From the NCBI GenBank assembly GCA_902780365.1, contig CACZFE010000003.1, forward strand, positions 1 through 39,325: a DNA stretch of 39,325 nt. The letters are read 5' to 3'. Under the pieces are notes generated by a model. The model was not told the origin of the DNA, searched no databases, and was given only the letters and a program-made list of their open reading frames with translations. Made by a program: the position numbers and the translations under genes. Positions 1 through 39,325 of this stretch are shown one piece after another; within the stretch, counting starts at the first letter, position 1; each line of letters starts with the position of its first letter. This DNA is from an uncultured Spirochaetales bacterium (GTDB lineage Bacteria > UBP6 > UBA1177).

Positions 1-87
1 ATCGCAATGGACGAAGGTCTCCGCTTCGCAATCAGAGAAGGCGGCAGAACGGTCGGCGCTGGTGTCGTTTCCAAGATTATTGAATAA
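1..87 (+). CDS. tuf: elongation factor Tu, last 28 codons only (5' part lies upstream of window)
   Basis: Frame 1 reads IAMDEGLRFAIREGGRTVGAGVVSKIIE then TAA (85-87), the conserved EF-Tu C-terminus. The canonical rpmG-tRNA-Trp-secE-nusG order follows. Confidence 0.9.
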   Translation: MAMDEGLRFAIREGGRTVGAGVVSKIIE

Positions 88-99
88 TTGGAGTAAATT

Positions 100-276
100 A
101 TGGGTTCTAAGAAAAAAGTCGGCGCGAGAGTTAAAATCGCTCTTTGCTGTTCTGAGTGCAAAAGAAAAAATTATACGACCATGAAGAACAAAAAGAACAC
201 TGCCGATAAAATGGAAATCAAGAAGTACTGCCCGTATGACAGAAAGCATACTGTGCATAAAGAGGTAAAGATTTAA
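100..276 (+). CDS. rpmG: 50S ribosomal protein L33
   Basis: 58-codon ORF, too short for the ORF track: [58 protein letters not shown]. It is Lys-rich with a CxxC...C pattern typical of L33. GGAG lies 6 nt upstream of the ATG. The position between tuf and tRNA-Trp/secE is the classical one. Confidence 0.88.
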
Positions 277-289
277 GTAGTCGCGAGGC

Positions 290-365
290 AGGTCAGTAGT
301 TCAATTGGTAGAGCATCGGTCTCCAAAACCGGGGGTTGCGGGTTCGATTCCTGCCTGGCCTGCCA
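290..365 (+). tRNA. trnW: tRNA-Trp (anticodon CCA)
   Basis: 76-nt cloverleaf folded by hand. Acceptor AGGTCAG/CTGGCCT has one G-U pair. D-arm is GTTC-AATTGGTA-GAGC. Anticodon stem TCGGT/ACCGG carries the loop CTCCAAA. T-arm is GCGGG-TTCGATT-CCTGC, followed by discriminator G and encoded CCA (363-365). It is very close to my recollection of E. coli tRNA-Trp and sits in the classical rpmG-trpT-secE position. Confidence 0.92.
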
Positions 366-383
366 TTTTTGATTGAGGTTCGT

Positions 384-767
384 ATGAAAAACGGAAAGAT
401 AGTCCTTGGGCTTTATACAGTTTTTTTCCTTGTTCTGATGTATTTCATGACACAGGCATCAGATGCTTTGCTCGGAATCAGAGCGATCGACATTGCCGAT
501 GTCAAATTGCTTTCGGTTCTGCCGGTAAAAAATCTTGTCGGTTTTATTCTTGCAGCCGGAATCACTTTCTATTTCTGGAAAGGAAAAAAAGGGTTTTATC
601 TTGACGAACTGAACAAGGCGATTGACGAACTCAGAAAAGTTGTAACTCCGACCAAAGAAGAAACGAAAGTTACAACAATCTCTGTTTTTGTATTTGTCGG
701 TATAATGCTGGTTGTCTTTGTTGTTTTCGATCTTATCTGGTCGAATCTTTCCAGATTGATTTACTAA
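384..767 (+). CDS. secE: preprotein translocase subunit SecE (three-TM form)
   Basis: C-terminal part DELRKVVTPTKEETKVTTISVFVFVGIMLVVFVVFDLIW matches the SecE hinge plus TM signature. Two further N-terminal hydrophobic segments are present. ATG 384 was chosen because the ORF-track start (336) lies inside the tRNA. The gene lies directly upstream of nusG. Confidence 0.8.
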   Translation: MKNGKIVLGLYTVFFLVLMYFMTQASDALLGIRAIDIADVKLLSVLPVKNLVGFILAAGITFYFWKGKKGFYLDELNKAIDELRKVVTPTKEETKVTTISVFVFVGIMLVVFVVFDLIWSNLSRLIY

Positions 768-782
768 TTCAGGCGGTTATCC

Positions 783-1355
783 ATGAAGTGGTATGCAATT
801 CACACACAGACTGGTGAAGAAGGCAAACTGAAGAATGCAATCGAACAGTTGATTGCGAAAAAGGGAATGCAGGATTCTTTCGGGGAGATTATTGTTCCCG
901 AAGTTGAAATCGAAGAGAAGAAAGACGGAAAAACAAAAATCGTAAAGAAAAACCTTTACCCCGGTTATGTTTTTATCCAGATGGAGTTCTCGGAAGATGC
1001 TCTTATTCTAGTCAAGGAAGTTCCCTTTTCAAGAAAACCGCTTTTTATAGGAGAAAAAAAGAGATTCCAGACCTCGAAACAGAAACAGAGTTTCGCAATG
1101 CCTATGGTTATTTCGGAAGCCGAGATCCAGAAAATCAAGAAGATGCTTGAAGAGGGCGAGGTTTCCGGTTCTTCCTCCACGATGTATGAAAAAGGCGAGA
1201 TGATCCTCATTAAGGACGGTCCTTTCGCAGGTTTCAAAGCCGTCATTGACGACGTGAAGGAAGGAAAAGAAAAATTGGAAGTTTTGGTTAATATTTTTGG
1301 GCGTTCTACACCCGTCGAGCTTAACTTCTCACAGGTTGAGAAGGTTGAGGATTAA
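783..1355 (+). CDS. nusG: transcription termination/antitermination factor NusG
   Basis: N-terminal WYAIHTQTGEE... (NGN domain) and C-terminal KOW region (GEMILIKDGPFAGFKAVIDDV...VLVNIFGRSTPVEL). Synteny is secE-nusG-rplK. Confidence 0.95.
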   Translation: MKWYAIHTQTGEEGKLKNAIEQLIAKKGMQDSFGEIIVPEVEIEEKKDGKTKIVKKNLYPGYVFIQMEFSEDALILVKEVPFSRKPLFIGEKKRFQTSKQKQSFAMPMVISEAEIQKIKKMLEEGEVSGSSSTMYEKGEMILIKDGPFAGFKAVIDDVKEGKEKLEVLVNIFGRSTPVELNFSQVEKVED

Positions 1356-1375
1356 CAATTTTAGAGGAGTGAACA

Positions 1376-1798
1376 ATGGCTAAGAAAGTAGTCGCAAACG
1401 TAAAGTTGCAGATTCCTGCAGCGGCAGCGAATCCGGCTCCTCCCGTTGGTCCTGCGCTCGGACAGCACGGCGTAAACATCATGGAGTTCTGCAAAGCGTT
1501 CAACGCAAGAACACAGGAACAGAAAGGTTATGTAATTCCTGTCGTTATTACGATTTTCGCTGACAGATCCTTCACGTTTGTTACAAAAACTCCGCCTGCT
1601 TCCCAGTTGCTTATGAAAGCACTTGACAAGAGTAAAGGATCCGGGGAGCCCAACAAAAAGAAAATCGGTTCTTTGACGATGGATCAGATTGCTGAGATCG
1701 CTAAGATGAAACTTGTCGACCTCAACACGACAGATCTTGAAGCTGCAAAACAAATTATTATCGGAACTGCCCGCAGCATGGGCATCACCGTTGAGTAA
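1376..1798 (+). CDS. rplK: 50S ribosomal protein L11
   Basis: [43 protein letters not shown]... is the hallmark L11 N-terminus. GAGGAG RBS lies upstream. Confidence 0.97.
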
Positions 1799-1808
1799 GG
1801 AGGGAAAA

Positions 1809-2516
1809 ATGGCAGCTTGTGGAAAAAGACTTGCAGATGCAGCTAAAAATTTTGACAGAAATGTTAAGTATTCCGTTCAGGAAGCAGTAACGATTCTTCA
1901 GAAAAGCGCATCCAAAAAATTTGACGAGACGGTTGAACTTGCAGTTAACCTCGGTATCAACGCAAAGAAATCGGATCAGATGGTTCGTGGTGCCACCGTA
2001 TTCCCTCACGGTGTCGGCAAAGTCGTAAAAGTTTGTGCTATCGTTCCTGCAGACATGGTTGAGCAGGCTAAGAATGCGGGCGCTGATTTTTACGGCAGCG
2101 AAGAGCTTATCGACAAAATCATGCAGGAAGAATGGACAGATTTCGACAAACTGGTCACGATTCCGGCGATGATGGGTAAAATCGGTAAACTCGGTAAAGT
2201 TCTCGGAAGAAAAGGTTTGATGCCGAACCCGAAACTTGGTACTGTCAACAACGACATTACTGCGGCAATCAAACTTGTAAAGGCCGGTCGTGTTGAGTTT
2301 AAAGTCAATAAAGCCGGTGTCCTTTGCTGTATGGTCGGCAAACTCAGCTTCGGTCCTGATAAAATCTACGACAACGTTGTAGAATTCATCAAAGACCTCC
2401 AGAAGCTTAAACCGGCAACGGCAAAAGGTGCTTTCATCAAGAAAGTCACGATTTCCTGCACGATGGGACCCGGACTCAAACTTGATGAAACAGCTCTCGT
2501 TAGTGAGGCTAAGTAG
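1809..2516 (+). CDS. rplA: 50S ribosomal protein L1
   Basis: MAACGKRLADAAKNFDRNVKYSVQEAV...VRGATVFPHGVGK... is typical L1. ATG 1809 follows AAGGAGG, whereas the ORF-track start 1713 would overlap rplK. Confidence 0.95.
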   Translation: MAACGKRLADAAKNFDRNVKYSVQEAVTILQKSASKKFDETVELAVNLGINAKKSDQMVRGATVFPHGVGKVVKVCAIVPADMVEQAKNAGADFYGSEELIDKIMQEEWTDFDKLVTIPAMMGKIGKLGKVLGRKGLMPNPKLGTVNNDITAAIKLVKAGRVEFKVNKAGVLCCMVGKLSFGPDKIYDNVVEFIKDLQKLKPATAKGAFIKKVTISCTMGPGLKLDETALVSEAK

Positions 2517-2531
2517 TTTTTTAATAATCGT

Positions 2532-2607
2532 TTCTGGTCGTAGAAGTCGGGTGCCTGAGGGCTTAATTTCCTGTCTGAGACCTGTCATTGTTCTTCGATG
2601 ACCAGAA
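2532..2607 (+). promoter_or_regulatory. possible L10(L12) autoregulatory leader structure upstream of rplJ
   Basis: A long-range helix TTCTGGTC..GAAG (2532-2546) pairs with CTTC..GACCAGAA (2593-2607), enclosing about 45 nt in the 112-nt rplA-rplJ spacer. The position is that of known L10 leaders. The family was not verified. Confidence 0.3.
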
Positions 2608-2628
2608 GTAAATTGATGGAGTTGCTTA

Positions 2629-3150
2629 ATGGAAAAAAGCAAAAAACAACAGATCATCGAGGAGATCAAAGATGCGCTTTCCAAAGCTTCGTCATGCGTT
2701 GTAATCGATTTCAACGGAGTAAACATGGAGACTTTCACTCCTTTCCGTAAAGAGTGCGCGAAAGAGCAGGTAAAACTGCTTGTCGTCAAGAACACTCTTG
2801 CGAAACACGCGATTGAAGGGACTCCTTATGAGGGTATTTCGAAGTTCCTCTCCGGAATGACGGCCCTTGTGCTTACGATGGGAGATCAGGTAAGCGGTGC
2901 AAAAGTCGTCAAGAAAATCTCAAAGAAAGACGAACGCATCGTTATCAAAGCCGGCGCACTGGATGGAAAAATCCTTACGGCGAAAGAAGTGGAAGTCCTC
3001 GCAGACCTTCCGAGCAAAGAAGAGCTTCAGGCGAAGCTGCTTGCAACAATGCTTGCTGTACCTCAGAATTTCGTGCGGCTGCTTAATGCTGTTCCGCAGA
3101 CTTTTGTACGCTTGCTTGCTGCATACAAAGACAAACTTGAACAGGCTTAG
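2629..3150 (+). CDS. rplJ: 50S ribosomal protein L10
   Basis: The length, the position between rplA and rplL, and the C-terminal L12-binding helix region (LQAKLLATMLAVPQNFVRLLNAVPQTFVRLL) all fit L10. Confidence 0.93.
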   Translation: MEKSKKQQIIEEIKDALSKASSCVVIDFNGVNMETFTPFRKECAKEQVKLLVVKNTLAKHAIEGTPYEGISKFLSGMTALVLTMGDQVSGAKVVKKISKKDERIVIKAGALDGKILTAKEVEVLADLPSKEELQAKLLATMLAVPQNFVRLLNAVPQTFVRLLAAYKDKLEQA

Positions 3151-3183
3151 TTATTATTAATTTTTTGTTTTATGGAGAAAACA

Positions 3184-3552
3184 ATGACAAAAGAAGAAGT
3201 AAAAGAATTCATCAAAGGAATGACTGTCCTTGAACTTTCGGAACTTATTAAAGAACTCGAAGAAGAACTCGGCGTAAGCGCAGCTGCTCCTGTAGCTGTT
3301 GCAGCTGGTCCTGTTGCTGGTCCTGCAGCAGCAGTAGAAGAAAAGACCGAATTTGACGTTGTTCTTAAATCGGAAGGCGCAAAGAAACTTGAAGTTATTA
3401 AAGAAGTTCGCGCAATCACCGGTCTCGGCCTCAAAGAAGCTAAAGACCTCGTTGAAGGTCACGGCGTTGTAAAGGAAGGCGTTTCAAAGGCTGATGCAGA
3501 AGCTATTAAAGAGAAACTTGTTGCAGCTGGCGCTGAGATAGAGATTAAGTAA
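3184..3552 (+). CDS. rplL: 50S ribosomal protein L7/L12
   Basis: [31 protein letters not shown], then an Ala/Pro hinge, then [24 protein letters not shown]...[17 protein letters not shown] 3184 has GGAGA 5 nt upstream, and ATG 3172 is an in-frame alternative. Confidence 0.96.
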
Positions 3553-3601
3553 GTGACTGAAAACATTCTGCATTTTTGCAGAACTTATGAATTTTTTTGG
3601 A

Positions 3602-3643
3602 GGTAAGGCAGCTTTGTGCTGTCTTACCTGCTTTTTTATTTTT
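3602..3643 (+). terminator. intrinsic terminator/attenuator between rplL and rpoB
   Basis: GGTAAGGCAGC (3602-3612), loop TTTGT, GCTGTCTTACC (3618-3628) forms an 11-bp stem with one G-U pair, followed by TGCTTTTTTATTTTT. A smaller hairpin TTCTGCA/TGCAGAA (3566-3583) precedes it. A partial terminator at this position is classical for rplJL-rpoBC operons. Confidence 0.6.
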
Positions 3644-3702
3644 AGCTTATTCGGATTATTCGGAGTGCCGGAAGATATCAGATACCAAACAAAAGAGAGG
3701 TA

Positions 3703-6700
3703 ATGATGGGGATCTTAGGACAGCAGAATTACAGAACGAGAAAGTGGTTCGGAAAAGTAGCGAAAAACGTTACTGACATTCCGGATCTTCTTGAGGTGCA
3801 GAAGGCTTCTTTCCAGGACCTGCTCCAGAAAGATGTCGCGCCTGCGGACAGAAAAAAAATCGGCTTGCACAACGCTTTTCTGTCGATTTTCCCGATAACA
3901 AGCTTCAATAACGCTATTGAACTTTCTTATCTGGGTTATTCCGTCGGTGAGCCGCAGTACGATGTCGACGAGTGCAAACTCAGAGGCACGACTTATGAGC
4001 TTCCTTTGAAAATCAAGGCGGCTTTGGCTTCTTACGATATTGACGAAAACGGAAACAGAAGCAAACTCAATTCTATTACGGAACAGGAGATTCATTTCGG
4101 TTCGATTCCGTGTATGACGGATTGGGGAACATTTATCATCAACGGAACAGAGAGGGTTATAGTCAATCAGCTCCACCGTTCTCCGGGAACCTTTTTTGAT
4201 TGTGATAAAAACAAGACAACGAGCGGAAACGAAGTCTATGCTGCAAGGCTGATTCCTTACCACGGATCATGGCTTGATTTCGAGTTCGATTCCAAAAGAC
4301 TGCTCTACGTCAAAATAGACAGAAAAAAGAAATTTCTGGCGACTATTTTCCTGAAAGCGTGGGGTTACACGACCCAGGAAATAGTTTCAGCTTTTTATAT
4401 ACCTGAAAAAATTTTGGTCCATGACGGCGTTATCGCTAAAGTTATATCCAAGGATGACGAAAATATCACCAAGCAGAAGGCACCTGCCGATATTATCGGA
4501 CCGGACGAAAAAGAACTTGTCAAAGAAGGAAAGAAATTTTCGGCCGGTGTTCTGAAAAGACTTGAAGCAGCTGGTATCAGCGAGGTTTCGCTTTCGTCGG
4601 AATATATTATCGGAAAGCGTCTCTACGCACCTGTCGCTGATCCGAAGACCGGCGAGGTTTTTGCGAATGTCAACGACGAGATCAACGCAACGCTTCTTGA
4701 CAACATCATCAAGAAAGGGGTTCAGGAATTTTCGATAATCTACTTCGAAAATATGAACTATTCGCCGTATCTTTCGAATACTCTCAAAGCGGACAAGACT
4801 GCTTCCCAGGAAGATGCTCTGCTCGAGATCTACAGAATGATGGTTCCGTCAAATCCTGTAAGACCTGATGTTGCGCGCGGTTATTTCAACGCTCTTTTCC
4901 TCAATCCTGAAAACTATGACCTCAGCGAAGTCGGTCGTCTCAGAATGAACTACAAGTTTAAGGAGAATGTTCCGCTTTCCGAGAGACAGCTCAGAAAGGA
5001 AGATGTTCTGAATTCGGTAGTATGCCTCCTCGAACTTACCGACGGCAGAGGTAAAATCGACGATATCGACCACTTGGGAAACAGAAGAGTCCGTCTTGTC
5101 GGCGAACTTCTCGAGGATGTTTTCAAAACCGGGCTCCTCAAGATGTCGCACAGCATAAAGGAAAAAATCGCAGGCGGATCCCCTGAGAATAACCAGTCTC
5201 CTTACGAGGTTATCAGCTACAAGCAGGTTTCGGCTGTTCTGAAAGATTTCTTTACGGGCGGTACTCTCAGCCAGTTCATGGATCACACGAATGTTCTTTC
5301 CGAAATGACCCACAAAAGAAGACTTTCGGCTCTCGGTCCCGGCGGTTTGACGCGCGACCACGCAGGTTACGATGTTCGAGACGTTCACAGAACGCACTAC
5401 GGCCGAATCTGCCCGGTCGAAACTCCCGAAGGTCCGAACGTAGGTCTTATCGTTTCGCTTACGACTTTTGCAAGAATAGACAAGTTCGGATACATCGAGA
5501 CTCCTTACAGAGTTGTCGAAAAATGCAAAGTTACGGATAAAGTCGTCTACCTTGACGCGATAAAGGAAGAAAGTGAAGTTATCGTTCCTTCTTCTGTAAA
5601 ACTCGACAAAAACGGAATGATCGAGGACGAAATCGTCAACGCAAGAGTTGTCGGCGAAGTTGCCAGAGTTCCGAGGGAAAATGTTACATTGGTAGACCTT
5701 GTTCCGGTCCAGCTTGTTTCCGTTTCGGCCGCTCTTATCCCGTTCCTTGAGCACGATGACGCTAACAGAGCTTTGATGGGCTCCAACATGCAGCGTCAGG
5801 CTGTTCCTCTTATCCGAACGGATGCTCCGCTCGTAGGAACAGGCATGGAAAAATACGTTGCGAGAGACTCGGGTTACACCCTTTTCGCGCAGCGTGACGG
5901 TACGGTCGTAAAAGTTGATTCGAGCAGGATCGTTGTCAAAGTCGAAGAAGACAACAATGTCGATGTTGATATTTACAACCTTATAAAATTCAAACGTTCC
6001 AACCAGAATACGGCGATCAATCAGCGCCCGGTCGTTTCTGTCGGTGACTTTGTCAGAAAAGGCGACGTCATTGCCGACGGTCCGGCTATCAACCGCGGCG
6101 AACTCGCACTCGGTAAAAACGTTCTCATCGCGTTCATGCCCTGGAACGGCTACAACTACGAGGACTCCGTTCTCATCAACCGCAGACTTCTCAAGGACGA
6201 CTACTACACGTCAGTCCACATCGAGGAATTTGTCTGCGAGGCGAGAGACACCAAACGCGGTCCTGAAGAAATCACCGCCGACATTCCGAACGCATCCGAC
6301 GAGATCTTGAGAAAACTCGACGAGAGCGGTATCATCAGGATCGGTCAGAAGATAAAACCCGGCGATATTCTTGTCGGTAAAGTAACACCGAAAGGCGAAA
6401 CTGTCCTCACTCCGGAAGAAAAGCTTCTCAGAGCTATATTCGGCGAGAAGGCGGGCGATGTAAAAGACAATTCGCTTTATGTCCATCCCGGCACTGAAGG
6501 CGTTGTCATCGACACCAGGATCTTCTCGAGAAAAGGTGTCAAGAAGGACAACCGCATAAAAGAGCAGATGCAGGAGCAGATGGATGCCGTCAAGAGAAAC
6601 CGCGACGACGAAGTCCGCATTATTGAAAAGCATACCTACGAACTTATAAGAAAGATGTTCGTCGGCAAAAAGACTGATGCTGACCTTAAGAATGAGAAAG

Positions 6701-7812
6701 ATGTTCTTGTCGTCAAGAAAGGAACGGAGCTCACTCCTGAAATCCTCGCGAATGTTCCCGAAAGCCTTATGGGTGCTCTCAGCGTGAAGGACAGAGAAGT
6801 CCTCAAAACCGCGAAAGAGCTTCTTCTCAACATGAATAGAAAGGTCGATACCGTCAAGAAGATCTACGACAACAAGATGAAGCAGATCTCGCGCGACGAC
6901 GATCTTACTCCCGGCGTTGTAAAATCGGTAAAGGTTTTTGTCGCTGTAAAGAGAAAACTTTCGGTAGGTGACAAAATGTCGGGCCGTCACGGAAACAAAG
7001 GTGTCGTTTCGATGCTTCTTCCTGAAGAGGATGTTCCCTACATGGAAGACGGCAGAACGGTCGACATCGTCCTTAACCCGCTCGGTGTTCCCAGCCGTAT
7101 GAACATCGGACAGATCTTTGAAGTTCATCTTGGCTTAGGCGCAAGAAAACTCGGCGAACAGATCAACCGCTATCTCGAAGAGAACTACAGCGTTGACAAG
7201 CTCAGAGCCAAACTCAAAGAAGTCCTTCAGCCGAGCAAGGAAGTCGCGAAACTTATCGACGAAGCCGGTGAAGACGATGTCCGCAGCTTCATCAAATCGA
7301 TGAAAGGCGGTATCTACACGGCTACACCCGTTTTCGACGGTGCTCAGGAATCGGAGATCAGGCAGATCCTCAAAGAGACCGGCGAGCGCGAGAACGGCAA
7401 GATGATACTTTTCGACGGCAGAACGGGCGAACCTTTCGAATCAGATGTAACCGTCGGCGTCATGTACTTCCTCAAACTCCACCACCTGGTCGACGAGAAA
7501 GTCCATGCAAGAAGCACCGGTCCTTACTCGCTTGTCACTCAGCAGCCTCTCGGCGGAAAGGCTCAGTTCGGCGGCCAGAGGCTCGGAGAAATGGAGGTCT
7601 GGGCACTCGGAGCATACGGCGCGGCTTACTGCTTGCAGGAATTCCTTACCGTCAAATCTGACGATGTCGAGGGCAGAAAGAAACTTTACGAAGCTATCGT
7701 CCGCGGCAAGACCAAGTACGAAATGGGAATCCCGGCGTCGTTCTCAGTCCTTGTAAAAGAGATGCAGAGCCTTTGCCTTAACGTAAATTTGATTGAAGAC
7801 AACAACAGATAG
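3703..7812 (+). CDS. rpoB: DNA-directed RNA polymerase subunit beta
   Basis: 1369 aa with conserved beta blocks: RRLSALGPGGL, PVETPEGPNVGLI, NMQRQAVPL, GDKMSGRHGNKGVVS, LNPLGVPSRMNIGQ, GKAQFGGQRLGEMEVWAL. Confidence 0.98.
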   Translation: MMGILGQQNYRTRKWFGKVAKNVTDIPDLLEVQKASFQDLLQKDVAPADRKKIGLHNAFLSIFPITSFNNAIELSYLGYSVGEPQYDVDECKLRGTTYELPLKIKAALASYDIDENGNRSKLNSITEQEIHFGSIPCMTDWGTFIINGTERVIVNQLHRSPGTFFDCDKNKTTSGNEVYAARLIPYHGSWLDFEFDSKRLLYVKIDRKKKFLATIFLKAWGYTTQEIVSAFYIPEKILVHDGVIAKVISKDDENITKQKAPADIIGPDEKELVKEGKKFSAGVLKRLEAAGISEVSLSSEYIIGKRLYAPVADPKTGEVFANVNDEINATLLDNIIKKGVQEFSIIYFENMNYSPYLSNTLKADKTASQEDALLEIYRMMVPSNPVRPDVARGYFNALFLNPENYDLSEVGRLRMNYKFKENVPLSERQLRKEDVLNSVVCLLELTDGRGKIDDIDHLGNRRVRLVGELLEDVFKTGLLKMSHSIKEKIAGGSPENNQSPYEVISYKQVSAVLKDFFTGGTLSQFMDHTNVLSEMTHKRRLSALGPGGLTRDHAGYDVRDVHRTHYGRICPVETPEGPNVGLIVSLTTFARIDKFGYIETPYRVVEKCKVTDKVVYLDAIKEESEVIVPSSVKLDKNGMIEDEIVNARVVGEVARVPRENVTLVDLVPVQLVSVSAALIPFLEHDDANRALMGSNMQRQAVPLIRTDAPLVGTGMEKYVARDSGYTLFAQRDGTVVKVDSSRIVVKVEEDNNVDVDIYNLIKFKRSNQNTAINQRPVVSVGDFVRKGDVIADGPAINRGELALGKNVLIAFMPWNGYNYEDSVLINRRLLKDDYYTSVHIEEFVCEARDTKRGPEEITADIPNASDEILRKLDESGIIRIGQKIKPGDILVGKVTPKGETVLTPEEKLLRAIFGEKAGDVKDNSLYVHPGTEGVVIDTRIFSRKGVKKDNRIKEQMQEQMDAVKRNRDDEVRIIEKHTYELIRKMFVGKKTDADLKNEKDVLVVKKGTELTPEILANVPESLMGALSVKDREVLKTAKELLLNMNRKVDTVKKIYDNKMKQISRDDDLTPGVVKSVKVFVAVKRKLSVGDKMSGRHGNKGVVSMLLPEEDVPYMEDGRTVDIVLNPLGVPSRMNIGQIFEVHLGLGARKLGEQINRYLEENYSVDKLRAKLKEVLQPSKEVAKLIDEAGEDDVRSFIKSMKGGIYTATPVFDGAQESEIRQILKETGERENGKMILFDGRTGEPFESDVTVGVMYFLKLHHLVDEKVHARSTGPYSLVTQQPLGGKAQFGGQRLGEMEVWALGAYGAAYCLQEFLTVKSDDVEGRKKLYEAIVRGKTKYEMGIPASFSVLVKEMQSLCLNVNLIEDNNR

Positions 7813-7821
7813 GAGGATGCC

Positions 7822-10800
7822 TTGAAAGACATTTACAAAGTTTTCGACAAGTCGAAAAGCAGTTTTGATTTTAAGGCTATCGAGGTATCTCTCGCTTCGC
7901 CTGAAAAAATCCTTGAATGGTCTTACGGCGAGGTCAAAAAGCCCGAAACGCTCAACCACAGAACCTACAAGCCTGAGAAGGACGGTCTTTTCTGCGCGAA
8001 AATATTCGGTCCTATCAACGACTACGAGTGTCTCTGCGGTAAATACAGAAGGATGAAATACAAAGGCATCGTCTGCGAAAAATGCGGTGTCGAAGTTATC
8101 GAATCCAAGGTCAGAAGAGAGAGAATGGGACATATCACGCTGGCGACTCCTGTTGCCCACATCTGGTATGTCAAAACATCCCCTTTCTACATCAACACCC
8201 TTCTCGGAATGAGCAACACCAACCTCAGCAGCGTAATCTACTGTGAAGGTTACGTCGTTCTTAACTCCGAGATAAAAGGCGTTGTCAAAGGACAGTATCT
8301 TGAGGAAGAGCAGTACAACGAACTTCTTGAGAAATACGGTCCTGACCAGATCGAAGCTGAAACAGGCGCGGCTCCTCTGAGAAAGCTCCTTGAAGAGATG
8401 GATCTCGTTGCCATGAAGAAGGAAGTCGAAGAGGAACTTGCAAACTGCGGTGACAAGAACCAGCAGGCAAAACTGCAGAAAAGGATCAATGTTTTCAACA
8501 AGTTCATCCGCTCTGGCGAAAGACCTGAAAACATGATTCTCACGGTTCTCCCTGTTCTTCCGCCCGATTTGAGACCGCTTGTTCCGCTTGAAGGCGGCAG
8601 CAGATTCGCTACAAGCGACCTCAACGACCTTTACAGAAGAGTCCTCAACAGAAATATCCGCTTGAAAAAGCTTATGGATCTCGGCGCTCCTGATGTCATC
8701 ATCAAAAACGAGACAAGAATGCTCCAGGAAGCGGTCGACGCGCTTTTCGACAACACGAAAGTTCACAGACCGGTTCAGGGTGCAAACGGCAGAGCGTTGA
8801 AATCACTCAGCGAAATGCTCAAAGGTAAGGGCGGCCGTTTCCGTCAGAACCTTCTCGGAAAACGTGTCGACTACTCAGGCCGTTCGGTTATTACTGTCGG
8901 TCCCGAGCTCAAACTGCACGAGTGCGGTCTTCCGAAGGTCATGGCTCTTGAACTTTTCAAGCCGTTTATCTACAACAAACTTTCCGAAAGAAACCTTGTC
9001 AGCACCGTCAAGGCTGCTAAAAACATGGTCGAAGCGGGCGAAGACGTTGTATGGGAGATCCTTGAGGAAGTCGTAAAAGAGCATCCGGTCCTTCTCAACC
9101 GTGCACCGACTCTTCACAGACTCGGTATCCAGGCATTCGAGCCGGTTCTTATCGATTCGAAGGCTATCAGGCTCCATCCGCTTGTTTGCGTAGCGTTCAA
9201 CGCTGACTTCGACGGTGACCAGATGGCGGTCCATCTTCCTCTCAGCATCGAAGCACAGCTTGAAAGCCGCGTCCTTATGATGTCGACGAACAACATTCTT
9301 TCTCCGGCATCGGGTTCTCCGGTAATTTCTCCGGCACAGGATATGGTTCTCGGTCTTTACTACCTGACCACCGCGAAACCTTATTCAAAAGGCGAGGGCA
9401 AGGTTTTCTATTCCGATACCGAAGCCCTGATGGCGCGTGATTCCGGTATTATTGACTGGCAGTCCATAATCAAGGTCAGAGTTGACGGCGAACTCAAAGT
9501 CACGACAGCCGGCAGACTTCTTATCTGGGCTGTAACACCTAAAGAACTTGGTTTCGATACGATCAACAGACAGCTCAAGAAAGGTGACTGGACATCGATT
9601 CTTGACAAGAGTTTCAGAGTTGCCGGCGGAAAGGCGACAGTTGTTTTTGCCGATAAAATCAAAAACCTCGGTTACCAGTATTCAACGAAAGCGGCTTACT
9701 CTATTTCGATAGACGATATCAAAATTCCGGACGAAAAAGCAACTATTATCGCCGAAACCGAAAAATCGGTACGCGCAGTTGAAAACCAGTATTTGAACGG
9801 TAACATCACGAAGTCGGAAAGATACAACAAAATCGTCGACTTGTGGACTGCTGCGAACGAAAAAGTTACCAACAAGATGATGGACGGTCTCAAGGAAACG
9901 AAGATCAAACATGAGCTTTGGGGTGACATCATCATGCCTTCAGAAAACTCGATATACGTTATGGCCGATTCAAAGGCCAGAGGTTCGAAAGACCAGATCA
10001 AACAGCTCGGCGGTATGCGTGGTCTTATGTCAAAACCGAACGGCGACATCATCGAAACGCCGATTCTTGCAAACTTCAAGGAAGGTCTTGACTCTCTGGA
10101 CTACTTCACATCGACTCACGGTGCAAGAAAAGGTTCGGCCGACACGGCTCTTAAAACCGCGAACTCCGGTTACCTCACCAGAAGACTTGTCGATGTCGCT
10201 CAGGATGTCGTCGTAGTTGAAGAAGACTGCGGTACGAACAGCGGTATCGATGTAGAACCGATGCTCAACGAGTCTGGCGAGATCATCGCTCCGCTTAAGG
10301 AGAGGATCCTCGGAAGAGTCACTCTCGACGATATCGAAGATCCGGATACCGGCGAAATCATTCTCGAGGCCAACACGATGATAGACGAAGCTGCGGCTGA
10401 CAAAATCGTTGATCTTGGTATCGACAGTGTCAGGATCAGATCGGTCCTTACCTGCAGAAGTCCTTTCGGTGTCTGCGCGAAATGCTACGGCAGAGACTTG
10501 GCGCGCGGCCACTTGGTCAATGTCGGCGAAGCTGTCGGATTCATCGCTGCACAGTCGATCGGTGAACCTGGAACTCAGCTTACGATGAGAACTTTCCACG
10601 TCGGCGGTGTTGCTTCAGGACGAGGCGAAAAGTCAAGCCACGAGGCAAAGAGAGCCGGCAAAGTCGTCTACAGAGACATCAAACTCCTCAAAAAGGACGA
10701 CGGAACCTATGTCGTAATGAACAGAAACGGTAAAATCGTCATTCAGGACGAAAAAGGCCGTGACAGAGAAAAATATCCGGTAACATACGGAACCAACCTC

Positions 10801-11928
10801 AAAGTCGCTGACGGTTCGGAAGTCAAAGAAGGAACTGTTCTTGCCGACTGGGATCCCTACAACGACCCGATCATCGCCGAGACAGACGGTGCGATTGCTT
10901 ACGAAGACCTTGAAAACGGTATCACGATGAGGGAAGAACAGGATCTTAACTCCGGTCTTACCAAAACAGTCGTAATTCCTTCTCGTGACGCGAAGATGTC
11001 TCCTCAGCTCCTTATCACGGAAGAAGGCAAGAAAGGAAGAAAGACCGCGAAAAAACTCGAAAGAGGCGAAGCTGTCTACCATCTTCCGGTCAACGCTTAC
11101 ATCGAAGTCAAAAACGGTGACATCGTAAAACCCGGCGACGTTCTTGCAAAGGTTCCGAGAGCAGCCAGAAAGACGAAGGATATCACCGGCGGTCTTCCGC
11201 GAATCAGTGACCTTTTCGAAGCGAGAAAAACCAAAAATCCGGCGAAAGTCGCAGAAATTTCCGGTATCGTTTCGATTACCAGCGAAGGAAAGAGTGCGAA
11301 GAGCAGCAAACGTGTGATTACCGTAACCCCGATAGAAGGCGGTGAGGCGATGGAACCTGTCCAGATCCCGAAGGAAAAACACATCAACGTCCACGACGGC
11401 GATACGGTCGAAGCAGGCGAAGCTCTTATCGAAGGAACCATCGATCCGCACGACATCCTCCGTATCAGCGGTGAAGTTGCTGTTGCAAAATTCCTTGTTC
11501 AGGAAGTCCAGAGAGTTTACAAACTTCAGGGCGTTCCGATCAACGACAAGCACATCGAGATCATCGTAAAACAGATGCTCAAGAAGAGAAAAATCATTGA
11601 TCCGGGCGACACGATGCTTATGAAGGACGAGCTTGTCGAGAAGGAAAAACTCGAGAAAATAAACCGTATTGCCGAAGAGAAAGGTCTCAAACCGGCGACA
11701 TGGGACGTTGTTCTTCTCGGTATCACCAAAGCTGCTCTCAACACCGAAAGCTTCTTCTCCGCGGCCAGCTTCCAGGAGACGACGAAAGTCCTCACCAACC
11801 AAAATTCCCGGAATGGAAAATGTCGAAACTGCATCCGACGACGACGATGTAACGACAAGAGTTGCAAGAAGCTCGTTCAGGACAAGCAGAAGACTTGCAG
11901 CCGACATGGATATGGAAGGCGCGTTTGA
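7822..11928 (+). CDS. rpoC: DNA-directed RNA polymerase subunit beta' (3' end frame-disrupted, see findings)
   Basis: TTG start 5 nt after AGGAGG. Conserved blocks include the Zn finger [35 protein letters not shown] (catalytic), [13 protein letters not shown] and [13 protein letters not shown]. After codon T (11794-11796) the frame-0 continuation is non-homologous ([18 protein letters not shown]...) up to TGA at 11928. Confidence 0.93.
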   Translation: [1368 protein letters not shown]

Positions 11929-12016
11929 CTTCAGCAACATCTCGAACGGCATGGAAGGCGACGAAGAAGGTTTCAGTGAGACCGACGACATTCCTTCCGG
12001 CAAAGACGAAGAATAA
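11804..12016 (+). other. rpoC: displaced C-terminal segment of rpoC in the +1 frame
   Basis: The +1 frame reads IPGMENVETASDDDDV...acidic tail...IPSGKDEE then TAA (12014-12016). IPG resembles the conserved beta' (L)IPAGTG motif. This stop, not the frame-0 stop, lies 25 nt upstream of the strong terminator at 12041. Confidence 0.6.
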
Positions 12017-12040
12017 TTCCCATCCTAATTGTTGTTGTGT

Positions 12041-12072
12041 AACCCCGCTTCGGCGGGGTTTTTTTTATTTTT
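12041..12072 (+). terminator. rho-independent terminator of the rpoBC operon
   Basis: AACCCCGC-TTCG-GCGGGGTT is a perfect 8-bp GC-rich stem with a tetraloop, followed by TTTTTTATTTTT. Confidence 0.8.
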
Positions 12073-12155
12073 CGGCTTTACTTTCGGGCAAAAAAATGTC
12101 GAATTTCGCACAAAAAATGATATAGTGGCGCGTTTTTGAGTTTCGGTTGAGGAAA

Positions 12156-12707
12156 ATGAGCGAACTTATTGAGCCTGTAAAAGCCAATCTCACGATTTCG
12201 GTGATGTTCAGAGACACCGCGCTTCTTGAGGAAACAAGAAAAATCCTCGAAAAAAAATACGGCGAAACCGACGCTGTTTCCAAGGTTTACGATTTTTCTT
12301 CGATTTCGCCTTACTACGATCCCGAAATGGGCAGCGACATAAAAAAGATTGTTTTCAGCTTCAAAAAACCTGTAGCGAGAGATTCTCTCAAGGATGTGAA
12401 ACTTTTCTGCGTACAGTTTGAAAAAGAGCATTCCGTAGGCGGAAACAGGCTCGTAAACCTTGATCCGGGCCTTGTCACGCTTGAGAATTTCATTTTGGCA
12501 ACGGGAAAAAACTACAGCCATAGAATTTATCTGGGAAGCGGTGTTTTCGCTGAAGTGACGCTTATGTTCGGCAAAAAAAATGTTGTAAAAGAGCTTCCTT
12601 GGAGTTATCGGGATTATCTTTACGAACCTGCGCGTTCCTTTCTGCTCGAAGTCCGCGAGCTGTATCGTGCGAAAAGGGCCGCGCTTTTAAAAAATATGGA
12701 GAATTGA
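12156..12707 (+). CDS. DUF4416-like protein (function unknown)
   Basis: My recollection of the DUF4416 pattern: ...NLDPGLVTLENFILATGKNYSHRIYLGSGVFAEVTLMF.... The start is ambiguous between TTG 12147 and ATG 12156. The assignment was not checked against an HMM. Confidence 0.55.
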   Translation: MSELIEPVKANLTISVMFRDTALLEETRKILEKKYGETDAVSKVYDFSSISPYYDPEMGSDIKKIVFSFKKPVARDSLKDVKLFCVQFEKEHSVGGNRLVNLDPGLVTLENFILATGKNYSHRIYLGSGVFAEVTLMFGKKNVVKELPWSYRDYLYEPARSFLLEVRELYRAKRAALLKNMEN

Positions 12708-12708
12708 A

Positions 12709-13269
12709 TTGAATCTCATCGTTTTTCCGCTTAAACATGAAAACCCTTTTCCGAACAAGGTTTCAACGGGGTCAGTTGTGAAAATCCACGACAATCTGAT
12801 GCTCCTTTGCTCGGGAATGGGAAGTGCCGGAGTTCTCACTCTGGGCAGAGTTCTCGCCGAATATCCTGAAATAAAGACGGTTTGCGAGTGCGGTACTGCG
12901 GCTTCAGTTGCGAAAGGTATCGTCGGAAACATTTACGAATGCACGACTTTCTGCGATTTCAACGGCGGGATAATCGCTTCGTCGCAGAGCTTTACCGACC
13001 TTCCGACTGCAGCAGTGACAGGCGACGACAGGCTTTACACCGGCGGAGAATACGATTGGGCAGACCTTCTTGAAATGCCGCTTCTCTACACGATGGAGAC
13101 TTTGCGGTTTCGCAATATATCGCTTGAATTCAAGAAACATTTCTTCTCGATCCGTCTTGTTTCCGACCGGGGGCAGGGCGATATCAGGGAACAGGTGACG
13201 CAGGAACTTTCCAAAGCAAAAAAACAGATGCGGGAAATATTTTCCGTTTTTGAAAATCTTTCTGTCTGA
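12709..13269 (+). CDS. nucleoside phosphorylase / MTA-SAH nucleosidase superfamily-like protein
   Basis: TTG start 1 nt after the preceding stop. N-terminal beta strand MNLIVFPLKHE, glycine-rich CSGMGSAG and CGTAAS segments, and a later ME pair resemble the PNP_UDP_1 fold. The assignment is weak. Confidence 0.4.
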   Translation: MNLIVFPLKHENPFPNKVSTGSVVKIHDNLMLLCSGMGSAGVLTLGRVLAEYPEIKTVCECGTAASVAKGIVGNIYECTTFCDFNGGIIASSQSFTDLPTAAVTGDDRLYTGGEYDWADLLEMPLLYTMETLRFRNISLEFKKHFFSIRLVSDRGQGDIREQVTQELSKAKKQMREIFSVFENLSV

Positions 13270-13277
13270 GGCGTTTC

Positions 13278-16200
13278 ATGCCTGAAAATTTCGCTTTTAA
13301 ACTCTACAAAAGCAACAAACTGGAGAAATTTCTTCCAAAGGTTTATCCGATAATCGAAAGGCTTGCGAAAAGCGATCCTCTGAAGAAGAAAAGCATCGTT
13401 GTCCAGAGTGACGGAATGGCTCGCTGGCTGACAATAAATGCAGCCCGTCATGAAGGGGTTTTTGCAAATTTCGATTTTGTGTCGCCTGACGGATTTTTAA
13501 GAAATTTCGCCGAAAAATATTTCGGCATAAAATCAGGTGCTGTCTACAACAAAAGAAACGCCGAATGGGCGCTCTATACGCTTTTTAGAAGTGAAAAAGA
13601 AGGAACTGCCGCTTCGTATATCAGGAATAACGATTCGCGTGCTTTCAGGCTTTCCCGCACTCTTGCAGATCTTTTCGAGCAGTATTTTGTCTACCGTCCC
13701 AACATGATGGCTTCGTGGCAGGAAGGCAGACCGCTGACGGATGATCCGGATGAATTGTGGCAGTTCAGCATATTCCGTAAGCTTGCAGAGACGAAAAATA
13801 TCGGGACTTCGGGCTTCGCGCAGCTTTTTAACGAAAAATGCAAAGATGCACCGGAAAATGCTGGCTATCCTAAGGAATTGATTTTATTCGGCATTTCGAT
13901 AATGAACAGGTACCAGCTCAATATGTTTCTCAACCTTTCCCGCCTGTTTCCTGTTCATCTTTTCGCAATGACTCCGAGCAGTGAATATCTTGATTCAGCC
14001 TCAAAGAAAAAGGGAGAATTCGAGGATGTGCCGGAAGATCAGGGCTTTTCCGCCGGTTATATTGATACTTTTTTCAGGAGATTTTGTGCTGCTTCCCTTG
14101 ATTTCGCCGATTTTGCGGCCGAAAACCTTCCTGACGAAACCGATCTTTTTGAAATTCCTGACGGAAAAACGCTTCTTTCGTCGATTCAGCGCGATATTTT
14201 GGAAGATTCGGAAACTCCAGAACAAGTACAAAACGACGATTCTGTCAGGATCATCTCCTGCCGCGACAAAATGCGCGAGATAGAGGTCGTGAAGGACACT
14301 CTTCTTGAGTTTTTCAACAAAGATAAAACGCTTAAACCGGAAGATATTGCAGTGATGGCGCCGAAAATAAATGACTATGTTCCTTATATCACGGCTGTTT
14401 TCGGCGGAACAGATCCTCTGGACAAGGATAAAACTTTTATTCCGTGGGTGATTTCCGACAGGGCTTTTTCAAGTGAAAGCAGTATCGCTGCGGCTTTTCT
14501 GGATATATTGAGACTTGTAAGATCCGATTTTGAAAAATCGAAAGTTTTCTCGGTTTTCAGGTATCCTTTTGTCTGCGGAAAATTCAATATCGACGAGAAA
14601 ACTGTCGGAGAAATCGAAAAACTTGTCGGCAAAAGCGGCGTGAGATGGGGACTTGATGCTGCTTCAAGAGGCGGATCCGCCCAGAATACCTGGGATTTCG
14701 GTCTTTCAAGGATAATGATGAGTTCTTTTATGCCGTCTTCGGAAGATGCGGAGTGCTTTGAAGGTATTCTGCCGATGGAATATCTTTCAAAAGAGGATTC
14801 GGACAATATTTCAGTTTTTATCACCTTTGTAAAAAGACTTTCCCGTTGCTCAAAAGAGCTGACTGCCCTGAAAACAACTTCCGATTTCAAGAATCAGCTT
14901 GAAGAAATGCTTGATTTCTTCTTTGTATGTGACAGAAACGACAAAAACAGATGTGAAGAAATGCGCCGCATCAGAAACGTGATCGACGATTTTGCCGAAA
15001 CTGCCGGAAGATACGCGGAGACACTCTCTTTTGACGCGCTTCTGCAATATCTTGAGGATGAACTTGGCCGAGATCATCCGGGGAGAGGTTTTTTGTCGGC
15101 AAATGTAAATTTCTGCTCACTCAAGCCTTTGCGCGCCCTGCCGTTCAAAGTGATTTACATGGTCGGAATGGGGGACGGTGAGTTTCCGAGGAACGAAAAC
15201 CGCTATGCGTTCGACCTGACACAGAAAGAGCGGATGAAAGAAAAAGGGGCTCCGCAGCCGCGTTCCGTCAGGGACAACGACAAGTATCTCTTTGCAGAGG
15301 CGCTTGTTTCGGCGCGTGAAAAGCTGATCGTAAGCTACGAAGCAAAGGATTTTTCCGAAGATTCCAAAAAACACCGCTGTGCCGCTCTTCCGGTGCAGAT
15401 CCTGGAAAAGTATATCGGGAAAAAAACCGGCGTGAAAGCAGAGGATCTTGAGACAAAATATCCTGTCCATCCCTATTCGGAGGAATATTTTAAAGAGGGG
15501 AGCACGTTCAGGACTTTCTCGATGAGGGATTTCAAAACCGCGCAGGCAATTTCAATGTTTCACGTGGAACAAAATGCGCAAAACCCTTGTGTGACGCAGG
15601 TTTCGGAACCAAAAGAGCTTTCTTGCGGGAACACAGTAAACGAGATCGTCGAGCTCAATGATCTGGCGGCATTTTTTAAGGATCCGATAAAAATATACTT
15701 CAAAAAAATTCTGAAAATTGTTTTGCCTAATGATGCCGAAGATACTGGGGACGAGGAACTTTTCGCCTATCCGTCGGGCCTGCCTTCATACAAAATCCGT
15801 GATGCATACCTTAAGGCAGCGCAGACAATGCCGGAAAAGTTCACGGGTGATCCTGATCAATTCGATAAGGATTTCATCAGGCGCATGAAGGAAGAAGGGA
15901 ATATTCCTTTCGGAGTTTTTGGCGAAGAGACGCTGGAAGATCTGCTCAAAGCGCGTCTGAAAATAAACGGCAGAGATTCCGGTTTTGACATGCATTCTCT
16001 TGCCGGCAATATCGCAGGAAGGGATCTTGTATCCGAGCCTGTTTCGATCAATTTCGGGGAAGTGCTGGTGGAAGGGATGATAAAAAATATAGAACGGGAT
16101 CCTGCAGGCCGGGACCGCATGATCCTTGTTTATCCGACAAAATTTGAAGACAAGTACAAGATGGAAGTCCTGATCCGTCATCTCGCGGCCAATGCAGGCG

Positions 16201-16631
16201 GCGTTAAGGCCGGCACAAACTTTTTCTGCCGTGCAAGGCAGTTTAATCTGGAATATATAACCGAGGCGGAGGCTAAATATGCTCTTTCCGTCTTTATCAG
16301 ACTCTGGCAGTATTCAAAAAGCAGAATCCCTCTTTTTGATCCTGAACTTATAGGCAGAATAGGGAAACTTGTAAAAGATGCCGGCGGAAACGGGCCTGAA
16401 GAAGAGGACGTCAGAAATGTGGTAACCGGTTTCTTTGAAGAAAAGTGGAAGAAAAAAAATGATGAATATTCTTATCTCACCCTGGAGCTTGTCACAGCGG
16501 CGGAGCAGTTTCTGAAACCTGGACTGACGGCGCGTTTTCTTGATGAATTTCCTTTTGCGGATGTGCTTGAAGCAGCAGAGATTTTTGAAAAATTCTATCC
16601 ACATAAAAAAAGCGGACAAAGTAAAAAATGA
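13278..16631 (+). CDS. recC: exodeoxyribonuclease V gamma subunit (RecC)
   Basis: 1117 aa, colinear with my recollection of E. coli RecC. Matching segments are SIVVQSDGMARWL...ANFDFVSP, ADLFEQYFVYRPNMMASWQ, LLSSIQRDILE, IAVMAPKINDYVPYITAVFG, WVISDR, SGVRWGLD, QNTWDFGLSRIM, NVNFCSLKPLRALPFKVIYMVGMGDGEFPR and RDNDKYLFAEALVSAREKLIVSY. Confidence 0.88.
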   Translation: MPENFAFKLYKSNKLEKFLPKVYPIIERLAKSDPLKKKSIVVQSDGMARWLTINAARHEGVFANFDFVSPDGFLRNFAEKYFGIKSGAVYNKRNAEWALYTLFRSEKEGTAASYIRNNDSRAFRLSRTLADLFEQYFVYRPNMMASWQEGRPLTDDPDELWQFSIFRKLAETKNIGTSGFAQLFNEKCKDAPENAGYPKELILFGISIMNRYQLNMFLNLSRLFPVHLFAMTPSSEYLDSASKKKGEFEDVPEDQGFSAGYIDTFFRRFCAASLDFADFAAENLPDETDLFEIPDGKTLLSSIQRDILEDSETPEQVQNDDSVRIISCRDKMREIEVVKDTLLEFFNKDKTLKPEDIAVMAPKINDYVPYITAVFGGTDPLDKDKTFIPWVISDRAFSSESSIAAAFLDILRLVRSDFEKSKVFSVFRYPFVCGKFNIDEKTVGEIEKLVGKSGVRWGLDAASRGGSAQNTWDFGLSRIMMSSFMPSSEDAECFEGILPMEYLSKEDSDNISVFITFVKRLSRCSKELTALKTTSDFKNQLEEMLDFFFVCDRNDKNRCEEMRRIRNVIDDFAETAGRYAETLSFDALLQYLEDELGRDHPGRGFLSANVNFCSLKPLRALPFKVIYMVGMGDGEFPRNENRYAFDLTQKERMKEKGAPQPRSVRDNDKYLFAEALVSAREKLIVSYEAKDFSEDSKKHRCAALPVQILEKYIGKKTGVKAEDLETKYPVHPYSEEYFKEGSTFRTFSMRDFKTAQAISMFHVEQNAQNPCVTQVSEPKELSCGNTVNEIVELNDLAAFFKDPIKIYFKKILKIVLPNDAEDTGDEELFAYPSGLPSYKIRDAYLKAAQTMPEKFTGDPDQFDKDFIRRMKEEGNIPFGVFGEETLEDLLKARLKINGRDSGFDMHSLAGNIAGRDLVSEPVSINFGEVLVEGMIKNIERDPAGRDRMILVYPTKFEDKYKMEVLIRHLAANAGGVKAGTNFFCRARQFNLEYITEAEAKYALSVFIRLWQYSKSRIPLFDPELIGRIGKLVKDAGGNGPEEEDVRNVVTGFFEEKWKKKNDEYSYLTLELVTAAEQFLKPGLTARFLDEFPFADVLEAAEIFEKFYPHKKSGQSKK

Positions 16632-19600
16632 GCAGCAAAACAGTTGAATTCCTGGTGGAAAGCGGTGAAATTGCCAAAGAAAATCTGAAAACAGTGACAG
16701 ATGAGATGCCGGGACGGTATGAAACCGTCGAAGAGCTTGCACGCGGCGGTTCGGGCAGGATACTTGTCGTTTTCGACAGGCATGTCGGCAGAAAAATCGC
16801 AATGAAGGAACTTCTTTCAGACCTCAACAAAACTTCGGCAAAATCTGATGATCCGCAGGAAACTGCGATAAGGAACCGCTTTCTGCGTGAGGCAAGAGTT
16901 ACAGGCGGACTGGAGCATCCGGCAATCGTTCCGGTTTACGAGATAGGCTGTCATGCCGACGGTTCTTTTTACTACACGATGCGCCTTGTCAAAGGAAAGA
17001 CCTTGCTCAGCGCGATAAAAAAATGCCACAGTGTGTTCGACAGGCTTGCCCTGCTTCCCCATTTCTACCACGTATGCAACGCTGTTGCATATGCCCACAG
17101 CAAAGGGGTCATAAACCGCGATCTCAAGCCTTCCAACGTTATGATAGGTGAATTCGGAGAAACGGTTGTACTTGACTGGGGCCTTGCTAAGATCAAAGAT
17201 TCCGAAGAGACGATTTTTGTGCGTCACGGAAGTGAAGAGGTCGGCAAAACGGTTATCGGCCAGGCAATAGGAACTCCTTCATATATGCCGCCGGAGCAGG
17301 CTGAGGGCAAGATCGGCGAAATAGACGAGATCTCAGACATCTATTCGCTCGGGGCGATGCTTTACCAGATCCTGACCGGCAGAACGCCATTTTCAGGCAG
17401 AACAGTCGATGAAATAATAAAAAAAGTGCTGACAGAAAAGGTGGAGAATGCTGCGAAAGTGGACAGTGATGTTCCGCCGGAACTTGCCGCGATCGCTGAA
17501 AAAGCACTTTCGAAGGATAAAAACGAGCGCTACGGCTCAGTCTCTGATTTTATCGATGATCTGTCGGCATACATGTCCGGAAGGAAAGTCGGGGTTTACC
17601 ACTATTCGCTTTTCGAGAGCATTAAATTCGCGGCATCAAGGCACAAAGCGGCTTTTATCTCCTCTCTGATTGTATTTTCGATAGTTTTGTTCGCCGCTTT
17701 CCAGATTACGCTGGCTCTCAACAGGGCAACTATCGCAAAACATGAAGCAGAGCACGGAAAAGTGACGGCAAACTACCGGACTGCCCAGGCTTTCAGCGAA
17801 AAATCAGACAGGCTTGACAGTGAGAAAAGTTATATAGCATCCAGGATCTATGCGGCTGCCGCGATGTATTACAACCCTTTAAACAAAAAGAGTCCTGAGT
17901 ACAGCGCCGACTTTGCAGCATCCTCAGGCGATTCGGAAGAGATTCTTTCAAAGGCGGCTTCAAAGTTCTACATAAGAAATTTCCACCGCGGAGCTGTCTT
18001 CGAGCGCGATGTCCGGACAGGGTGCAGAATCACTGCCGCTGTGCTTTCTCATGATGAGAACACTGTGGCTGCAGGATGCGAGAACGGCAGCGTTGTCATT
18101 TACAGTTTCCCTGAACTCTCGGAAATATATAAATTCGATTTGGAAAGCTCTGTTATGGGGATAGATTTTTCGGACGACGATAAAACTCTTTTTGTTTCAA
18201 CTGCCGGCGATGAAGATTTTATCGTCAATATTCAGGCTAAAACAGCTGAAACCTCTTTGGGAAGGACGTTTGACGGCAACAGGTCTGATTTTGACGGTAT
18301 CGCTGAAAAGTGGTATCAGAAAGAAAACGATAAAATCGTCTCGCTCTCTGTTTCTCCTGACGGAAAAATAATTCTTGCAGGAACCGAAAGCGGGAAAATA
18401 GCGGTTTTCTCAAAAGAGACAAAAGAGTTGCTGAATATCCTTTCGTTCAGAAGTTCGGCGATTTCGAATATAAATTTCCAGAAAGACGGAAATTACTTCG
18501 TGACCGCATCAAAAGAGATGAAGATCGTTGTCTGGGATGCAGCGGCGTTTGCTCCGCTTTTTGTTATAGACGGGCATGATTCAGCAATCCGCACTGTTTT
18601 CTTTGCAGGAACTGACCGCATTGTTTCGGCCGGAGAGAAAGGGCTTCTTCGTATTTGGAAAAGACACGGCAAAAAAGGAATAAAATCTTTCGATATAACT
18701 TCTTATGATATCGTGAAAGCCGCATTTATAAATGGTTTCGATGCAATTTTTGTGGTCGGCGGGAACAAAATTTCGATTGTATCAAAAAATGGAGAGATTT
18801 TGTTCGAGCACGAAGAGGATTTCAGGATTTCGGATGCCGATATTTCTGATGGCGGCCGTTATGTCGCCGTGGCGGAAGAAAGCGGCCGGGCAATAATTTA
18901 TGACAGGGAGAACGGAGGGGTTAAGGATTTTGAAGTCGGTTGCGCGATAGATTCGGTGCGCATTTCTCCGGATAAAAAATACATCGCGCTTGTCTGCGGA
19001 GAGGAAGCCCGCCTTATTTCCCTGGAAACTTCCGATATCAAAACATTCCAGTGCCTTCACAGTTCCAGATCTGGAGCTGCTTTCTCTCGTGACGGCTTGA
19101 AATTTGCCACGATATGCGGAGGAGCGGTAACTCTTCTTTCCGTCCCCGGTTTTTCGCTTTCAGGCGAGGTCAGGATCGAGGGAAGGGAGGCCGTCGGCCT
19201 TGAGTTTATGCCGGATTCGACCATTCTGGCAGGTTTCAGCAAAGGAATACTCAGCCATATCGACACTTTGGATAACTCAATTATGGATTTCAGCGGCAGA
19301 TTCGATCTGAAACATAGCATGGCAGTCTCTTCCGATGGAACTTTTGCGGCAACTCTTGCTCTGCATAACGGTGTCAGGATCTGGAATGTAAAGGAGCACA
19401 AGCTTCTACTTGCAATTTCCACTGAAAAGGATCCAGGGTGCCTGCTTTTTGCTCCTGACAAAAATGCTGTCGGCGTCTGCATCGGAGGTACTGTCAGATT
19501 TTATCCGCTTGACGCTCCGGAACTGGAACTGGCTCCGGCGGAACTGCTGCACAAAATGGAACTTGAAGCGGGAATGGAGCTCAAGGACTTCTATCTCGAG

Positions 19601-19636
19601 ACGCTCACGAGCGAAGACATCTCGCAGAGGAAGTGA
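16628..19636 (+). CDS. membrane-anchored Ser/Thr protein kinase with C-terminal WD40-like beta-propeller repeats
   Basis: Hanks kinase motifs are present: ARGGSGRI, IAMKEL, INRDLKPSN, DWGLAK, GTPSYMPPEQ, DIYSLGAMLYQILTGRTPF. One TM segment (AAFISSLIVFSIVLFAAFQITLAL) lies at about nt 17648-17719. About 630 aa follow with repeated G-x-V/I-x-I/V-W/Y/F units (GSVVIYSF, GKIAVFSK, KIVVWDA, LLRIWKR, GVRIWNV). Confidence 0.85.
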   Translation: MSSKTVEFLVESGEIAKENLKTVTDEMPGRYETVEELARGGSGRILVVFDRHVGRKIAMKELLSDLNKTSAKSDDPQETAIRNRFLREARVTGGLEHPAIVPVYEIGCHADGSFYYTMRLVKGKTLLSAIKKCHSVFDRLALLPHFYHVCNAVAYAHSKGVINRDLKPSNVMIGEFGETVVLDWGLAKIKDSEETIFVRHGSEEVGKTVIGQAIGTPSYMPPEQAEGKIGEIDEISDIYSLGAMLYQILTGRTPFSGRTVDEIIKKVLTEKVENAAKVDSDVPPELAAIAEKALSKDKNERYGSVSDFIDDLSAYMSGRKVGVYHYSLFESIKFAASRHKAAFISSLIVFSIVLFAAFQITLALNRATIAKHEAEHGKVTANYRTAQAFSEKSDRLDSEKSYIASRIYAAAAMYYNPLNKKSPEYSADFAASSGDSEEILSKAASKFYIRNFHRGAVFERDVRTGCRITAAVLSHDENTVAAGCENGSVVIYSFPELSEIYKFDLESSVMGIDFSDDDKTLFVSTAGDEDFIVNIQAKTAETSLGRTFDGNRSDFDGIAEKWYQKENDKIVSLSVSPDGKIILAGTESGKIAVFSKETKELLNILSFRSSAISNINFQKDGNYFVTASKEMKIVVWDAAAFAPLFVIDGHDSAIRTVFFAGTDRIVSAGEKGLLRIWKRHGKKGIKSFDITSYDIVKAAFINGFDAIFVVGGNKISIVSKNGEILFEHEEDFRISDADISDGGRYVAVAEESGRAIIYDRENGGVKDFEVGCAIDSVRISPDKKYIALVCGEEARLISLETSDIKTFQCLHSSRSGAAFSRDGLKFATICGGAVTLLSVPGFSLSGEVRIEGREAVGLEFMPDSTILAGFSKGILSHIDTLDNSIMDFSGRFDLKHSMAVSSDGTFAATLALHNGVRIWNVKEHKLLLAISTEKDPGCLLFAPDKNAVGVCIGGTVRFYPLDAPELELAPAELLHKMELEAGMELKDFYLETLTSEDISQRK

Positions 19637-19690
19637 CTTTTAGGAAAAATATGCTATAAAGCGGTGTTTTTTGTCATTTGAGAGGATAAA

Positions 19691-20884
19691 ATGTCAGTTG
19701 TCTCTTCAATCGAAAATCCGAAAACCAACCTTAACAAAATAACTTTTAACGACGGCAAAGTGCTCTATCTCATCGGCACGGCGCACGTTTCAGGCGATTC
19801 AGTCAATTTTGTCGAAGAGTGTATAACCGAATTCGAACCAGACACGGTCGCGGTGGAACTCGACAAAAACAGGATGGATGCCCTGAAAAACCGCAAAAAG
19901 TTCGAAGAGACCGATATTTTCGACATTTTCAGGAAGAAAAAAGTCCTCTTCTTCACAGTCCAGCTCATGATGTCGAGCTACCAGAAGAAAATTGCCGAAA
20001 AAACAGGCTCGGCGCCGGGATCGGAATTCAAAAAAGCGATAGAGCTGGCGGAAGAAAAGGAGCTGAAACTTGTCAACGCAGACCGCGATATCTCGGTTAC
20101 GCTTAAAAGAACTCTCAACTCGATGACATTTGCGGAGAAGGCGAAATTTATCACCGGAATGCTTTTCGGTGACGACAAGGATGTTGACGAGAAAGCGATC
20201 GAAGACCTCAAGAAAGGCGATATGCTGATGCAGCTCATCGGCGAGATGCAGGACGAATTCCCGTCGCTCAAACGGACGATCCTTGACGAAAGAGACCGTT
20301 ATTTAGCTGCGAATATAGCACAGAATTTAGGCGAAAAAACTGTCGCGGTCGTAGGCGCGGCGCATGTTCCCGGCATTCTGCGCAGACTTCAGGAAGAAAA
20401 ACCGGAAGAAGACAACCTTGAGGACATAAATTTCGTTCCCAAAGGCTCGAAAGTCACGAAACTCATTCCCTGGCTCATCCCGCTTGCGATCATCGGAATG
20501 TTTATCTACGGATTTTTCAAGGGAAACGCACCCGACACGCTTGAAGCCGCGATCTGGTGGGTTTTGATAAACGGCACCCTTTCGGCACTCGGCTGCACCC
20601 TTGCTTTAGGACACCCGCTCACGATTCTGGCAGGCTTTGTCGCAGCTCCGATAACGAGTCTCAATCCGACGATCGGTGCCGGGATAGTTACCGGTCTGGT
20701 ACAGCTTTACCTCGTCAGACCTAAAGTCCTCGACCTGCAGAACCTTTCTCAGGATACCACAAAACTCAAAGGGTGGTGGAAAAACAAGATATCCCGCGCC
20801 CTTCTTGTTTCGCTCTTTTCATCAATCGGCAGCGCGATAGGAACTTTCGCAGCACTGCCTTTCCTCATGAAACTGCTGATGTAG
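19691..20884 (+). CDS. TraB/PrgY-family protein with C-terminal membrane domain
   Basis: The N-terminal LYLIGTAHVSGDSVNFVEECI..FEPDTVAVELD and the later VGAAHVPGI are TraB-family signatures. The C-terminal third is hydrophobic with several TM segments. Confidence 0.78.
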   Translation: MSVVSSIENPKTNLNKITFNDGKVLYLIGTAHVSGDSVNFVEECITEFEPDTVAVELDKNRMDALKNRKKFEETDIFDIFRKKKVLFFTVQLMMSSYQKKIAEKTGSAPGSEFKKAIELAEEKELKLVNADRDISVTLKRTLNSMTFAEKAKFITGMLFGDDKDVDEKAIEDLKKGDMLMQLIGEMQDEFPSLKRTILDERDRYLAANIAQNLGEKTVAVVGAAHVPGILRRLQEEKPEEDNLEDINFVPKGSKVTKLIPWLIPLAIIGMFIYGFFKGNAPDTLEAAIWWVLINGTLSALGCTLALGHPLTILAGFVAAPITSLNPTIGAGIVTGLVQLYLVRPKVLDLQNLSQDTTKLKGWWKNKISRALLVSLFSSIGSAIGTFAALPFLMKLLM

Positions 20885-20916
20885 TTTTAAAATCACGTAA
20901 AAACAGCCAAGAAATA

Positions 20917-21000
20917 AAGTTTGTCTGATTATAATCCGATAAACTCGCAAAAAATCGTAAGTTTGTCAGGTTATAACCCGATAAAATTGACAAAAAATCT
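20917..21000. repeat. tandem imperfect 42-bp direct repeat at the left edge of the accessory island
   Basis: R1 (20917-20958) is aagtttgtctgattataatccgataaactcgcaaaaaatcgt. R2 (20959-21000) is aagtttgtcaggttataacccgataaaattgacaaaaaatct. About 33 of 42 positions are shared. R2 contains TTGACA (20987-20992) about 40 nt upstream of the ATPase ATG. Confidence 0.7.
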
Positions 21001-21031
21001 TTTTTTATAAAAATTGCAATGGAGGTGGAGC

Positions 21032-22240
21032 ATGATCTACAGAAAAAAATATATGGAAAAAATACTTCCTTTTGTGGACACGCCGTTCGTGAAGATTTTT
21101 ACCGGCATCAGACGTTGCGGCAAATCGACAATCATGCAGATGCTTCGCGAGGCTTTGACTGAGCGCGGGATCAAAGCTGAGCAGATTCTTTTTTACAGGC
21201 TTGATTCGCTTGAATACGAGAACATGACAAACATTGAACTCTTCAACGAAATCAAGGCTCACCTCTGCAAAAACAGAAAAACGTACATTTTTCTTGATGA
21301 AATTCAGGAAGTTGAATCGTGGGAAAAGACTGTAAACTCTCTGATGAGCGGTTTTGACACCGATATTTATGTCACTGGCTCGAATTCGAGGATGATGTCT
21401 GACGAAATCTCGACTTATCTGACGGGAAGATACATCTCTTTCCGCATTTTTCCACTTACTTTTTCTGAATATCTCGATTTTAGGGAAGCATACACCGAAA
21501 AAGGGACTTTGAAAGAGGAATTCGCCCGTTTCATGCGTTTCGGCGGCTTTCCGGCGATACATCTGCGCAATTATTCGGAGGATGAGGCTTACACGATTGT
21601 CCGCGATATTTACAATTCCACTATTTTCACCGACATTGTGAAAAGAAACGAAATCCGCAAAGTCGACCAGCTTGAAAGGGTTGTTAAATACGCTTTTGAC
21701 AACGCGGGACGGATCTTTTCTGGGATGACGCTTTCAAAATATATGAAAAAACAGAACCGAACCATGGATCCCGAAACCGTTTACAGCTATCTGGAAAAGC
21801 TTGAAAAAGCCTATATTCTGCACCGATGCCAGCGCTATGACATAAAAGGAAAAGAGTTTCTTAAAACGCAGGAAAAATTCTATTTAGCCGACACTTCGCT
21901 GCGTTATTCCGTGCTCGGGTACAATTCTGACACGGTTTCTGCTATGATGGAAAACATCATTTATATCGAGCTTTTGTCTCGCGGCTATTCCGTTTATGTC
22001 GGAAAAATGGATTCTTTTGAAATTGATTTCGTCGCCATCAGACAGAACGAGAAACTTTACATTCAGGTCTGCCGCGAAATAAACACCGCCAAAACCGAAA
22101 CCCGGGAATACGAAAACCTTCATAAAATCAAAGACAACTATCCGAAATATGTAGTAAGAATGGACGATTTCGCCGACGGAAACAGCGAAGGAATCCGCAC
22201 AATGCACATTTCAGATTTTCTCCTGAGCAGTGAGTATTAA
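21032..22240 (+). CDS. AAA ATPase of the AAA_14 + DUF4143 type
   Basis: MIYRKKYMEKILPF..., Walker A GIRRCGKST, Walker B YIFLDEIQEV, and a C-terminal EIDFVAIRQNEKLYIQVC nuclease-fold-like segment typical of DUF4143 proteins. GGAGG lies 6 nt upstream of ATG 21032. Confidence 0.8.
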   Translation: MIYRKKYMEKILPFVDTPFVKIFTGIRRCGKSTIMQMLREALTERGIKAEQILFYRLDSLEYENMTNIELFNEIKAHLCKNRKTYIFLDEIQEVESWEKTVNSLMSGFDTDIYVTGSNSRMMSDEISTYLTGRYISFRIFPLTFSEYLDFREAYTEKGTLKEEFARFMRFGGFPAIHLRNYSEDEAYTIVRDIYNSTIFTDIVKRNEIRKVDQLERVVKYAFDNAGRIFSGMTLSKYMKKQNRTMDPETVYSYLEKLEKAYILHRCQRYDIKGKEFLKTQEKFYLADTSLRYSVLGYNSDTVSAMMENIIYIELLSRGYSVYVGKMDSFEIDFVAIRQNEKLYIQVCREINTAKTETREYENLHKIKDNYPKYVVRMDDFADGNSEGIRTMHISDFLLSSEY

Positions 22241-22275
22241 ACTCGCCGGAATCACGAAAAAGCAGGTTCAGATGC

Positions 22276-23361
22276 TTAATCCGGAACACACTCTTTGCCG
22301 TTCCAGAGCAAATCGTCTTTACAGTCGCAACGATATTTTGTCTCGCTTTCAGGGTAACAATCATTATCATATGCGTCAGGAATATCCCTGCACGGTTCGG
22401 AATTACACGGATCGTAGACACATTTTCCCTCAAACCAGAAATATCCGTCAAGACATCTTGTGCAGCGGAGACTTTTGATATCATCGGCATGTTCACTTCC
22501 GCAGACACTGTCTATCCCGCCATTGCTGAAATTTACCGCCAAAACACATAAAGCATCATCAGTACGTACAAATGAGTTTGACCATAATTCTTCTTTGTCG
22601 CCGAATTTGCTGTATTCGACTGTCTCGTTTTCTTCGCATGATTCACAGTTTTCAAGGTGACAGTCAAAATACTCACAGATAAATTCACAATCTCCGCCAG
22701 GCTGAGTGTTAGGACAGTTCTGGATCAAAGTCCTCAATTGATCAATATAAGGAGATTCCCAGTCGGACGATCCTCCTTCTGACAATTCCCAACACTTTTT
22801 TTGTTGCCAGTTGTCTGACATTTTTGACGACCACACAAGCCAAGTGGCAGAATCTTTGCATGGAGTGGCGCTTTCAGGGCTGCATTCAGGAAGTTCGGCA
22901 CATTTTTCGCCGTCAAAACTGTATCCGTTTTCGCAAATGCAGAGGAATTGTTCTTTTGATTCAGAAATACACTCTTTCAAATTGGTATCTCCGCATGGGT
23001 TCGGATCACACGGGGAAACACACTTCAGCTCTGTCTCATTCCAAAAATAGCCTTTTTCACATCCGCATTCGTATTCATCGTAGCTCAGCGAAGTGCACTC
23101 GCCTGTTGAATGAGCTATTTTGCACGATTTGCTGTCGCACGGATTTACGCATGCATCCCTTGTGTCCCAGTTCCAGAAATAATTTTCCTCGCATTTGCAG
23201 TAAGCATTAAAGAAACCCGGATTGCAAACTCCGGTAGAATGACTTACAGTCTCACATTGTTTAAGTTCGCAATCTGTTTTCCAGTCCCAATCATCAAAGA
23301 GTTTGCACGCTGGAAGTGAAAAAATCAAAAACAGTGCAAAAAGCAGAAATAGTTTTTTCAT
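22276..23361 (-). CDS. Cys-rich lipoprotein with EGF-like repeats and a DUF1566-like module
   Basis: Signal peptide plus lipobox MKKLFLLFALFLIFSLPAC. Repeated C-x-C-xxGYFW-x-C EGF-like units are present. A central SDWESPYIDQLRTLIQNCP motif is shared with the lipoproteins at 32365 and 38845. Confidence 0.75.
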   Translation of the reverse strand: MKKLFLLFALFLIFSLPACKLFDDWDWKTDCELKQCETVSHSTGVCNPGFFNAYCKCEENYFWNWDTRDACVNPCDSKSCKIAHSTGECTSLSYDEYECGCEKGYFWNETELKCVSPCDPNPCGDTNLKECISESKEQFLCICENGYSFDGEKCAELPECSPESATPCKDSATWLVWSSKMSDNWQQKKCWELSEGGSSDWESPYIDQLRTLIQNCPNTQPGGDCEFICEYFDCHLENCESCEENETVEYSKFGDKEELWSNSFVRTDDALCVLAVNFSNGGIDSVCGSEHADDIKSLRCTRCLDGYFWFEGKCVYDPCNSEPCRDIPDAYDNDCYPESETKYRCDCKDDLLWNGKECVPD

Positions 23362-23532
23362 TTTGCGGCCTCCGCATCAAAAAAACAAGTAATTTTAAGG
23401 AAAATCAAGAAAAAGGCAAGTTAAAGGGTGCAATGTCTGTTTTTTTCTTGCCGTTATCGGCAAAAAATTGCGTTTTTAAGGTAAATTTTGTAAAATTCTT
23501 GCCGATAGATTGTTTGGTTTTAAGAGGTGTTT

Positions 23533-24414
23533 ATGGAATATTTGTCTGTGGCTCAGTTCGCCGAAAAGTCCGGTTTAAGCGAAAGGACAGTCCGCAACTA
23601 CTGCGCGACCGGAAAGATGGAAGGTGCTTTTCTTGTCGGAAAAACGTGGAATATTCCCTCAGATGCGGTCCTGCCAAAGCGCATGAAAACAAAAATGACT
23701 CCGCTTTTGACCACACTACGTGAGCAGAAAGAATCCAAACTCAAAGGGGGAATTTACCACAGGACGCAGGTCGAACTGACATACAGCTCGAACCACATCG
23801 AAGGGAGCAGACTCACGAAAGATCAGACGCGGTTTATATTTGAGACCAACAAGCTCGGTTTCGCGTCAAAAAACACAAATGTCGATGATATTATTGAAAC
23901 CGTCAATCATTTCAGGTGTATAGACTTTGTTATCGACCACGCTCAAGAAAAAATCACAGAATCTCACATAAAGCAGCTTCACTCGATTTTGAAGGAATCG
24001 ACTTCGGATAGCCGCAAATCATGGTTTGCGGTCGGCGCATACAAACATTTTCCGAACGAAATCGGATTCGAGGAAACAACATTGCCTGAGGATGTCCACA
24101 GCCGTGTGAAAACGCTTCTTGCCGCTTACAACGCGCTGAAAGAGGTGAAATTTGACGATATTCTCGATTTTCATGTGCAGTTCGAGCGGATCCATCCGTT
24201 CCAGGACGGAAACGGCAGAGTAGGCAGACTTCTCATGTTCTGGCAGTGCCTGAAATCGGGAATAGTCCCGTTCATAATCACAGAAAATCTGCGTCTTTAT
24301 TATTACCGCGGGATCCAGAACTGGGGAAAACACAACGCATTCCTGCGCGACACCTGCCTTTCGGCGCAGGATGACTACAAAGCACTGCTCGATTATTTCA
24401 GGATCAAATATTGA
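23533..24414 (+). CDS. Fic-family protein (AMPylase-type) with N-terminal HTH
   Basis: Canonical Fic motif HPFQDGNGRVGR (nt 24193-24228). N-terminal MEYLSVAQFAEKSGLSERTVRNYCATGKM is a MerR/excisionase-like HTH. SNHIEG (nt 23788-23805) fits the (S/T)xxxE(G/N) inhibitory-helix pattern. AAGAGG lies 5 nt upstream of ATG 23533. Confidence 0.9.
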   Translation: MEYLSVAQFAEKSGLSERTVRNYCATGKMEGAFLVGKTWNIPSDAVLPKRMKTKMTPLLTTLREQKESKLKGGIYHRTQVELTYSSNHIEGSRLTKDQTRFIFETNKLGFASKNTNVDDIIETVNHFRCIDFVIDHAQEKITESHIKQLHSILKESTSDSRKSWFAVGAYKHFPNEIGFEETTLPEDVHSRVKTLLAAYNALKEVKFDDILDFHVQFERIHPFQDGNGRVGRLLMFWQCLKSGIVPFIITENLRLYYYRGIQNWGKHNAFLRDTCLSAQDDYKALLDYFRIKY

Positions 24415-24503
24415 AAATCACGAAAAAACAGCTTGCGGCCTGTTTTCTTGCAAGGTTTTTCTAAATTCATTAGATTATATTATTGTTTTTTTTGGAGAGT
24501 AAA

Positions 24504-25469
24504 ATGGCGAATTTAGAAAGAATTGCTTACATGAATCACAGGATCAAGACGCGCGGTTTTGTTACGCGGCAGGAAGTTGCGGAACGTTTTGAAGTCCACA
24601 TCGACACGGTCCTTCGGGACATCGGATATATGCGGGACTATCTTTCCGCGCCGATAAAATACAGCCGCGAGCTTGGCGGATATGTTTACGAATCGCCTTT
24701 CGGGATGCTTTTCGATTCATTCGACGACGCTGTTTTCTACTATATTTTCGTGAAGCAACTTAGTGATTCGATGAATCTGAACGGAATCCCTTATGTGCCT
24801 GTTATTTCTAAGGAAATTCTTTCAAAAATTTCAAGTTACATTCCTGCGGAATTTGAGGAGCTGCTTGATAAAATTTCTTACGATTCTTCCGATCTGGACA
24901 CCATGGAAGTGAGCAATTTCAGAAATATTCTGGAATCTATGCTGATGAAAGTGCGCCTTGAAATAAAGTATCTTGACTCAAAAGGCGACATAACTTCCAG
25001 AGCGATAGAACCTATAAAGCTCATAAATTATTCGGGGAAATGGTATCTTTTGGCTTACTGCCACAAGCGGCACGGACTTCGCGAGTTTCTTGTTTCCCGC
25101 TTTGTAGAAAGCCGCATCACTGAAGAACCTTTTTCCGAAATCTACACAAAATCAGAGATCGACAAATTCGTCGGAAGCACCTTCGGAATATACCCGTCGG
25201 AAAAATCGGAAACGGCGACTATCCGCATTTTTGAACCGGCATCCTATTTCTTCCTGAAGCAGAAATGGCACAAAGACCAGGTCACGAAAGAAACTGTTGT
25301 CGACGGGAAAAAATGTCTCGAAATCACCCTTCCGATCGGCGAATACCACAGTGAGATCATTGCCAGGGTAATGAGATATTCGCCTGAATGCGAGATCGTT
25401 TCTCCCCCTTCGCTTCGCAAAGAGTGGCTTGACCACATCAAAATGATCTACAACAAATACTGTAAATAA
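24504..25469 (+). CDS. WYL-domain transcriptional regulator (HTH-WYL-WCX architecture)
   Basis: N-terminal HTH (VTRQEVAERFEVHIDTVLRDIGYMRDYL). WYL domain (RAIEPIKLINYSGKWYLLAYCHKRHGLREFLVSRF). A possible promoter TTGCAA-17 nt-TAGATT lies at 24448-24476. Confidence 0.85.
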   Translation: MANLERIAYMNHRIKTRGFVTRQEVAERFEVHIDTVLRDIGYMRDYLSAPIKYSRELGGYVYESPFGMLFDSFDDAVFYYIFVKQLSDSMNLNGIPYVPVISKEILSKISSYIPAEFEELLDKISYDSSDLDTMEVSNFRNILESMLMKVRLEIKYLDSKGDITSRAIEPIKLINYSGKWYLLAYCHKRHGLREFLVSRFVESRITEEPFSEIYTKSEIDKFVGSTFGIYPSEKSETATIRIFEPASYFFLKQKWHKDQVTKETVVDGKKCLEITLPIGEYHSEIIARVMRYSPECEIVSPPSLRKEWLDHIKMIYNKYCK

Positions 25470-25576
25470 TTTTTTCACTACGACGCTATATGTCGTGGCG
25501 GACTTCTACAATCCGTTTTCAGGTGGGACAGAACACTGTTCCCGTGTTTTAAAAAATGCTGAAAATGGAGGCGGAC
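25438..25576 (+). repeat. leader repeat copy A (overlaps the last 10 codons of the WYL gene, ends at the LRR1 ATG)
   Basis: It shares a near-identical core of about 100 nt with copies B and C. The core contains the inverted repeat CTACGAC-N7-GTCGTGG (25478-25498), the hairpin GGGACAG-aaca-CTGTTCCC (25525-25543) followed by GTGTTTT, and GGAGG (25567-25571). Confidence 0.85.
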
Positions 25577-26266
25577 ATGACGATTTTGGATGAAAAAATG
25601 GCAAAAGAACTTTTAAACATTGGAAGAAACCATGTGGTTATACCTGATTTTGTGACAGAAATCGGAGAAAATGCATTTGAAGACTGCGAAGAAATGACTT
25701 CGGTGGTTATTCCGAACTCAGTTGAGAAAATCGGAGAACAAGCATTTTGCGGTTGCATCGAATTGCAATCACTGGTTATTCCTGCCTCCGTAACAGAAAT
25801 CGGCGAAAGAGCATTTCTCTGTTGCGCCCAGCTGAAATCAGTAGTTATTCCCGATTCCGTGACAGAAATCGGCGCATATGCTTTTCACTGTTGCTTTGAA
25901 CTGACTTCGATCACCGTTGACAAAAACAATCCGAGATACGACTCCCGCGGAGACTGCAACGCAATAATCGAAACAGCCACAAACACTTTAATCAAAGGCT
26001 GTTCAAGCACGATAATTCCTGATACAGTGACAACTATCGGTCAAAGTGCCTTTAAAAACTGCGCCGGACTTACATCCATGGTAATTCCAAATTCAGTTAC
26101 AAAGATAGAAGATTACGCATTTTGCTCCTGTCAGGATCTAATATCCATAACGATACCCGATTCTGTAACACAATTCGGAGAATGTGCCTTTCACGGTTGC
26201 CCCAAAATATCGGAAGAAAGCAAAAAACGACTTGAAGAACTCGGATATGATTTTGATGAGGAGTAA
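25577..26266 (+). CDS. leucine-rich repeat protein, BspA/LRR_5 type, no signal peptide (LRR1)
   Basis: About 23-aa repeats of the form VVIPxSVTxIGxxAFxxCxxLxS, plus the NPRYDSRGDCNAIIE segment typical of BspA-like LRR proteins. The protein starts MTILDEKMAKELL with no hydrophobic leader. ATG 25577 lies 5 nt after GGAGG. Confidence 0.85.
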   Translation: MTILDEKMAKELLNIGRNHVVIPDFVTEIGENAFEDCEEMTSVVIPNSVEKIGEQAFCGCIELQSLVIPASVTEIGERAFLCCAQLKSVVIPDSVTEIGAYAFHCCFELTSITVDKNNPRYDSRGDCNAIIETATNTLIKGCSSTIIPDTVTTIGQSAFKNCAGLTSMVIPNSVTKIEDYAFCSCQDLISITIPDSVTQFGECAFHGCPKISEESKKRLEELGYDFDEE

Positions 26267-26294
26267 GCTGCTGAAATTTTTAAAATAAAAGTTA

Positions 26295-26322
26295 TTGGAA
26301 ATAGTTTTTTGTGTAATATAAT
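26295..26322 (+). promoter_or_regulatory. sigma70-like promoter for the DUF262/DUF1524 gene
   Basis: TTGGAA (26295-26300), a 16-nt spacer, then TATAAT (26317-26322), lying 89 nt upstream of ATG 26411. No experimental support. Confidence 0.45.
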
Positions 26323-26410
26323 GGCGGGATTTTTTAGAGGGAGAAAAAGATGAGCGAAGAACCTAGAATTTTTTTTGGTAAGTTTACTCATAATTAAGGA
26401 GGAAAACAAA

Positions 26411-28255
26411 ATGATTATTTTGACTGAAGCGCATAGTATTGCTGAGATATTTTCAAACGAGGCAAGTAAAAACCGTTTTTACACTATCCCCAAATATCAA
26501 AGAGCTTACACTTGGGGACAAAAGGAGTGGGATCTCCTTTTTGATGATATAATCACAAATGATAACGGATATTTTTTAGGTTCCTTTATCTGTATCAGCA
26601 GAGATAATGCCGGTATGGCATCATTTACTACATTGGAAGTGATTGACGGGCAACAAAGACTAACAACAATGTCGCTCCTTTTAGCGGCATTATATAAGAA
26701 ATTATTACAGCTCAAAAACAGAATGACAGATGAACAAATCTCTGATTTTATTGACTTAAAAAAACGCTTAGTCAAAGAAAAAGACAAAATTCCGACCCCT
26801 GTTTTGACTCTGCAAAATCAGAACCAGAATTGCGATGATTACTTCTGCATTCTGTGCAATGAGTTGAATCTGCTGAAAGATAAACCTAAAATTCAGTACT
26901 ACGGCAATCGAAAAATTTACTCTGCTTATCGTCATTTTATTTCTAGAATAGATGCAGAAGTTGCCGAGCGGCAAAAAGAAGATCCTGAACTTGATTCCAT
27001 TGATACTTACTTTGGATTTGTAAAAAAATTCTGTTCTGCCGTTATGGTTGCCATTGAAGTCGGCAACAACAAAGATGCCTATATGCTTTTTGAATCGTTA
27101 AACAATAGAGGAATCCCCCTTTCCGCAATGGATCTCATTAAAAATTACATGATCGCCAAAGCAGAGAAGTCTGGAAAAATCGACGAATGCCATGAACAAT
27201 GGTTGAGAATCATTGATAATTTGACGGATGATGTCAATATCCAGGAACGTTTTTTCCGTCAGTATTACAATGCATTCAGAGACGAACTGAAGGGACCAAC
27301 TTCTGCGAAAGAAGAGAATGGCAAGTATCGTTTAGGTGCAATCGCAACAAGAACTACACTTTTGGATTTGTACGAAAAGATGATTGATGGTGGGTTGGAA
27401 TCATTTCTAAACAATCTTGAAAAAGAATCTGAAAACTATTCGATTTTAATAAACAATGATGATGCAACTGATAAAAAAGTCAAAAACGCCTTGTTGAACT
27501 TGGAGCGAATTCAGGGCACTCCATCATATATTTCATTACTCTATATTCTTTCAAAAAAGGAAGAACTTGAAATAACCAATGATGTTTTCATAAAAATTAT
27601 TAATTTTCTTACAAAATTCTTCGTTCGACGCAATTTGACAGATATACCGGCTACGAACAAACTGACCAAAATTTTCATGGAATTAAATACTTCATTAAAG
27701 TCAAAGAGAGGAAATGAGGTTTATGAGGAAATCAAAAGAGTTCTAATATCGAAAAGTGCAATAGACTCTGAATTTGAAGAGAAACTCAAAGGTCCTGTTT
27801 ACGACGAAAATGCAGATGTTACCAGATTTTTACTTTGCTTCTACGAAGAAAATTTCAACACCAGAGAACATATTGTCGATCTTTGGTCTCGGGAAAACAA
27901 AAAATATATATGGACTATTGAACACATTTTTCCTGAAGGTGCAAATATACCCGAATATTGGGTAGACATGATTGCTGGTGGAGATTATGACAAAGCAAAA
28001 AAAATCCAAAACGACTATGTTCACACCTTAGGCAACCTAACCATTACGGGATACAACTCCAATTTGGGAAACAAAGCCTTTGAGGAGAAAAAAAATCGTC
28101 AAAAAGACGGGAAGGATATCGGTTATAAAAACGGTCTAAAACTTAATGAAGATGTTGTTTCCCAAGAAAAATGGACTATTGACAACATAACCGCCAGAAC
28201 CGGTAAACTTGTAAAGGAATTTAAGAAGCTTTTTGACTTAAACAACGATAACTAA
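26411..28255 (+). CDS. DUF262 + DUF1524 (GmrSD-like) type IV modification-dependent restriction endonuclease
   Basis: N-terminal DUF262/ParB-like motifs are IPKYQRAYTWGQKEWDLLFDDI and DGQQRLTT. C-terminal His-Me finger DUF1524 motifs are WTIEHIFPEG, HTLGNLTITGYNSNLGNKAF. ATG 26411 is preceded by AAGGAGG. Confidence 0.88.
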   Translation: MIILTEAHSIAEIFSNEASKNRFYTIPKYQRAYTWGQKEWDLLFDDIITNDNGYFLGSFICISRDNAGMASFTTLEVIDGQQRLTTMSLLLAALYKKLLQLKNRMTDEQISDFIDLKKRLVKEKDKIPTPVLTLQNQNQNCDDYFCILCNELNLLKDKPKIQYYGNRKIYSAYRHFISRIDAEVAERQKEDPELDSIDTYFGFVKKFCSAVMVAIEVGNNKDAYMLFESLNNRGIPLSAMDLIKNYMIAKAEKSGKIDECHEQWLRIIDNLTDDVNIQERFFRQYYNAFRDELKGPTSAKEENGKYRLGAIATRTTLLDLYEKMIDGGLESFLNNLEKESENYSILINNDDATDKKVKNALLNLERIQGTPSYISLLYILSKKEELEITNDVFIKIINFLTKFFVRRNLTDIPATNKLTKIFMELNTSLKSKRGNEVYEEIKRVLISKSAIDSEFEEKLKGPVYDENADVTRFLLCFYEENFNTREHIVDLWSRENKKYIWTIEHIFPEGANIPEYWVDMIAGGDYDKAKKIQNDYVHTLGNLTITGYNSNLGNKAFEEKKNRQKDGKDIGYKNGLKLNEDVVSQEKWTIDNITARTGKLVKEFKKLFDLNNDN

Positions 28256-28295
28256 AACATACTCCGAAGATCCCCCCAAAAATCCCCAAAAACCT

Positions 28296-28440
28296 CATTA
28301 AAGTTATTGAAATTTCTGCACATAAACCAAAAAATTTTTCACTACGACGCTATATGTCGTAGCGGACTTTTACAATCCGTTTTCAGGTGGGACAGAACAC
28401 AGTTCCCGTGTTTTTTTTAATGATGAAAATGGAGGCGGAC
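28296..28440 (+). repeat. leader repeat copy B (ends at the LRR2 ATG)
   Basis: The same core as copy A. Inverted repeat CTACGAC-N7-GTCGTAG (28342-28362), hairpin region from 28389 followed by GTGTTTTTTTT, and GGAGG (28431-28435). The 5' part (28296-28325) is a degraded homologue of the WYL gene 3' end. Confidence 0.85.
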
Positions 28441-29127
28441 ATGACGATTTTGGATGAAAAAACGGCAAAAGAACTTTTAAACAATGGAGGAAGCCATGTG
28501 GTTATACCTGATTTTGTGACAGAAATCGGAGAAAATGCGTTTGAAGACTGCGAAGAAATGACTTCGGTGGTTATTCCGAATTCAGTTAGAAAAATCGGTA
28601 AAGGTGCATTCCGTTGGTGCGACCACCTGATTTCTGTAGTTATTCCGAATTCAGTTGAGAAAATCGAAGATTTCGCATTTATCAATTGTGCCCAGCTGAA
28701 ATCAGTAATCATTCCGGATTCCGTGACAGAAATCGGCGAAAATGTTTTTCACTGTTGCTTCGAACTGACTTCGATCACCGTTGACAAAAACAATCCGAGA
28801 TACGATTCGCGCGGAGACTGCAACGCAATAATCGAAACAGCCACAAACACTTTGATCAAAGGCTGTTCAAGCACGATAATTCCTGATACCGTGACAACTA
28901 TCGGTAAAAATGCCTTGGAAAACTGCGACATGACATCCGTGGTCATTCCGAATTCAGTTACAAAGATAGAAGATTACGCATTTTGCTGCTGTCAGGATCT
29001 GATATCCATAGTTATCCCCGATTCCGTAACACAAATCGGAAACGCTGTCTTTTGCGGTTGCCCCAAAATATCGGAAAAAAGCAAAAAACGGCTTAAAGAA
29101 CTCGGATATGATTTTGATGGGGATTAG
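28441..29127 (+). CDS. leucine-rich repeat protein, BspA/LRR_5 type, no signal peptide (LRR2, paralogue of LRR1)
   Basis: Nearly identical to LRR1 at both ends (MTILDEK.AKELLN...VVIPDFVTEIGENAFEDCEEMTSVVIPNSV and ...ELTSITVDKNNPRYDSRGDCNAIIETATNTLIKGCSSTIIPDTVTTIG...). It diverges in the second and third repeats. ATG 28441 lies 5 nt after GGAGG. Confidence 0.85.
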   Translation: MTILDEKTAKELLNNGGSHVVIPDFVTEIGENAFEDCEEMTSVVIPNSVRKIGKGAFRWCDHLISVVIPNSVEKIEDFAFINCAQLKSVIIPDSVTEIGENVFHCCFELTSITVDKNNPRYDSRGDCNAIIETATNTLIKGCSSTIIPDTVTTIGKNALENCDMTSVVIPNSVTKIEDYAFCCCQDLISIVIPDSVTQIGNAVFCGCPKISEKSKKRLKELGYDFDGD

Positions 29128-29203
29128 AAATTAAAAAGTCGATTTTAATCCGTTCACAGCTATAATTTGTCAGTTTTTTGATAAATCGACATTTATATCG
29201 GAG

Positions 29204-30889
29204 ATGCCAATGACTGATGCTAACTATTTAATACCATTGAAATTTTTAGAGGAATATGGTGGGAAGCCATATAAAGTTCCTGATAGAGATAAAATGAAAA
29301 AAGCAGGACAAGATGCAACTGGTGAATTGAAAAAAATAGTGAAACTTTGCGATGAAAAATTTCACCTGTGTCAAAGTGGACAAATACGATGGTTGACAAC
29401 TAACGGTCAGAAAATAAAAAGTTATTTGTGGGTTCAGCTTAAATATAAAGATAAAAAGGACGATCCTGTGAGCATTTCTATTTTTGTTGAAAAATCTCCG
29501 AACACATCAAAACCCAGATATCGTTTTTGTCTGGACCTTAAAGATAATGCTATCACAAAAAAAGATCTTGAAAAATTTCACCGTCATCTGGAGATAAAAA
29601 AACCTGATGATCTGGAATATTTTAGTGCGGGAGATGGAACAATACTGTCCCAAAGTCGGGAAGAACTACAGGAAGAAATCAAGAAAGACTCTAATCTAAA
29701 AGTACAAATTGGCAGAGTTGTCGAGGACAAAAATGAATTGACGAACGAAAATATTGAAAAAATAATGCTCGAATTAATACCATTTTATAAGCATGTAACC
29801 GGCAAAGATATTTCTGAAGATAACCAAAAAGACGGAGGTGAAAATATGAAAGATAACTTTGGCAAAAATATGATTCTTTACGGCCCTCCTGGAACCGGAA
29901 AAACATATAACACGGCTATTTATGCGGTTGCGATTTGTTGTCCTGAGCTATCTTTCGAAAAATGGAAAGAAAATTATGAAGAAGTTATGAAGCGTTACAA
30001 AGAACTTAAAAATCAAGGCAGAATTGCTTTCACAACTTTTCATCAGTCTTACGGATATGAGGAATTCATAGAGGGAATAAAACCTGTTACGAAAAGTGAT
30101 CAAACCGGCGATATCAAATACGAAATCAAGCCTGGAATATTCAAAGAATTCTGTGAGAAAGCCGGAAAAGACAAGGACAATAATTATGTTTTCATTATTG
30201 ATGAAATAAACCGAGGAAATATCTCGAAAATTTTTGGTGAATTGATCACTCTTATTGAAGACACCAAAAGAGAAGGAAGAACTGAAGAAATGTACGCGAA
30301 GCTTCCCTACTCCCAAAAAGACTTTAGTGTTCCGAATAATGTTTATATTATCGGAACAATGAATACAGCCGACCGTTCTATCGCTCTTATGGATACAGCA
30401 CTTCGCCGTCGTTTTCAGTTCATTGAAATGATGCCCAATTACGAACTCCTTGAAGGGAAAAAAATTACAAAAGATGGAAAAGAGATTGATCTTAAAAAAA
30501 TGCTCGAAACCATAAACAATCGCATTGAATGCTTATATGACAGAGAACACACTATCGGACACGCTTTATTTATGGGGCTTACAGAAAAATCCGATATTAA
30601 AGACTTGCAGAAGATTTTTGAAAAATCCTTGATTCCGCTTTTGCAGGAATATTTCTACGAAGATTATCAAAAAATTCAGTTTGTTCTTGGTCATAAATTC
30701 ATCGAAGAAACTAAAAACACAGATGTTTTTAAAGGGAATGTCGATATAGATCTCCCAGAAACAAGGTATGAATTGAACAAAAAGGCTCTTAATGATATAG
30801 AAAGCTATATCGAAATATACGAGGAAATACTCAAACAGAAACCGAAAAACCCAAAGATACAAGTGACAATAAATGAAAGAACTTCTTGA
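29204..30889 (+). CDS. mcrB: McrB-like AAA+ GTPase subunit of a type IV restriction system, with an unassigned N-terminal domain
   Basis: Walker A LYGPPGTGKT (nt 29882-29905), FIIDEINRGNISKIFGELITLIE and IIGTMNTADRSIALMDTALRRRF are McrB/AAA_5 signatures. I could not assign residues 1 to about 205. ATG 29210 (GGAG 6 nt upstream) is an alternative start. Confidence 0.85.
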   Translation: MPMTDANYLIPLKFLEEYGGKPYKVPDRDKMKKAGQDATGELKKIVKLCDEKFHLCQSGQIRWLTTNGQKIKSYLWVQLKYKDKKDDPVSISIFVEKSPNTSKPRYRFCLDLKDNAITKKDLEKFHRHLEIKKPDDLEYFSAGDGTILSQSREELQEEIKKDSNLKVQIGRVVEDKNELTNENIEKIMLELIPFYKHVTGKDISEDNQKDGGENMKDNFGKNMILYGPPGTGKTYNTAIYAVAICCPELSFEKWKENYEEVMKRYKELKNQGRIAFTTFHQSYGYEEFIEGIKPVTKSDQTGDIKYEIKPGIFKEFCEKAGKDKDNNYVFIIDEINRGNISKIFGELITLIEDTKREGRTEEMYAKLPYSQKDFSVPNNVYIIGTMNTADRSIALMDTALRRRFQFIEMMPNYELLEGKKITKDGKEIDLKKMLETINNRIECLYDREHTIGHALFMGLTEKSDIKDLQKIFEKSLIPLLQEYFYEDYQKIQFVLGHKFIEETKNTDVFKGNVDIDLPETRYELNKKALNDIESYIEIYEEILKQKPKNPKIQVTINERTS

Positions 30890-32177
30890 AGTAAGGGAGT
30901 TTGACTCAATAGTATGCGGAAGTGTCCGCGAAAACAGTAGCAATTGCAAGCCGTTAGATAAAGTGCAATTCGACGAGCTTCTTAAATTTATCCGTGAATT
31001 TAGCAGTGACGAAGCAAACAGTGATGCTTTGGAATTTATGAGAATCGGCTATAAGCGCAATATCGGAGATTTCATAAACATCAGAAATTATGTCGGGCTG
31101 ATTCAACTGAGAAACGGATTCCAAGTGCAGATTCTTCCTAAAATCGATTTTGGGAAAGATGACCAAGATAATTCTCAGACAAAGAAAGTATTTCTGAAAA
31201 TGCTCAGGAGCTTGAAGAATTTTCCTTGCAAGGCTTTCAATGACGCAAACTTGAAAGTAGACAAGATGAACCTTTACGAGATATTCATAAATATGTATCT
31301 CCAAGAAGTTCGTCAGTTGGTAAAAAGAGGAATAAAATCAGACTATGTAACTCAGGAAGACAATATTTCGCACTACAAAGGAAAACTTCTTGTAAACCAG
31401 CATATACAGATGAATTTTGCCCACAAAGAGCGTTTTTATGTCGCGTTCGATGAATTTCATCCTAACCGACCAGAAAACCGTCTTGTCAAAGCTACACTTA
31501 AAAAACTGCTCAAATTAACCGCAAGCACAGAAAACTCAAAAGAAATCAGACAGTTGTTGTCAGCGTTTGAAATGGTAGAGTCATCAGTAAATTATGAAAA
31601 AGATTTTTCGAAAGTCATCATAGACAGAAATACCGATGACTACAAAATGCTGATGCAATGGTCAAAAGTGTTTTTGATGAACAAAAGTTTCAGCACTTTT
31701 TCCGGCAGCAGCAATTCAAGTGCTCTGCTTTTTCCGATGGAACGTGTTTATGAAAGCTATGTTGCACAGCATATAAAAAAGATCTTCACATCTGACGGAT
31801 GGGAAGTATCTACTCAGGATAAAGGATGTTATTTATTCACGGAACCAAAACGATTTGCCTTAATACCGGATATTGTCCTGGAAAAAGATAAGCGTACTGT
31901 GATAATGGACACCAAGTGGAAAAGCCTTGTTGATGATGAGAGTAAAAATTATGGAATATCGCAAAATGACATGTATCAGATGTACGCATATTCAAAAAAG
32001 TATAAAGCCAAAGAAGTTTGGTTGCTCTATCCGATGAACGAAGCAATGCGTAATCACTCATCAATTTCATTTGAAAGCGATGAAAAAGATGAAAAAACTC
32101 TAGTCAGCTTACATTTTGTCGAGGTTGACGAGATAGAAAAGAGCCTTGGGGAACTTAAAAATAAATTAGCTCATTGA
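30873..32177 (+). CDS. mcrC: McrC-like PD-(D/E)xK nuclease subunit
   Basis: It overlaps the mcrB-like stop by 17 nt. The C-terminal IPDIVLEKDKRTVIMDTKWK (about nt 31869-31916) is the McrC D...D-x-K nuclease motif. Size (434 aa) and position are as in McrBC operons. Confidence 0.8.
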   Translation: MKELLEVREFDSIVCGSVRENSSNCKPLDKVQFDELLKFIREFSSDEANSDALEFMRIGYKRNIGDFINIRNYVGLIQLRNGFQVQILPKIDFGKDDQDNSQTKKVFLKMLRSLKNFPCKAFNDANLKVDKMNLYEIFINMYLQEVRQLVKRGIKSDYVTQEDNISHYKGKLLVNQHIQMNFAHKERFYVAFDEFHPNRPENRLVKATLKKLLKLTASTENSKEIRQLLSAFEMVESSVNYEKDFSKVIIDRNTDDYKMLMQWSKVFLMNKSFSTFSGSSNSSALLFPMERVYESYVAQHIKKIFTSDGWEVSTQDKGCYLFTEPKRFALIPDIVLEKDKRTVIMDTKWKSLVDDESKNYGISQNDMYQMYAYSKKYKAKEVWLLYPMNEAMRNHSSISFESDEKDEKTLVSLHFVEVDEIEKSLGELKNKLAH

Positions 32178-32215
32178 GGATAAATGACGTCAAGTGGTTA
32201 CAAATTGTAACCGGT

Positions 32216-32364
32216 TCAAAATGATCTACAAAAATTTCTGCAAATAAACCTCAAAAAATCTTTTACTACGACGCTATATGTCGTAGCGGGCTTCTACAAT
32301 CCGTTTTCAGTTGGGACAGGACACTGTTCCCGTGTTTTCAATGATGAAAATGGAGGAAAAAAAG
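32216..32364 (+). repeat. leader repeat copy C (ends at the lipoprotein ATG)
   Basis: It starts with tcaaaatgatctaca (32216-32230), identical to 25438-25452 within the WYL gene. Then come a WYL-tail-like ...ttctgcaaaTAA, the inverted repeat CTACGAC-N7-GTCGTAG (32266-32286), the hairpin GGGACAG-gaca-CTGTTCCC plus GTGTTTT, and GGAGG (32352-32356). Confidence 0.85.
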
Positions 32365-33540
32365 ATGAAAAAAATTCTTGTTATTTCGGCTGTTTTTGCA
32401 ACGGTGTTTCTGATCGTTTCATGCGGCGGAAGCACACAAAACAAGAGCGAAGCAAGTGGCAACGGCGAAAAGCCTGATTCTGACGAGCAGGACTCCGAGG
32501 CAGACGATTCAGCGGAATGTAAAAGCGGCCAATTCAAATGCGCCGATTCAGAATCCCTTTACTGCAACAGCTTCGGCTCGTGGGTATTCGATGCGCGTTG
32601 TGAAAACGGCTGTGATCCTGCAACAGGAAAATGCAAAACCGATTCAAATGATAATGATATCGCCGCCGATACTGAGAATGATAATGACAGCGATTTTGAA
32701 AATAACGATACCTCTGACTCCGGCGATGATAATGATTTTGACAACAGCGACACCGCTGATTCCGGCAATGACAGCGATATTGAAAGCAGTGATAATGACC
32801 ACGAAATTCCTGACAATTCCGGCTGCACAGACGGCAAATACAAATGTATTGACTGGGCTTCATGGGTCTGCAATGATTCACATTGGAACTTTAAAGAAAC
32901 TTGCGAATACGGATGTGATCCGGCAACAGGAAAGTGCAAATCTTCAGAATGCATTGACGGAAAATACGAATGTCGTACCGATTATTATTCTAAAGGTCAT
33001 TCTTATTACTGCGACAACGGTCTTTGGGAACACGATCTGTCATGTGAAAACGGCTGTGATTCTGCTACCGGCAAATGCAAAGATATGTGCTATGAAATAG
33101 ATAATAAAACATGGTCTTATTCCAGATCATCAATGACTTGGGAAGCGGCCAAAGAATTTTGCGATAATATGGTTAACTGCGGATATTCAGACTGGCATCT
33201 GCCGACAATCAGTGAACTTAGAACCCTGATTCAAAACTGTCCGGCTACAGAAACTGGCGGAGAATGCGGAGTCTCCGATCAGTGTTTATCATCTAACGAA
33301 TGCTATTATATACATAATGATGGTGACAATAGTTTTTCAACCATCTGTGGTCTTGGTTGTTCTGATTTTTTTAATAGCGGAAAATACAGTAAATTCGGAG
33401 ACAATGATCGTTTTTGGTCATCTTCGCTTCAAGATGATACCGATTCCATCCAAGTATGGGTAGTATATTTTGCCATGGGAATGATACATAGCACTAGTTC
33501 TAATGATTATACACTCCATTCTGTTAGATGCGTGAGATAA
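32365..33540 (+). CDS. lipoprotein with three Cys-knot-like modules, an acidic D/N/S linker and a C-terminal DUF1566 domain
   Basis: MKKILVISAVFATVFLIVSC gives a signal peptide plus lipobox starting exactly at the ATG that follows GGAGG. The module C..G.(F/Y)(K/E)C....C......W......CE.GCD.ATGKCK occurs three times. The linker spans nt 32638-32823. The DUF1566-type segment is CGYSDWHLPTISELRTLIQNCP...RFWSSS...VRCVR. Confidence 0.8.
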   Translation: MKKILVISAVFATVFLIVSCGGSTQNKSEASGNGEKPDSDEQDSEADDSAECKSGQFKCADSESLYCNSFGSWVFDARCENGCDPATGKCKTDSNDNDIAADTENDNDSDFENNDTSDSGDDNDFDNSDTADSGNDSDIESSDNDHEIPDNSGCTDGKYKCIDWASWVCNDSHWNFKETCEYGCDPATGKCKSSECIDGKYECRTDYYSKGHSYYCDNGLWEHDLSCENGCDSATGKCKDMCYEIDNKTWSYSRSSMTWEAAKEFCDNMVNCGYSDWHLPTISELRTLIQNCPATETGGECGVSDQCLSSNECYYIHNDGDNSFSTICGLGCSDFFNSGKYSKFGDNDRFWSSSLQDDTDSIQVWVVYFAMGMIHSTSSNDYTLHSVRCVR

Positions 33541-33674
33541 GGATCATCGTTCATTGTTATCGAAACTTAAAGAGGAAAACAATCAACTCGTGAGCATCAC
33601 TCACGACTTCAAATGTTTATGAAAGGTATCGATTATTCGTATTATTACGAAGAAATATAAAAAATATCTGAGGA

Positions 33675-34682
33675 TCAGCTTTTTACTGCCTTGACTCTGT
33701 CGGCGATTTTTTTCGTGAAATTGCGCTCGGAATAGCGTTTTAATCTCAAAATCGCGTTTTTGAACGCTTTTTTGTCGCTTCTTCCGTGACCGATCCCGAT
33801 AAAGTGGTTCACACCGAGCAGAAACGCCGTTCCGTAAAGGTTATACTGGAACATTCTGAAAACTTCGCCGAAAACTTTGTTGAAAACAAATGTCTGCACT
33901 TTGGCAAGCTGCGGCGGCGCGATCTTCGCCTTGATGAGCTGCGAAATAGTTTCTGTCAAACCTTCGACAGTTTTCAGCGCGACATTTCCGGTGAAAGCGT
34001 CCGTTACGACGACATCGGTTTCGGGATGCGAAAAAAGGATGTTGCTTTCAATGAAACCTTTGTAATTTAGCTGAGATTCCTTAAACATTTCAGCTGCTTC
34101 AGCGATTTTTTTGCTTCCTTTGCCTTCTTCTGTGCCGACATTCAGGATCGAAATTTTCGAATCTTCAAGACCGGTCATGAAAAAGCGGTAAGCCTCGCCC
34201 AGAACGCCGAAATCAAAAAGGTTTTCCGCTTTCGGGTCGAGAGTCGCGCCGAGATCCAGAATGATGAGTTTGTGCTTGTCGACAGAAGGATAACTCGTTG
34301 CCAGAGCGGGGCGTGTGATATTCGGGATAACGCCGCTTTTGAAGTATGCAGCTGTCACGATCGCGCCGGTATTTCCCGCTGAAAAGAACGCGTCGCCCTT
34401 ACCCTGAACAAGCAGATCGAGCGCGACATGGACCGAAGAATTTCCTTTATTCCGGAAAGCAAGAGAAGGAGTTTCACCCATTTCGATACTTTCGCCGGCA
34501 TCGATAATTTCAAGGTTTTCAGGGATTTTCGCATCGTCCAGAGTGTCTTGGATCAGATTTTTGGAACCGACAAGCAGAATTTTAATGTCAGGATTTTCGT
34601 TACAGACTTCTAAGGATGAAAAAACGGGAACAACAGGAGCGTTGTCCCCGCCCATAGCATCAACAATGACAGTTGATGTCAT
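33675..34682 (-). CDS. plsX: phosphate acyltransferase PlsX
   Basis: MTSTVIVDAMGGDNAP..., GNTGA and IGHGRS motifs, immediately downstream of rpmF as in most bacteria. Confidence 0.95.
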   Translation of the reverse strand: MTSTVIVDAMGGDNAPVVPVFSSLEVCNENPDIKILLVGSKNLIQDTLDDAKIPENLEIIDAGESIEMGETPSLAFRNKGNSSVHVALDLLVQGKGDAFFSAGNTGAIVTAAYFKSGVIPNITRPALATSYPSVDKHKLIILDLGATLDPKAENLFDFGVLGEAYRFFMTGLEDSKISILNVGTEEGKGSKKIAEAAEMFKESQLNYKGFIESNILFSHPETDVVVTDAFTGNVALKTVEGLTETISQLIKAKIAPPQLAKVQTFVFNKVFGEVFRMFQYNLYGTAFLLGVNHFIGIGHGRSDKKAFKNAILRLKRYSERNFTKKIADRVKAVKS

Positions 34683-34688
34683 TTAAAC

Positions 34689-34871
34689 CTATTGTTCGGA
34701 AACAGAGATTATCTCTTTGCCTTTATAGTTGCCGCAGCTCGGGCAGATACGGTGCGGAAGCATCGGTTCGCCGCATTTCGGGCAAGCTATAGTGGTCATC
34801 GGGTTTGATTTAAGGTGTCCGCCTCTTCTTTTTTTCGAGCGTGCTGAGCAGTGTTTTCTCTTTGGAACCAT
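34689..34871 (-). CDS. rpmF: 50S ribosomal protein L32
   Basis: MVPKRKHCSARSKKRRGGHLK...CPKCGEPMLPHRICPSCGNYKG matches the L32 N-terminus and zinc ribbon. Confidence 0.95.
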   Translation of the reverse strand: MVPKRKHCSARSKKRRGGHLKSNPMTTIACPKCGEPMLPHRICPSCGNYKGKEIISVSEQ

Positions 34872-34890
34872 TGAATCCTCCTAATTTAGT

Positions 34891-35328
34891 TTATTCGCCG
34901 GATCTGTCGCAGCCGCAGTCTCCGAGATTGAGGTCTGCGCCGCACTTTGAGCAGAGGCCTTTGCAATCCTCGCTGCAAAGCACTTTTCCCGGCATGTTCA
35001 TAACAAGTGTCTCCCTGACATAATCGTCAAGCTCTATCTCGTCGCCTGAATAAAAATAGTCGACATCCGGCGTGTTTTCGGGAAAAAGATAGTAGGTCTC
35101 GTCCAGATCCATATCCAGTTCCAGATCAGCAAGACATCTGTCGCACGCAGTCAGAACAACCGCATTGCCGAAAAATCTGAGAGAGATCGTTTCAGCGGCG
35201 CGGTAGAACTCGACTTTGAGCGAGACATTTTTTATTTTGGCACTTTCCCCGAGCTCGTCTCCGGCGATGTGATATTCGACATCACGGGTAACTTTCGACT
35301 CGGTGATTTCACTAAGATAAAGCAGCAT
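34891..35328 (-). CDS. yceD: YceD/DUF177 family protein
   Basis: C-terminal CSEDCKGLCSKCGADLNLGDCGC is the DUF177 Cys cluster, and yceD-rpmF-plsX synteny is conserved. ATG 35328 is preferred over the TTG at 35340 (GGTGG lies 5 nt upstream). Confidence 0.8.
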   Translation of the reverse strand: MLLYLSEITESKVTRDVEYHIAGDELGESAKIKNVSLKVEFYRAAETISLRFFGNAVVLTACDRCLADLELDMDLDETYYLFPENTPDVDYFYSGDEIELDDYVRETLVMNMPGKVLCSEDCKGLCSKCGADLNLGDCGCDRSGE

Positions 35329-35379
35329 TTCAACCACCAAAAAAATAACTGCGGGAATATACTCGAAAAAGTTGAAATG

Positions 35380-36483
35380 TCAAGGTAAATCGTCAGTGCG
35401 GCTCAAAACGCACACTGTTTCAAAGTGCGGAGTGTCGGGAAAAAGGTCGAGAATATACAAATGTTTCACGTGAAACCTTTTTGCAAAAAATGTCTTGAGA
35501 TCCCGTACTAAATTAGGCGGCTCGCAGGCGATATAAACGACATTTTCAGTTGAATCGCAGACGATTTCCGAAAGTTTTTTCCCGAGTCCTTCACGCGGCG
35601 GGTCTGCAACGACGAGGTCTGTTTTTTCGAGTTTTTCCAGTTTGTAGGCGTCGATTTTCACGATTTCCGCTTTGTCGCCCAAATTTTCGGCAAAACTTGC
35701 GCACGACTCCGGAACTATTTCGTAACCTGTCGTTTTTATTCCTTTTTCGGCTAAGAAAAGCGAGAAGAGGCCTCCTCCGCAGAATAAATCGGCTGCAGTT
35801 TCGGGGTTAAGTTTTTCAACTTCGCGCATCAGAAGCTCGACCATGATCCCGGCTCCTTCTTCGGACGATTGAAAAAAACAGTTTTCTTTGATTTTTACAG
35901 TTTTTCCGCAGACCGATTTTTCCATGCTTTTCGCTTTCGGCATGAAACCGCCCGTGATTTTCGAGTATTCATACTGGATATTTCCGCGCCTTTTCGCGAT
36001 GTCGGCTTTGATTTTGTCGAAAAAAACGGGGTCGAGAAGCGGACATTCATCGATCACGACAAGTTCGTTGCTCCTTTTTCTGCGGTACGCAGGCATCCCT
36101 TTCAGCGCGAAAAATTTTGCCCGCGTCCGCATTCCGAGTTCTCCGGGAGTGATTATTTCGGGCTCGATTTCAAGTGTGATCCCGTTCTGCTTCAGAAGTT
36201 CCGCGAAAATCTCCTTTTTGATCCTCAGCTGCGCCGGGTAGGAAATGTGCTGGAGCGAGCAGCCGCCGCATGTTCCATAGTGTTTGCAGAGCGGCTTTCT
36301 GCGCTCGGGAGACGCTTCAAGAATGTCGAAATCTTCAACGTAAAAGAAACTTTTTTCTTTGACCGCGCTTTTGATATCGACCGTTTCGCCGGGGCAGGTG
36401 TATGGAACGAAAAAAGTTTTTCCGTCCGCCCAGCCGATCCCGCAGCCGTTTGAAATTATCTTCGCGATCCTGACTTCCGTCAT
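35380..36483 (-). CDS. RumA/RlmD-type SAM-dependent RNA (uracil-C5) methyltransferase with TRAM domain and Fe-S cysteines
   Basis: N-terminal TRAM-like beta barrel. Cys cluster CKHYGTCGGCSLQH plus ECPLL. SAM site DLFCGGGLFSL. VVADPPREGL and the catalytic YIACEPPNLVRDL are also present. Confidence 0.85.
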   Translation of the reverse strand: MTEVRIAKIISNGCGIGWADGKTFFVPYTCPGETVDIKSAVKEKSFFYVEDFDILEASPERRKPLCKHYGTCGGCSLQHISYPAQLRIKKEIFAELLKQNGITLEIEPEIITPGELGMRTRAKFFALKGMPAYRRKRSNELVVIDECPLLDPVFFDKIKADIAKRRGNIQYEYSKITGGFMPKAKSMEKSVCGKTVKIKENCFFQSSEEGAGIMVELLMREVEKLNPETAADLFCGGGLFSLFLAEKGIKTTGYEIVPESCASFAENLGDKAEIVKIDAYKLEKLEKTDLVVADPPREGLGKKLSEIVCDSTENVVYIACEPPNLVRDLKTFFAKRFHVKHLYILDLFPDTPHFETVCVLSRTDDLP

Positions 36484-36484
36484 G

Positions 36485-37030
36485 CTAAATTCCCGTCGTT
36501 CCCGCTTTCAGAGCCGTGAGCAGCATAATCGACTTTGCATCGACGATCTGTTTTTCGGCCATCATTTTTTCGGCAACCTCCTGCGTTACTTCGAGTATTT
36601 CGAGATCCTCGTCAATTTCGGGAAAGAGTTTGCGCTCGCCTTCGGGGATCTTTTCGACGATAGCTGTGAAATAGTGCATATACTCGTCGCTGCAGCCGCA
36701 TGAAGTGTAGGCTTCGAAGCTTTTTACGAGCTTTACAGGGCGGTATCCTGTCTCTTCCTCAAGTTCGCGGACAATGCAGTGTTCAGGCGCTTCGCCTTTG
36801 TCGATCTTTCCTGCCGGGATCTCATAGATCCAGCGGTCAATCGGCGTTCTGTACTGTTTTTCGAGAAGGATTTTGCCCTCTTTCGTTATCGCCAGCACCG
36901 AAGCCGTTCCGCAGAACCTGATGACCGAATGACGGACCCTTCGTCCCGACTTGTCGAGCTCGACTTCCGACACCGTGAAAACCCGCATGTCTGCGACTTG
37001 TTTTTCTGAAATTATCGTGTTTTTTGCCAT
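36485..37030 (-). CDS. Nudix hydrolase (ADP-ribose pyrophosphatase-like)
   Basis: Nudix box GKIDKGEAPEHCIVRELEEETGY fits Gx5Ex7REUxEExGU. Confidence 0.85.
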   Translation of the reverse strand: MAKNTIISEKQVADMRVFTVSEVELDKSGRRVRHSVIRFCGTASVLAITKEGKILLEKQYRTPIDRWIYEIPAGKIDKGEAPEHCIVRELEEETGYRPVKLVKSFEAYTSCGCSDEYMHYFTAIVEKIPEGERKLFPEIDEDLEILEVTQEVAEKMMAEKQIVDAKSIMLLTALKAGTTGI

Positions 37031-37105
37031 GTTTCACCTCCAAAAGTACAAAAACTGCGGTTTTATATTGCAAAATGGAATTTTAGGCAAAAACAAATGT
37101 CAGCT

Positions 37106-37189
37106 GCGGAGAAGTGGTTGGTCGCAGAGCCTCGGTCACTGAGCCTGTCGAAGCACTACCTCACACAATGGACGGAATATTTATTGATT
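37106..37189. repeat. direct repeat copy 1 flanking the AbiE cassette (contains a remnant of a lipoprotein gene 3' end)
   Basis: The core 37125-37173 (49 nt) matches 38815-38862 with one indel and one substitution. On the - strand it reads ...V H C V R TAG, against ...V R C V R TAG at the real gene end in copy 2. Weaker similarity extends to 37106 and 37189. Confidence 0.85.
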
Positions 37190-37191
37190 TT

Positions 37192-38031
37192 TTATGAGAT
37201 CAAATCCAGCAGTTTCTCAATGCTTTCAACAGCTTGTTCGAACGAAACATCGGCTGCATACGGCATTTTCTTTGTGTATTTCTGCCACAAATCTTTCAGG
37301 TTTTCCGAATTTTTTATGGCTGCAATCAAATCAGGAATCTGTGAAAGAATTTTTTCACTGCCTCTGTGCTCGCAAGTCCGTTGAAGAGCGGTTTTCAAAT
37401 CTTTGGTATTTATCCGTGTTAAATCCGCACTTAAAACATATACATCGTAAAAATCACGCGGGCGGGTTGTCGTGATATTCCTGACAAGAATCGTTTCCAG
37501 TTTTTCCGCAAGAACATTTTCAAAGGGATAAGAAAGCAGCGAAATCGAGCCGTTTCCAAAGATTTTCGCGAATTCATGTCTGCGCGGTTTCGGATAAATG
37601 CTGTCTCCGGCAGTGATATCCAAAGTCAAAGTGTGGTGCATTTTTTCGTAATCAGCCAACACGAACGCCCTGAAACCGTTGTATTTGTCGTCCTCGCGAA
37701 TCGGTTCGACCCGATCCGGAGAAAAGATAAAATCATCATCGTTTTCGATTGCACAAACATCTGAAATTATTCTTGTTATGACATTTTCATCAAGCGGAAG
37801 ATTGTTGATAGTCGTGTCGATATCCATCGTAGTTCGGTGCGAAATTCCTACAAAAGATGCTATCAGAACACCGCCTTTTATTATAAAACGGTCTGCATAT
37901 TCCGATTTTTCAAGGCGTTCAAGAAAACATTCCATCAGATAATTCTGCAGCATAATCTGCGGCGGAACGGAAAGTTCCTTGGATTTGTTATTGATTCTGG
38001 CTTTAAGCTGCATCGCGTTTTCGGTTTTCAT
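37192..38031 (-). CDS. abiEii: AbiEii/AbiGii-family nucleotidyltransferase toxin (type IV TA)
   Basis: The N-terminus ...LQNYLMECFLERLEKSEYADRFIIKGGVLI...RTTMDIDTT is the DUF1814/AbiEii pattern. It overlaps the upstream antitoxin gene by 4 nt. Confidence 0.82.
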   Translation of the reverse strand: MKTENAMQLKARINNKSKELSVPPQIMLQNYLMECFLERLEKSEYADRFIIKGGVLIASFVGISHRTTMDIDTTINNLPLDENVITRIISDVCAIENDDDFIFSPDRVEPIREDDKYNGFRAFVLADYEKMHHTLTLDITAGDSIYPKPRRHEFAKIFGNGSISLLSYPFENVLAEKLETILVRNITTTRPRDFYDVYVLSADLTRINTKDLKTALQRTCEHRGSEKILSQIPDLIAAIKNSENLKDLWQKYTKKMPYAADVSFEQAVESIEKLLDLIS

Positions 38032-38615
38032 TGGATCGCCTCCAAATAGGAGAGAAGTTTTTTCTCGACATGGAAAATCTTTCCGAATTTCATCAGCAGC
38101 AGAAAGTCTTTTTGCGGTGATGCCACATATTTCCTTAAAGCCGGGATAAACCGCTCTTTATCAAGTCCTGAAGGCTTGTGCAGGAGTTCGCACAATGTCC
38201 TTTCAATGCAGTAAACCCGCAGGTCGTTACCAAGATCAGACTTTATAAGCACAACTCCTTCATTCAAGGATTCTTTTGCAACATGACGCACATCGTATTC
38301 AGCGGACAGCGTTTTTGAAATATAGCCGTGCGGAACCGAAAGCGTGTATTTAAACGGAATCTGATCCGAATACCCGTTCAGAAACAATGCCGTCTCATGC
38401 GAAAATACAGCTTTCGGGCAAAGCAGCTGAGTGATAAAAAGTTCGTCAGGAATAACATCGCCCATAGCATATAGACCGTAACGGACTTTCTGAATTTTCT
38501 GAGCATTCAAAAGTTCCTGCAACTGCCAGCGTGAAATTCCGGCATCTGTCGCATTTTTCAAAGTAAAATAGCCGTTTTTAGCTTTTGCTATTTTGTTTAT
38601 CACATTATCTGCCAA
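38028..38615 (-). CDS. abiEi: AbiEi-family antitoxin/transcriptional regulator
   Basis: N-terminal winged helix (GYFTLKNATDAGISRWQLQELLNAQKIQKVRYGLY), a size of about 195 aa, and translational coupling to the AbiEii gene. Confidence 0.8.
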   Translation of the reverse strand: MADNVINKIAKAKNGYFTLKNATDAGISRWQLQELLNAQKIQKVRYGLYAMGDVIPDELFITQLLCPKAVFSHETALFLNGYSDQIPFKYTLSVPHGYISKTLSAEYDVRHVAKESLNEGVVLIKSDLGNDLRVYCIERTLCELLHKPSGLDKERFIPALRKYVASPQKDFLLLMKFGKIFHVEKKLLSYLEAIQ

Positions 38616-38795
38616 GATAACCTCTCAGACGTTTTATACTATAAGCTTGAAAAATTGTTGTACGAATTGAAAGAACTGAAATATTTGTAGCATGATAAAG
38701 AAAAATTTCAAGTTTGTTTTAAACTATGCGGAGAATTCAGATAAAACTAATAAAAGTTGAACTTGCCTCTAACTCAGGGAGATGTGGCACAAAGT

Positions 38796-38862
38796 GCCGG
38801 AGAGGGCTTGGCTACAGAGCCCGGTCACTGAGCCTGTCGAAGCACTACCTCACACAACGGAC
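38796..38862. repeat. direct repeat copy 2 flanking the AbiE cassette (overlaps the stop and last codons of the lipoprotein gene)
   Basis: See copy 1. Positions 38845-38862 are the stop codon plus the last five codons (VRCVR) of the - strand lipoprotein gene. Confidence 0.85.
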
Positions 38863-39325
38863 CCAAAGCTTGGTACTTTTATTGAGGTAGCCCACATCTC
38901 CAGTGAGGAAGCCAACATTCCAAGCGATATTGGAATTATCTGATTCAGATGAAGACCAAAGAGTAACATTCTCATCATCCTCCAGAAGGCTGTAATGTCC
39001 GCCATTGTCGCAATGACAGTCTTCGATGCTCCAGTCATCCAGAGAGAGATGATCAGGGGCTGAAACAGCGCATGAACCGCCTGTCTGCGAATTTGGACAG
39101 TTTTGAATAAGCGTTCTTAACTCGTTTATATTCGGCAGCCGCCAGTCGGAATATCCGCATTCGTTCAACCCGTCACAGTAATCAAGTGCTTCCTGCCACT
39201 CCATGGTATCCGATGACAGCGGCGACCACCAGCCGCTGTTGATTGTTGCGCAGTTTCCTGAATCGGAGCTGCTGCCACCGCCGCAACCAATCATCAAAAA
39301 CATTGTAATCATTGCAAAACAAACA
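38845..39325 (-). CDS. DUF1566-domain lipoprotein, probably 5'-incomplete at the window edge
   Basis: GYSDWRLPNINELRTLIQNCPNSQTGGSCAV...LWSSS...LWVRCVR, paralogous to 32365-33540. The frame stays open upstream of Met 39312 to the window end (..VCFAMITMFLMIGC looks like a signal h-region plus lipobox), so the true start is probably beyond 39325. Confidence 0.72.
   Translation of the reverse strand, partial: VCFAMITMFLMIGCGGGSSSDSGNCATINSGWWSPLSSDTMEWQEALDYCDGLNECGYSDWRLPNINELRTLIQNCPNSQTGGSCAVSAPDHLSLDDWSIEDCHCDNGGHYSLLEDDENVTLWSSSESDNSNIAWNVGFLTGDVGYLNKSTKLWVRCVR

Follow-up and report, generated by a model that had tools for sequence, protein, structure and literature searches.

The locus is best explained as a WYL-controlled array of defence cassettes located at a hot spot in the chromosome of an uncultured rumen bacterium, in which a BrxR-like regulator would set the expression of a repeated platform carrying exchangeable type IV restriction cargo; we hold this reading with moderate confidence. 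Each cassette would be a transcription unit built on a resident platform of three parts: a leader of ~110 nt, with an operator-like palindrome beside a TACAAT box, a small hairpin and an SD; a first cistron encoding a small cytoplasmic BspA-type LRR protein; and a short AT-rich spacer with its own SD. Nuclease cargo would follow behind the platform, here a GmrSD enzyme and a McrBC pair, and a third leader would drive a surface lipoprotein. GmrSD and McrBC both belong to the modification-dependent type IV class of restriction systems, whose target is modified phage DNA. The first-pass annotation of the window (the whole 39,325-nt stretch analysed) had described a WYL-headed array of two such units and had suggested that the LRR proteins may be partners of the adjacent nucleases in sensing, specificity or regulation, or alternatively an independent small defence gene. 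The WYL-headed locus and the recurring unit stand; a partnership with one particular nuclease is not supported.

The six ORFs reported earlier were all found at their coordinates on the + strand: the WYL regulator (24504–25469), LRR1 (25577–26266), the GmrSD-family enzyme (26411–28255), LRR2 (28441–29127), the McrB-like GTPase (29204–30889) and McrC (30873–32177). This is a defence locus headed by the WYL gene. The defence-like island itself probably starts farther upstream, at 21014. Two further + strand genes match PADLOC models: an AAA_14/DUF4143 ATPase (21014–22240; Pfam AAA_14 2.1e-35, DUF4143 2.6e-17; PDC-S01 2.9e-152) and, directly 5' of the WYL gene, an HTH-Fic protein (23527–24414; Pfam Fic 5.4e-16; PDC-S04 1.7e-104; dN/dS 0.06). 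The ATPase gene, whose synteny is kept in L002 and JAEESW, is a candidate defence gene at the left island edge. At the other end, an Lcl_C (DUF1566) lipoprotein with an IVSC lipobox (32365–33540, + strand; Lcl_C 1.5e-14) is the usual last leader-headed gene, lying behind the final leader in most related loci.

The first cargo is a DUF262+DUF1524 enzyme (GmrSD_N 1.2e-36, GmrSD_C 5.2e-16; PADLOC Orf5/HEC-06) with the motifs DGQQR at aa 79 and EHIFP at aa 504. An identical protein is present on 20 contigs, with the LRR gene upstream at all nine places where the upstream gene is visible. The second cargo opens with the McrB-like AAA+ GTPase (AAA_5 1.9e-17), which contains GPPGTGKT, DEINR and NTAD and scores 153.5 bits against NCBIfam McrB over its motor domain, under the equivalog cut-off; its gene is overlapped by 17 nt by that of the McrC nuclease subunit (PF10117 3.9e-96; NCBIfam McrC 117.9 bits). 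Both cargos follow their LRR gene on the same strand, and the gaps of 76–144 nt hold no terminator-like site, an arrangement in which the two genes would be co-transcribed. The spacer behind LRR1 (26267–26410, + strand, type S2, GC 0.285) contains a scar mini-ORF at 26350–26397 (MSEEPRIFFGKFTHN and a stop codon) and a sigma-70-like candidate promoter at 26295–26322 (TTGGAA-16-TATAAT). The same spacer, with its SD and ATGAG, also heads an unrelated GIY-YIG gene in L018, and the spacer behind LRR2 (29128–29203, + strand, type S3, GC 0.276) recurs ahead of McrBC in L024 and of a GmrSD-like gene in L037. The GC content of the LRR genes (0.41) matches that of the resident WYL (0.44) and Lcl_C (0.42) genes, whereas that of the nucleases (0.34–0.37; GmrSD 0.352) does not. 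We regard GmrSD and McrBC as horizontally acquired, exchangeable cargo.

LRR1 (229 aa, type A; LRR_5 2.4e-50) and LRR2 (228 aa, type B; LRR_5 5.3e-47), both encoded on the + strand, are 81% identical and are indeed paralogues, as first proposed. Both begin with MTILDEK, have no hydrophobic segment at the N-terminus and end in the tails LGYDFDEE and LGYDFDGD, respectively. The assignment by LRR_5 matches agrees with an AlphaFold model of LRR1 (pLDDT 94.8), a BspA-type solenoid with a helix cap at each terminus, whose best PDB folds are 4h09, 4gt6 and TpLRR (6mlx). PADLOC has no model for the LRR protein and returned no match to LRR1. The protein is weakly constrained (dN/dS 0.49 for type A and 0.37 for type B). 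Between the two types the ends are homogenised (dS about 0.1) and the core is old (dS 0.8–1.6).

In about 40 related rumen contigs, which are phylogenetically close so that locus and cassette counts do not represent independent events, the leader delimits 1–5 cassettes per locus. The neighbourhood survey found the unit of leader, signal-less LRR and nuclease in these contigs and in other chromosomal contexts as well. For 20 LRR genes the next gene downstream can be seen, and in every case it is a nuclease or FtsK-like gene on the same strand; none of the 20 lies directly before the next leader. At least ten different nuclease cargos follow the LRR gene, including five GmrSD types (614, 563, 583 and 570 aa, and a partial one in L037), McrBC, several GIY-YIG types, PD-(D/E)XK_4 and FtsK-like+HNH. 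No LRR+GmrSD or LRR+McrBC system was found in PADLOC or the searchable literature, in line with the earlier statement.

Several features bear on the contrast between platform and cargo and on how the arrays form. Scars of the WYL 3' end precede the second leader (28310–28334) and the third (32216–32247, 88% identical to 25438–25469), and the WYL gene of L010 has an internal deletion. Each of the spacers S1–S4 is common to unrelated effectors, and for S1 even the initial codons ATGTGCGAA are shared. One locus (L056) carries a tandem duplicate of the leader–LRR–GmrSD unit. Genomes whose WYL genes are separated by a dS of 0.31 have GmrSD genes with a dS of about 0. The WYL scars, the shared spacers that lie between LRR gene and effector and the tandem duplicate point to homologous recombination; the arrays would thus grow, shrink and swap cargo at the repeated leader, LRR and spacer sequence.

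The same process is the core of the strongest alternative, to which we give real but minority weight, namely that the LRR gene is a resident framework gene without a defence role, and that its adjacency to nucleases comes from leader, LRR and spacer homology. Since cassettes recombine at these sequences, unequal crossover at the leaders would copy the LRR gene along with the cargo. The resident-like GC of the LRR genes, the homogenised ends, the tandem duplicate, the WYL scars ahead of internal leaders and the missing PADLOC model all fit this alternative. So does the position of a single LRR type, 88–95% identical to LRR2, before at least six unrelated effectors: type B copies front McrBC, two GmrSD types, GIY-YIG, PD-(D/E)XK, FtsK-like+HNH and FtsK-like+Bro-N. 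In addition, three independent LRR deletions with different breakpoints have left an intact nuclease directly behind the leader, and the FtsK-like first gene has been lost in the same manner. A gene without a defence role is, however, harder to reconcile with about 20 LRR copies free of frameshifts and premature stops, in which repeat losses are in frame and dN/dS is below 1. Nor was any locus found with an LRR gene but without an effector-like gene downstream, and loci without nuclease cargo, such as L014 and L006, also have no LRR gene. The module is retained in other chromosomal contexts at an LRR identity of 61–67%. Finally, the entry of at least ten cargos into the same slot, exactly behind the LRR gene, is hard to explain without a positional advantage, so the protein may matter more than the word dispensable implies. 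Within the preferred cassette-array reading, the LRR protein is a constant, dispensable accessory, unmatched to any one nuclease and not required to retain one. If it acts in defence at all, its action would be generic; it might, for instance, sense or bind a phage factor or modulate the WYL switch.

The common leader of the first-pass annotation is real and fronts both LRR genes, but it measures ~110 nt rather than ~140 and occurs three times rather than twice. Direct-repeat search and alignment place the copies, all on the + strand, at 25464–25576, 28328–28440 and 32252–32364, the third heading the Lcl_C gene instead of an LRR gene. Copy 1 comprises an imperfect palindrome with ~10-nt arms and a 5-nt spacer (25477–25501), the TACAAT box (25507–25512), a small hairpin with a T-run (25525–25550) and the SD GGAGG (25567–25571); the palindromes of copies 2 and 3 lie at 28341–28365 and 32265–32289 and their SDs at 28431–28435 and 32352–32356. 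The leader and the LRR 5' end together form a 300-nt direct repeat (89% identity), and the LRR 3' end a second one of 194 nt (88%). The 25-nt palindromic core occurs three times in the window, against 0 expected by chance. The leader was found in 13 genome and 16 metagenome stretches, all from rumen-type samples, and its 54 distinct copies in the related contigs share a nearly invariant core of ~60 nt. The TACAAT box, which reads TATAAT in three copies, is our guess for the promoter position. The leader is not specific to LRR genes, as it also fronts Lcl_C lipoprotein, FtsK-like, Bro-N and small membrane-protein genes.

The regulator has the HTH-WYL-WCX layout of BrxR and CapW (WYL 58.6 bits; PADLOC WYL 7.8e-33), with weak HTH_11, HTH_DeoR and WCX matches slightly under their cut-offs and weak PDB matches to PafBC and the WYL proteins 7tb5 and 7qfz. 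It is 91–99% identical across all related loci (dN/dS 0.08) and is conserved jointly with the leader core, even where LRR identity falls to 61–67%. In three loci (L001, L017 and L018) its gene sits after Lcl_C, not before the first leader. By analogy with BrxR, whose R-boxes have 11-nt arms and the same 5-nt spacer (PMC9122601), the palindrome of each leader is most likely the site where the WYL protein binds to set the expression of all units. No palindrome was found 5' of the WYL gene itself, which differs in this from the autoregulated brxR.

We consider it rather unlikely that the leader acts mainly as an RNA, whether a 5'-UTR attenuator, a riboswitch-like element or a processing site, governing read-through or translation in place of a WYL operator. 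RNA helices can be folded downstream of the core, so the leader may act as RNA: the whole-leader folds beat shuffled sequences (z -2.5 to -3.0), and in several variants z reaches -4 to -5, the invariant UUUUCAG pairing in some of these with a downstream CUGAAAA-like stretch. Most copies have a hairpin and then a T-run ahead of the SD, and the stem is retained while the hairpin sequence varies. Yet the most frequent hairpin variant is no more stable than its shuffled versions (z +0.3), the outer helix is lost in Lcl_C-type leaders, and the leader matches no Rfam family. Its most conserved part is a palindrome of perfect geometry, free of compensatory changes, with the BrxR R-box layout and beside a WYL gene. 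As this palindrome never varies, sequence alone cannot tell whether it works as a DNA operator or as an RNA hairpin.

The earlier idea of a sensing, specificity or regulatory partnership between each LRR protein and the neighbouring nuclease appears improbable. It gains from the strict same-strand adjacency described above, from the GmrSD-family cargo of five of the six type A LRRs and from the clustering of variable residues at the two positions that follow the IG/IE motif in every repeat. Recombination between leader copies would, however, place an LRR gene before every nuclease without any functional coupling. The range of unrelated effectors behind type B copies, the resident GC and the three deletions all tell against a partnership; in L029 a 99.5% identical GmrSD persists without its LRR gene, behind a spacer that has diverged too. 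In other organisms, GmrSD and McrBC are known to function without such a partner. Eukaryotic LRR solenoids are known nuclease inhibitors, and the LRR gene would be transcribed first, but an inhibitor or antitoxin that, like the LRR ribonuclease inhibitor, restrains the nuclease until infection is very improbable, as the nuclease ORFs are intact after all three natural deletions and a single LRR type would need to inhibit unrelated nuclease folds. An integron-like array with the leader as the site of a site-specific recombinase is scarcely credible: the sharp cassette boundaries and the hairpin within the repeated element fit it, but neither the window nor the related loci yielded an integrase, a transposase or any other recombinase, the repeat unit takes in about 700 nt of coding sequence plus WYL scars, and the breakpoints vary.

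The preferred reading, an array of platform and cargo, finds one of its closest likenesses in the BrxR-regulated island of E. fergusonii pEFER, which combines BREX with the GmrSD-family enzyme BrxU, and in CapW-CBASS, where an HTH-WYL-WCX regulator also sits in a defence locus; the pEFER island shares a GmrSD-type type IV enzyme, and more than one of its promoter regions carries imperfect inverted repeats spaced by 5 nt (R-BOX1 and R-BOX2; PMC9122601). The present locus, however, lacks both BREX and CBASS, and its WYL protein is only a remote relative of the solved BrxR/CapW-type proteins; the candidate operator lies in the leader before every cassette, and the first cistron encodes an LRR protein. 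The cargos have the domain sets and catalytic motifs of stand-alone GmrSD/BrxU/SspE-type enzymes and McrBC, with overlapping McrB and McrC genes like those of classical operons, but a conserved LRR gene and spacer precede each system and Pfam recognised no domain in the first 220 aa of the McrB-like protein. Modular defence families such as Lamassu, CBASS and Avs combine a constant component with swappable effectors, and here too a single conserved gene stands, across related loci, before many alternative nucleases; the effectors are, in contrast, complete, self-sufficient restriction enzymes, and the constant gene lacks any NTPase or signalling domain and can be lost without loss of the effector. 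As in the orphan modules of polymorphic toxin (CDI/Rhs) loci and in integron arrays, tandem modules start with a conserved stretch of homology and cargo is swapped at a sharp boundary, here the effector start codon, but there is no integrase and no toxin–immunity pair, and the conserved stretch consists of a regulatory leader and a gene of its own instead of the 5' portion of one and the same ORF. The LRR proteins share their repeat type and fold with BspA-type proteins (LRR_5; 4h09, 4gt6, TpLRR 6mlx, PcpA 4cp6), and the insert motif NPxYDSRxxCNAIIE with many gut-bacterial homologues. They differ in their small size, in having neither signal peptide nor anchor, and in their conserved helical caps and acidic tail. 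Whereas large or exported BspA-type homologues lie in ordinary gene contexts among those sampled, the LRR proteins described here are encoded within a defence locus.

The structure at 24504–33540 is real and more elaborate than first described. It contains the six genes of the first-pass annotation, each at the position claimed and all on the forward strand: a WYL regulator (24504–25469), LRR1 (25577–26266), a GmrSD gene (26411–28255), LRR2 (28441–29127), and a McrB-like (29204–30889) and a McrC (30873–32177) gene. Judging from sequence, the locus is best read as a WYL-controlled, recombination-driven cassette array, in which a resident platform of leader, LRR gene and spacer would carry exchangeable cargo, namely type IV restriction and other nuclease genes.

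The GmrSD protein matches both GmrSD_N (DUF262) and GmrSD_C (DUF1524, a His-Me finger) above the Pfam cut-offs and its motifs are intact, with DGQQR at residue 79 and EHIFP at residue 504; it thus combines a DGQQR-bearing DUF262 domain with DUF1524, as expected of this class, whose members cut modified DNA, glucosyl-hmC DNA for example, an activity that the protein here may share. The McrB-like protein matches AAA_5 in Pfam (64 bits) and contains the motifs GPPGTGKT, DEINR and NTAD, while the NCBIfam McrB equivalog model covers only its motor domain (153 bits versus a cut-off of 637). McrC is matched by PF10117 (322 bits, E = 3.9e-96) and, over its conserved core, by the NCBIfam McrC model. 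The two genes, which overlap by 17 nt, have the make-up of an McrBC operon, an AAA+ GTPase with the signature motifs followed by a PD-(D/E)XK McrC. Residues 1–220 of the McrB-like protein (29204–29860) had no match in Pfam or NCBIfam, and this N-terminal part of about 220 residues may be a new DNA-reader module. The orthologue in the related contig L024 is just 78% identical to that of the window, versus 94% for McrC.

Each unit is headed by a leader of about 110 nt. A leader shared by the two LRR units had been noticed before, and both copies are real (25464–25576 and 28328–28440), but there are three in all: the third (32252–32364) heads the gene of an Lcl_C (DUF1566) lipoprotein (32365–33540), with homology that extends through the Shine–Dalgarno (SD) sequence. 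The 25-nt core occurs three times versus zero expected by chance. The leader consists of an imperfect palindrome, CACTACGACG-CTATA-TGTCGTAGCG, a TACAAT box, a small hairpin with a T-run, and a GGAGG located 5–8 nt ahead of the ATG, and a core of about 60 nt is almost invariant across 54 distinct copies. Since an Rfam scan of the whole window returned one tRNA alone and no match to the leader, the element belongs to no described RNA family. A long-range RNA helix between CCGUUUUCAG and CUGAAAAUGG was considered and rejected, the pairing being inconsistently kept among leaders, and no inverted repeats marking an invertible or phase-variable segment were found in the window. The surface lipoprotein Lcl_C, which has Cys-rich repeats and an Asp/Ser-rich linker (unit at 32252–33540), has the same control element as the restriction cassettes and forms the terminal unit in nearly all related loci.

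The WYL protein has the layout of BrxR and CapW, an N-terminal winged HTH, a central WYL domain and a C-terminal WCX. In Pfam, the WYL domain scores 58.6 bits (cut-off 21.8), and HTH_11 (20.3 versus 25) and WCX (21.0 versus 23.9) lie in the right order, both slightly sub-threshold; the PADLOC WYL model matches residues 4–304 (7.8e-33). The gene is 91–99% conserved in related loci, alongside the leader core, and its dN/dS is 0.08 (0.06 for the Fic gene). In a search of the window, the palindrome was confined to the three leaders and was not found between the Fic and WYL genes. We infer that the WYL protein would bind each leader; alternatively, the leader may act through RNA-level folding rather than as a DNA site.

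About 40 related contigs were gathered through close LRR homologues, leader-pattern scans of genomes and metagenomes, and searches for the identical GmrSD; every one is from ruminant gut samples, with source labels such as ‘bacterium UBP6_UBA1177’ and ‘uncultured Spirochaetales bacterium RUG11946’. Many have flanks 92–97% identical to the window, and one (L053) has the same gene order. Each locus contains one to five leaders, the final one usually heading Lcl_C. The cargo found after leader and LRR includes GmrSD proteins of 614, 563 or 583 residues (a partial one in L037), McrBC, several GIY-YIG types and PD-(D/E)XK_4, as well as two-gene sets: FtsK-like with HNH, FtsK-like with a GmrSD of 570 residues, and an FtsK-like fragment with Bro-N. 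Leaders without an LRR head an FtsK-like gene, Bro-N, a small membrane protein, or nothing. Distant LRRs (61–67% identity) in other chromosomal places retain LRR, nuclease, Lcl_C and WYL together with the same leader core.

An FtsK/SpoIIIE-like protein of 260–300 residues recurs as a cassette gene (related contigs L001, 12612–13394; CACYHH, 7866–8771; L007, 2402–3226), either leader-headed or placed after an LRR and ahead of an HNH or GmrSD gene, and may be part of two-gene ATPase–nuclease effectors. A gene for a membrane protein of 148–161 residues stands under the same leader in three further contigs (L010, 2750–3860; L036, 473–1012; L025, 3163–3300, a gene remnant only), at other genomic sites, close to PGM or FeoAB. 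The WYL gene beside this unit is a truncated fragment in L010 and intact in L025, and none is visible on the L036 stretch.

Homology between loci continues past the LRR stop and breaks off at the effector start codon. The LRR–effector spacers fall into four types, each common to unrelated effectors; with spacer S1, even the codons ATGTGCGAA are common to a GmrSD and a PD-(D/E)XK gene. The S2 spacer of the window, between LRR1 and GmrSD, contains a 15-codon ORF (26350–26397), MSEEPRIFFGKFTHN followed by a stop codon, whose start is that of a GIY-YIG gene in the related contig L018. Because the latter begins with the same spacer, SD and ATGAG, the mini-ORF resembles a scar left by a previous effector. 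The two LRR types, A (LRR1) and B (LRR2), diverged long ago in their core but have been homogenised at their ends, and GmrSD is identical among genomes with a dS of 0.31 between their WYL genes. Scars of the WYL 3′ end lie ahead of leaders 2 and 3, the segment 32216–32247 being 88% identical to 25438–25469. One contig (L056, 1–9845) contains five leaders in 9.8 kb, with the leader–LRR–GmrSD unit duplicated in tandem and followed by LRR–PD-(D/E)XK, Bro-N and Lcl_C units, and L010 has a WYL gene with an internal deletion. In six contigs, ‘empty’ leaders are followed by an FtsK-like first gene shrunk to MKDAVKRNS and a stop codon, its start and end fused (L014, about 4360; L023, L033 and L038; CAJOFY, 6328; L007, 5015). 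Together, the spacers, homogenised LRR ends, duplicate, deletions and WYL scars indicate that such arrays would be built by homologous recombination among repeated platform sequences. The units were probably once WYL-headed, redundant WYL copies being lost later. Integron and transposon models were set aside because neither integrase nor transposase is present: the window contains no recombinase, integrase or transposase genes, and the related loci no recombinase domain.

The rest of the window is core chromosome (nusG, rplA, rplJ, rpoB, rpoC, recC-like, plsX and rpmF). Upstream of WYL, an AAA_14/DUF4143 gene and an HTH-Fic gene match the PADLOC candidate systems PDC-S01 (2.9e-152) and PDC-S04 (1.7e-104), respectively, and the defence island probably reaches beyond the reported feature to include 21014–24414. 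A second EGF-like/Lcl_C lipoprotein gene (22276–23361, minus strand) lies between these two genes, and a 1002-residue Ser/Thr kinase–WD40 protein is encoded at 16628–19636, after the RecC-like gene and just upstream of the island.

LRR1 and LRR2 are indeed paralogues, 81% identical, and both belong to LRR_5 by Pfam (170 and 159 bits; E = 2.4e-50 and 5.3e-47, respectively). The AlphaFold model of LRR1 (pLDDT 94.8) is a BspA-type solenoid with helical caps, and among solved structures it comes closest to gut-bacterial LRR_5 proteins and to TpLRR (Foldseek: 4h09, 2e-11; 6mlx, 4e-09). On inspection, the N-terminus MTILDEKMAKELLN is polar, modelled as a helix and devoid of a hydrophobic stretch, in agreement with the earlier view that signal peptide, lipobox and TM segment are absent; the acidic C-terminal tails are also present on both proteins. 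Selection is weakly purifying (dN/dS 0.37–0.49), with replacements concentrated at the two residues that follow each IG/IE motif, and the copies vary by in-frame repeat losses, with no frameshifts or premature stops. Neither protein was matched by any family in PADLOC-DB v2. A phage origin was rejected, viral contigs having no close relative and phage-collection matches being distant and unannotated; the plasmid homologues that were inspected are large LRR proteins with unremarkable gene surroundings.

The LRR_5 family overall is not defence-linked. Three distant signal-less homologues (P0039, P0016 and P0020) have surroundings rich in defence, toxin–antitoxin or mobile-element genes, including a WYL-WCX gene in one of the three, whereas the signal-peptide controls (P0038 and P0058) lie in ordinary contexts, a difference that is suggestive only, as five loci are too few for enrichment. 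In an unrelated lineage (GCA_019973135.1; contig L045, 238–7194), a distant WYL-WCX gene stands at the head of a block with two signal-less LRR_5 genes and RNase_T, KilA-N, YhcG and DUF3987 genes, and a related contig (L046) adds a PD-(D/E)XK_4 gene. This block hints that the WYL/LRR_5 link may be wider.

The LRR is best read as an accessory that stays constant, rather than as a partner specific to one nuclease. In favour of a link to the nuclease, every one of the 20 LRR genes whose downstream neighbour is visible is followed by an effector-like gene in the same orientation, and none stands directly ahead of the next leader; wherever the gene upstream of the identical GmrSD can be seen (9 of 9 places), it is an LRR; and loci devoid of nuclease cargo (L014 and L006, for example) have no LRR either. 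That the LRR contributes to defence at all is rather doubtful, and we consider it unlikely that it is genuinely the constant subunit of a hitherto undescribed modular defence family that would pair, under WYL control, a small cytoplasmic LRR protein with swappable nucleases. As such a subunit, it might sense or trap a phage factor generically (an anti-restriction protein, for instance) or act alongside the WYL switch as a co-regulator; such a role would account for the placement of every imported nuclease directly behind an LRR. A partnership of each LRR with its own nuclease, proposed as one possibility in the first-pass annotation, is not supported. Type B copies 88–95% identical precede McrBC, GmrSD, GIY-YIG, PD-(D/E)XK and FtsK-like cargos, and the GC content of the LRR genes (0.41) is like that of WYL and Lcl_C, versus 0.34–0.37 for the nucleases. 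Moreover, three contigs from three metagenomes have independent LRR deletions with different breakpoints and retain the nuclease (L029, 2925–3240; L034, 860–1040; L035, 2785–2960), the first LRR codons being left and GmrSD or GIY-YIG standing right behind the leader. The LRR-less state is not fleeting, because the L029 spacer has diverged since the deletion. A toxin–antitoxin reading of LRR and nuclease was dropped because of the same three deletions.

Even without a role for the LRR, the locus is a clear natural case of a portable regulatory platform, where a single leader, under the probable control of a single WYL regulator, serves repeatedly for installing and exchanging type IV restriction cargo without a recombinase, and the leader sequence can serve as a handle to harvest more cargo genes from rumen metagenomes. 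As first supposed, no LRR+GmrSD or LRR+McrBC system was found in PADLOC or the searchable literature. Should the LRR act in defence, bacterial restriction and defence systems would gain their first cytoplasmic LRR component that stands alone, and a rare instance of a repeat-type sensor separate from its effector. The bacterial NLR-like, Avs and bNACHT proteins combine a repeat sensor, a STAND NTPase and an effector domain in one chain, whereas the LRR protein here consists of repeats only, with no fused NTPase; BspA-type LRR_5 proteins are usually exported or surface-located, with a signal peptide, lipobox or anchor, unlike these, as judged by inspection of their sequences. Integrons have an IntI-type integrase beside attI and cassettes ending in attC, while the repeats here are a leader plus a gene. 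Regulators of the BrxR/CapW type have an operator upstream of their own gene, a feature that this WYL gene lacks, and bind inverted repeats at the promoters of defence genes under their control; R-boxes of BrxR occur twice within the pEFER island (PMC9122601). The leader palindrome, a candidate site of this kind, is present in all three leaders with imperfect arms of about 10 nt and a 5-nt spacer, a geometry like that of the BrxR R-box.

What the first reader, a model, noticed from the sequence alone, without database searches (positions are those of the whole stretch)
32216..32247. Remnants of the WYL gene 3' end sit downstream of the DUF262 gene and of mcrC: defence genes occupy former WYL-paralogue slots
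The intact WYL gene ends atc aaa atg atc tac aac aaa tac tgt aaa TAA (IKMIYNKYCK stop, 25437-25469).

Thirty-nine nt after the mcrC stop, copy C reads tc aaa atg atc tac aaa aat ttc tgc aaa TAA (KMIYKNFCK stop). Here 15 of 15 nt are identical (32216-32230 vs 25438-25452). A clearly homologous tail follows, including the stop codon at the same place relative to the leader.

Copy B (28296-28325, cattaaagttattgaaatttctgcacataa) is a more degraded version of the same tail.

**Inference.** One possibility is that the duplicated unit began inside a WYL gene. The other is that WYL-gene paralogues once preceded LRR2 and the lipoprotein gene and were replaced by the DUF262 and McrBC cassettes, leaving only their last ~30 nt. 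Either way the conserved flanks define exchangeable slots for defence cargo.
Basis: seen in the sequence. Interest (0 to 1): 0.62.

Follow-up and report, generated by a model that had tools for sequence, protein, structure and literature searches.

The report
Regulator-gene relics mark swappable defence cassettes
The short sequence after mcrC is a real leftover of the end of a regulator (WYL) gene that travels with copies of that regulator's own promoter, and these promoter copies mark the borders of anti-phage gene cassettes that differ from strain to strain in an uncultured rumen bacterium.

Summary
Window 32216-32247 matches the last 32 nt of the WYL gene (25438-25469) at 28/32 positions, ungapped and including the stop (0 of 2000 shuffles score as high). 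Copy B keeps only the last 16 nt (15/16 identical to C).

WYL homologues down to 50% identity end in ...YEKFCK*. The tail is therefore old coding sequence, and copy C (..NFCK*) is closer to that ancestral ending than the resident gene (..KYCK*).

The relic rides on a ~55-nt module "E": an A/T tract, CACTACGAC-GCTATAT-GTCGTAGCG, 6 nt, then TACAAT.
- The box equals the published DriD consensus ATACGAC-N7-GTCGTAT.
- It sits where a -35 element would be, 8 nt from the -10 as in DriD promoters.
- Paralogous WYL genes carry the same layout upstream of themselves, with paralogue-specific arms.
- The modelled WYL protein best matches PafBC and DriD.

Genomes whose WYL is 97-99% identical carry different cargo between E copies: four GmrSD families, McrBC, PD-(D/E)XK, GIY-YIG, Abi_2, NYN, toxin-antitoxin pairs and lipoproteins.

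The "exchangeable slots" idea is supported. "Former WYL paralogues in each slot" is not shown. A promoter unit that begins inside WYL and spreads by recombination fits better, although decaying WYL copies do exist elsewhere. All evidence is computational, from metagenome assemblies.

The parts
24504..25469 (+). WYL regulator gene (321 aa; wHTH-WYL-WCX, DriD/PafBC-like)
   Evidence: Pfam WYL 6.4e-16, with weak HTH_11 and WCX. PADLOC WYL 7.8e-33. The AF2 model's top 30 Foldseek PDB hits are all PafBC, DriD, BrxR or CapW.
25438..25469 (+). Genuine 3' end of WYL (..KMIYNKYCK*), the template of the relics
25470..25524 (+). E copy A: T tract, box CACTACGAC-GCTATAT-GTCGTGGCG (25476-25500), TACAAT (25507-25512), then CCGTTTTCAGGT. 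It lacks the 11-nt A tract seen in relatives and has one arm mismatch.
25525..25550 (+). Terminator-like hairpin plus U run in the leader of LRR1
25577..26266 (+). LRR1 (BspA-type LRR_5). The ORF opens at 25556; the likely start is at 25577, behind GGAGG.
26411..28255 (+). GmrSD/DUF262 type IV restriction enzyme, with its own sigma-70-like promoter at 26295-26322
28310..28325 (+). Tail relic B, significant part (aaatttctgcacataa). 28296-28309 cannot be shown to be homologous.
28326..28388 (+). E copy B: ACC plus A/T tract, box 28340-28364, TACAAT 28371-28376
28441..29127 (+). LRR2 (82% identical to LRR1)
29204..30889 (+). McrB-like AAA_5 GTPase
30873..32177 (+). McrC
   Evidence: PF10117, 3.9e-96
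32216..32247 (+). Tail relic C (the finding): tcaaaatgatctacaaaaatttctgcaaataa, a pseudo-ending ..KMIYKNFCK*
32248..32312 (+). E copy C: ACCTCAAAAAATCTTT, box 32264-32288, TACAAT 32295-32300
32365..33540 (+). Lcl_C-domain lipoprotein (signal peptide with lipobox ..LIVSC), the last cassette before plsX

Best explanation
The 32 nt at 32216-32247, and the more eroded 16 nt at 28310-28325, are non-functional relics of the last codons of a WYL regulator gene. They persist because they lie directly upstream of a ~55-nt promoter module, E, which in its original position starts right after the WYL stop codon.

**What E is (inferred).** E is a DriD-type, activator-dependent promoter:
- an A/T tract, probably an UP element;
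- a 9-7-9 inverted repeat, TACGAC-N7-GTCGTA, placed where a -35 hexamer would be;
- 6 nt (8 nt counted from the 7-nt arm) and then TACAAT.

**How it probably works (inferred).** The WYL protein is a wHTH-WYL-WCX dimer. It probably binds this box, most likely after sensing single-stranded DNA as DriD, PafBC and CapW do, and switches on the first gene behind each E copy.

**How the relics arose (inferred).** A duplication that began at least ~50 nt inside WYL created a tail-plus-E unit. Homologous recombination between E copies, and between other shared linkers such as the LRR gene and its downstream promoter, then spread, swapped, added and deleted cassettes between WYL and plsX. The result is a strain-variable defence island.

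**Shown versus inferred.**
- Shown: homology of the relics, the architecture and conservation of E, the match to the DriD box, the variability of the cargo, and the fold of the protein.
- Inferred: binding, activation, the signal, and the recombination route.
For: **The relic is real.**
- 28/32 nt ungapped with the stop in register; 0 of 2000 shuffles score as high.
- The WYL family ends ..YEKFCK*.
- Further collinear relics precede E behind HNH (L016:14412, p=0.007), ORF6N (L045:4262, ~52 nt, p<0.003), GmrSD-b (L101:673, p=0.013) and GmrSD-a (p~0.02).

**E is a regulator-dependent promoter.**
- 47 E copies were found in the window and related loci. They are conserved from the A/T tract to ~13 nt past TACAAT and diverge sharply after that.
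- The same layout lies upstream of the paralogous WYL genes, 29-36 nt before their SD and ATG. Arms are group-specific: TACGAC, TCAGGC or TTGGGC. Spacing is invariant.
- Arm symmetry covaries: 81.7% of cells paired, covariation 0.445 versus 0.183 in shuffles, 0 of 500 shuffles reach it.
- G2 and C4 of the half-site are invariant, as in DriD sites.

**Match to published DriD promoters.**
- The DriD consensus is ATACGAC(N7)GTCGTAT with an AT-rich spacer (PMC10853764).
- DriD boxes overlap the -35 position at a fixed distance from the -10, and those promoters lack a -35 hexamer (PMC13004042).
- In the published oligos I read 8 nt between the right arm and the hexamer, as in E.
- Foldseek's best hits for the WYL model are PafBC (6e-14) and DriD (4e-13).
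- The box occurs only at the three E copies in the window.

**The cargo is exchangeable.** Searches show this. Upstream cargo plus tail plus E can be identical and then diverge just after E: window C versus L089:1796, and window B versus L092:678.
Against: - No experiment supports binding or activation. The RNA contigs are too sparse to map a start site. One RNA contig (25489-25639, run X24) begins inside the box, which means read-through from WYL or DNA carry-over.
- The window's own WYL gene has no such box upstream, unlike DriD and the paralogues.
- GmrSD and McrB have their own sigma-70-like promoters behind the LRR genes. E may therefore drive only the LRR and lipoprotein genes, not the nucleases.
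- The sign of regulation is unknown. BrxR and CapW are repressors.
- About a third of internal E copies show no recognisable tail.
- Decaying WYL copies in L034 and L045 keep the paralogue-replacement scenario alive.
- Every sequence comes from a metagenome assembly or a MAG.
Confidence: 0.6

Rival explanations
1. Complete WYL paralogues once stood in front of LRR2 and of the lipoprotein gene, in an array of WYL-E-gene units. They were overwritten or deleted when the GmrSD and McrBC cassettes arrived. Only the ~30 nt next to the indispensable promoter survived.
For: - Each genome carries three WYL paralogue groups.
- WYL genes do decay in related loci. L045 has a 418-nt internal deletion and lies next to E cassettes. 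L034 has a ~320-nt 3' remnant 5 kb after an intact WYL. L081 is a 5' fragment.
- The relic lengths form a series: 545, 320, 52, 32 and 16 nt.
Against: - No internal E of the 98% group is preceded by more than ~52 nt of WYL in about 22 distinct contexts.
- Most internal copies share 'AAACC' after the ex-stop, which suggests one common ancestor unit rather than several decayed genes.
- The same tail types follow different cargo, and the same cargo is followed by different tails.
- No locus shows two intact WYL genes in one array.
Confidence: 0.2
2. E, with its 9-7-9 inverted repeat, is a site for a site-specific tyrosine recombinase, as in integron attC sites or Xer/dif modules. Cassettes move as circles. 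The WYL tail is part of the recombination site.
For: - E copies are directly repeated and contain a palindrome with an asymmetric 7-nt spacer.
- The arrays consist of one- or two-gene cassettes.
- Content varies between strains.
Against: - No integrase lies within the window or within 10 kb of WYL.
- E contains no GTTRRRY/RYYYAAC cores (by inspection).
- The box sits at a fixed distance from a -10 hexamer and also occurs singly upstream of paralogous WYL genes.
- Homology breakpoints lie at the right edge of E or anywhere within it, not at the spacer.
- Tail lengths vary.
Confidence: 0.08
3. The tail sequence is itself functional. It could be an extra operator half-site, an alpha-CTD contact, or part of an RNA element at the end of the upstream transcript. 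It would then be conserved by selection rather than by descent.
For: It lies at about -60 to -90 of the putative promoter, and several cassettes keep it.
Against: - It is absent or unrecognisable in about a third of internal E copies, and it varies in length.
- B is heavily eroded, yet its E is intact.
- The paralogues' autoregulatory promoters have unrelated sequence at that position.
- There is no Rfam match.
Confidence: 0.05
4. Chance resemblance in AT-rich intergenic DNA.
For: Copy B versus the resident WYL tail alone is not significant.
Against: - A versus C: 0 of 2000 shuffles reach the score.
- The matches are collinear with E.
- Independent relics occur in other genomes.
Confidence: 0.01

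Closest known systems
DriD of Caulobacter crescentus and its regulon promoters (PMC10853764, PMC13004042)
   Same: - Homodimeric wHTH-3HB-WYL-WCX fold; the Foldseek hit to DriD is 4e-13.
- Box ATACGAC-N7-GTCGTAT versus CTACGAC-N7-GTCGTAG here, with an AT-rich 7-nt spacer.
- The box covers the -35 position, 8 nt from the -10, with no -35 hexamer.
- One regulator serves several promoters.
- The DriD regulon includes a nuclease (bapE).
   Different: - Protein identity is only ~15%, and the wHTH cannot be aligned by sequence.
- The promoters here are tandem copies along one island, not scattered across the genome.
- There is no box upstream of this WYL gene itself.
- The targets are defence-island cassettes, LRR genes and lipoprotein genes, not DNA-repair genes.
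- ssDNA sensing is untested.
BrxR/CapW-family WYL regulators at the head of phage-defence islands (PMC9122601, PMC11662680)
   Same: - A WYL regulator gene lies directly upstream of, and co-oriented with, varied defence systems.
- The operators are inverted repeats.
- The associated cargo is highly variable.
   Different: - BrxR and CapW are repressors whose operators lie in their own promoter, with one or two sites per island.
- Here the operator-promoter lies downstream of the regulator gene, is repeated before each cassette, and resembles activator (DriD) promoters.
- Relics of the regulator gene at cassette borders are not described for that family.
Integrons, including sedentary chromosomal integrons that store defence cassettes (bioRxiv 10.1101/2024.07.02.601686)
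   Same: - An array of small cassettes separated by a repeated ~60-130-nt element that contains an imperfect palindrome.
- Content varies between strains and is rich in defence genes.
   Different: - There is no IntI integrase and no attC core sites.
- The repeat is a promoter at the 5' side of each cassette.
- Exchange is most likely by homologous recombination.
Orphan toxin/immunity modules of CDI and Rhs loci (from general knowledge)
   Same: Displaced cassettes keep a short stretch of the upstream gene. That stretch marks their origin and can serve as homology for recombination.
   Different: Here the relic comes from the 3' end of a regulator gene, has no coding role, and lies next to a promoter.
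Core-gene-flanked defence hotspots (PMC10250203)
   Same: The island has a fixed chromosomal address, between Fic-WYL and plsX-yceD, with variable defence content.
   Different: The island has internal repeated promoter linkers that subdivide it into slots.

Membership tests
wHTH-WYL-WCX transcription factors (DriD/PafBC/BrxR/CapW) | Central WYL (Sm-like) domain | tested here: met
   Pfam PF13280 at 6.4e-16, 58.6 bits against a cut-off of 21.8. PADLOC WYL at 7.8e-33.
wHTH-WYL-WCX transcription factors (DriD/PafBC/BrxR/CapW) | N-terminal winged HTH and C-terminal WCX dimerisation domain | tested here: met
   Pfam HTH_11 and WCX are only sub-threshold (5e-4 and 4e-4). However, the AF2 model (pLDDT 77.5) gives full-length Foldseek hits to PafBC, DriD, BrxR and CapW, which fill the top 30.
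wHTH-WYL-WCX transcription factors (DriD/PafBC/BrxR/CapW) | Ligand (ssDNA) binding in the WYL domain controls DNA binding | not testable with these tools
   Requires biochemistry.
DriD-type activator-dependent promoter | Pseudo-palindromic box xCGxC-N7-GxCGx with an AT-rich spacer (consensus ATACGAC-N7-GTCGTAT) | tested here: met
   CTACGAC-GCTATAT-GTCGTAG in copies B and C; one mismatch in A. Consensus taken from PMC10853764.
DriD-type activator-dependent promoter | Box overlaps the -35 position at a fixed distance from a -10 element; no -35 hexamer | tested here: met
   There are 8 nt between the 7-nt right arm and TACAAT/TATAAT in all 17 aligned promoters. My reading of the published didA, CCNA_03891 and bapE oligos gives the same 8 nt. 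The positions 16-18 nt upstream of TACAAT read CGCTAT, ACGCTA or GCTATA (by inspection).
DriD-type activator-dependent promoter | Regulator binds a site in its own promoter | tested here: not met
   There is no box in the 125 nt upstream of the window's WYL or of other genes in the 92-98% group. The 68% and 59% paralogues do have one.
DriD-type activator-dependent promoter | Transcription from the promoter depends on the regulator plus ssDNA | not testable with these tools
   The RNA contigs are too sparse.
BrxR/CapW defence-island regulators | Regulator gene heads a defence island | tested here: met
   WYL is followed by GmrSD and McrBC here, and by many other systems in relatives.
BrxR/CapW defence-island regulators | Repressor acting at an operator downstream of or overlapping its own promoter | tested here: inconclusive
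   There is no operator at its own promoter. The sign of regulation is unknown.
Integron | IntI tyrosine recombinase next to the array | tested here: not met
   No integrase domain appears among the window ORFs or in the called genes within 10 kb of WYL.
Integron | attC sites with R''/L''-L'/R' cores (RYYYAAC ... GTTRRRY) | tested here: not met
   E contains neither core (inspection).
Integron | Promoterless cassettes read from one Pc promoter | tested here: not met
   Each cassette is headed by its own promoter-like E.

The most novel reading that the evidence does not exclude
The locus is an integrase-free, promoter-delimited cassette system. A DriD-like, probably ssDNA-sensing, WYL activator owns an expandable row of defence cassettes. 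Each cassette sits behind a copy of the regulator's promoter. These copies still carry the regulator gene's last codons. They double as the homology that lets cassettes be gained, lost and swapped between strains. The result would be a functional analogue of an integron, built from a regulon promoter and homologous recombination, with damage- or infection-inducible expression of every slot.
Probability: 0.35. Interest if true: 0.78.

Novelty: new variant of a known kind. Interest (0 to 1): 0.64.

Why it matters
WYL regulators are known to sit at the head of defence islands. Their sites have so far been single operators at their own promoters, and the characterised defence-linked ones are repressors.

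Here one regulator's DriD-type box-plus-promoter is copied before each slot of a hypervariable island in an uncultured rumen lineage (UBP6). The copies still carry a fingerprint of where they came from, namely the regulator's last codons.

If the inference holds, three things follow:
- It gives a simple rule for finding cassette borders and new defence genes in such islands: search for the box.
- It suggests how a whole island can be switched on by one damage or infection signal.
- It shows an integron-like organisation that needs no dedicated recombinase.

It also extends the DriD box, almost unchanged, to a phylum far from Alphaproteobacteria.

Tried and rejected
- **Rfam.** A scan of the whole window found only tRNA-Trp, so E is not a described RNA family.
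- **Single-strand folding of the three copies.** It gave modest z-scores (-1.5 to -3.2) and no shared structure beyond the two hairpins.
- **Sigma-70 and terminator scan.** Promoter-like hits were no more frequent than in shuffles. E is not called because it has no -35.
- **Metatranscriptome contigs (four runs).** These showed only scattered single-read contigs over WYL, LRR1 and GmrSD. No start site could be read.
- **IMG/VR scan for the box.** It found 0 hits, so E is not a phage or satellite element.
- **Sequence alignment of the wHTH to DriD,** to check Arg37 and Arg41. Neither the profile search nor the N-terminal fragment search aligns the HTH, so contact residues could not be compared.
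- **Ungapped breakpoint statistics on the left side of E.** Indels in the A tract make them uninformative. Only the right boundary, ~50 nt from the box start, is clear.
- **"WYL-E-lipoprotein" as a strictly orthologous ancestral layout.** The 68% paralogues are followed by signal-peptide proteins, but only the Lcl_C domain is related to the window's lipoprotein (37% over 134 aa). This is suggestive only.
- **Association of SNPs right of the palindrome with upstream or downstream cargo.** They are shuffled relative to both. This cannot separate homologous from site-specific recombination.

Full report
**1. The observation**

- The WYL gene most likely starts at the ATG at 24504, behind GGAG. 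It ends ...atc aaa atg atc tac aac aaa tac tgt aaa TAA at 25469.
- Copy C (32216-32247) begins 39 nt after the mcrC stop.
- Copy C matches the last 32 nt of WYL at 28 positions without a gap. The first 16 nt are identical and the stop codon is in register.
- A local alignment of the 80 nt upstream of each copy scores 44. Two thousand dinucleotide shuffles gave mean 14.8, sd 2.4 and maximum 27.
- Copy B resembles copy C only over its last 16 nt (15/16; 3 of 2000 shuffles reach it). On its own it does not resemble the resident WYL tail significantly.

One detail needs correcting. The ex-stop lies 6, 14 and 16 nt before the inverted repeat in A, B and C. In related genomes the real WYL stop is followed by 17 nt, so copy A of this window has lost an 11-nt A tract.

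The junctions are not assembly errors. Single contigs from the source sample span them, and independent MAGs show the same order.

**2. The tail is old coding sequence**

WYL homologues from 92% down to about 50% identity almost all end ...(I/L)Y(E/K)KFCK*. The tail therefore belongs to the gene and was not donated by a repeat.
- Copy C reads ..KMIYKNFCK*. It keeps the ancestral ..FCK*, while the resident gene has ..NKYCK*.
- Copy C matches a 91% relative's tail at 29/32 and the resident tail at 28/32.
- Copy C also shares the ATG (Met) codon that only the 98% group has.

So copy C was copied from this lineage's WYL before the resident ending changed, or the resident ending was later overwritten.

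**3. What the tail is attached to**

An nhmmer search with the core found 47 copies of a module I call E. They lie in the window, in 8 species-level MAGs and in 13 rumen metagenome contigs.

The conserved part is AAAAAAT(N)TTT-CACTACGAC-GCTATAT-GTCGTAGCG-GNCTTN-TACAAT-CCGTTTTCAGGT. Homology between copies stops sharply about 13 nt after TACAAT. After that point the leaders differ according to the downstream gene.

The organism belongs to rumen MAGs labelled UBP6 or "uncultured Spirochaetales". E is absent from IMG/VR and matches no Rfam family.

**4. E is a regulator-dependent promoter**

Each genome has three WYL paralogue groups, at about 98%, 68% and 59% identity to the window's protein.

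The 68% and 59% genes carry the same architecture upstream of themselves, 29-36 nt before their SD and ATG. The 68% genes also carry it downstream, in front of a signal-peptide protein gene. The architecture is an A/T tract, a 9-nt arm, a 7-nt AT-rich spacer, a 9-nt arm, 6 nt and then TATAAT or TATGAT.

The arms are group-specific: TACGAC, TCAGGC and TTGGGC. The spacing never changes. On an alignment of 17 such promoters:
- the arms stay complementary (81.7% of cells, versus about 30% when one arm is slid);
- they covary between groups (score 0.445 versus 0.183 in shuffles; 0 of 500 shuffles reach it).

Some of these boxes lie behind divergently oriented genes, and none is followed by a U run. 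A terminator or 3'-hairpin role is therefore unlikely.

**5. The match to DriD**

- The published DriD consensus is ATACGAC(N7)GTCGTAT, with conserved G2 and C4 and an AT-rich spacer (PMC10853764). E has CTACGAC-GCTATAT-GTCGTAG, and all three paralogue boxes keep xGxC.
- Cryo-EM work shows that DriD boxes overlap the place of the -35 element at one fixed distance from the -10, and that these promoters lack a -35 hexamer (PMC13004042).
- In the published oligos I read 8 nt between the 7-nt right arm and the hexamer, the same as in E. This spacing is my own reading, not a statement in the paper.
- The AF2 model of the window's WYL protein (pLDDT 77.5) finds only wHTH-WYL-WCX regulators among its top 30 PDB matches. 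PafBC (6e-14) and DriD (4e-13) come ahead of BrxR and CapW.
- The box occurs nowhere else in the window.

I conclude that E is the target promoter of this WYL regulator. Binding, the ssDNA signal and the sign of regulation are inferred from the family and are not shown here.

**6. The slots are exchangeable**

In genomes whose WYL is 97-99% identical, the stretch between WYL and plsX-yceD carries different genes between E copies:
- four unrelated GmrSD families, McrBC and a PD-(D/E)XK protein;
- a LEM-3-type GIY-YIG protein, and an FtsK-like ATPase paired with GmrSD or HNH;
- Abi_2, NYN, Bro-N, ORF6N and Fic;
- YafQ/RelB, SH3 membrane proteins, Lcl_C lipoproteins and the BspA-type LRR protein.

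Other DNA runs show further variants:
- a population with WYL, GmrSD and the lipoprotein but no McrBC;
- E copy B followed by the FtsK-like leader;
- a mini-insert after the WYL stop.

Upstream cargo, tail and E can be identical between two genomes and then diverge immediately after E. Examples are window C versus L089:1796 and window B versus L092:678.

**7. Where the relics come from**

Collinear WYL-tail relics precede E behind GmrSD-a, McrC, an HNH protein, an ORF6N protein (~52 nt, the longest) and GmrSD-b. About a third of internal copies show none, mostly where the upstream gene is on the other strand.

About two thirds of internal copies share "AAACC" (or "CCC") right after the ex-stop. 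The WYL-adjacent copies of the 98% group instead have TAATTTTT. A 92% WYL (L090) has TAATACCC.

This pattern fits one ancestral unit, made of at least 52 nt of WYL plus E, that later spread by recombination and was eroded from the left.

A hybrid WYL with a 59%-type front and a 92/98%-type last ~190 nt plus flank (L102) hints that WYL 3' ends move together with what follows them. That scaffold is short, however, and could be chimeric.

**8. Limits**

- All data are assemblies from metagenomes.
- The RNA data were too sparse to see a start site. One RNA contig starts inside the box.
- This WYL gene lacks a box of its own.
- The nucleases have separate promoter-like sequences behind the LRR genes. 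E may therefore control the LRR and lipoprotein genes directly and the nucleases only by read-through.
- No integrase or attC-like core was found. A host recombinase acting on the palindrome cannot be fully excluded.

**9. Verdict**

- The feature is best described as a passenger relic that labels copies of a DriD-type promoter. Those copies partition a WYL-headed defence island into swappable cassettes.
- This is a new variant of a known kind: WYL-regulated defence islands, and the DriD regulon.

Noticed in passing
window 25577-26266 and 28441-29127; L009, L011, L013, L014, L016, L089, L094, L099, L100: A cytoplasmic BspA-type LRR protein (228-236 aa) is the first gene behind E in at least nine cassette types. 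It is followed each time by a different nuclease: four GmrSD families, McrBC, PD-(D/E)XK, GIY-YIG, or an FtsK-like ATPase with HNH or GmrSD. In L093 the LRR gene is reduced to its first ~15 codons and GmrSD follows. The LRR protein may be a shared partner or sensor, or merely a recombination linker.
   Followed up: partly
window 26267-26410 and 29128-29203; L009:4887-4966 vs L014:11832-11928; L100: The spacers behind the LRR genes are themselves shared 'portable' promoter and RBS pieces. One type is identical up to the ATG and then continues as PD-(D/E)XK in L009 but as GIY-YIG in L014. Another type (..GCTATAATTTGTCAG..) precedes McrB here and a GmrSD in L100.
   Followed up: partly
window 25525-25550, 28389-28414, 32313-32338: A terminator-like hairpin (GGGACAG..CTGTTCCC) followed by GTGTTTT lies inside the leader between E and the start codon. 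It is enclosed by a CCGUUUUCAG/CUGAAAAUGG pairing that reaches the Shine-Dalgarno sequence. This may be an attenuator or a translational switch. Other cassettes carry different small hairpins plus a U run at the same place.
   Followed up: no
L014:10966-11046, L096, run X6 at window 25468; L019, L021, L022 after the WYL stop: A ~75-nt insert with a GC-rich hairpin lies between the WYL stop and E in some genomes of both the 98% and the 68% groups. It ends in a second copy of ..GTAAATAA. It is either a small mobile insert or the scar of a lost cassette.
   Followed up: no
L045:10001-10540; L034:16139-16462; L081:7065-7349: WYL pseudogenes. One has a 418-nt internal deletion next to E cassettes. 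One is a ~320-nt 3' remnant 5 kb after an intact paralogue. One is a 95-codon 5' fragment behind its own box.
   Followed up: partly
L102 (protein P0009): A hybrid WYL gene. It has a 59%-type box and N-terminal ~270 codons, but its last ~190 nt and downstream flank are of the 92/98% type. This is either recombination between paralogues or a chimeric 1.9-kb scaffold.
   Followed up: partly
window 37128-37173 and 38817-38862: A ~46-nt direct repeat (41 nt at 98%) flanks an AbiEii toxin gene (37192-38031, minus strand) and its 195-aa partner (38028-38615). It looks like the duplicated target or att of a small inserted toxin-antitoxin module, next to another Lcl_C-domain gene (38845-39312).
   Followed up: partly
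window 21032-24414: The genes just upstream of WYL also match candidate defence families in PADLOC: AAA_14/DUF4143 matches PDC-S01 (1e-151) and the HTH-Fic protein matches PDC-S04/SoFic (2e-104). The island therefore extends to the left of the regulator.
   Followed up: partly
window 25470-25500: Copy A of this strain lacks the 11-nt A tract that all related WYL-adjacent E copies have. It also has one arm mismatch (GTCGTGG). The first promoter of the array may be weakened in this strain.
   Followed up: no

Follow-up and report, generated by a model that had tools for sequence, protein, structure and literature searches.

Integrative elements that enter the 3' ends of genes carry a replacement end with them, as phage 21 and e14 do at icd of E. 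coli and as islands in tRNA genes do. Toxin-antitoxin cassettes also occur in chromosomal integron arrays, where attC repeats flank them. Minimal mobile elements have been described in Neisseria (Saunders and Snyder, 2002; Snyder, 2007; both as cited in PMC3787668); as summarised in that citing paper, close relatives have different gene cassettes, or no cassette at all, between the same conserved genes, mobility genes are absent, and exchange is attributed to homologous recombination. The AbiE pairs (AbiEi/AbiEii) are type IV toxin-antitoxin and abortive-infection systems, found in Lactococcus lactis and Streptococcus agalactiae (PMC3985639).

Here, we analyse an AbiE locus at the end of a 39,325-nt stretch of DNA, hereafter the window (contig CACZFE010000003.1, assembly GCA_902780365.1). 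Its host differs from those of the described AbiE systems in being an uncultured ruminant-gut bacterium, labelled UBP6 or 'Spirochaetales'. Like the 3'-end integrative elements, the locus has direct repeats that include the 3' end of the target gene, an intact target, an orphan gene end at the far border and related strains with a precise one-copy empty site. It differs in having no integrase, in its size (1.7 kb, two cargo genes) and in its repeat, which is a mosaic of short dispersed modules and not a unique att core. As in integron arrays, a small promoter-bearing toxin-antitoxin unit, which could stabilise the region against loss, is bracketed by similar short repeats beside unrelated cassettes; however, there is no attC-like imperfect palindrome and no nearby integron integrase, and the repeat contains coding sequence of the neighbouring gene. 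REP/BIME sequences with their RAYT genes and Rickettsia palindromic elements are likewise short, modular intergenic repeats found genus-wide and at rearrangement borders, but the repeat described here has only about 10 copies in genome G000 (nhmmer and regular-expression searches) and no palindrome. The Neisseria elements, as far as the citing paper describes them, are matched by three allelic states (S0, S1 and S2, below) between a gene for a 243-aa methyltransferase and a Nudix gene, with no mobility genes, and by a block that is near-identical across strains whose flanks are about 7% apart. The difference from that description is that the present cassette has short direct repeats of its own, through which it could be deleted or inserted unaided.

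Layout of the locus

The features of the locus, by window position, are as follows.

36485..37030, minus strand: Nudix hydrolase gene (Pfam NUDIX, 1e-17), the conserved core gene that borders the variable slot on its downstream side
37031..37106, minus strand: Nudix promoter segment P, with a putative promoter recognised by eye (TTGCCT-17 nt-TATAAA), then a ribosome-binding site
37107..37173, minus strand: repeat copy 1 (orphan); in gene sense VHCVR-stop, module A, module A2 and partial module C
37169..38857, no strand: the 1,689-nt segment specific to the occupied allele, whose placement is free to shift within the 36-nt identical core
37174..37191, minus strand: spacer of 18 nt, with codons KINKYS, separating the orphan gene end from the abiEii stop
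37192..38031, minus strand: abiEii, predicted DUF1814 nucleotidyltransferase toxin, 279 aa (Pfam AbiEii, PF08843, 7.6e-38; PADLOC AbiEii)
38028..38615, minus strand: abiEi, predicted antitoxin and transcriptional regulator, 195 aa (PADLOC AbiEi)
38616..38725, minus strand: AT-rich abiE promoter/operator region, which travels conserved with the cassette in other species
38760..38809, minus strand: module C, a dispersed intergenic module on the cassette side (AAGCCCTCTCCG, a GGCAC/GTGCC hairpin, then CATCTCCCTGAGTTAGAGGCAAGTT)
38810..38862, minus strand: repeat copy 2, made of module A2' (38810-38821), module A (38822-38844) and VRCVR-stop (38845-38862)
38845..39325, minus strand: DUF1566 (Lcl_C) lipoprotein gene (Pfam Lcl_C, 4.4e-21; full product 164 aa)

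The lipoprotein gene runs off the window, with its lipobox region (LMIGC) at the window end and its start codon just beyond. A contig from ERZ28613012 supplied the full-length 164-aa protein (P0001) together with 38 extra upstream nucleotides; the contig break is explained by a (CGCAA)n tract about 100 nt upstream. On the other side, Nudix orthologues keep their synteny in at least 11 species at 82-93% nucleotide identity, and different sequences stand upstream of the gene in G000, G002, G008 (a 16S rRNA gene) and G009. In part of the genus, segment P is the Nudix gene's own. In contig Ga0265301_10014594 it is shared up to window position 37108, after which an unrelated gene follows with no repeat. 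A search within the genus for the origin of 37031-37132 gave nothing significant; one metagenome contig shares the segment.

No genes besides abiEi and abiEii lie between the repeats, and the 1.69-kb cassette holds no recombinase. We rejected a structured RNA or tRNA as the target: an Rfam search of 36900-39325 (E<=1) gave no match, the only tRNA of the window lies at 290-365, and the repeat units fold no better than shuffles (z -0.28 to +0.88), with no significant hairpin or palindrome. An attC or REP hairpin was rejected likewise, there being no significant structure, no RAYT gene and no nearby recombinase gene; the RAYT search (Y1_Tnp, PF01797) of the G000 assembly, which is 93.8% complete, had no match.

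The direct repeat is built from a gene end and intergenic modules

A repeat search of the window pairs 37133-37173 with 38822-38862, at a spacing of 1,689 nt and with 40 of 41 nucleotides identical (98%). The 36-mer core of this repeat occurs exactly twice in the window, against a shuffle expectation of 0.00. Alignment extends the pair to 49 and 48 nt (37125-37173 and 38815-38862), with one 1-nt indel (37132) and one substitution (T at 37169, C at 38858), bearing out the 49-nt core described in the earlier sequence-only reading of this DNA.

That reading had also assigned the last 18 nt of copy 2 to the lipoprotein gene and copy 1 to an orphan gene end, and both assignments hold. On the minus strand, 38845-38862 reads GTC CGT TGT GTG AGG TAG (VRCVR-stop), the end of the Lcl_C/DUF1566 ORF, and the Lcl_C match in Pfam extends to profile position 117 of 117. 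Its counterpart at 37156-37173, GTC CAT TGT GTG AGG TAG (VHCVR-stop), is a real piece of a DUF1566 gene end, located 18 nt after the abiEii stop and with no ORF body. Because the VRCVR-stop codons belong to the end of a Pfam domain, copy 1 is not a bare REP-type element. The codons KINKYS follow directly and in frame after the abiEii TAA (37192-37194). Their proposed resemblance to the intact gene (INKYS against LNKST) is present but marginal (12 of 18 nt, shuffle p about 0.045) and is given no weight here, and the spacer is either cassette DNA or a weak further DUF1566 remnant.

Aligning eight DUF1566 3' flanks with copy 1 gave the order of its modules: the gene end (37156-37173), module A (TGCTTCGACAGGCTCAGTGACCG, 37133-37155), module A2 (AGGCTCTGCGACC, 37120-37132) and, at the distal end, the first 13 nt of module C (37107-37119). 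The weaker similarity that had been traced leftwards to 37106 is partly real, in A2 and these 13 nt; from about 37108 leftwards the sequence is instead the Nudix promoter segment, the one found without a repeat in Ga0265301_10014594. Module C is complete on the cassette side and limited to 13 nt on the Nudix side, and identity falls from 40/41 in the core to about 10/13 between A2 and A2', and to about 70% outside the core. A simple duplication would not be expected to leave such a mosaic, whereas a crossover between units that are homologous without being identical would.

The two copies in the window resemble each other (40/41) more than any other copy found (38/41 at most), and a search of the genus found the rare variant CAGTGACCG in both of them and in no other copy. 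The sequence-only reading had suggested looking in the genome for other copies of the 49-mer downstream of DUF1566 genes, of which there are roughly 70 per genome; the unit VRCVR-stop followed by TGCTTCGACAGGCTCAG..ACCG stands after many paralogues across the genus. The possibility it raised of a dispersed REP-like element applies to one part of the repeat, the distal 23 nt (module A), and not to the proximal 18 nt, which are gene-derived. Module A, a dispersed intergenic module of low copy number, is also present at sites away from DUF1566 genes; it stands without a gene end in G000 (contigs C76, C41, C151 and C83) and in contigs L044, L054, L055 and L056. Many intergenic regions contain strings of modules A, B and C; at least 10 genomes of the genus carry copies of C that are 84-96% identical, with no Rfam match and no significant fold.

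Occupied and empty alleles

The occupied allele is present in at least 10 public contigs from several samples and assemblers. An empty allele was found in one 966-nt contig, L102 (ERZ27279964 k141_1604913, k=141), in which the lipoprotein gene, identical to that of the window, is followed by a single hybrid repeat copy and then by the unchanged Nudix promoter segment and the Nudix gene, with neither AbiE nor module C. It joins window positions 39325..38854 to 37168..36844; the 481 nt of lipoprotein gene show 0 mismatches, and the 330 nt of segment P and the Nudix gene show 1. Its repeat has the base of copy 2 at the substitution and that of copy 1 at the indel, and the occupied allele exceeds it by exactly 1,689 nt, that is, one repeat copy plus the cassette. 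Comparison of the contigs shows the crossover behind gain or loss to lie within the 36-nt identical core. An assembly chimera at the repeat was rejected, as both copies are bridged by contigs from assemblies at k=87 and k=141, which have the same DUF1566-AbiE-Nudix order and are 98.4-100% identical.

In most species of the genus, the 243-aa methyltransferase gene abuts the Nudix gene, with no lipoprotein gene or AbiE (state S0). Contig L078, 96% identical in nucleotides over the shared stretch, is also in this state. State S1, seen in L102, adds an 861-nt DUF1566 block, and state S2, that of the window, adds the 1,689-nt AbiE segment; contig L098 shows the methyltransferase gene end upstream of the block. 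Since S0 is found in most relatives, including a 96%-identical contig, the states are nested: methyltransferase and Nudix genes side by side, then with DUF1566, then with AbiE. The ancestral state across the genus is the methyltransferase gene adjoining the Nudix gene, without the lipoprotein gene.

A near-identical strain that lacks the cassette and has a single repeat copy points to an ordinary gain-or-loss polymorphism by short-repeat recombination, with no replaced gene. The sequence-only reading had held that AbiE occupies the place of a second lipoprotein gene body. The comparison does not support this: the empty allele has no tandem paralogue, S0 has no lipoprotein gene at all, and as no second one is seen in any state, the replacement of a paralogue is unsupported while an orphan gene-end relic is supported. 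Of the ancestral states it had suggested looking for in relatives, the empty site between the Nudix and lipoprotein genes was found; tandem lipoprotein genes at the site were found neither in the 14 related species searched nor in the public contigs retrieved. The representative species showed neither state, and the answer came only from strain-level contigs.

The AbiE cassette

As in described AbiE systems, the pair is bicistronic, with the antitoxin gene first and the toxin gene, encoding a DUF1814/AbiEii nucleotidyltransferase, overlapping it. Both genes are intact, and the abiEi stop overlaps the abiEii start by 4 nt. Both products match the PADLOC models at full length (AbiEii 5.3e-95, covering 7-273 of 294; AbiEi 2.5e-54, covering 8-194 of 198); the cassette recognised in the sequence-only reading is a real one. 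It differs from known systems in that AbiEi has no match to the AbiEi family in Pfam, nor any other match in Pfam or NCBIfam. By homology, the cargo would be a type IV toxin-antitoxin and abortive-infection pair, with AbiEii the predicted nucleotidyltransferase toxin and AbiEi the predicted antitoxin and autorepressor, judging from family membership. If the pair is addictive, this property could slow loss of the cassette through its flanking repeats.

The abiE promoter region has a GC content of 0.35-0.40, against about 0.50 in the flanking core genes, and shares 79-80% nucleotide identity with cassettes in G011, G013, G005 and G009; homology stops at 38714-38730. The cassette as a whole is 91-95% identical to the G011 copy, which lies at a different locus, while core genes of G011 are 77-85% identical. 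Between L098 and the window, 3 sites differ in the 1.5-kb AbiE region, but about 600 nt taken from the Nudix gene and the methyltransferase gene on its 3' side contain 41 differences. The block keeps 99.8% identity between strains that are about 7% apart in the Nudix region, which would be compatible with exchange through transformation and homologous recombination in the flanks. These identities indicate that the cassette moves between lineages within the genus.

Parallel loci in the genus

In G003, a 4.9-kb island with a KilA-N gene and a DGR follows the CVR-A-A2 unit of another DUF1566 gene. Module C stands at its start, and its last gene is immediately followed by an orphan 'NLRCVR-stop + A'; the units on the left and right differ widely. 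Contigs C81 of G000 and C3 of G006 are empty sites for this locus, each with one unit and no tandem gene. The G003 DGR, with a reverse transcriptase (RVT_1) gene, has a DUF1566 target: TR and VR agree at 123 of 140 positions, the mismatches are at TR adenines, and the repeat continues through VRCVR-stop into the flank. On contig C25 of G011, a stretch of about 400 nt is bracketed by a 133-nt repeat (131/133 identical) whose start is at exactly codon -5. Codon -5 or -4 is the starting point of several independent relics. Elsewhere in the genus there are also DUF1566 genes in tandem, as well as truncated relics that span 40-86 codons. In G007, a weak Y1_Tnp match adjoins the orthologous lipoprotein gene. 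In orthologues of this gene, homology to the window ends within the final few codons or immediately beyond them, and the differences from a 93% orthologue are spread out and not clustered.

Possible origins of the repeat-bordered cassette

On balance, we think it probable that the AbiE operon is the cargo of a 1,689-nt insertion/deletion that recombined at gene-end repeats, with the orphan end travelling along. The segment is located in the 3' flank of the small DUF1566 lipoprotein gene, and the repeat unit that bounds it consists of the last five DUF1566 codons and stop, then modules A and A2. The intact gene ends in copy 2, and the orphan copy 1 stands at the far border of the cassette. The crossover may have been RecA-type homologous recombination, by Campbell-type insertion, by a circle looping out, or by uptake of DNA and replacement of the allele via the conserved flanking genes. 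The orphan end could then act as a portable homology handle, presumably acquired during an earlier residence behind another DUF1566 paralogue and not left as the stump of a gene destroyed in place. Several points count against this account. The empty allele is represented by one 966-nt contig; gain and loss are unpolarised, and a deletion from occupied to empty would keep an origin in place possible. Exact look-ups of AbiEi and AbiEii in public contigs gave the same context only, so that a source locus for the cassette-borne unit was not among them. An identity of 36-41 nt is short for efficient RecA recombination, the CAGTGACCG variant private to both copies could mean a duplication generated from the target itself, and relics starting at codon -5/-4 could reflect a site-specific enzyme and not the limits of homology.

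An origin in place would suppose two DUF1566 genes upstream of the Nudix gene, replacement of the second body by AbiE, and the empty allele arising later by deletion between the flanks. We consider this rather unlikely. The orphan is gene-derived, KINKYS-VHCVR resembles paralogue ends such as NYSVRCVR, and tandem genes and 40-86-codon relics are known in the genus, but the species and contigs searched have no tandem state at this site, more steps are needed than for S0 to S1 to S2, and the parallel G003 locus has empty sites in two species without a tandem gene. The uneven divergence (40/41 in the core, about 70% outside) is also unexpected for old paralogues unless gene conversion is added. 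It is unlikely, too, that the last five codons and module A form the attachment site of a site-specific element, with non-autonomous cassettes (AbiE, the G003 DGR/KilA-N island) that depend on a recombinase encoded elsewhere and each bring a replacement gene end, leaving the target intact. Such an element would account for direct repeats that include the target's 3' end, the intact target and precise empty site, relic boundaries at codon -5/-4 in independent cases, the point at which lipoprotein orthologues lose homology, and the G003 layout of module C start and relic end with empty sites in G000 and G006. Against it, neither the 1.69-kb cassette nor the 4.9-kb G003 island encodes a recombinase, G000 has its four tyrosine-recombinase genes on other contigs (Phage_integrase on C50, C28, C40 and C157), there is no Y1/RAYT transposase, the repeats lack a significant hairpin or palindrome, the G003 units differ too widely for att cores, and longer relics also exist.

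Copy 1 could also be the residue of a DGR template repeat (TR/IMH*), with copy 2 the variable-repeat end (VR/IMH) of a DUF1566 target. A true DGR with such a target exists in G003, and the sole difference between the copies is A in the orphan and G in the gene on the coding strand. We nevertheless rejected a template repeat at the AbiE locus and regard this origin as very improbable: no reverse transcriptase (RVT_1) was found in the 93.8%-complete G000 assembly, differences from the 93% orthologue are scattered and not in VR-like clusters, only 5 codons (15 coding nt) are shared, with one mismatch, and the upstream parts are not collinear. Furthermore, the flank after the stop is module A and not the IMH-like sequence of G003, and segment P and the Nudix gene come directly after copy 1, where a reverse transcriptase gene would be expected. 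Coincidence, in which two dispersed REP-like copies happen to flank AbiE, is extremely improbable. Module A without a gene end and the strings of A, B and C are compatible with it, but the repeat includes 18 nt of coding sequence, its two copies are mutually closest, there is no RAYT gene or palindrome with the roughly ten copies in G000, and the empty allele, differing by exactly one copy and the cassette, contradicts it.

Implications

The biology here is of a known kind, short-repeat recombination and an AbiE pair from a known family. In this locus, an uncultured rumen lineage provides a clean natural comparison of alleles before and after a phage-defence/toxin-antitoxin cassette was gained or lost, with three nested allelic states and a crossover mapped to 36 nt. 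It also carries a warning for annotation, as orphan 'gene-end' fragments beside cargo genes need not mark resident genes that were destroyed.

By comparison of genomes, the relic-bordered cassette layout recurs elsewhere in the genus, with empty sites. It seems quite unlikely that 'last five DUF1566 codons + module A' is a dedicated recombination site for a whole family of mobility-gene-free cassettes serviced by a trans-acting enzyme, a family that would include the AbiE cassette, the G003 DGR/KilA-N island and the 400-nt G011 remnant, with the spare gene end preserving the lipoprotein gene. The enzyme could be a DGR-type reverse transcriptase, because the boundary coincides with the start of DGR homing. 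Were that so, the roughly 70 DUF1566 genes per genome would be a distributed landing pad for defence genes. More generally, our findings suggest that defence genes in these genomes are exchanged at joints formed by short modular intergenic repeats and by the gene ends of a lipoprotein family that has expanded enormously.

Composition of the direct repeat

A repeat search of the window, which is one entire contig (C3) of a 2.18-Mb MAG in 270 contigs from a ruminant-gut lineage labelled UBP6 or 'Spirochaetales', paired 37133-37173 with 38822-38862 (41 nt, 98% identical) at a spacing of 1,689 nt. The 36-nt core occurs exactly twice in the window, against 0.00 expected from shuffles. Aligning the 49/48-nt core leaves one 1-nt indel and one substitution between the copies, in agreement with the sequence-only reading, which was also right about the gene ends:

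37107-37173, - strand: copy 1, orphan gene end GTC CAT TGT GTG AGG TAG (VHCVR-stop) with no gene body attached, starting 18 nt past the abiEii stop
38810-38862, - strand: copy 2, GTC CGT TGT GTG AGG TAG (VRCVR-stop), ending an intact ORF that matches Pfam Lcl_C (DUF1566) through the last profile position

A further resemblance beside copy 1 (INKYS to LNKST) amounts to 12/18 nt (shuffle p ~0.045), and we do not rely on it. No Rfam family, tRNA, or fold beating shuffles was found for the repeat region.

We searched for the repeat unit by nhmmer and patterns in the window's own genome (G000, with 142 Lcl_C domain matches) and in 14 congeneric species. The repeat proved to be a composite of a DUF1566 gene end and a modular flank: the proximal 18 nt are coding sequence; next come modules A (TGCTTCGACAGGCTCAG..ACCG) and A2 (AGGCTCTGCRACC), to which module C (AAGCCCTCTCCG and CCTCTCCCAGAGTGAGAGGCAAGTT with a hairpin between them) is often added. 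In almost all species of the genus, 'VRCVR-stop + A' follows numerous DUF1566 paralogues, including genes on C3, C191 and C81 of G000. Module A also occurs alone, linked to other short modules (C76, C41, C151 and C83 of G000; stretches L044, L054, L055 and L056). The suspicion that the repeat is a dispersed REP-like element thus holds for its distal part, a low-copy dispersed module, and fails for its gene-derived proximal part. No other copy found is as close to copy 1 or copy 2 (at most 38/41) as these two are to one another (40/41). They share a variant, CAGTGACCG, seen in no other copy from the genus search. Outside the core they diverge (A2/A2' ~10/13), and module C is full at copy 2 and limited to its first 13 nt at copy 1.

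The AbiE cassette

The genes between the repeats are an intact, ordinary AbiE pair, overlapping by 4 nt and recognised by PADLOC (AbiEi 2.5e-54, AbiEii 5.3e-95); AbiEii also matches its Pfam family (7.6e-38), and AbiEi has no match in the Pfam or NCBIfam libraries. GC content is lower in the cassette (0.35-0.45) than in the genes beside it (~0.50). AbiEii is a nucleotidyltransferase toxin and AbiEi an antitoxin and autorepressor, together acting in abortive infection (PMC3985639). By family membership, the cargo would function in toxin-antitoxin/abortive infection.

Occupied, empty and nested alleles

Public contigs were retrieved by identity with the full-length lipoprotein (P0001, 164 aa). 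The occupied order DUF1566-AbiEi-AbiEii-Nudix recurs in contigs of several samples and assemblers (ERZ27280006, ERZ28613871, ERZ1029111, ERZ27257207, ERZ27257203, two JGI samples, ERZ28613012, ERZ1029112), and an assembly chimera at the repeat is therefore excluded. One 966-nt contig (ERZ27279964 k141_1604913, L102) carries an empty allele. Its lipoprotein gene has 0 mismatches over 481 nt to the window; behind it come one repeat copy (GTCCGTTGTGTGAGGTAG TGCTTCGACAGGCTCAGTGACCG AGGCTCTGCGACC AACCACTTCTCCG) and, directly after, the Nudix promoter segment and Nudix gene (1 mismatch in 330 nt). This copy agrees with copy 2 at the substitution and with copy 1 at the indel, a hybrid that places the crossover within the 36-nt identical core. 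The difference between empty and occupied alleles is exactly 1,689 nt. A more distant, repeat-free contig (Ga0265301_10014594) has the promoter segment (37031 to ~37108) upstream of Nudix as well, so the orphan unit starts at ~37107.

In contig L078, which is 96% identical at the nucleotide level over the shared stretch and encodes an identical Nudix protein, the gene for a 243-aa methyltransferase abuts the Nudix gene. The occupied contig L098 reaches further upstream of the lipoprotein gene, across a (CGCAA)12 tract and into the 3' end of that methyltransferase gene. Together with the window and L102, these contents mean that three nested states coexist:

Nested allelic states at the Nudix locus
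S0: methyltransferase and Nudix genes abutting (MTase/Nudix)
S1: S0 plus an 861-nt DUF1566 block
S2: S1 plus the 1,689-nt AbiE segment

A second lipoprotein gene is found in none of the three; the empty site between the Nudix and lipoprotein genes, suggested beforehand as one ancestral state, thus exists among strains (L102), and the other suggestion, tandem lipoprotein genes, has no counterpart there. L098 shows 0 differences from the window in the DUF1566 gene, 3 in the AbiE region, and 41 in ~600 nt made up of Nudix sequence and the methyltransferase gene located 3' of Nudix. These counts indicate that the block spread recently across diverged backgrounds.

Defined relative to L078 and most of the genus, the 861-nt insertion comprises the DUF1566 gene with the promoter of that gene and the promoter segment of Nudix (window 37031-39325 with L098:306-2855), between the 243-aa methyltransferase stop codon and the Nudix ribosome-binding site. 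The (CGCAA)n tract, which precedes the start codon of the lipoprotein gene by ~100 nt, varies from 9 to at least 20 units (L098:401-460; starts of L099-L106); most public contigs, like the window, break within it, just past the window end. With such a tract in this position, lipoprotein expression might be phase-variable.

The locus and the cassette in related species

Most congeners have the order sigma-54-type regulator (477 aa), 243-aa methyltransferase, Nudix, RlmD-like methyltransferase, with a gap of only 8-9 nt before Nudix. Homology of the window to congeners ends ~10 nt before the Nudix start codon, and G002, G008 and G009 each have different content there. Neither suggested ancestral state is visible in related species. 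The stretch upstream of Nudix is a hot spot of rearrangement: the neighbour differs among G000, G002, G008 and G009, and in G008 it is a 16S rRNA gene (L029, G008:C1:8500-12600, ~2600-3110).

AbiE cassette homologues in congeners occupy other loci. The one in G011 is 91-95% identical to the window's at the nucleotide level, vs 77-85% for core genes; those in G013, G005 and G009 (82-85%) lie 3' of a lipoprotein gene on the same strand, and in G013 and G005 this gene is DUF1566-type as judged by C-terminal residues. Their placement at other loci and the identity in G011 show that the cassette moves between lineages within the genus. Orthologues of the window lipoprotein lack its 3' flank: in L106 (97%) homology is lost within the last codons, and in G007 (93%) 4/18 of the last nt differ and the flank is different. 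The G007 orthologue and htpG adjoin an IS200-like/RAYT-type gene (L027, G007:C24, 2950-3609; weak match, Y1_Tnp 7e-5), of which none was found in G000.

Parallel loci in the genus

G003 has an orthologue of the G000:C81 lipoprotein gene, and behind the CVR-A-A2 unit of this orthologue lies a 4.9-kb island that contains a KilA-N gene and a complete DGR.

The DGR of G003 (L095, G003:C34:37500-47000; DGR ~3349-6997)
target: DUF1566, 478 aa
Avd-like four-helix gene: 128 aa, called by position and size
TR: L095 ~5547-5686
reverse transcriptase: 442 aa

TR and VR agree at 123/140 positions, and every mismatch falls on a TR adenine. Module C opens the island, and an orphan 'NLRCVR-stop + A-variant' immediately behind the RT stop closes it. 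The sites G000:C81 and G006:C3 are empty: each has a single unit, and neither has a tandem gene. G011:C25 contains a 133-nt repeat (131/133 identical) whose start falls exactly on codon -5 and whose copies lie on either side of ~400 nt. Further orphans start at codon -5 or -4 (G012:C26; the G007:C53 / G000:C79 / C48 family), and longer relics of 40-86 codons are also present.

Several other arrangements were seen. A composite relic of ~130 nt joins DUF805-like last codons (..NPKGE-stop; judged from sequence), a spacer, an orphan CVR-like piece and module A; it is gene-less at G000:C79:3890-4010 and G000:C48:2310-2440 and lies behind the intact gene in G007:C53 (L037). Directly upstream of it in G000:C79 (470-5612) are a HerA/DUF87-type ATPase (545 aa) and a 587-aa glycine-zipper membrane-region protein, and downstream a Schlafen/AlbA_2-HATPase_c_4-wHTH protein (485 aa); together these look like a candidate defence cassette. 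In L062 (G004:C36:15000-26000, 5896-7616), an AAA-ATPase (401 aa) and a small RloB-like gene (172 aa), identified by eye, sit downstream of another DUF1566 gene, between the CVR-A unit of that gene and a module C copy. A ~195-aa four-helix-bundle gene, by eye resembling 23S rRNA intervening-sequence/Avd-like proteins, follows orphan CVR-stop + A in L036 (G011:C25, 1765-2361) and L037 (1814-2395). G000:C40:352-876 holds a tyrosine-recombinase gene with one in-frame TGA.

Origin of the arrangement

The repeat bounds a precise insertion/deletion whose cargo is AbiE, and the empty site exists in one 966-nt contig. The crossover was probably homologous recombination between homologous, non-identical units, which would explain the near-identical core in diverged surroundings. 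The cassette probably resided earlier behind a different DUF1566 gene and brought the orphan gene end from there, so that this end would not be the stump of a resident gene. The likely order is S0 to S1 to S2, although the data do not polarise gain vs loss.

A site-specific enzyme could possibly act at the unit instead, as relic boundaries cluster at codon -5, but no recombinase gene is linked. The original proposal placed AbiE in the slot of a second lipoprotein gene, a gene that no state holds. Replacement of a tandem paralogue in place could apply if the empty allele were a secondary deletion, but it needs extra steps and no state supports it. Descent of the two copies from a DGR is unlikely: G000 has no RT, the copies have only five codons in common, and the lipoprotein gene lacks VR-like variation. 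That REP-like elements lie there by chance is contradicted by two findings, the coding sequence in the repeat and the empty allele.

Recombination between units is our preferred reading. The architecture of the AbiE locus is similar to that of integrative elements that bring along an extra copy of the 3' end of the gene they target, but the locus lacks an integrase. Phage 21 and e14 at icd are such elements. Neisseria minimal mobile elements are also alike, in that alternative cassettes lie between conserved genes without mobility genes (PMC3787668). Both the cargo and this kind of architecture are already known; the AbiE locus comes with an observed empty allele. As a toxin-antitoxin pair, the cargo could also counter its own loss by deletion between the short direct repeats.
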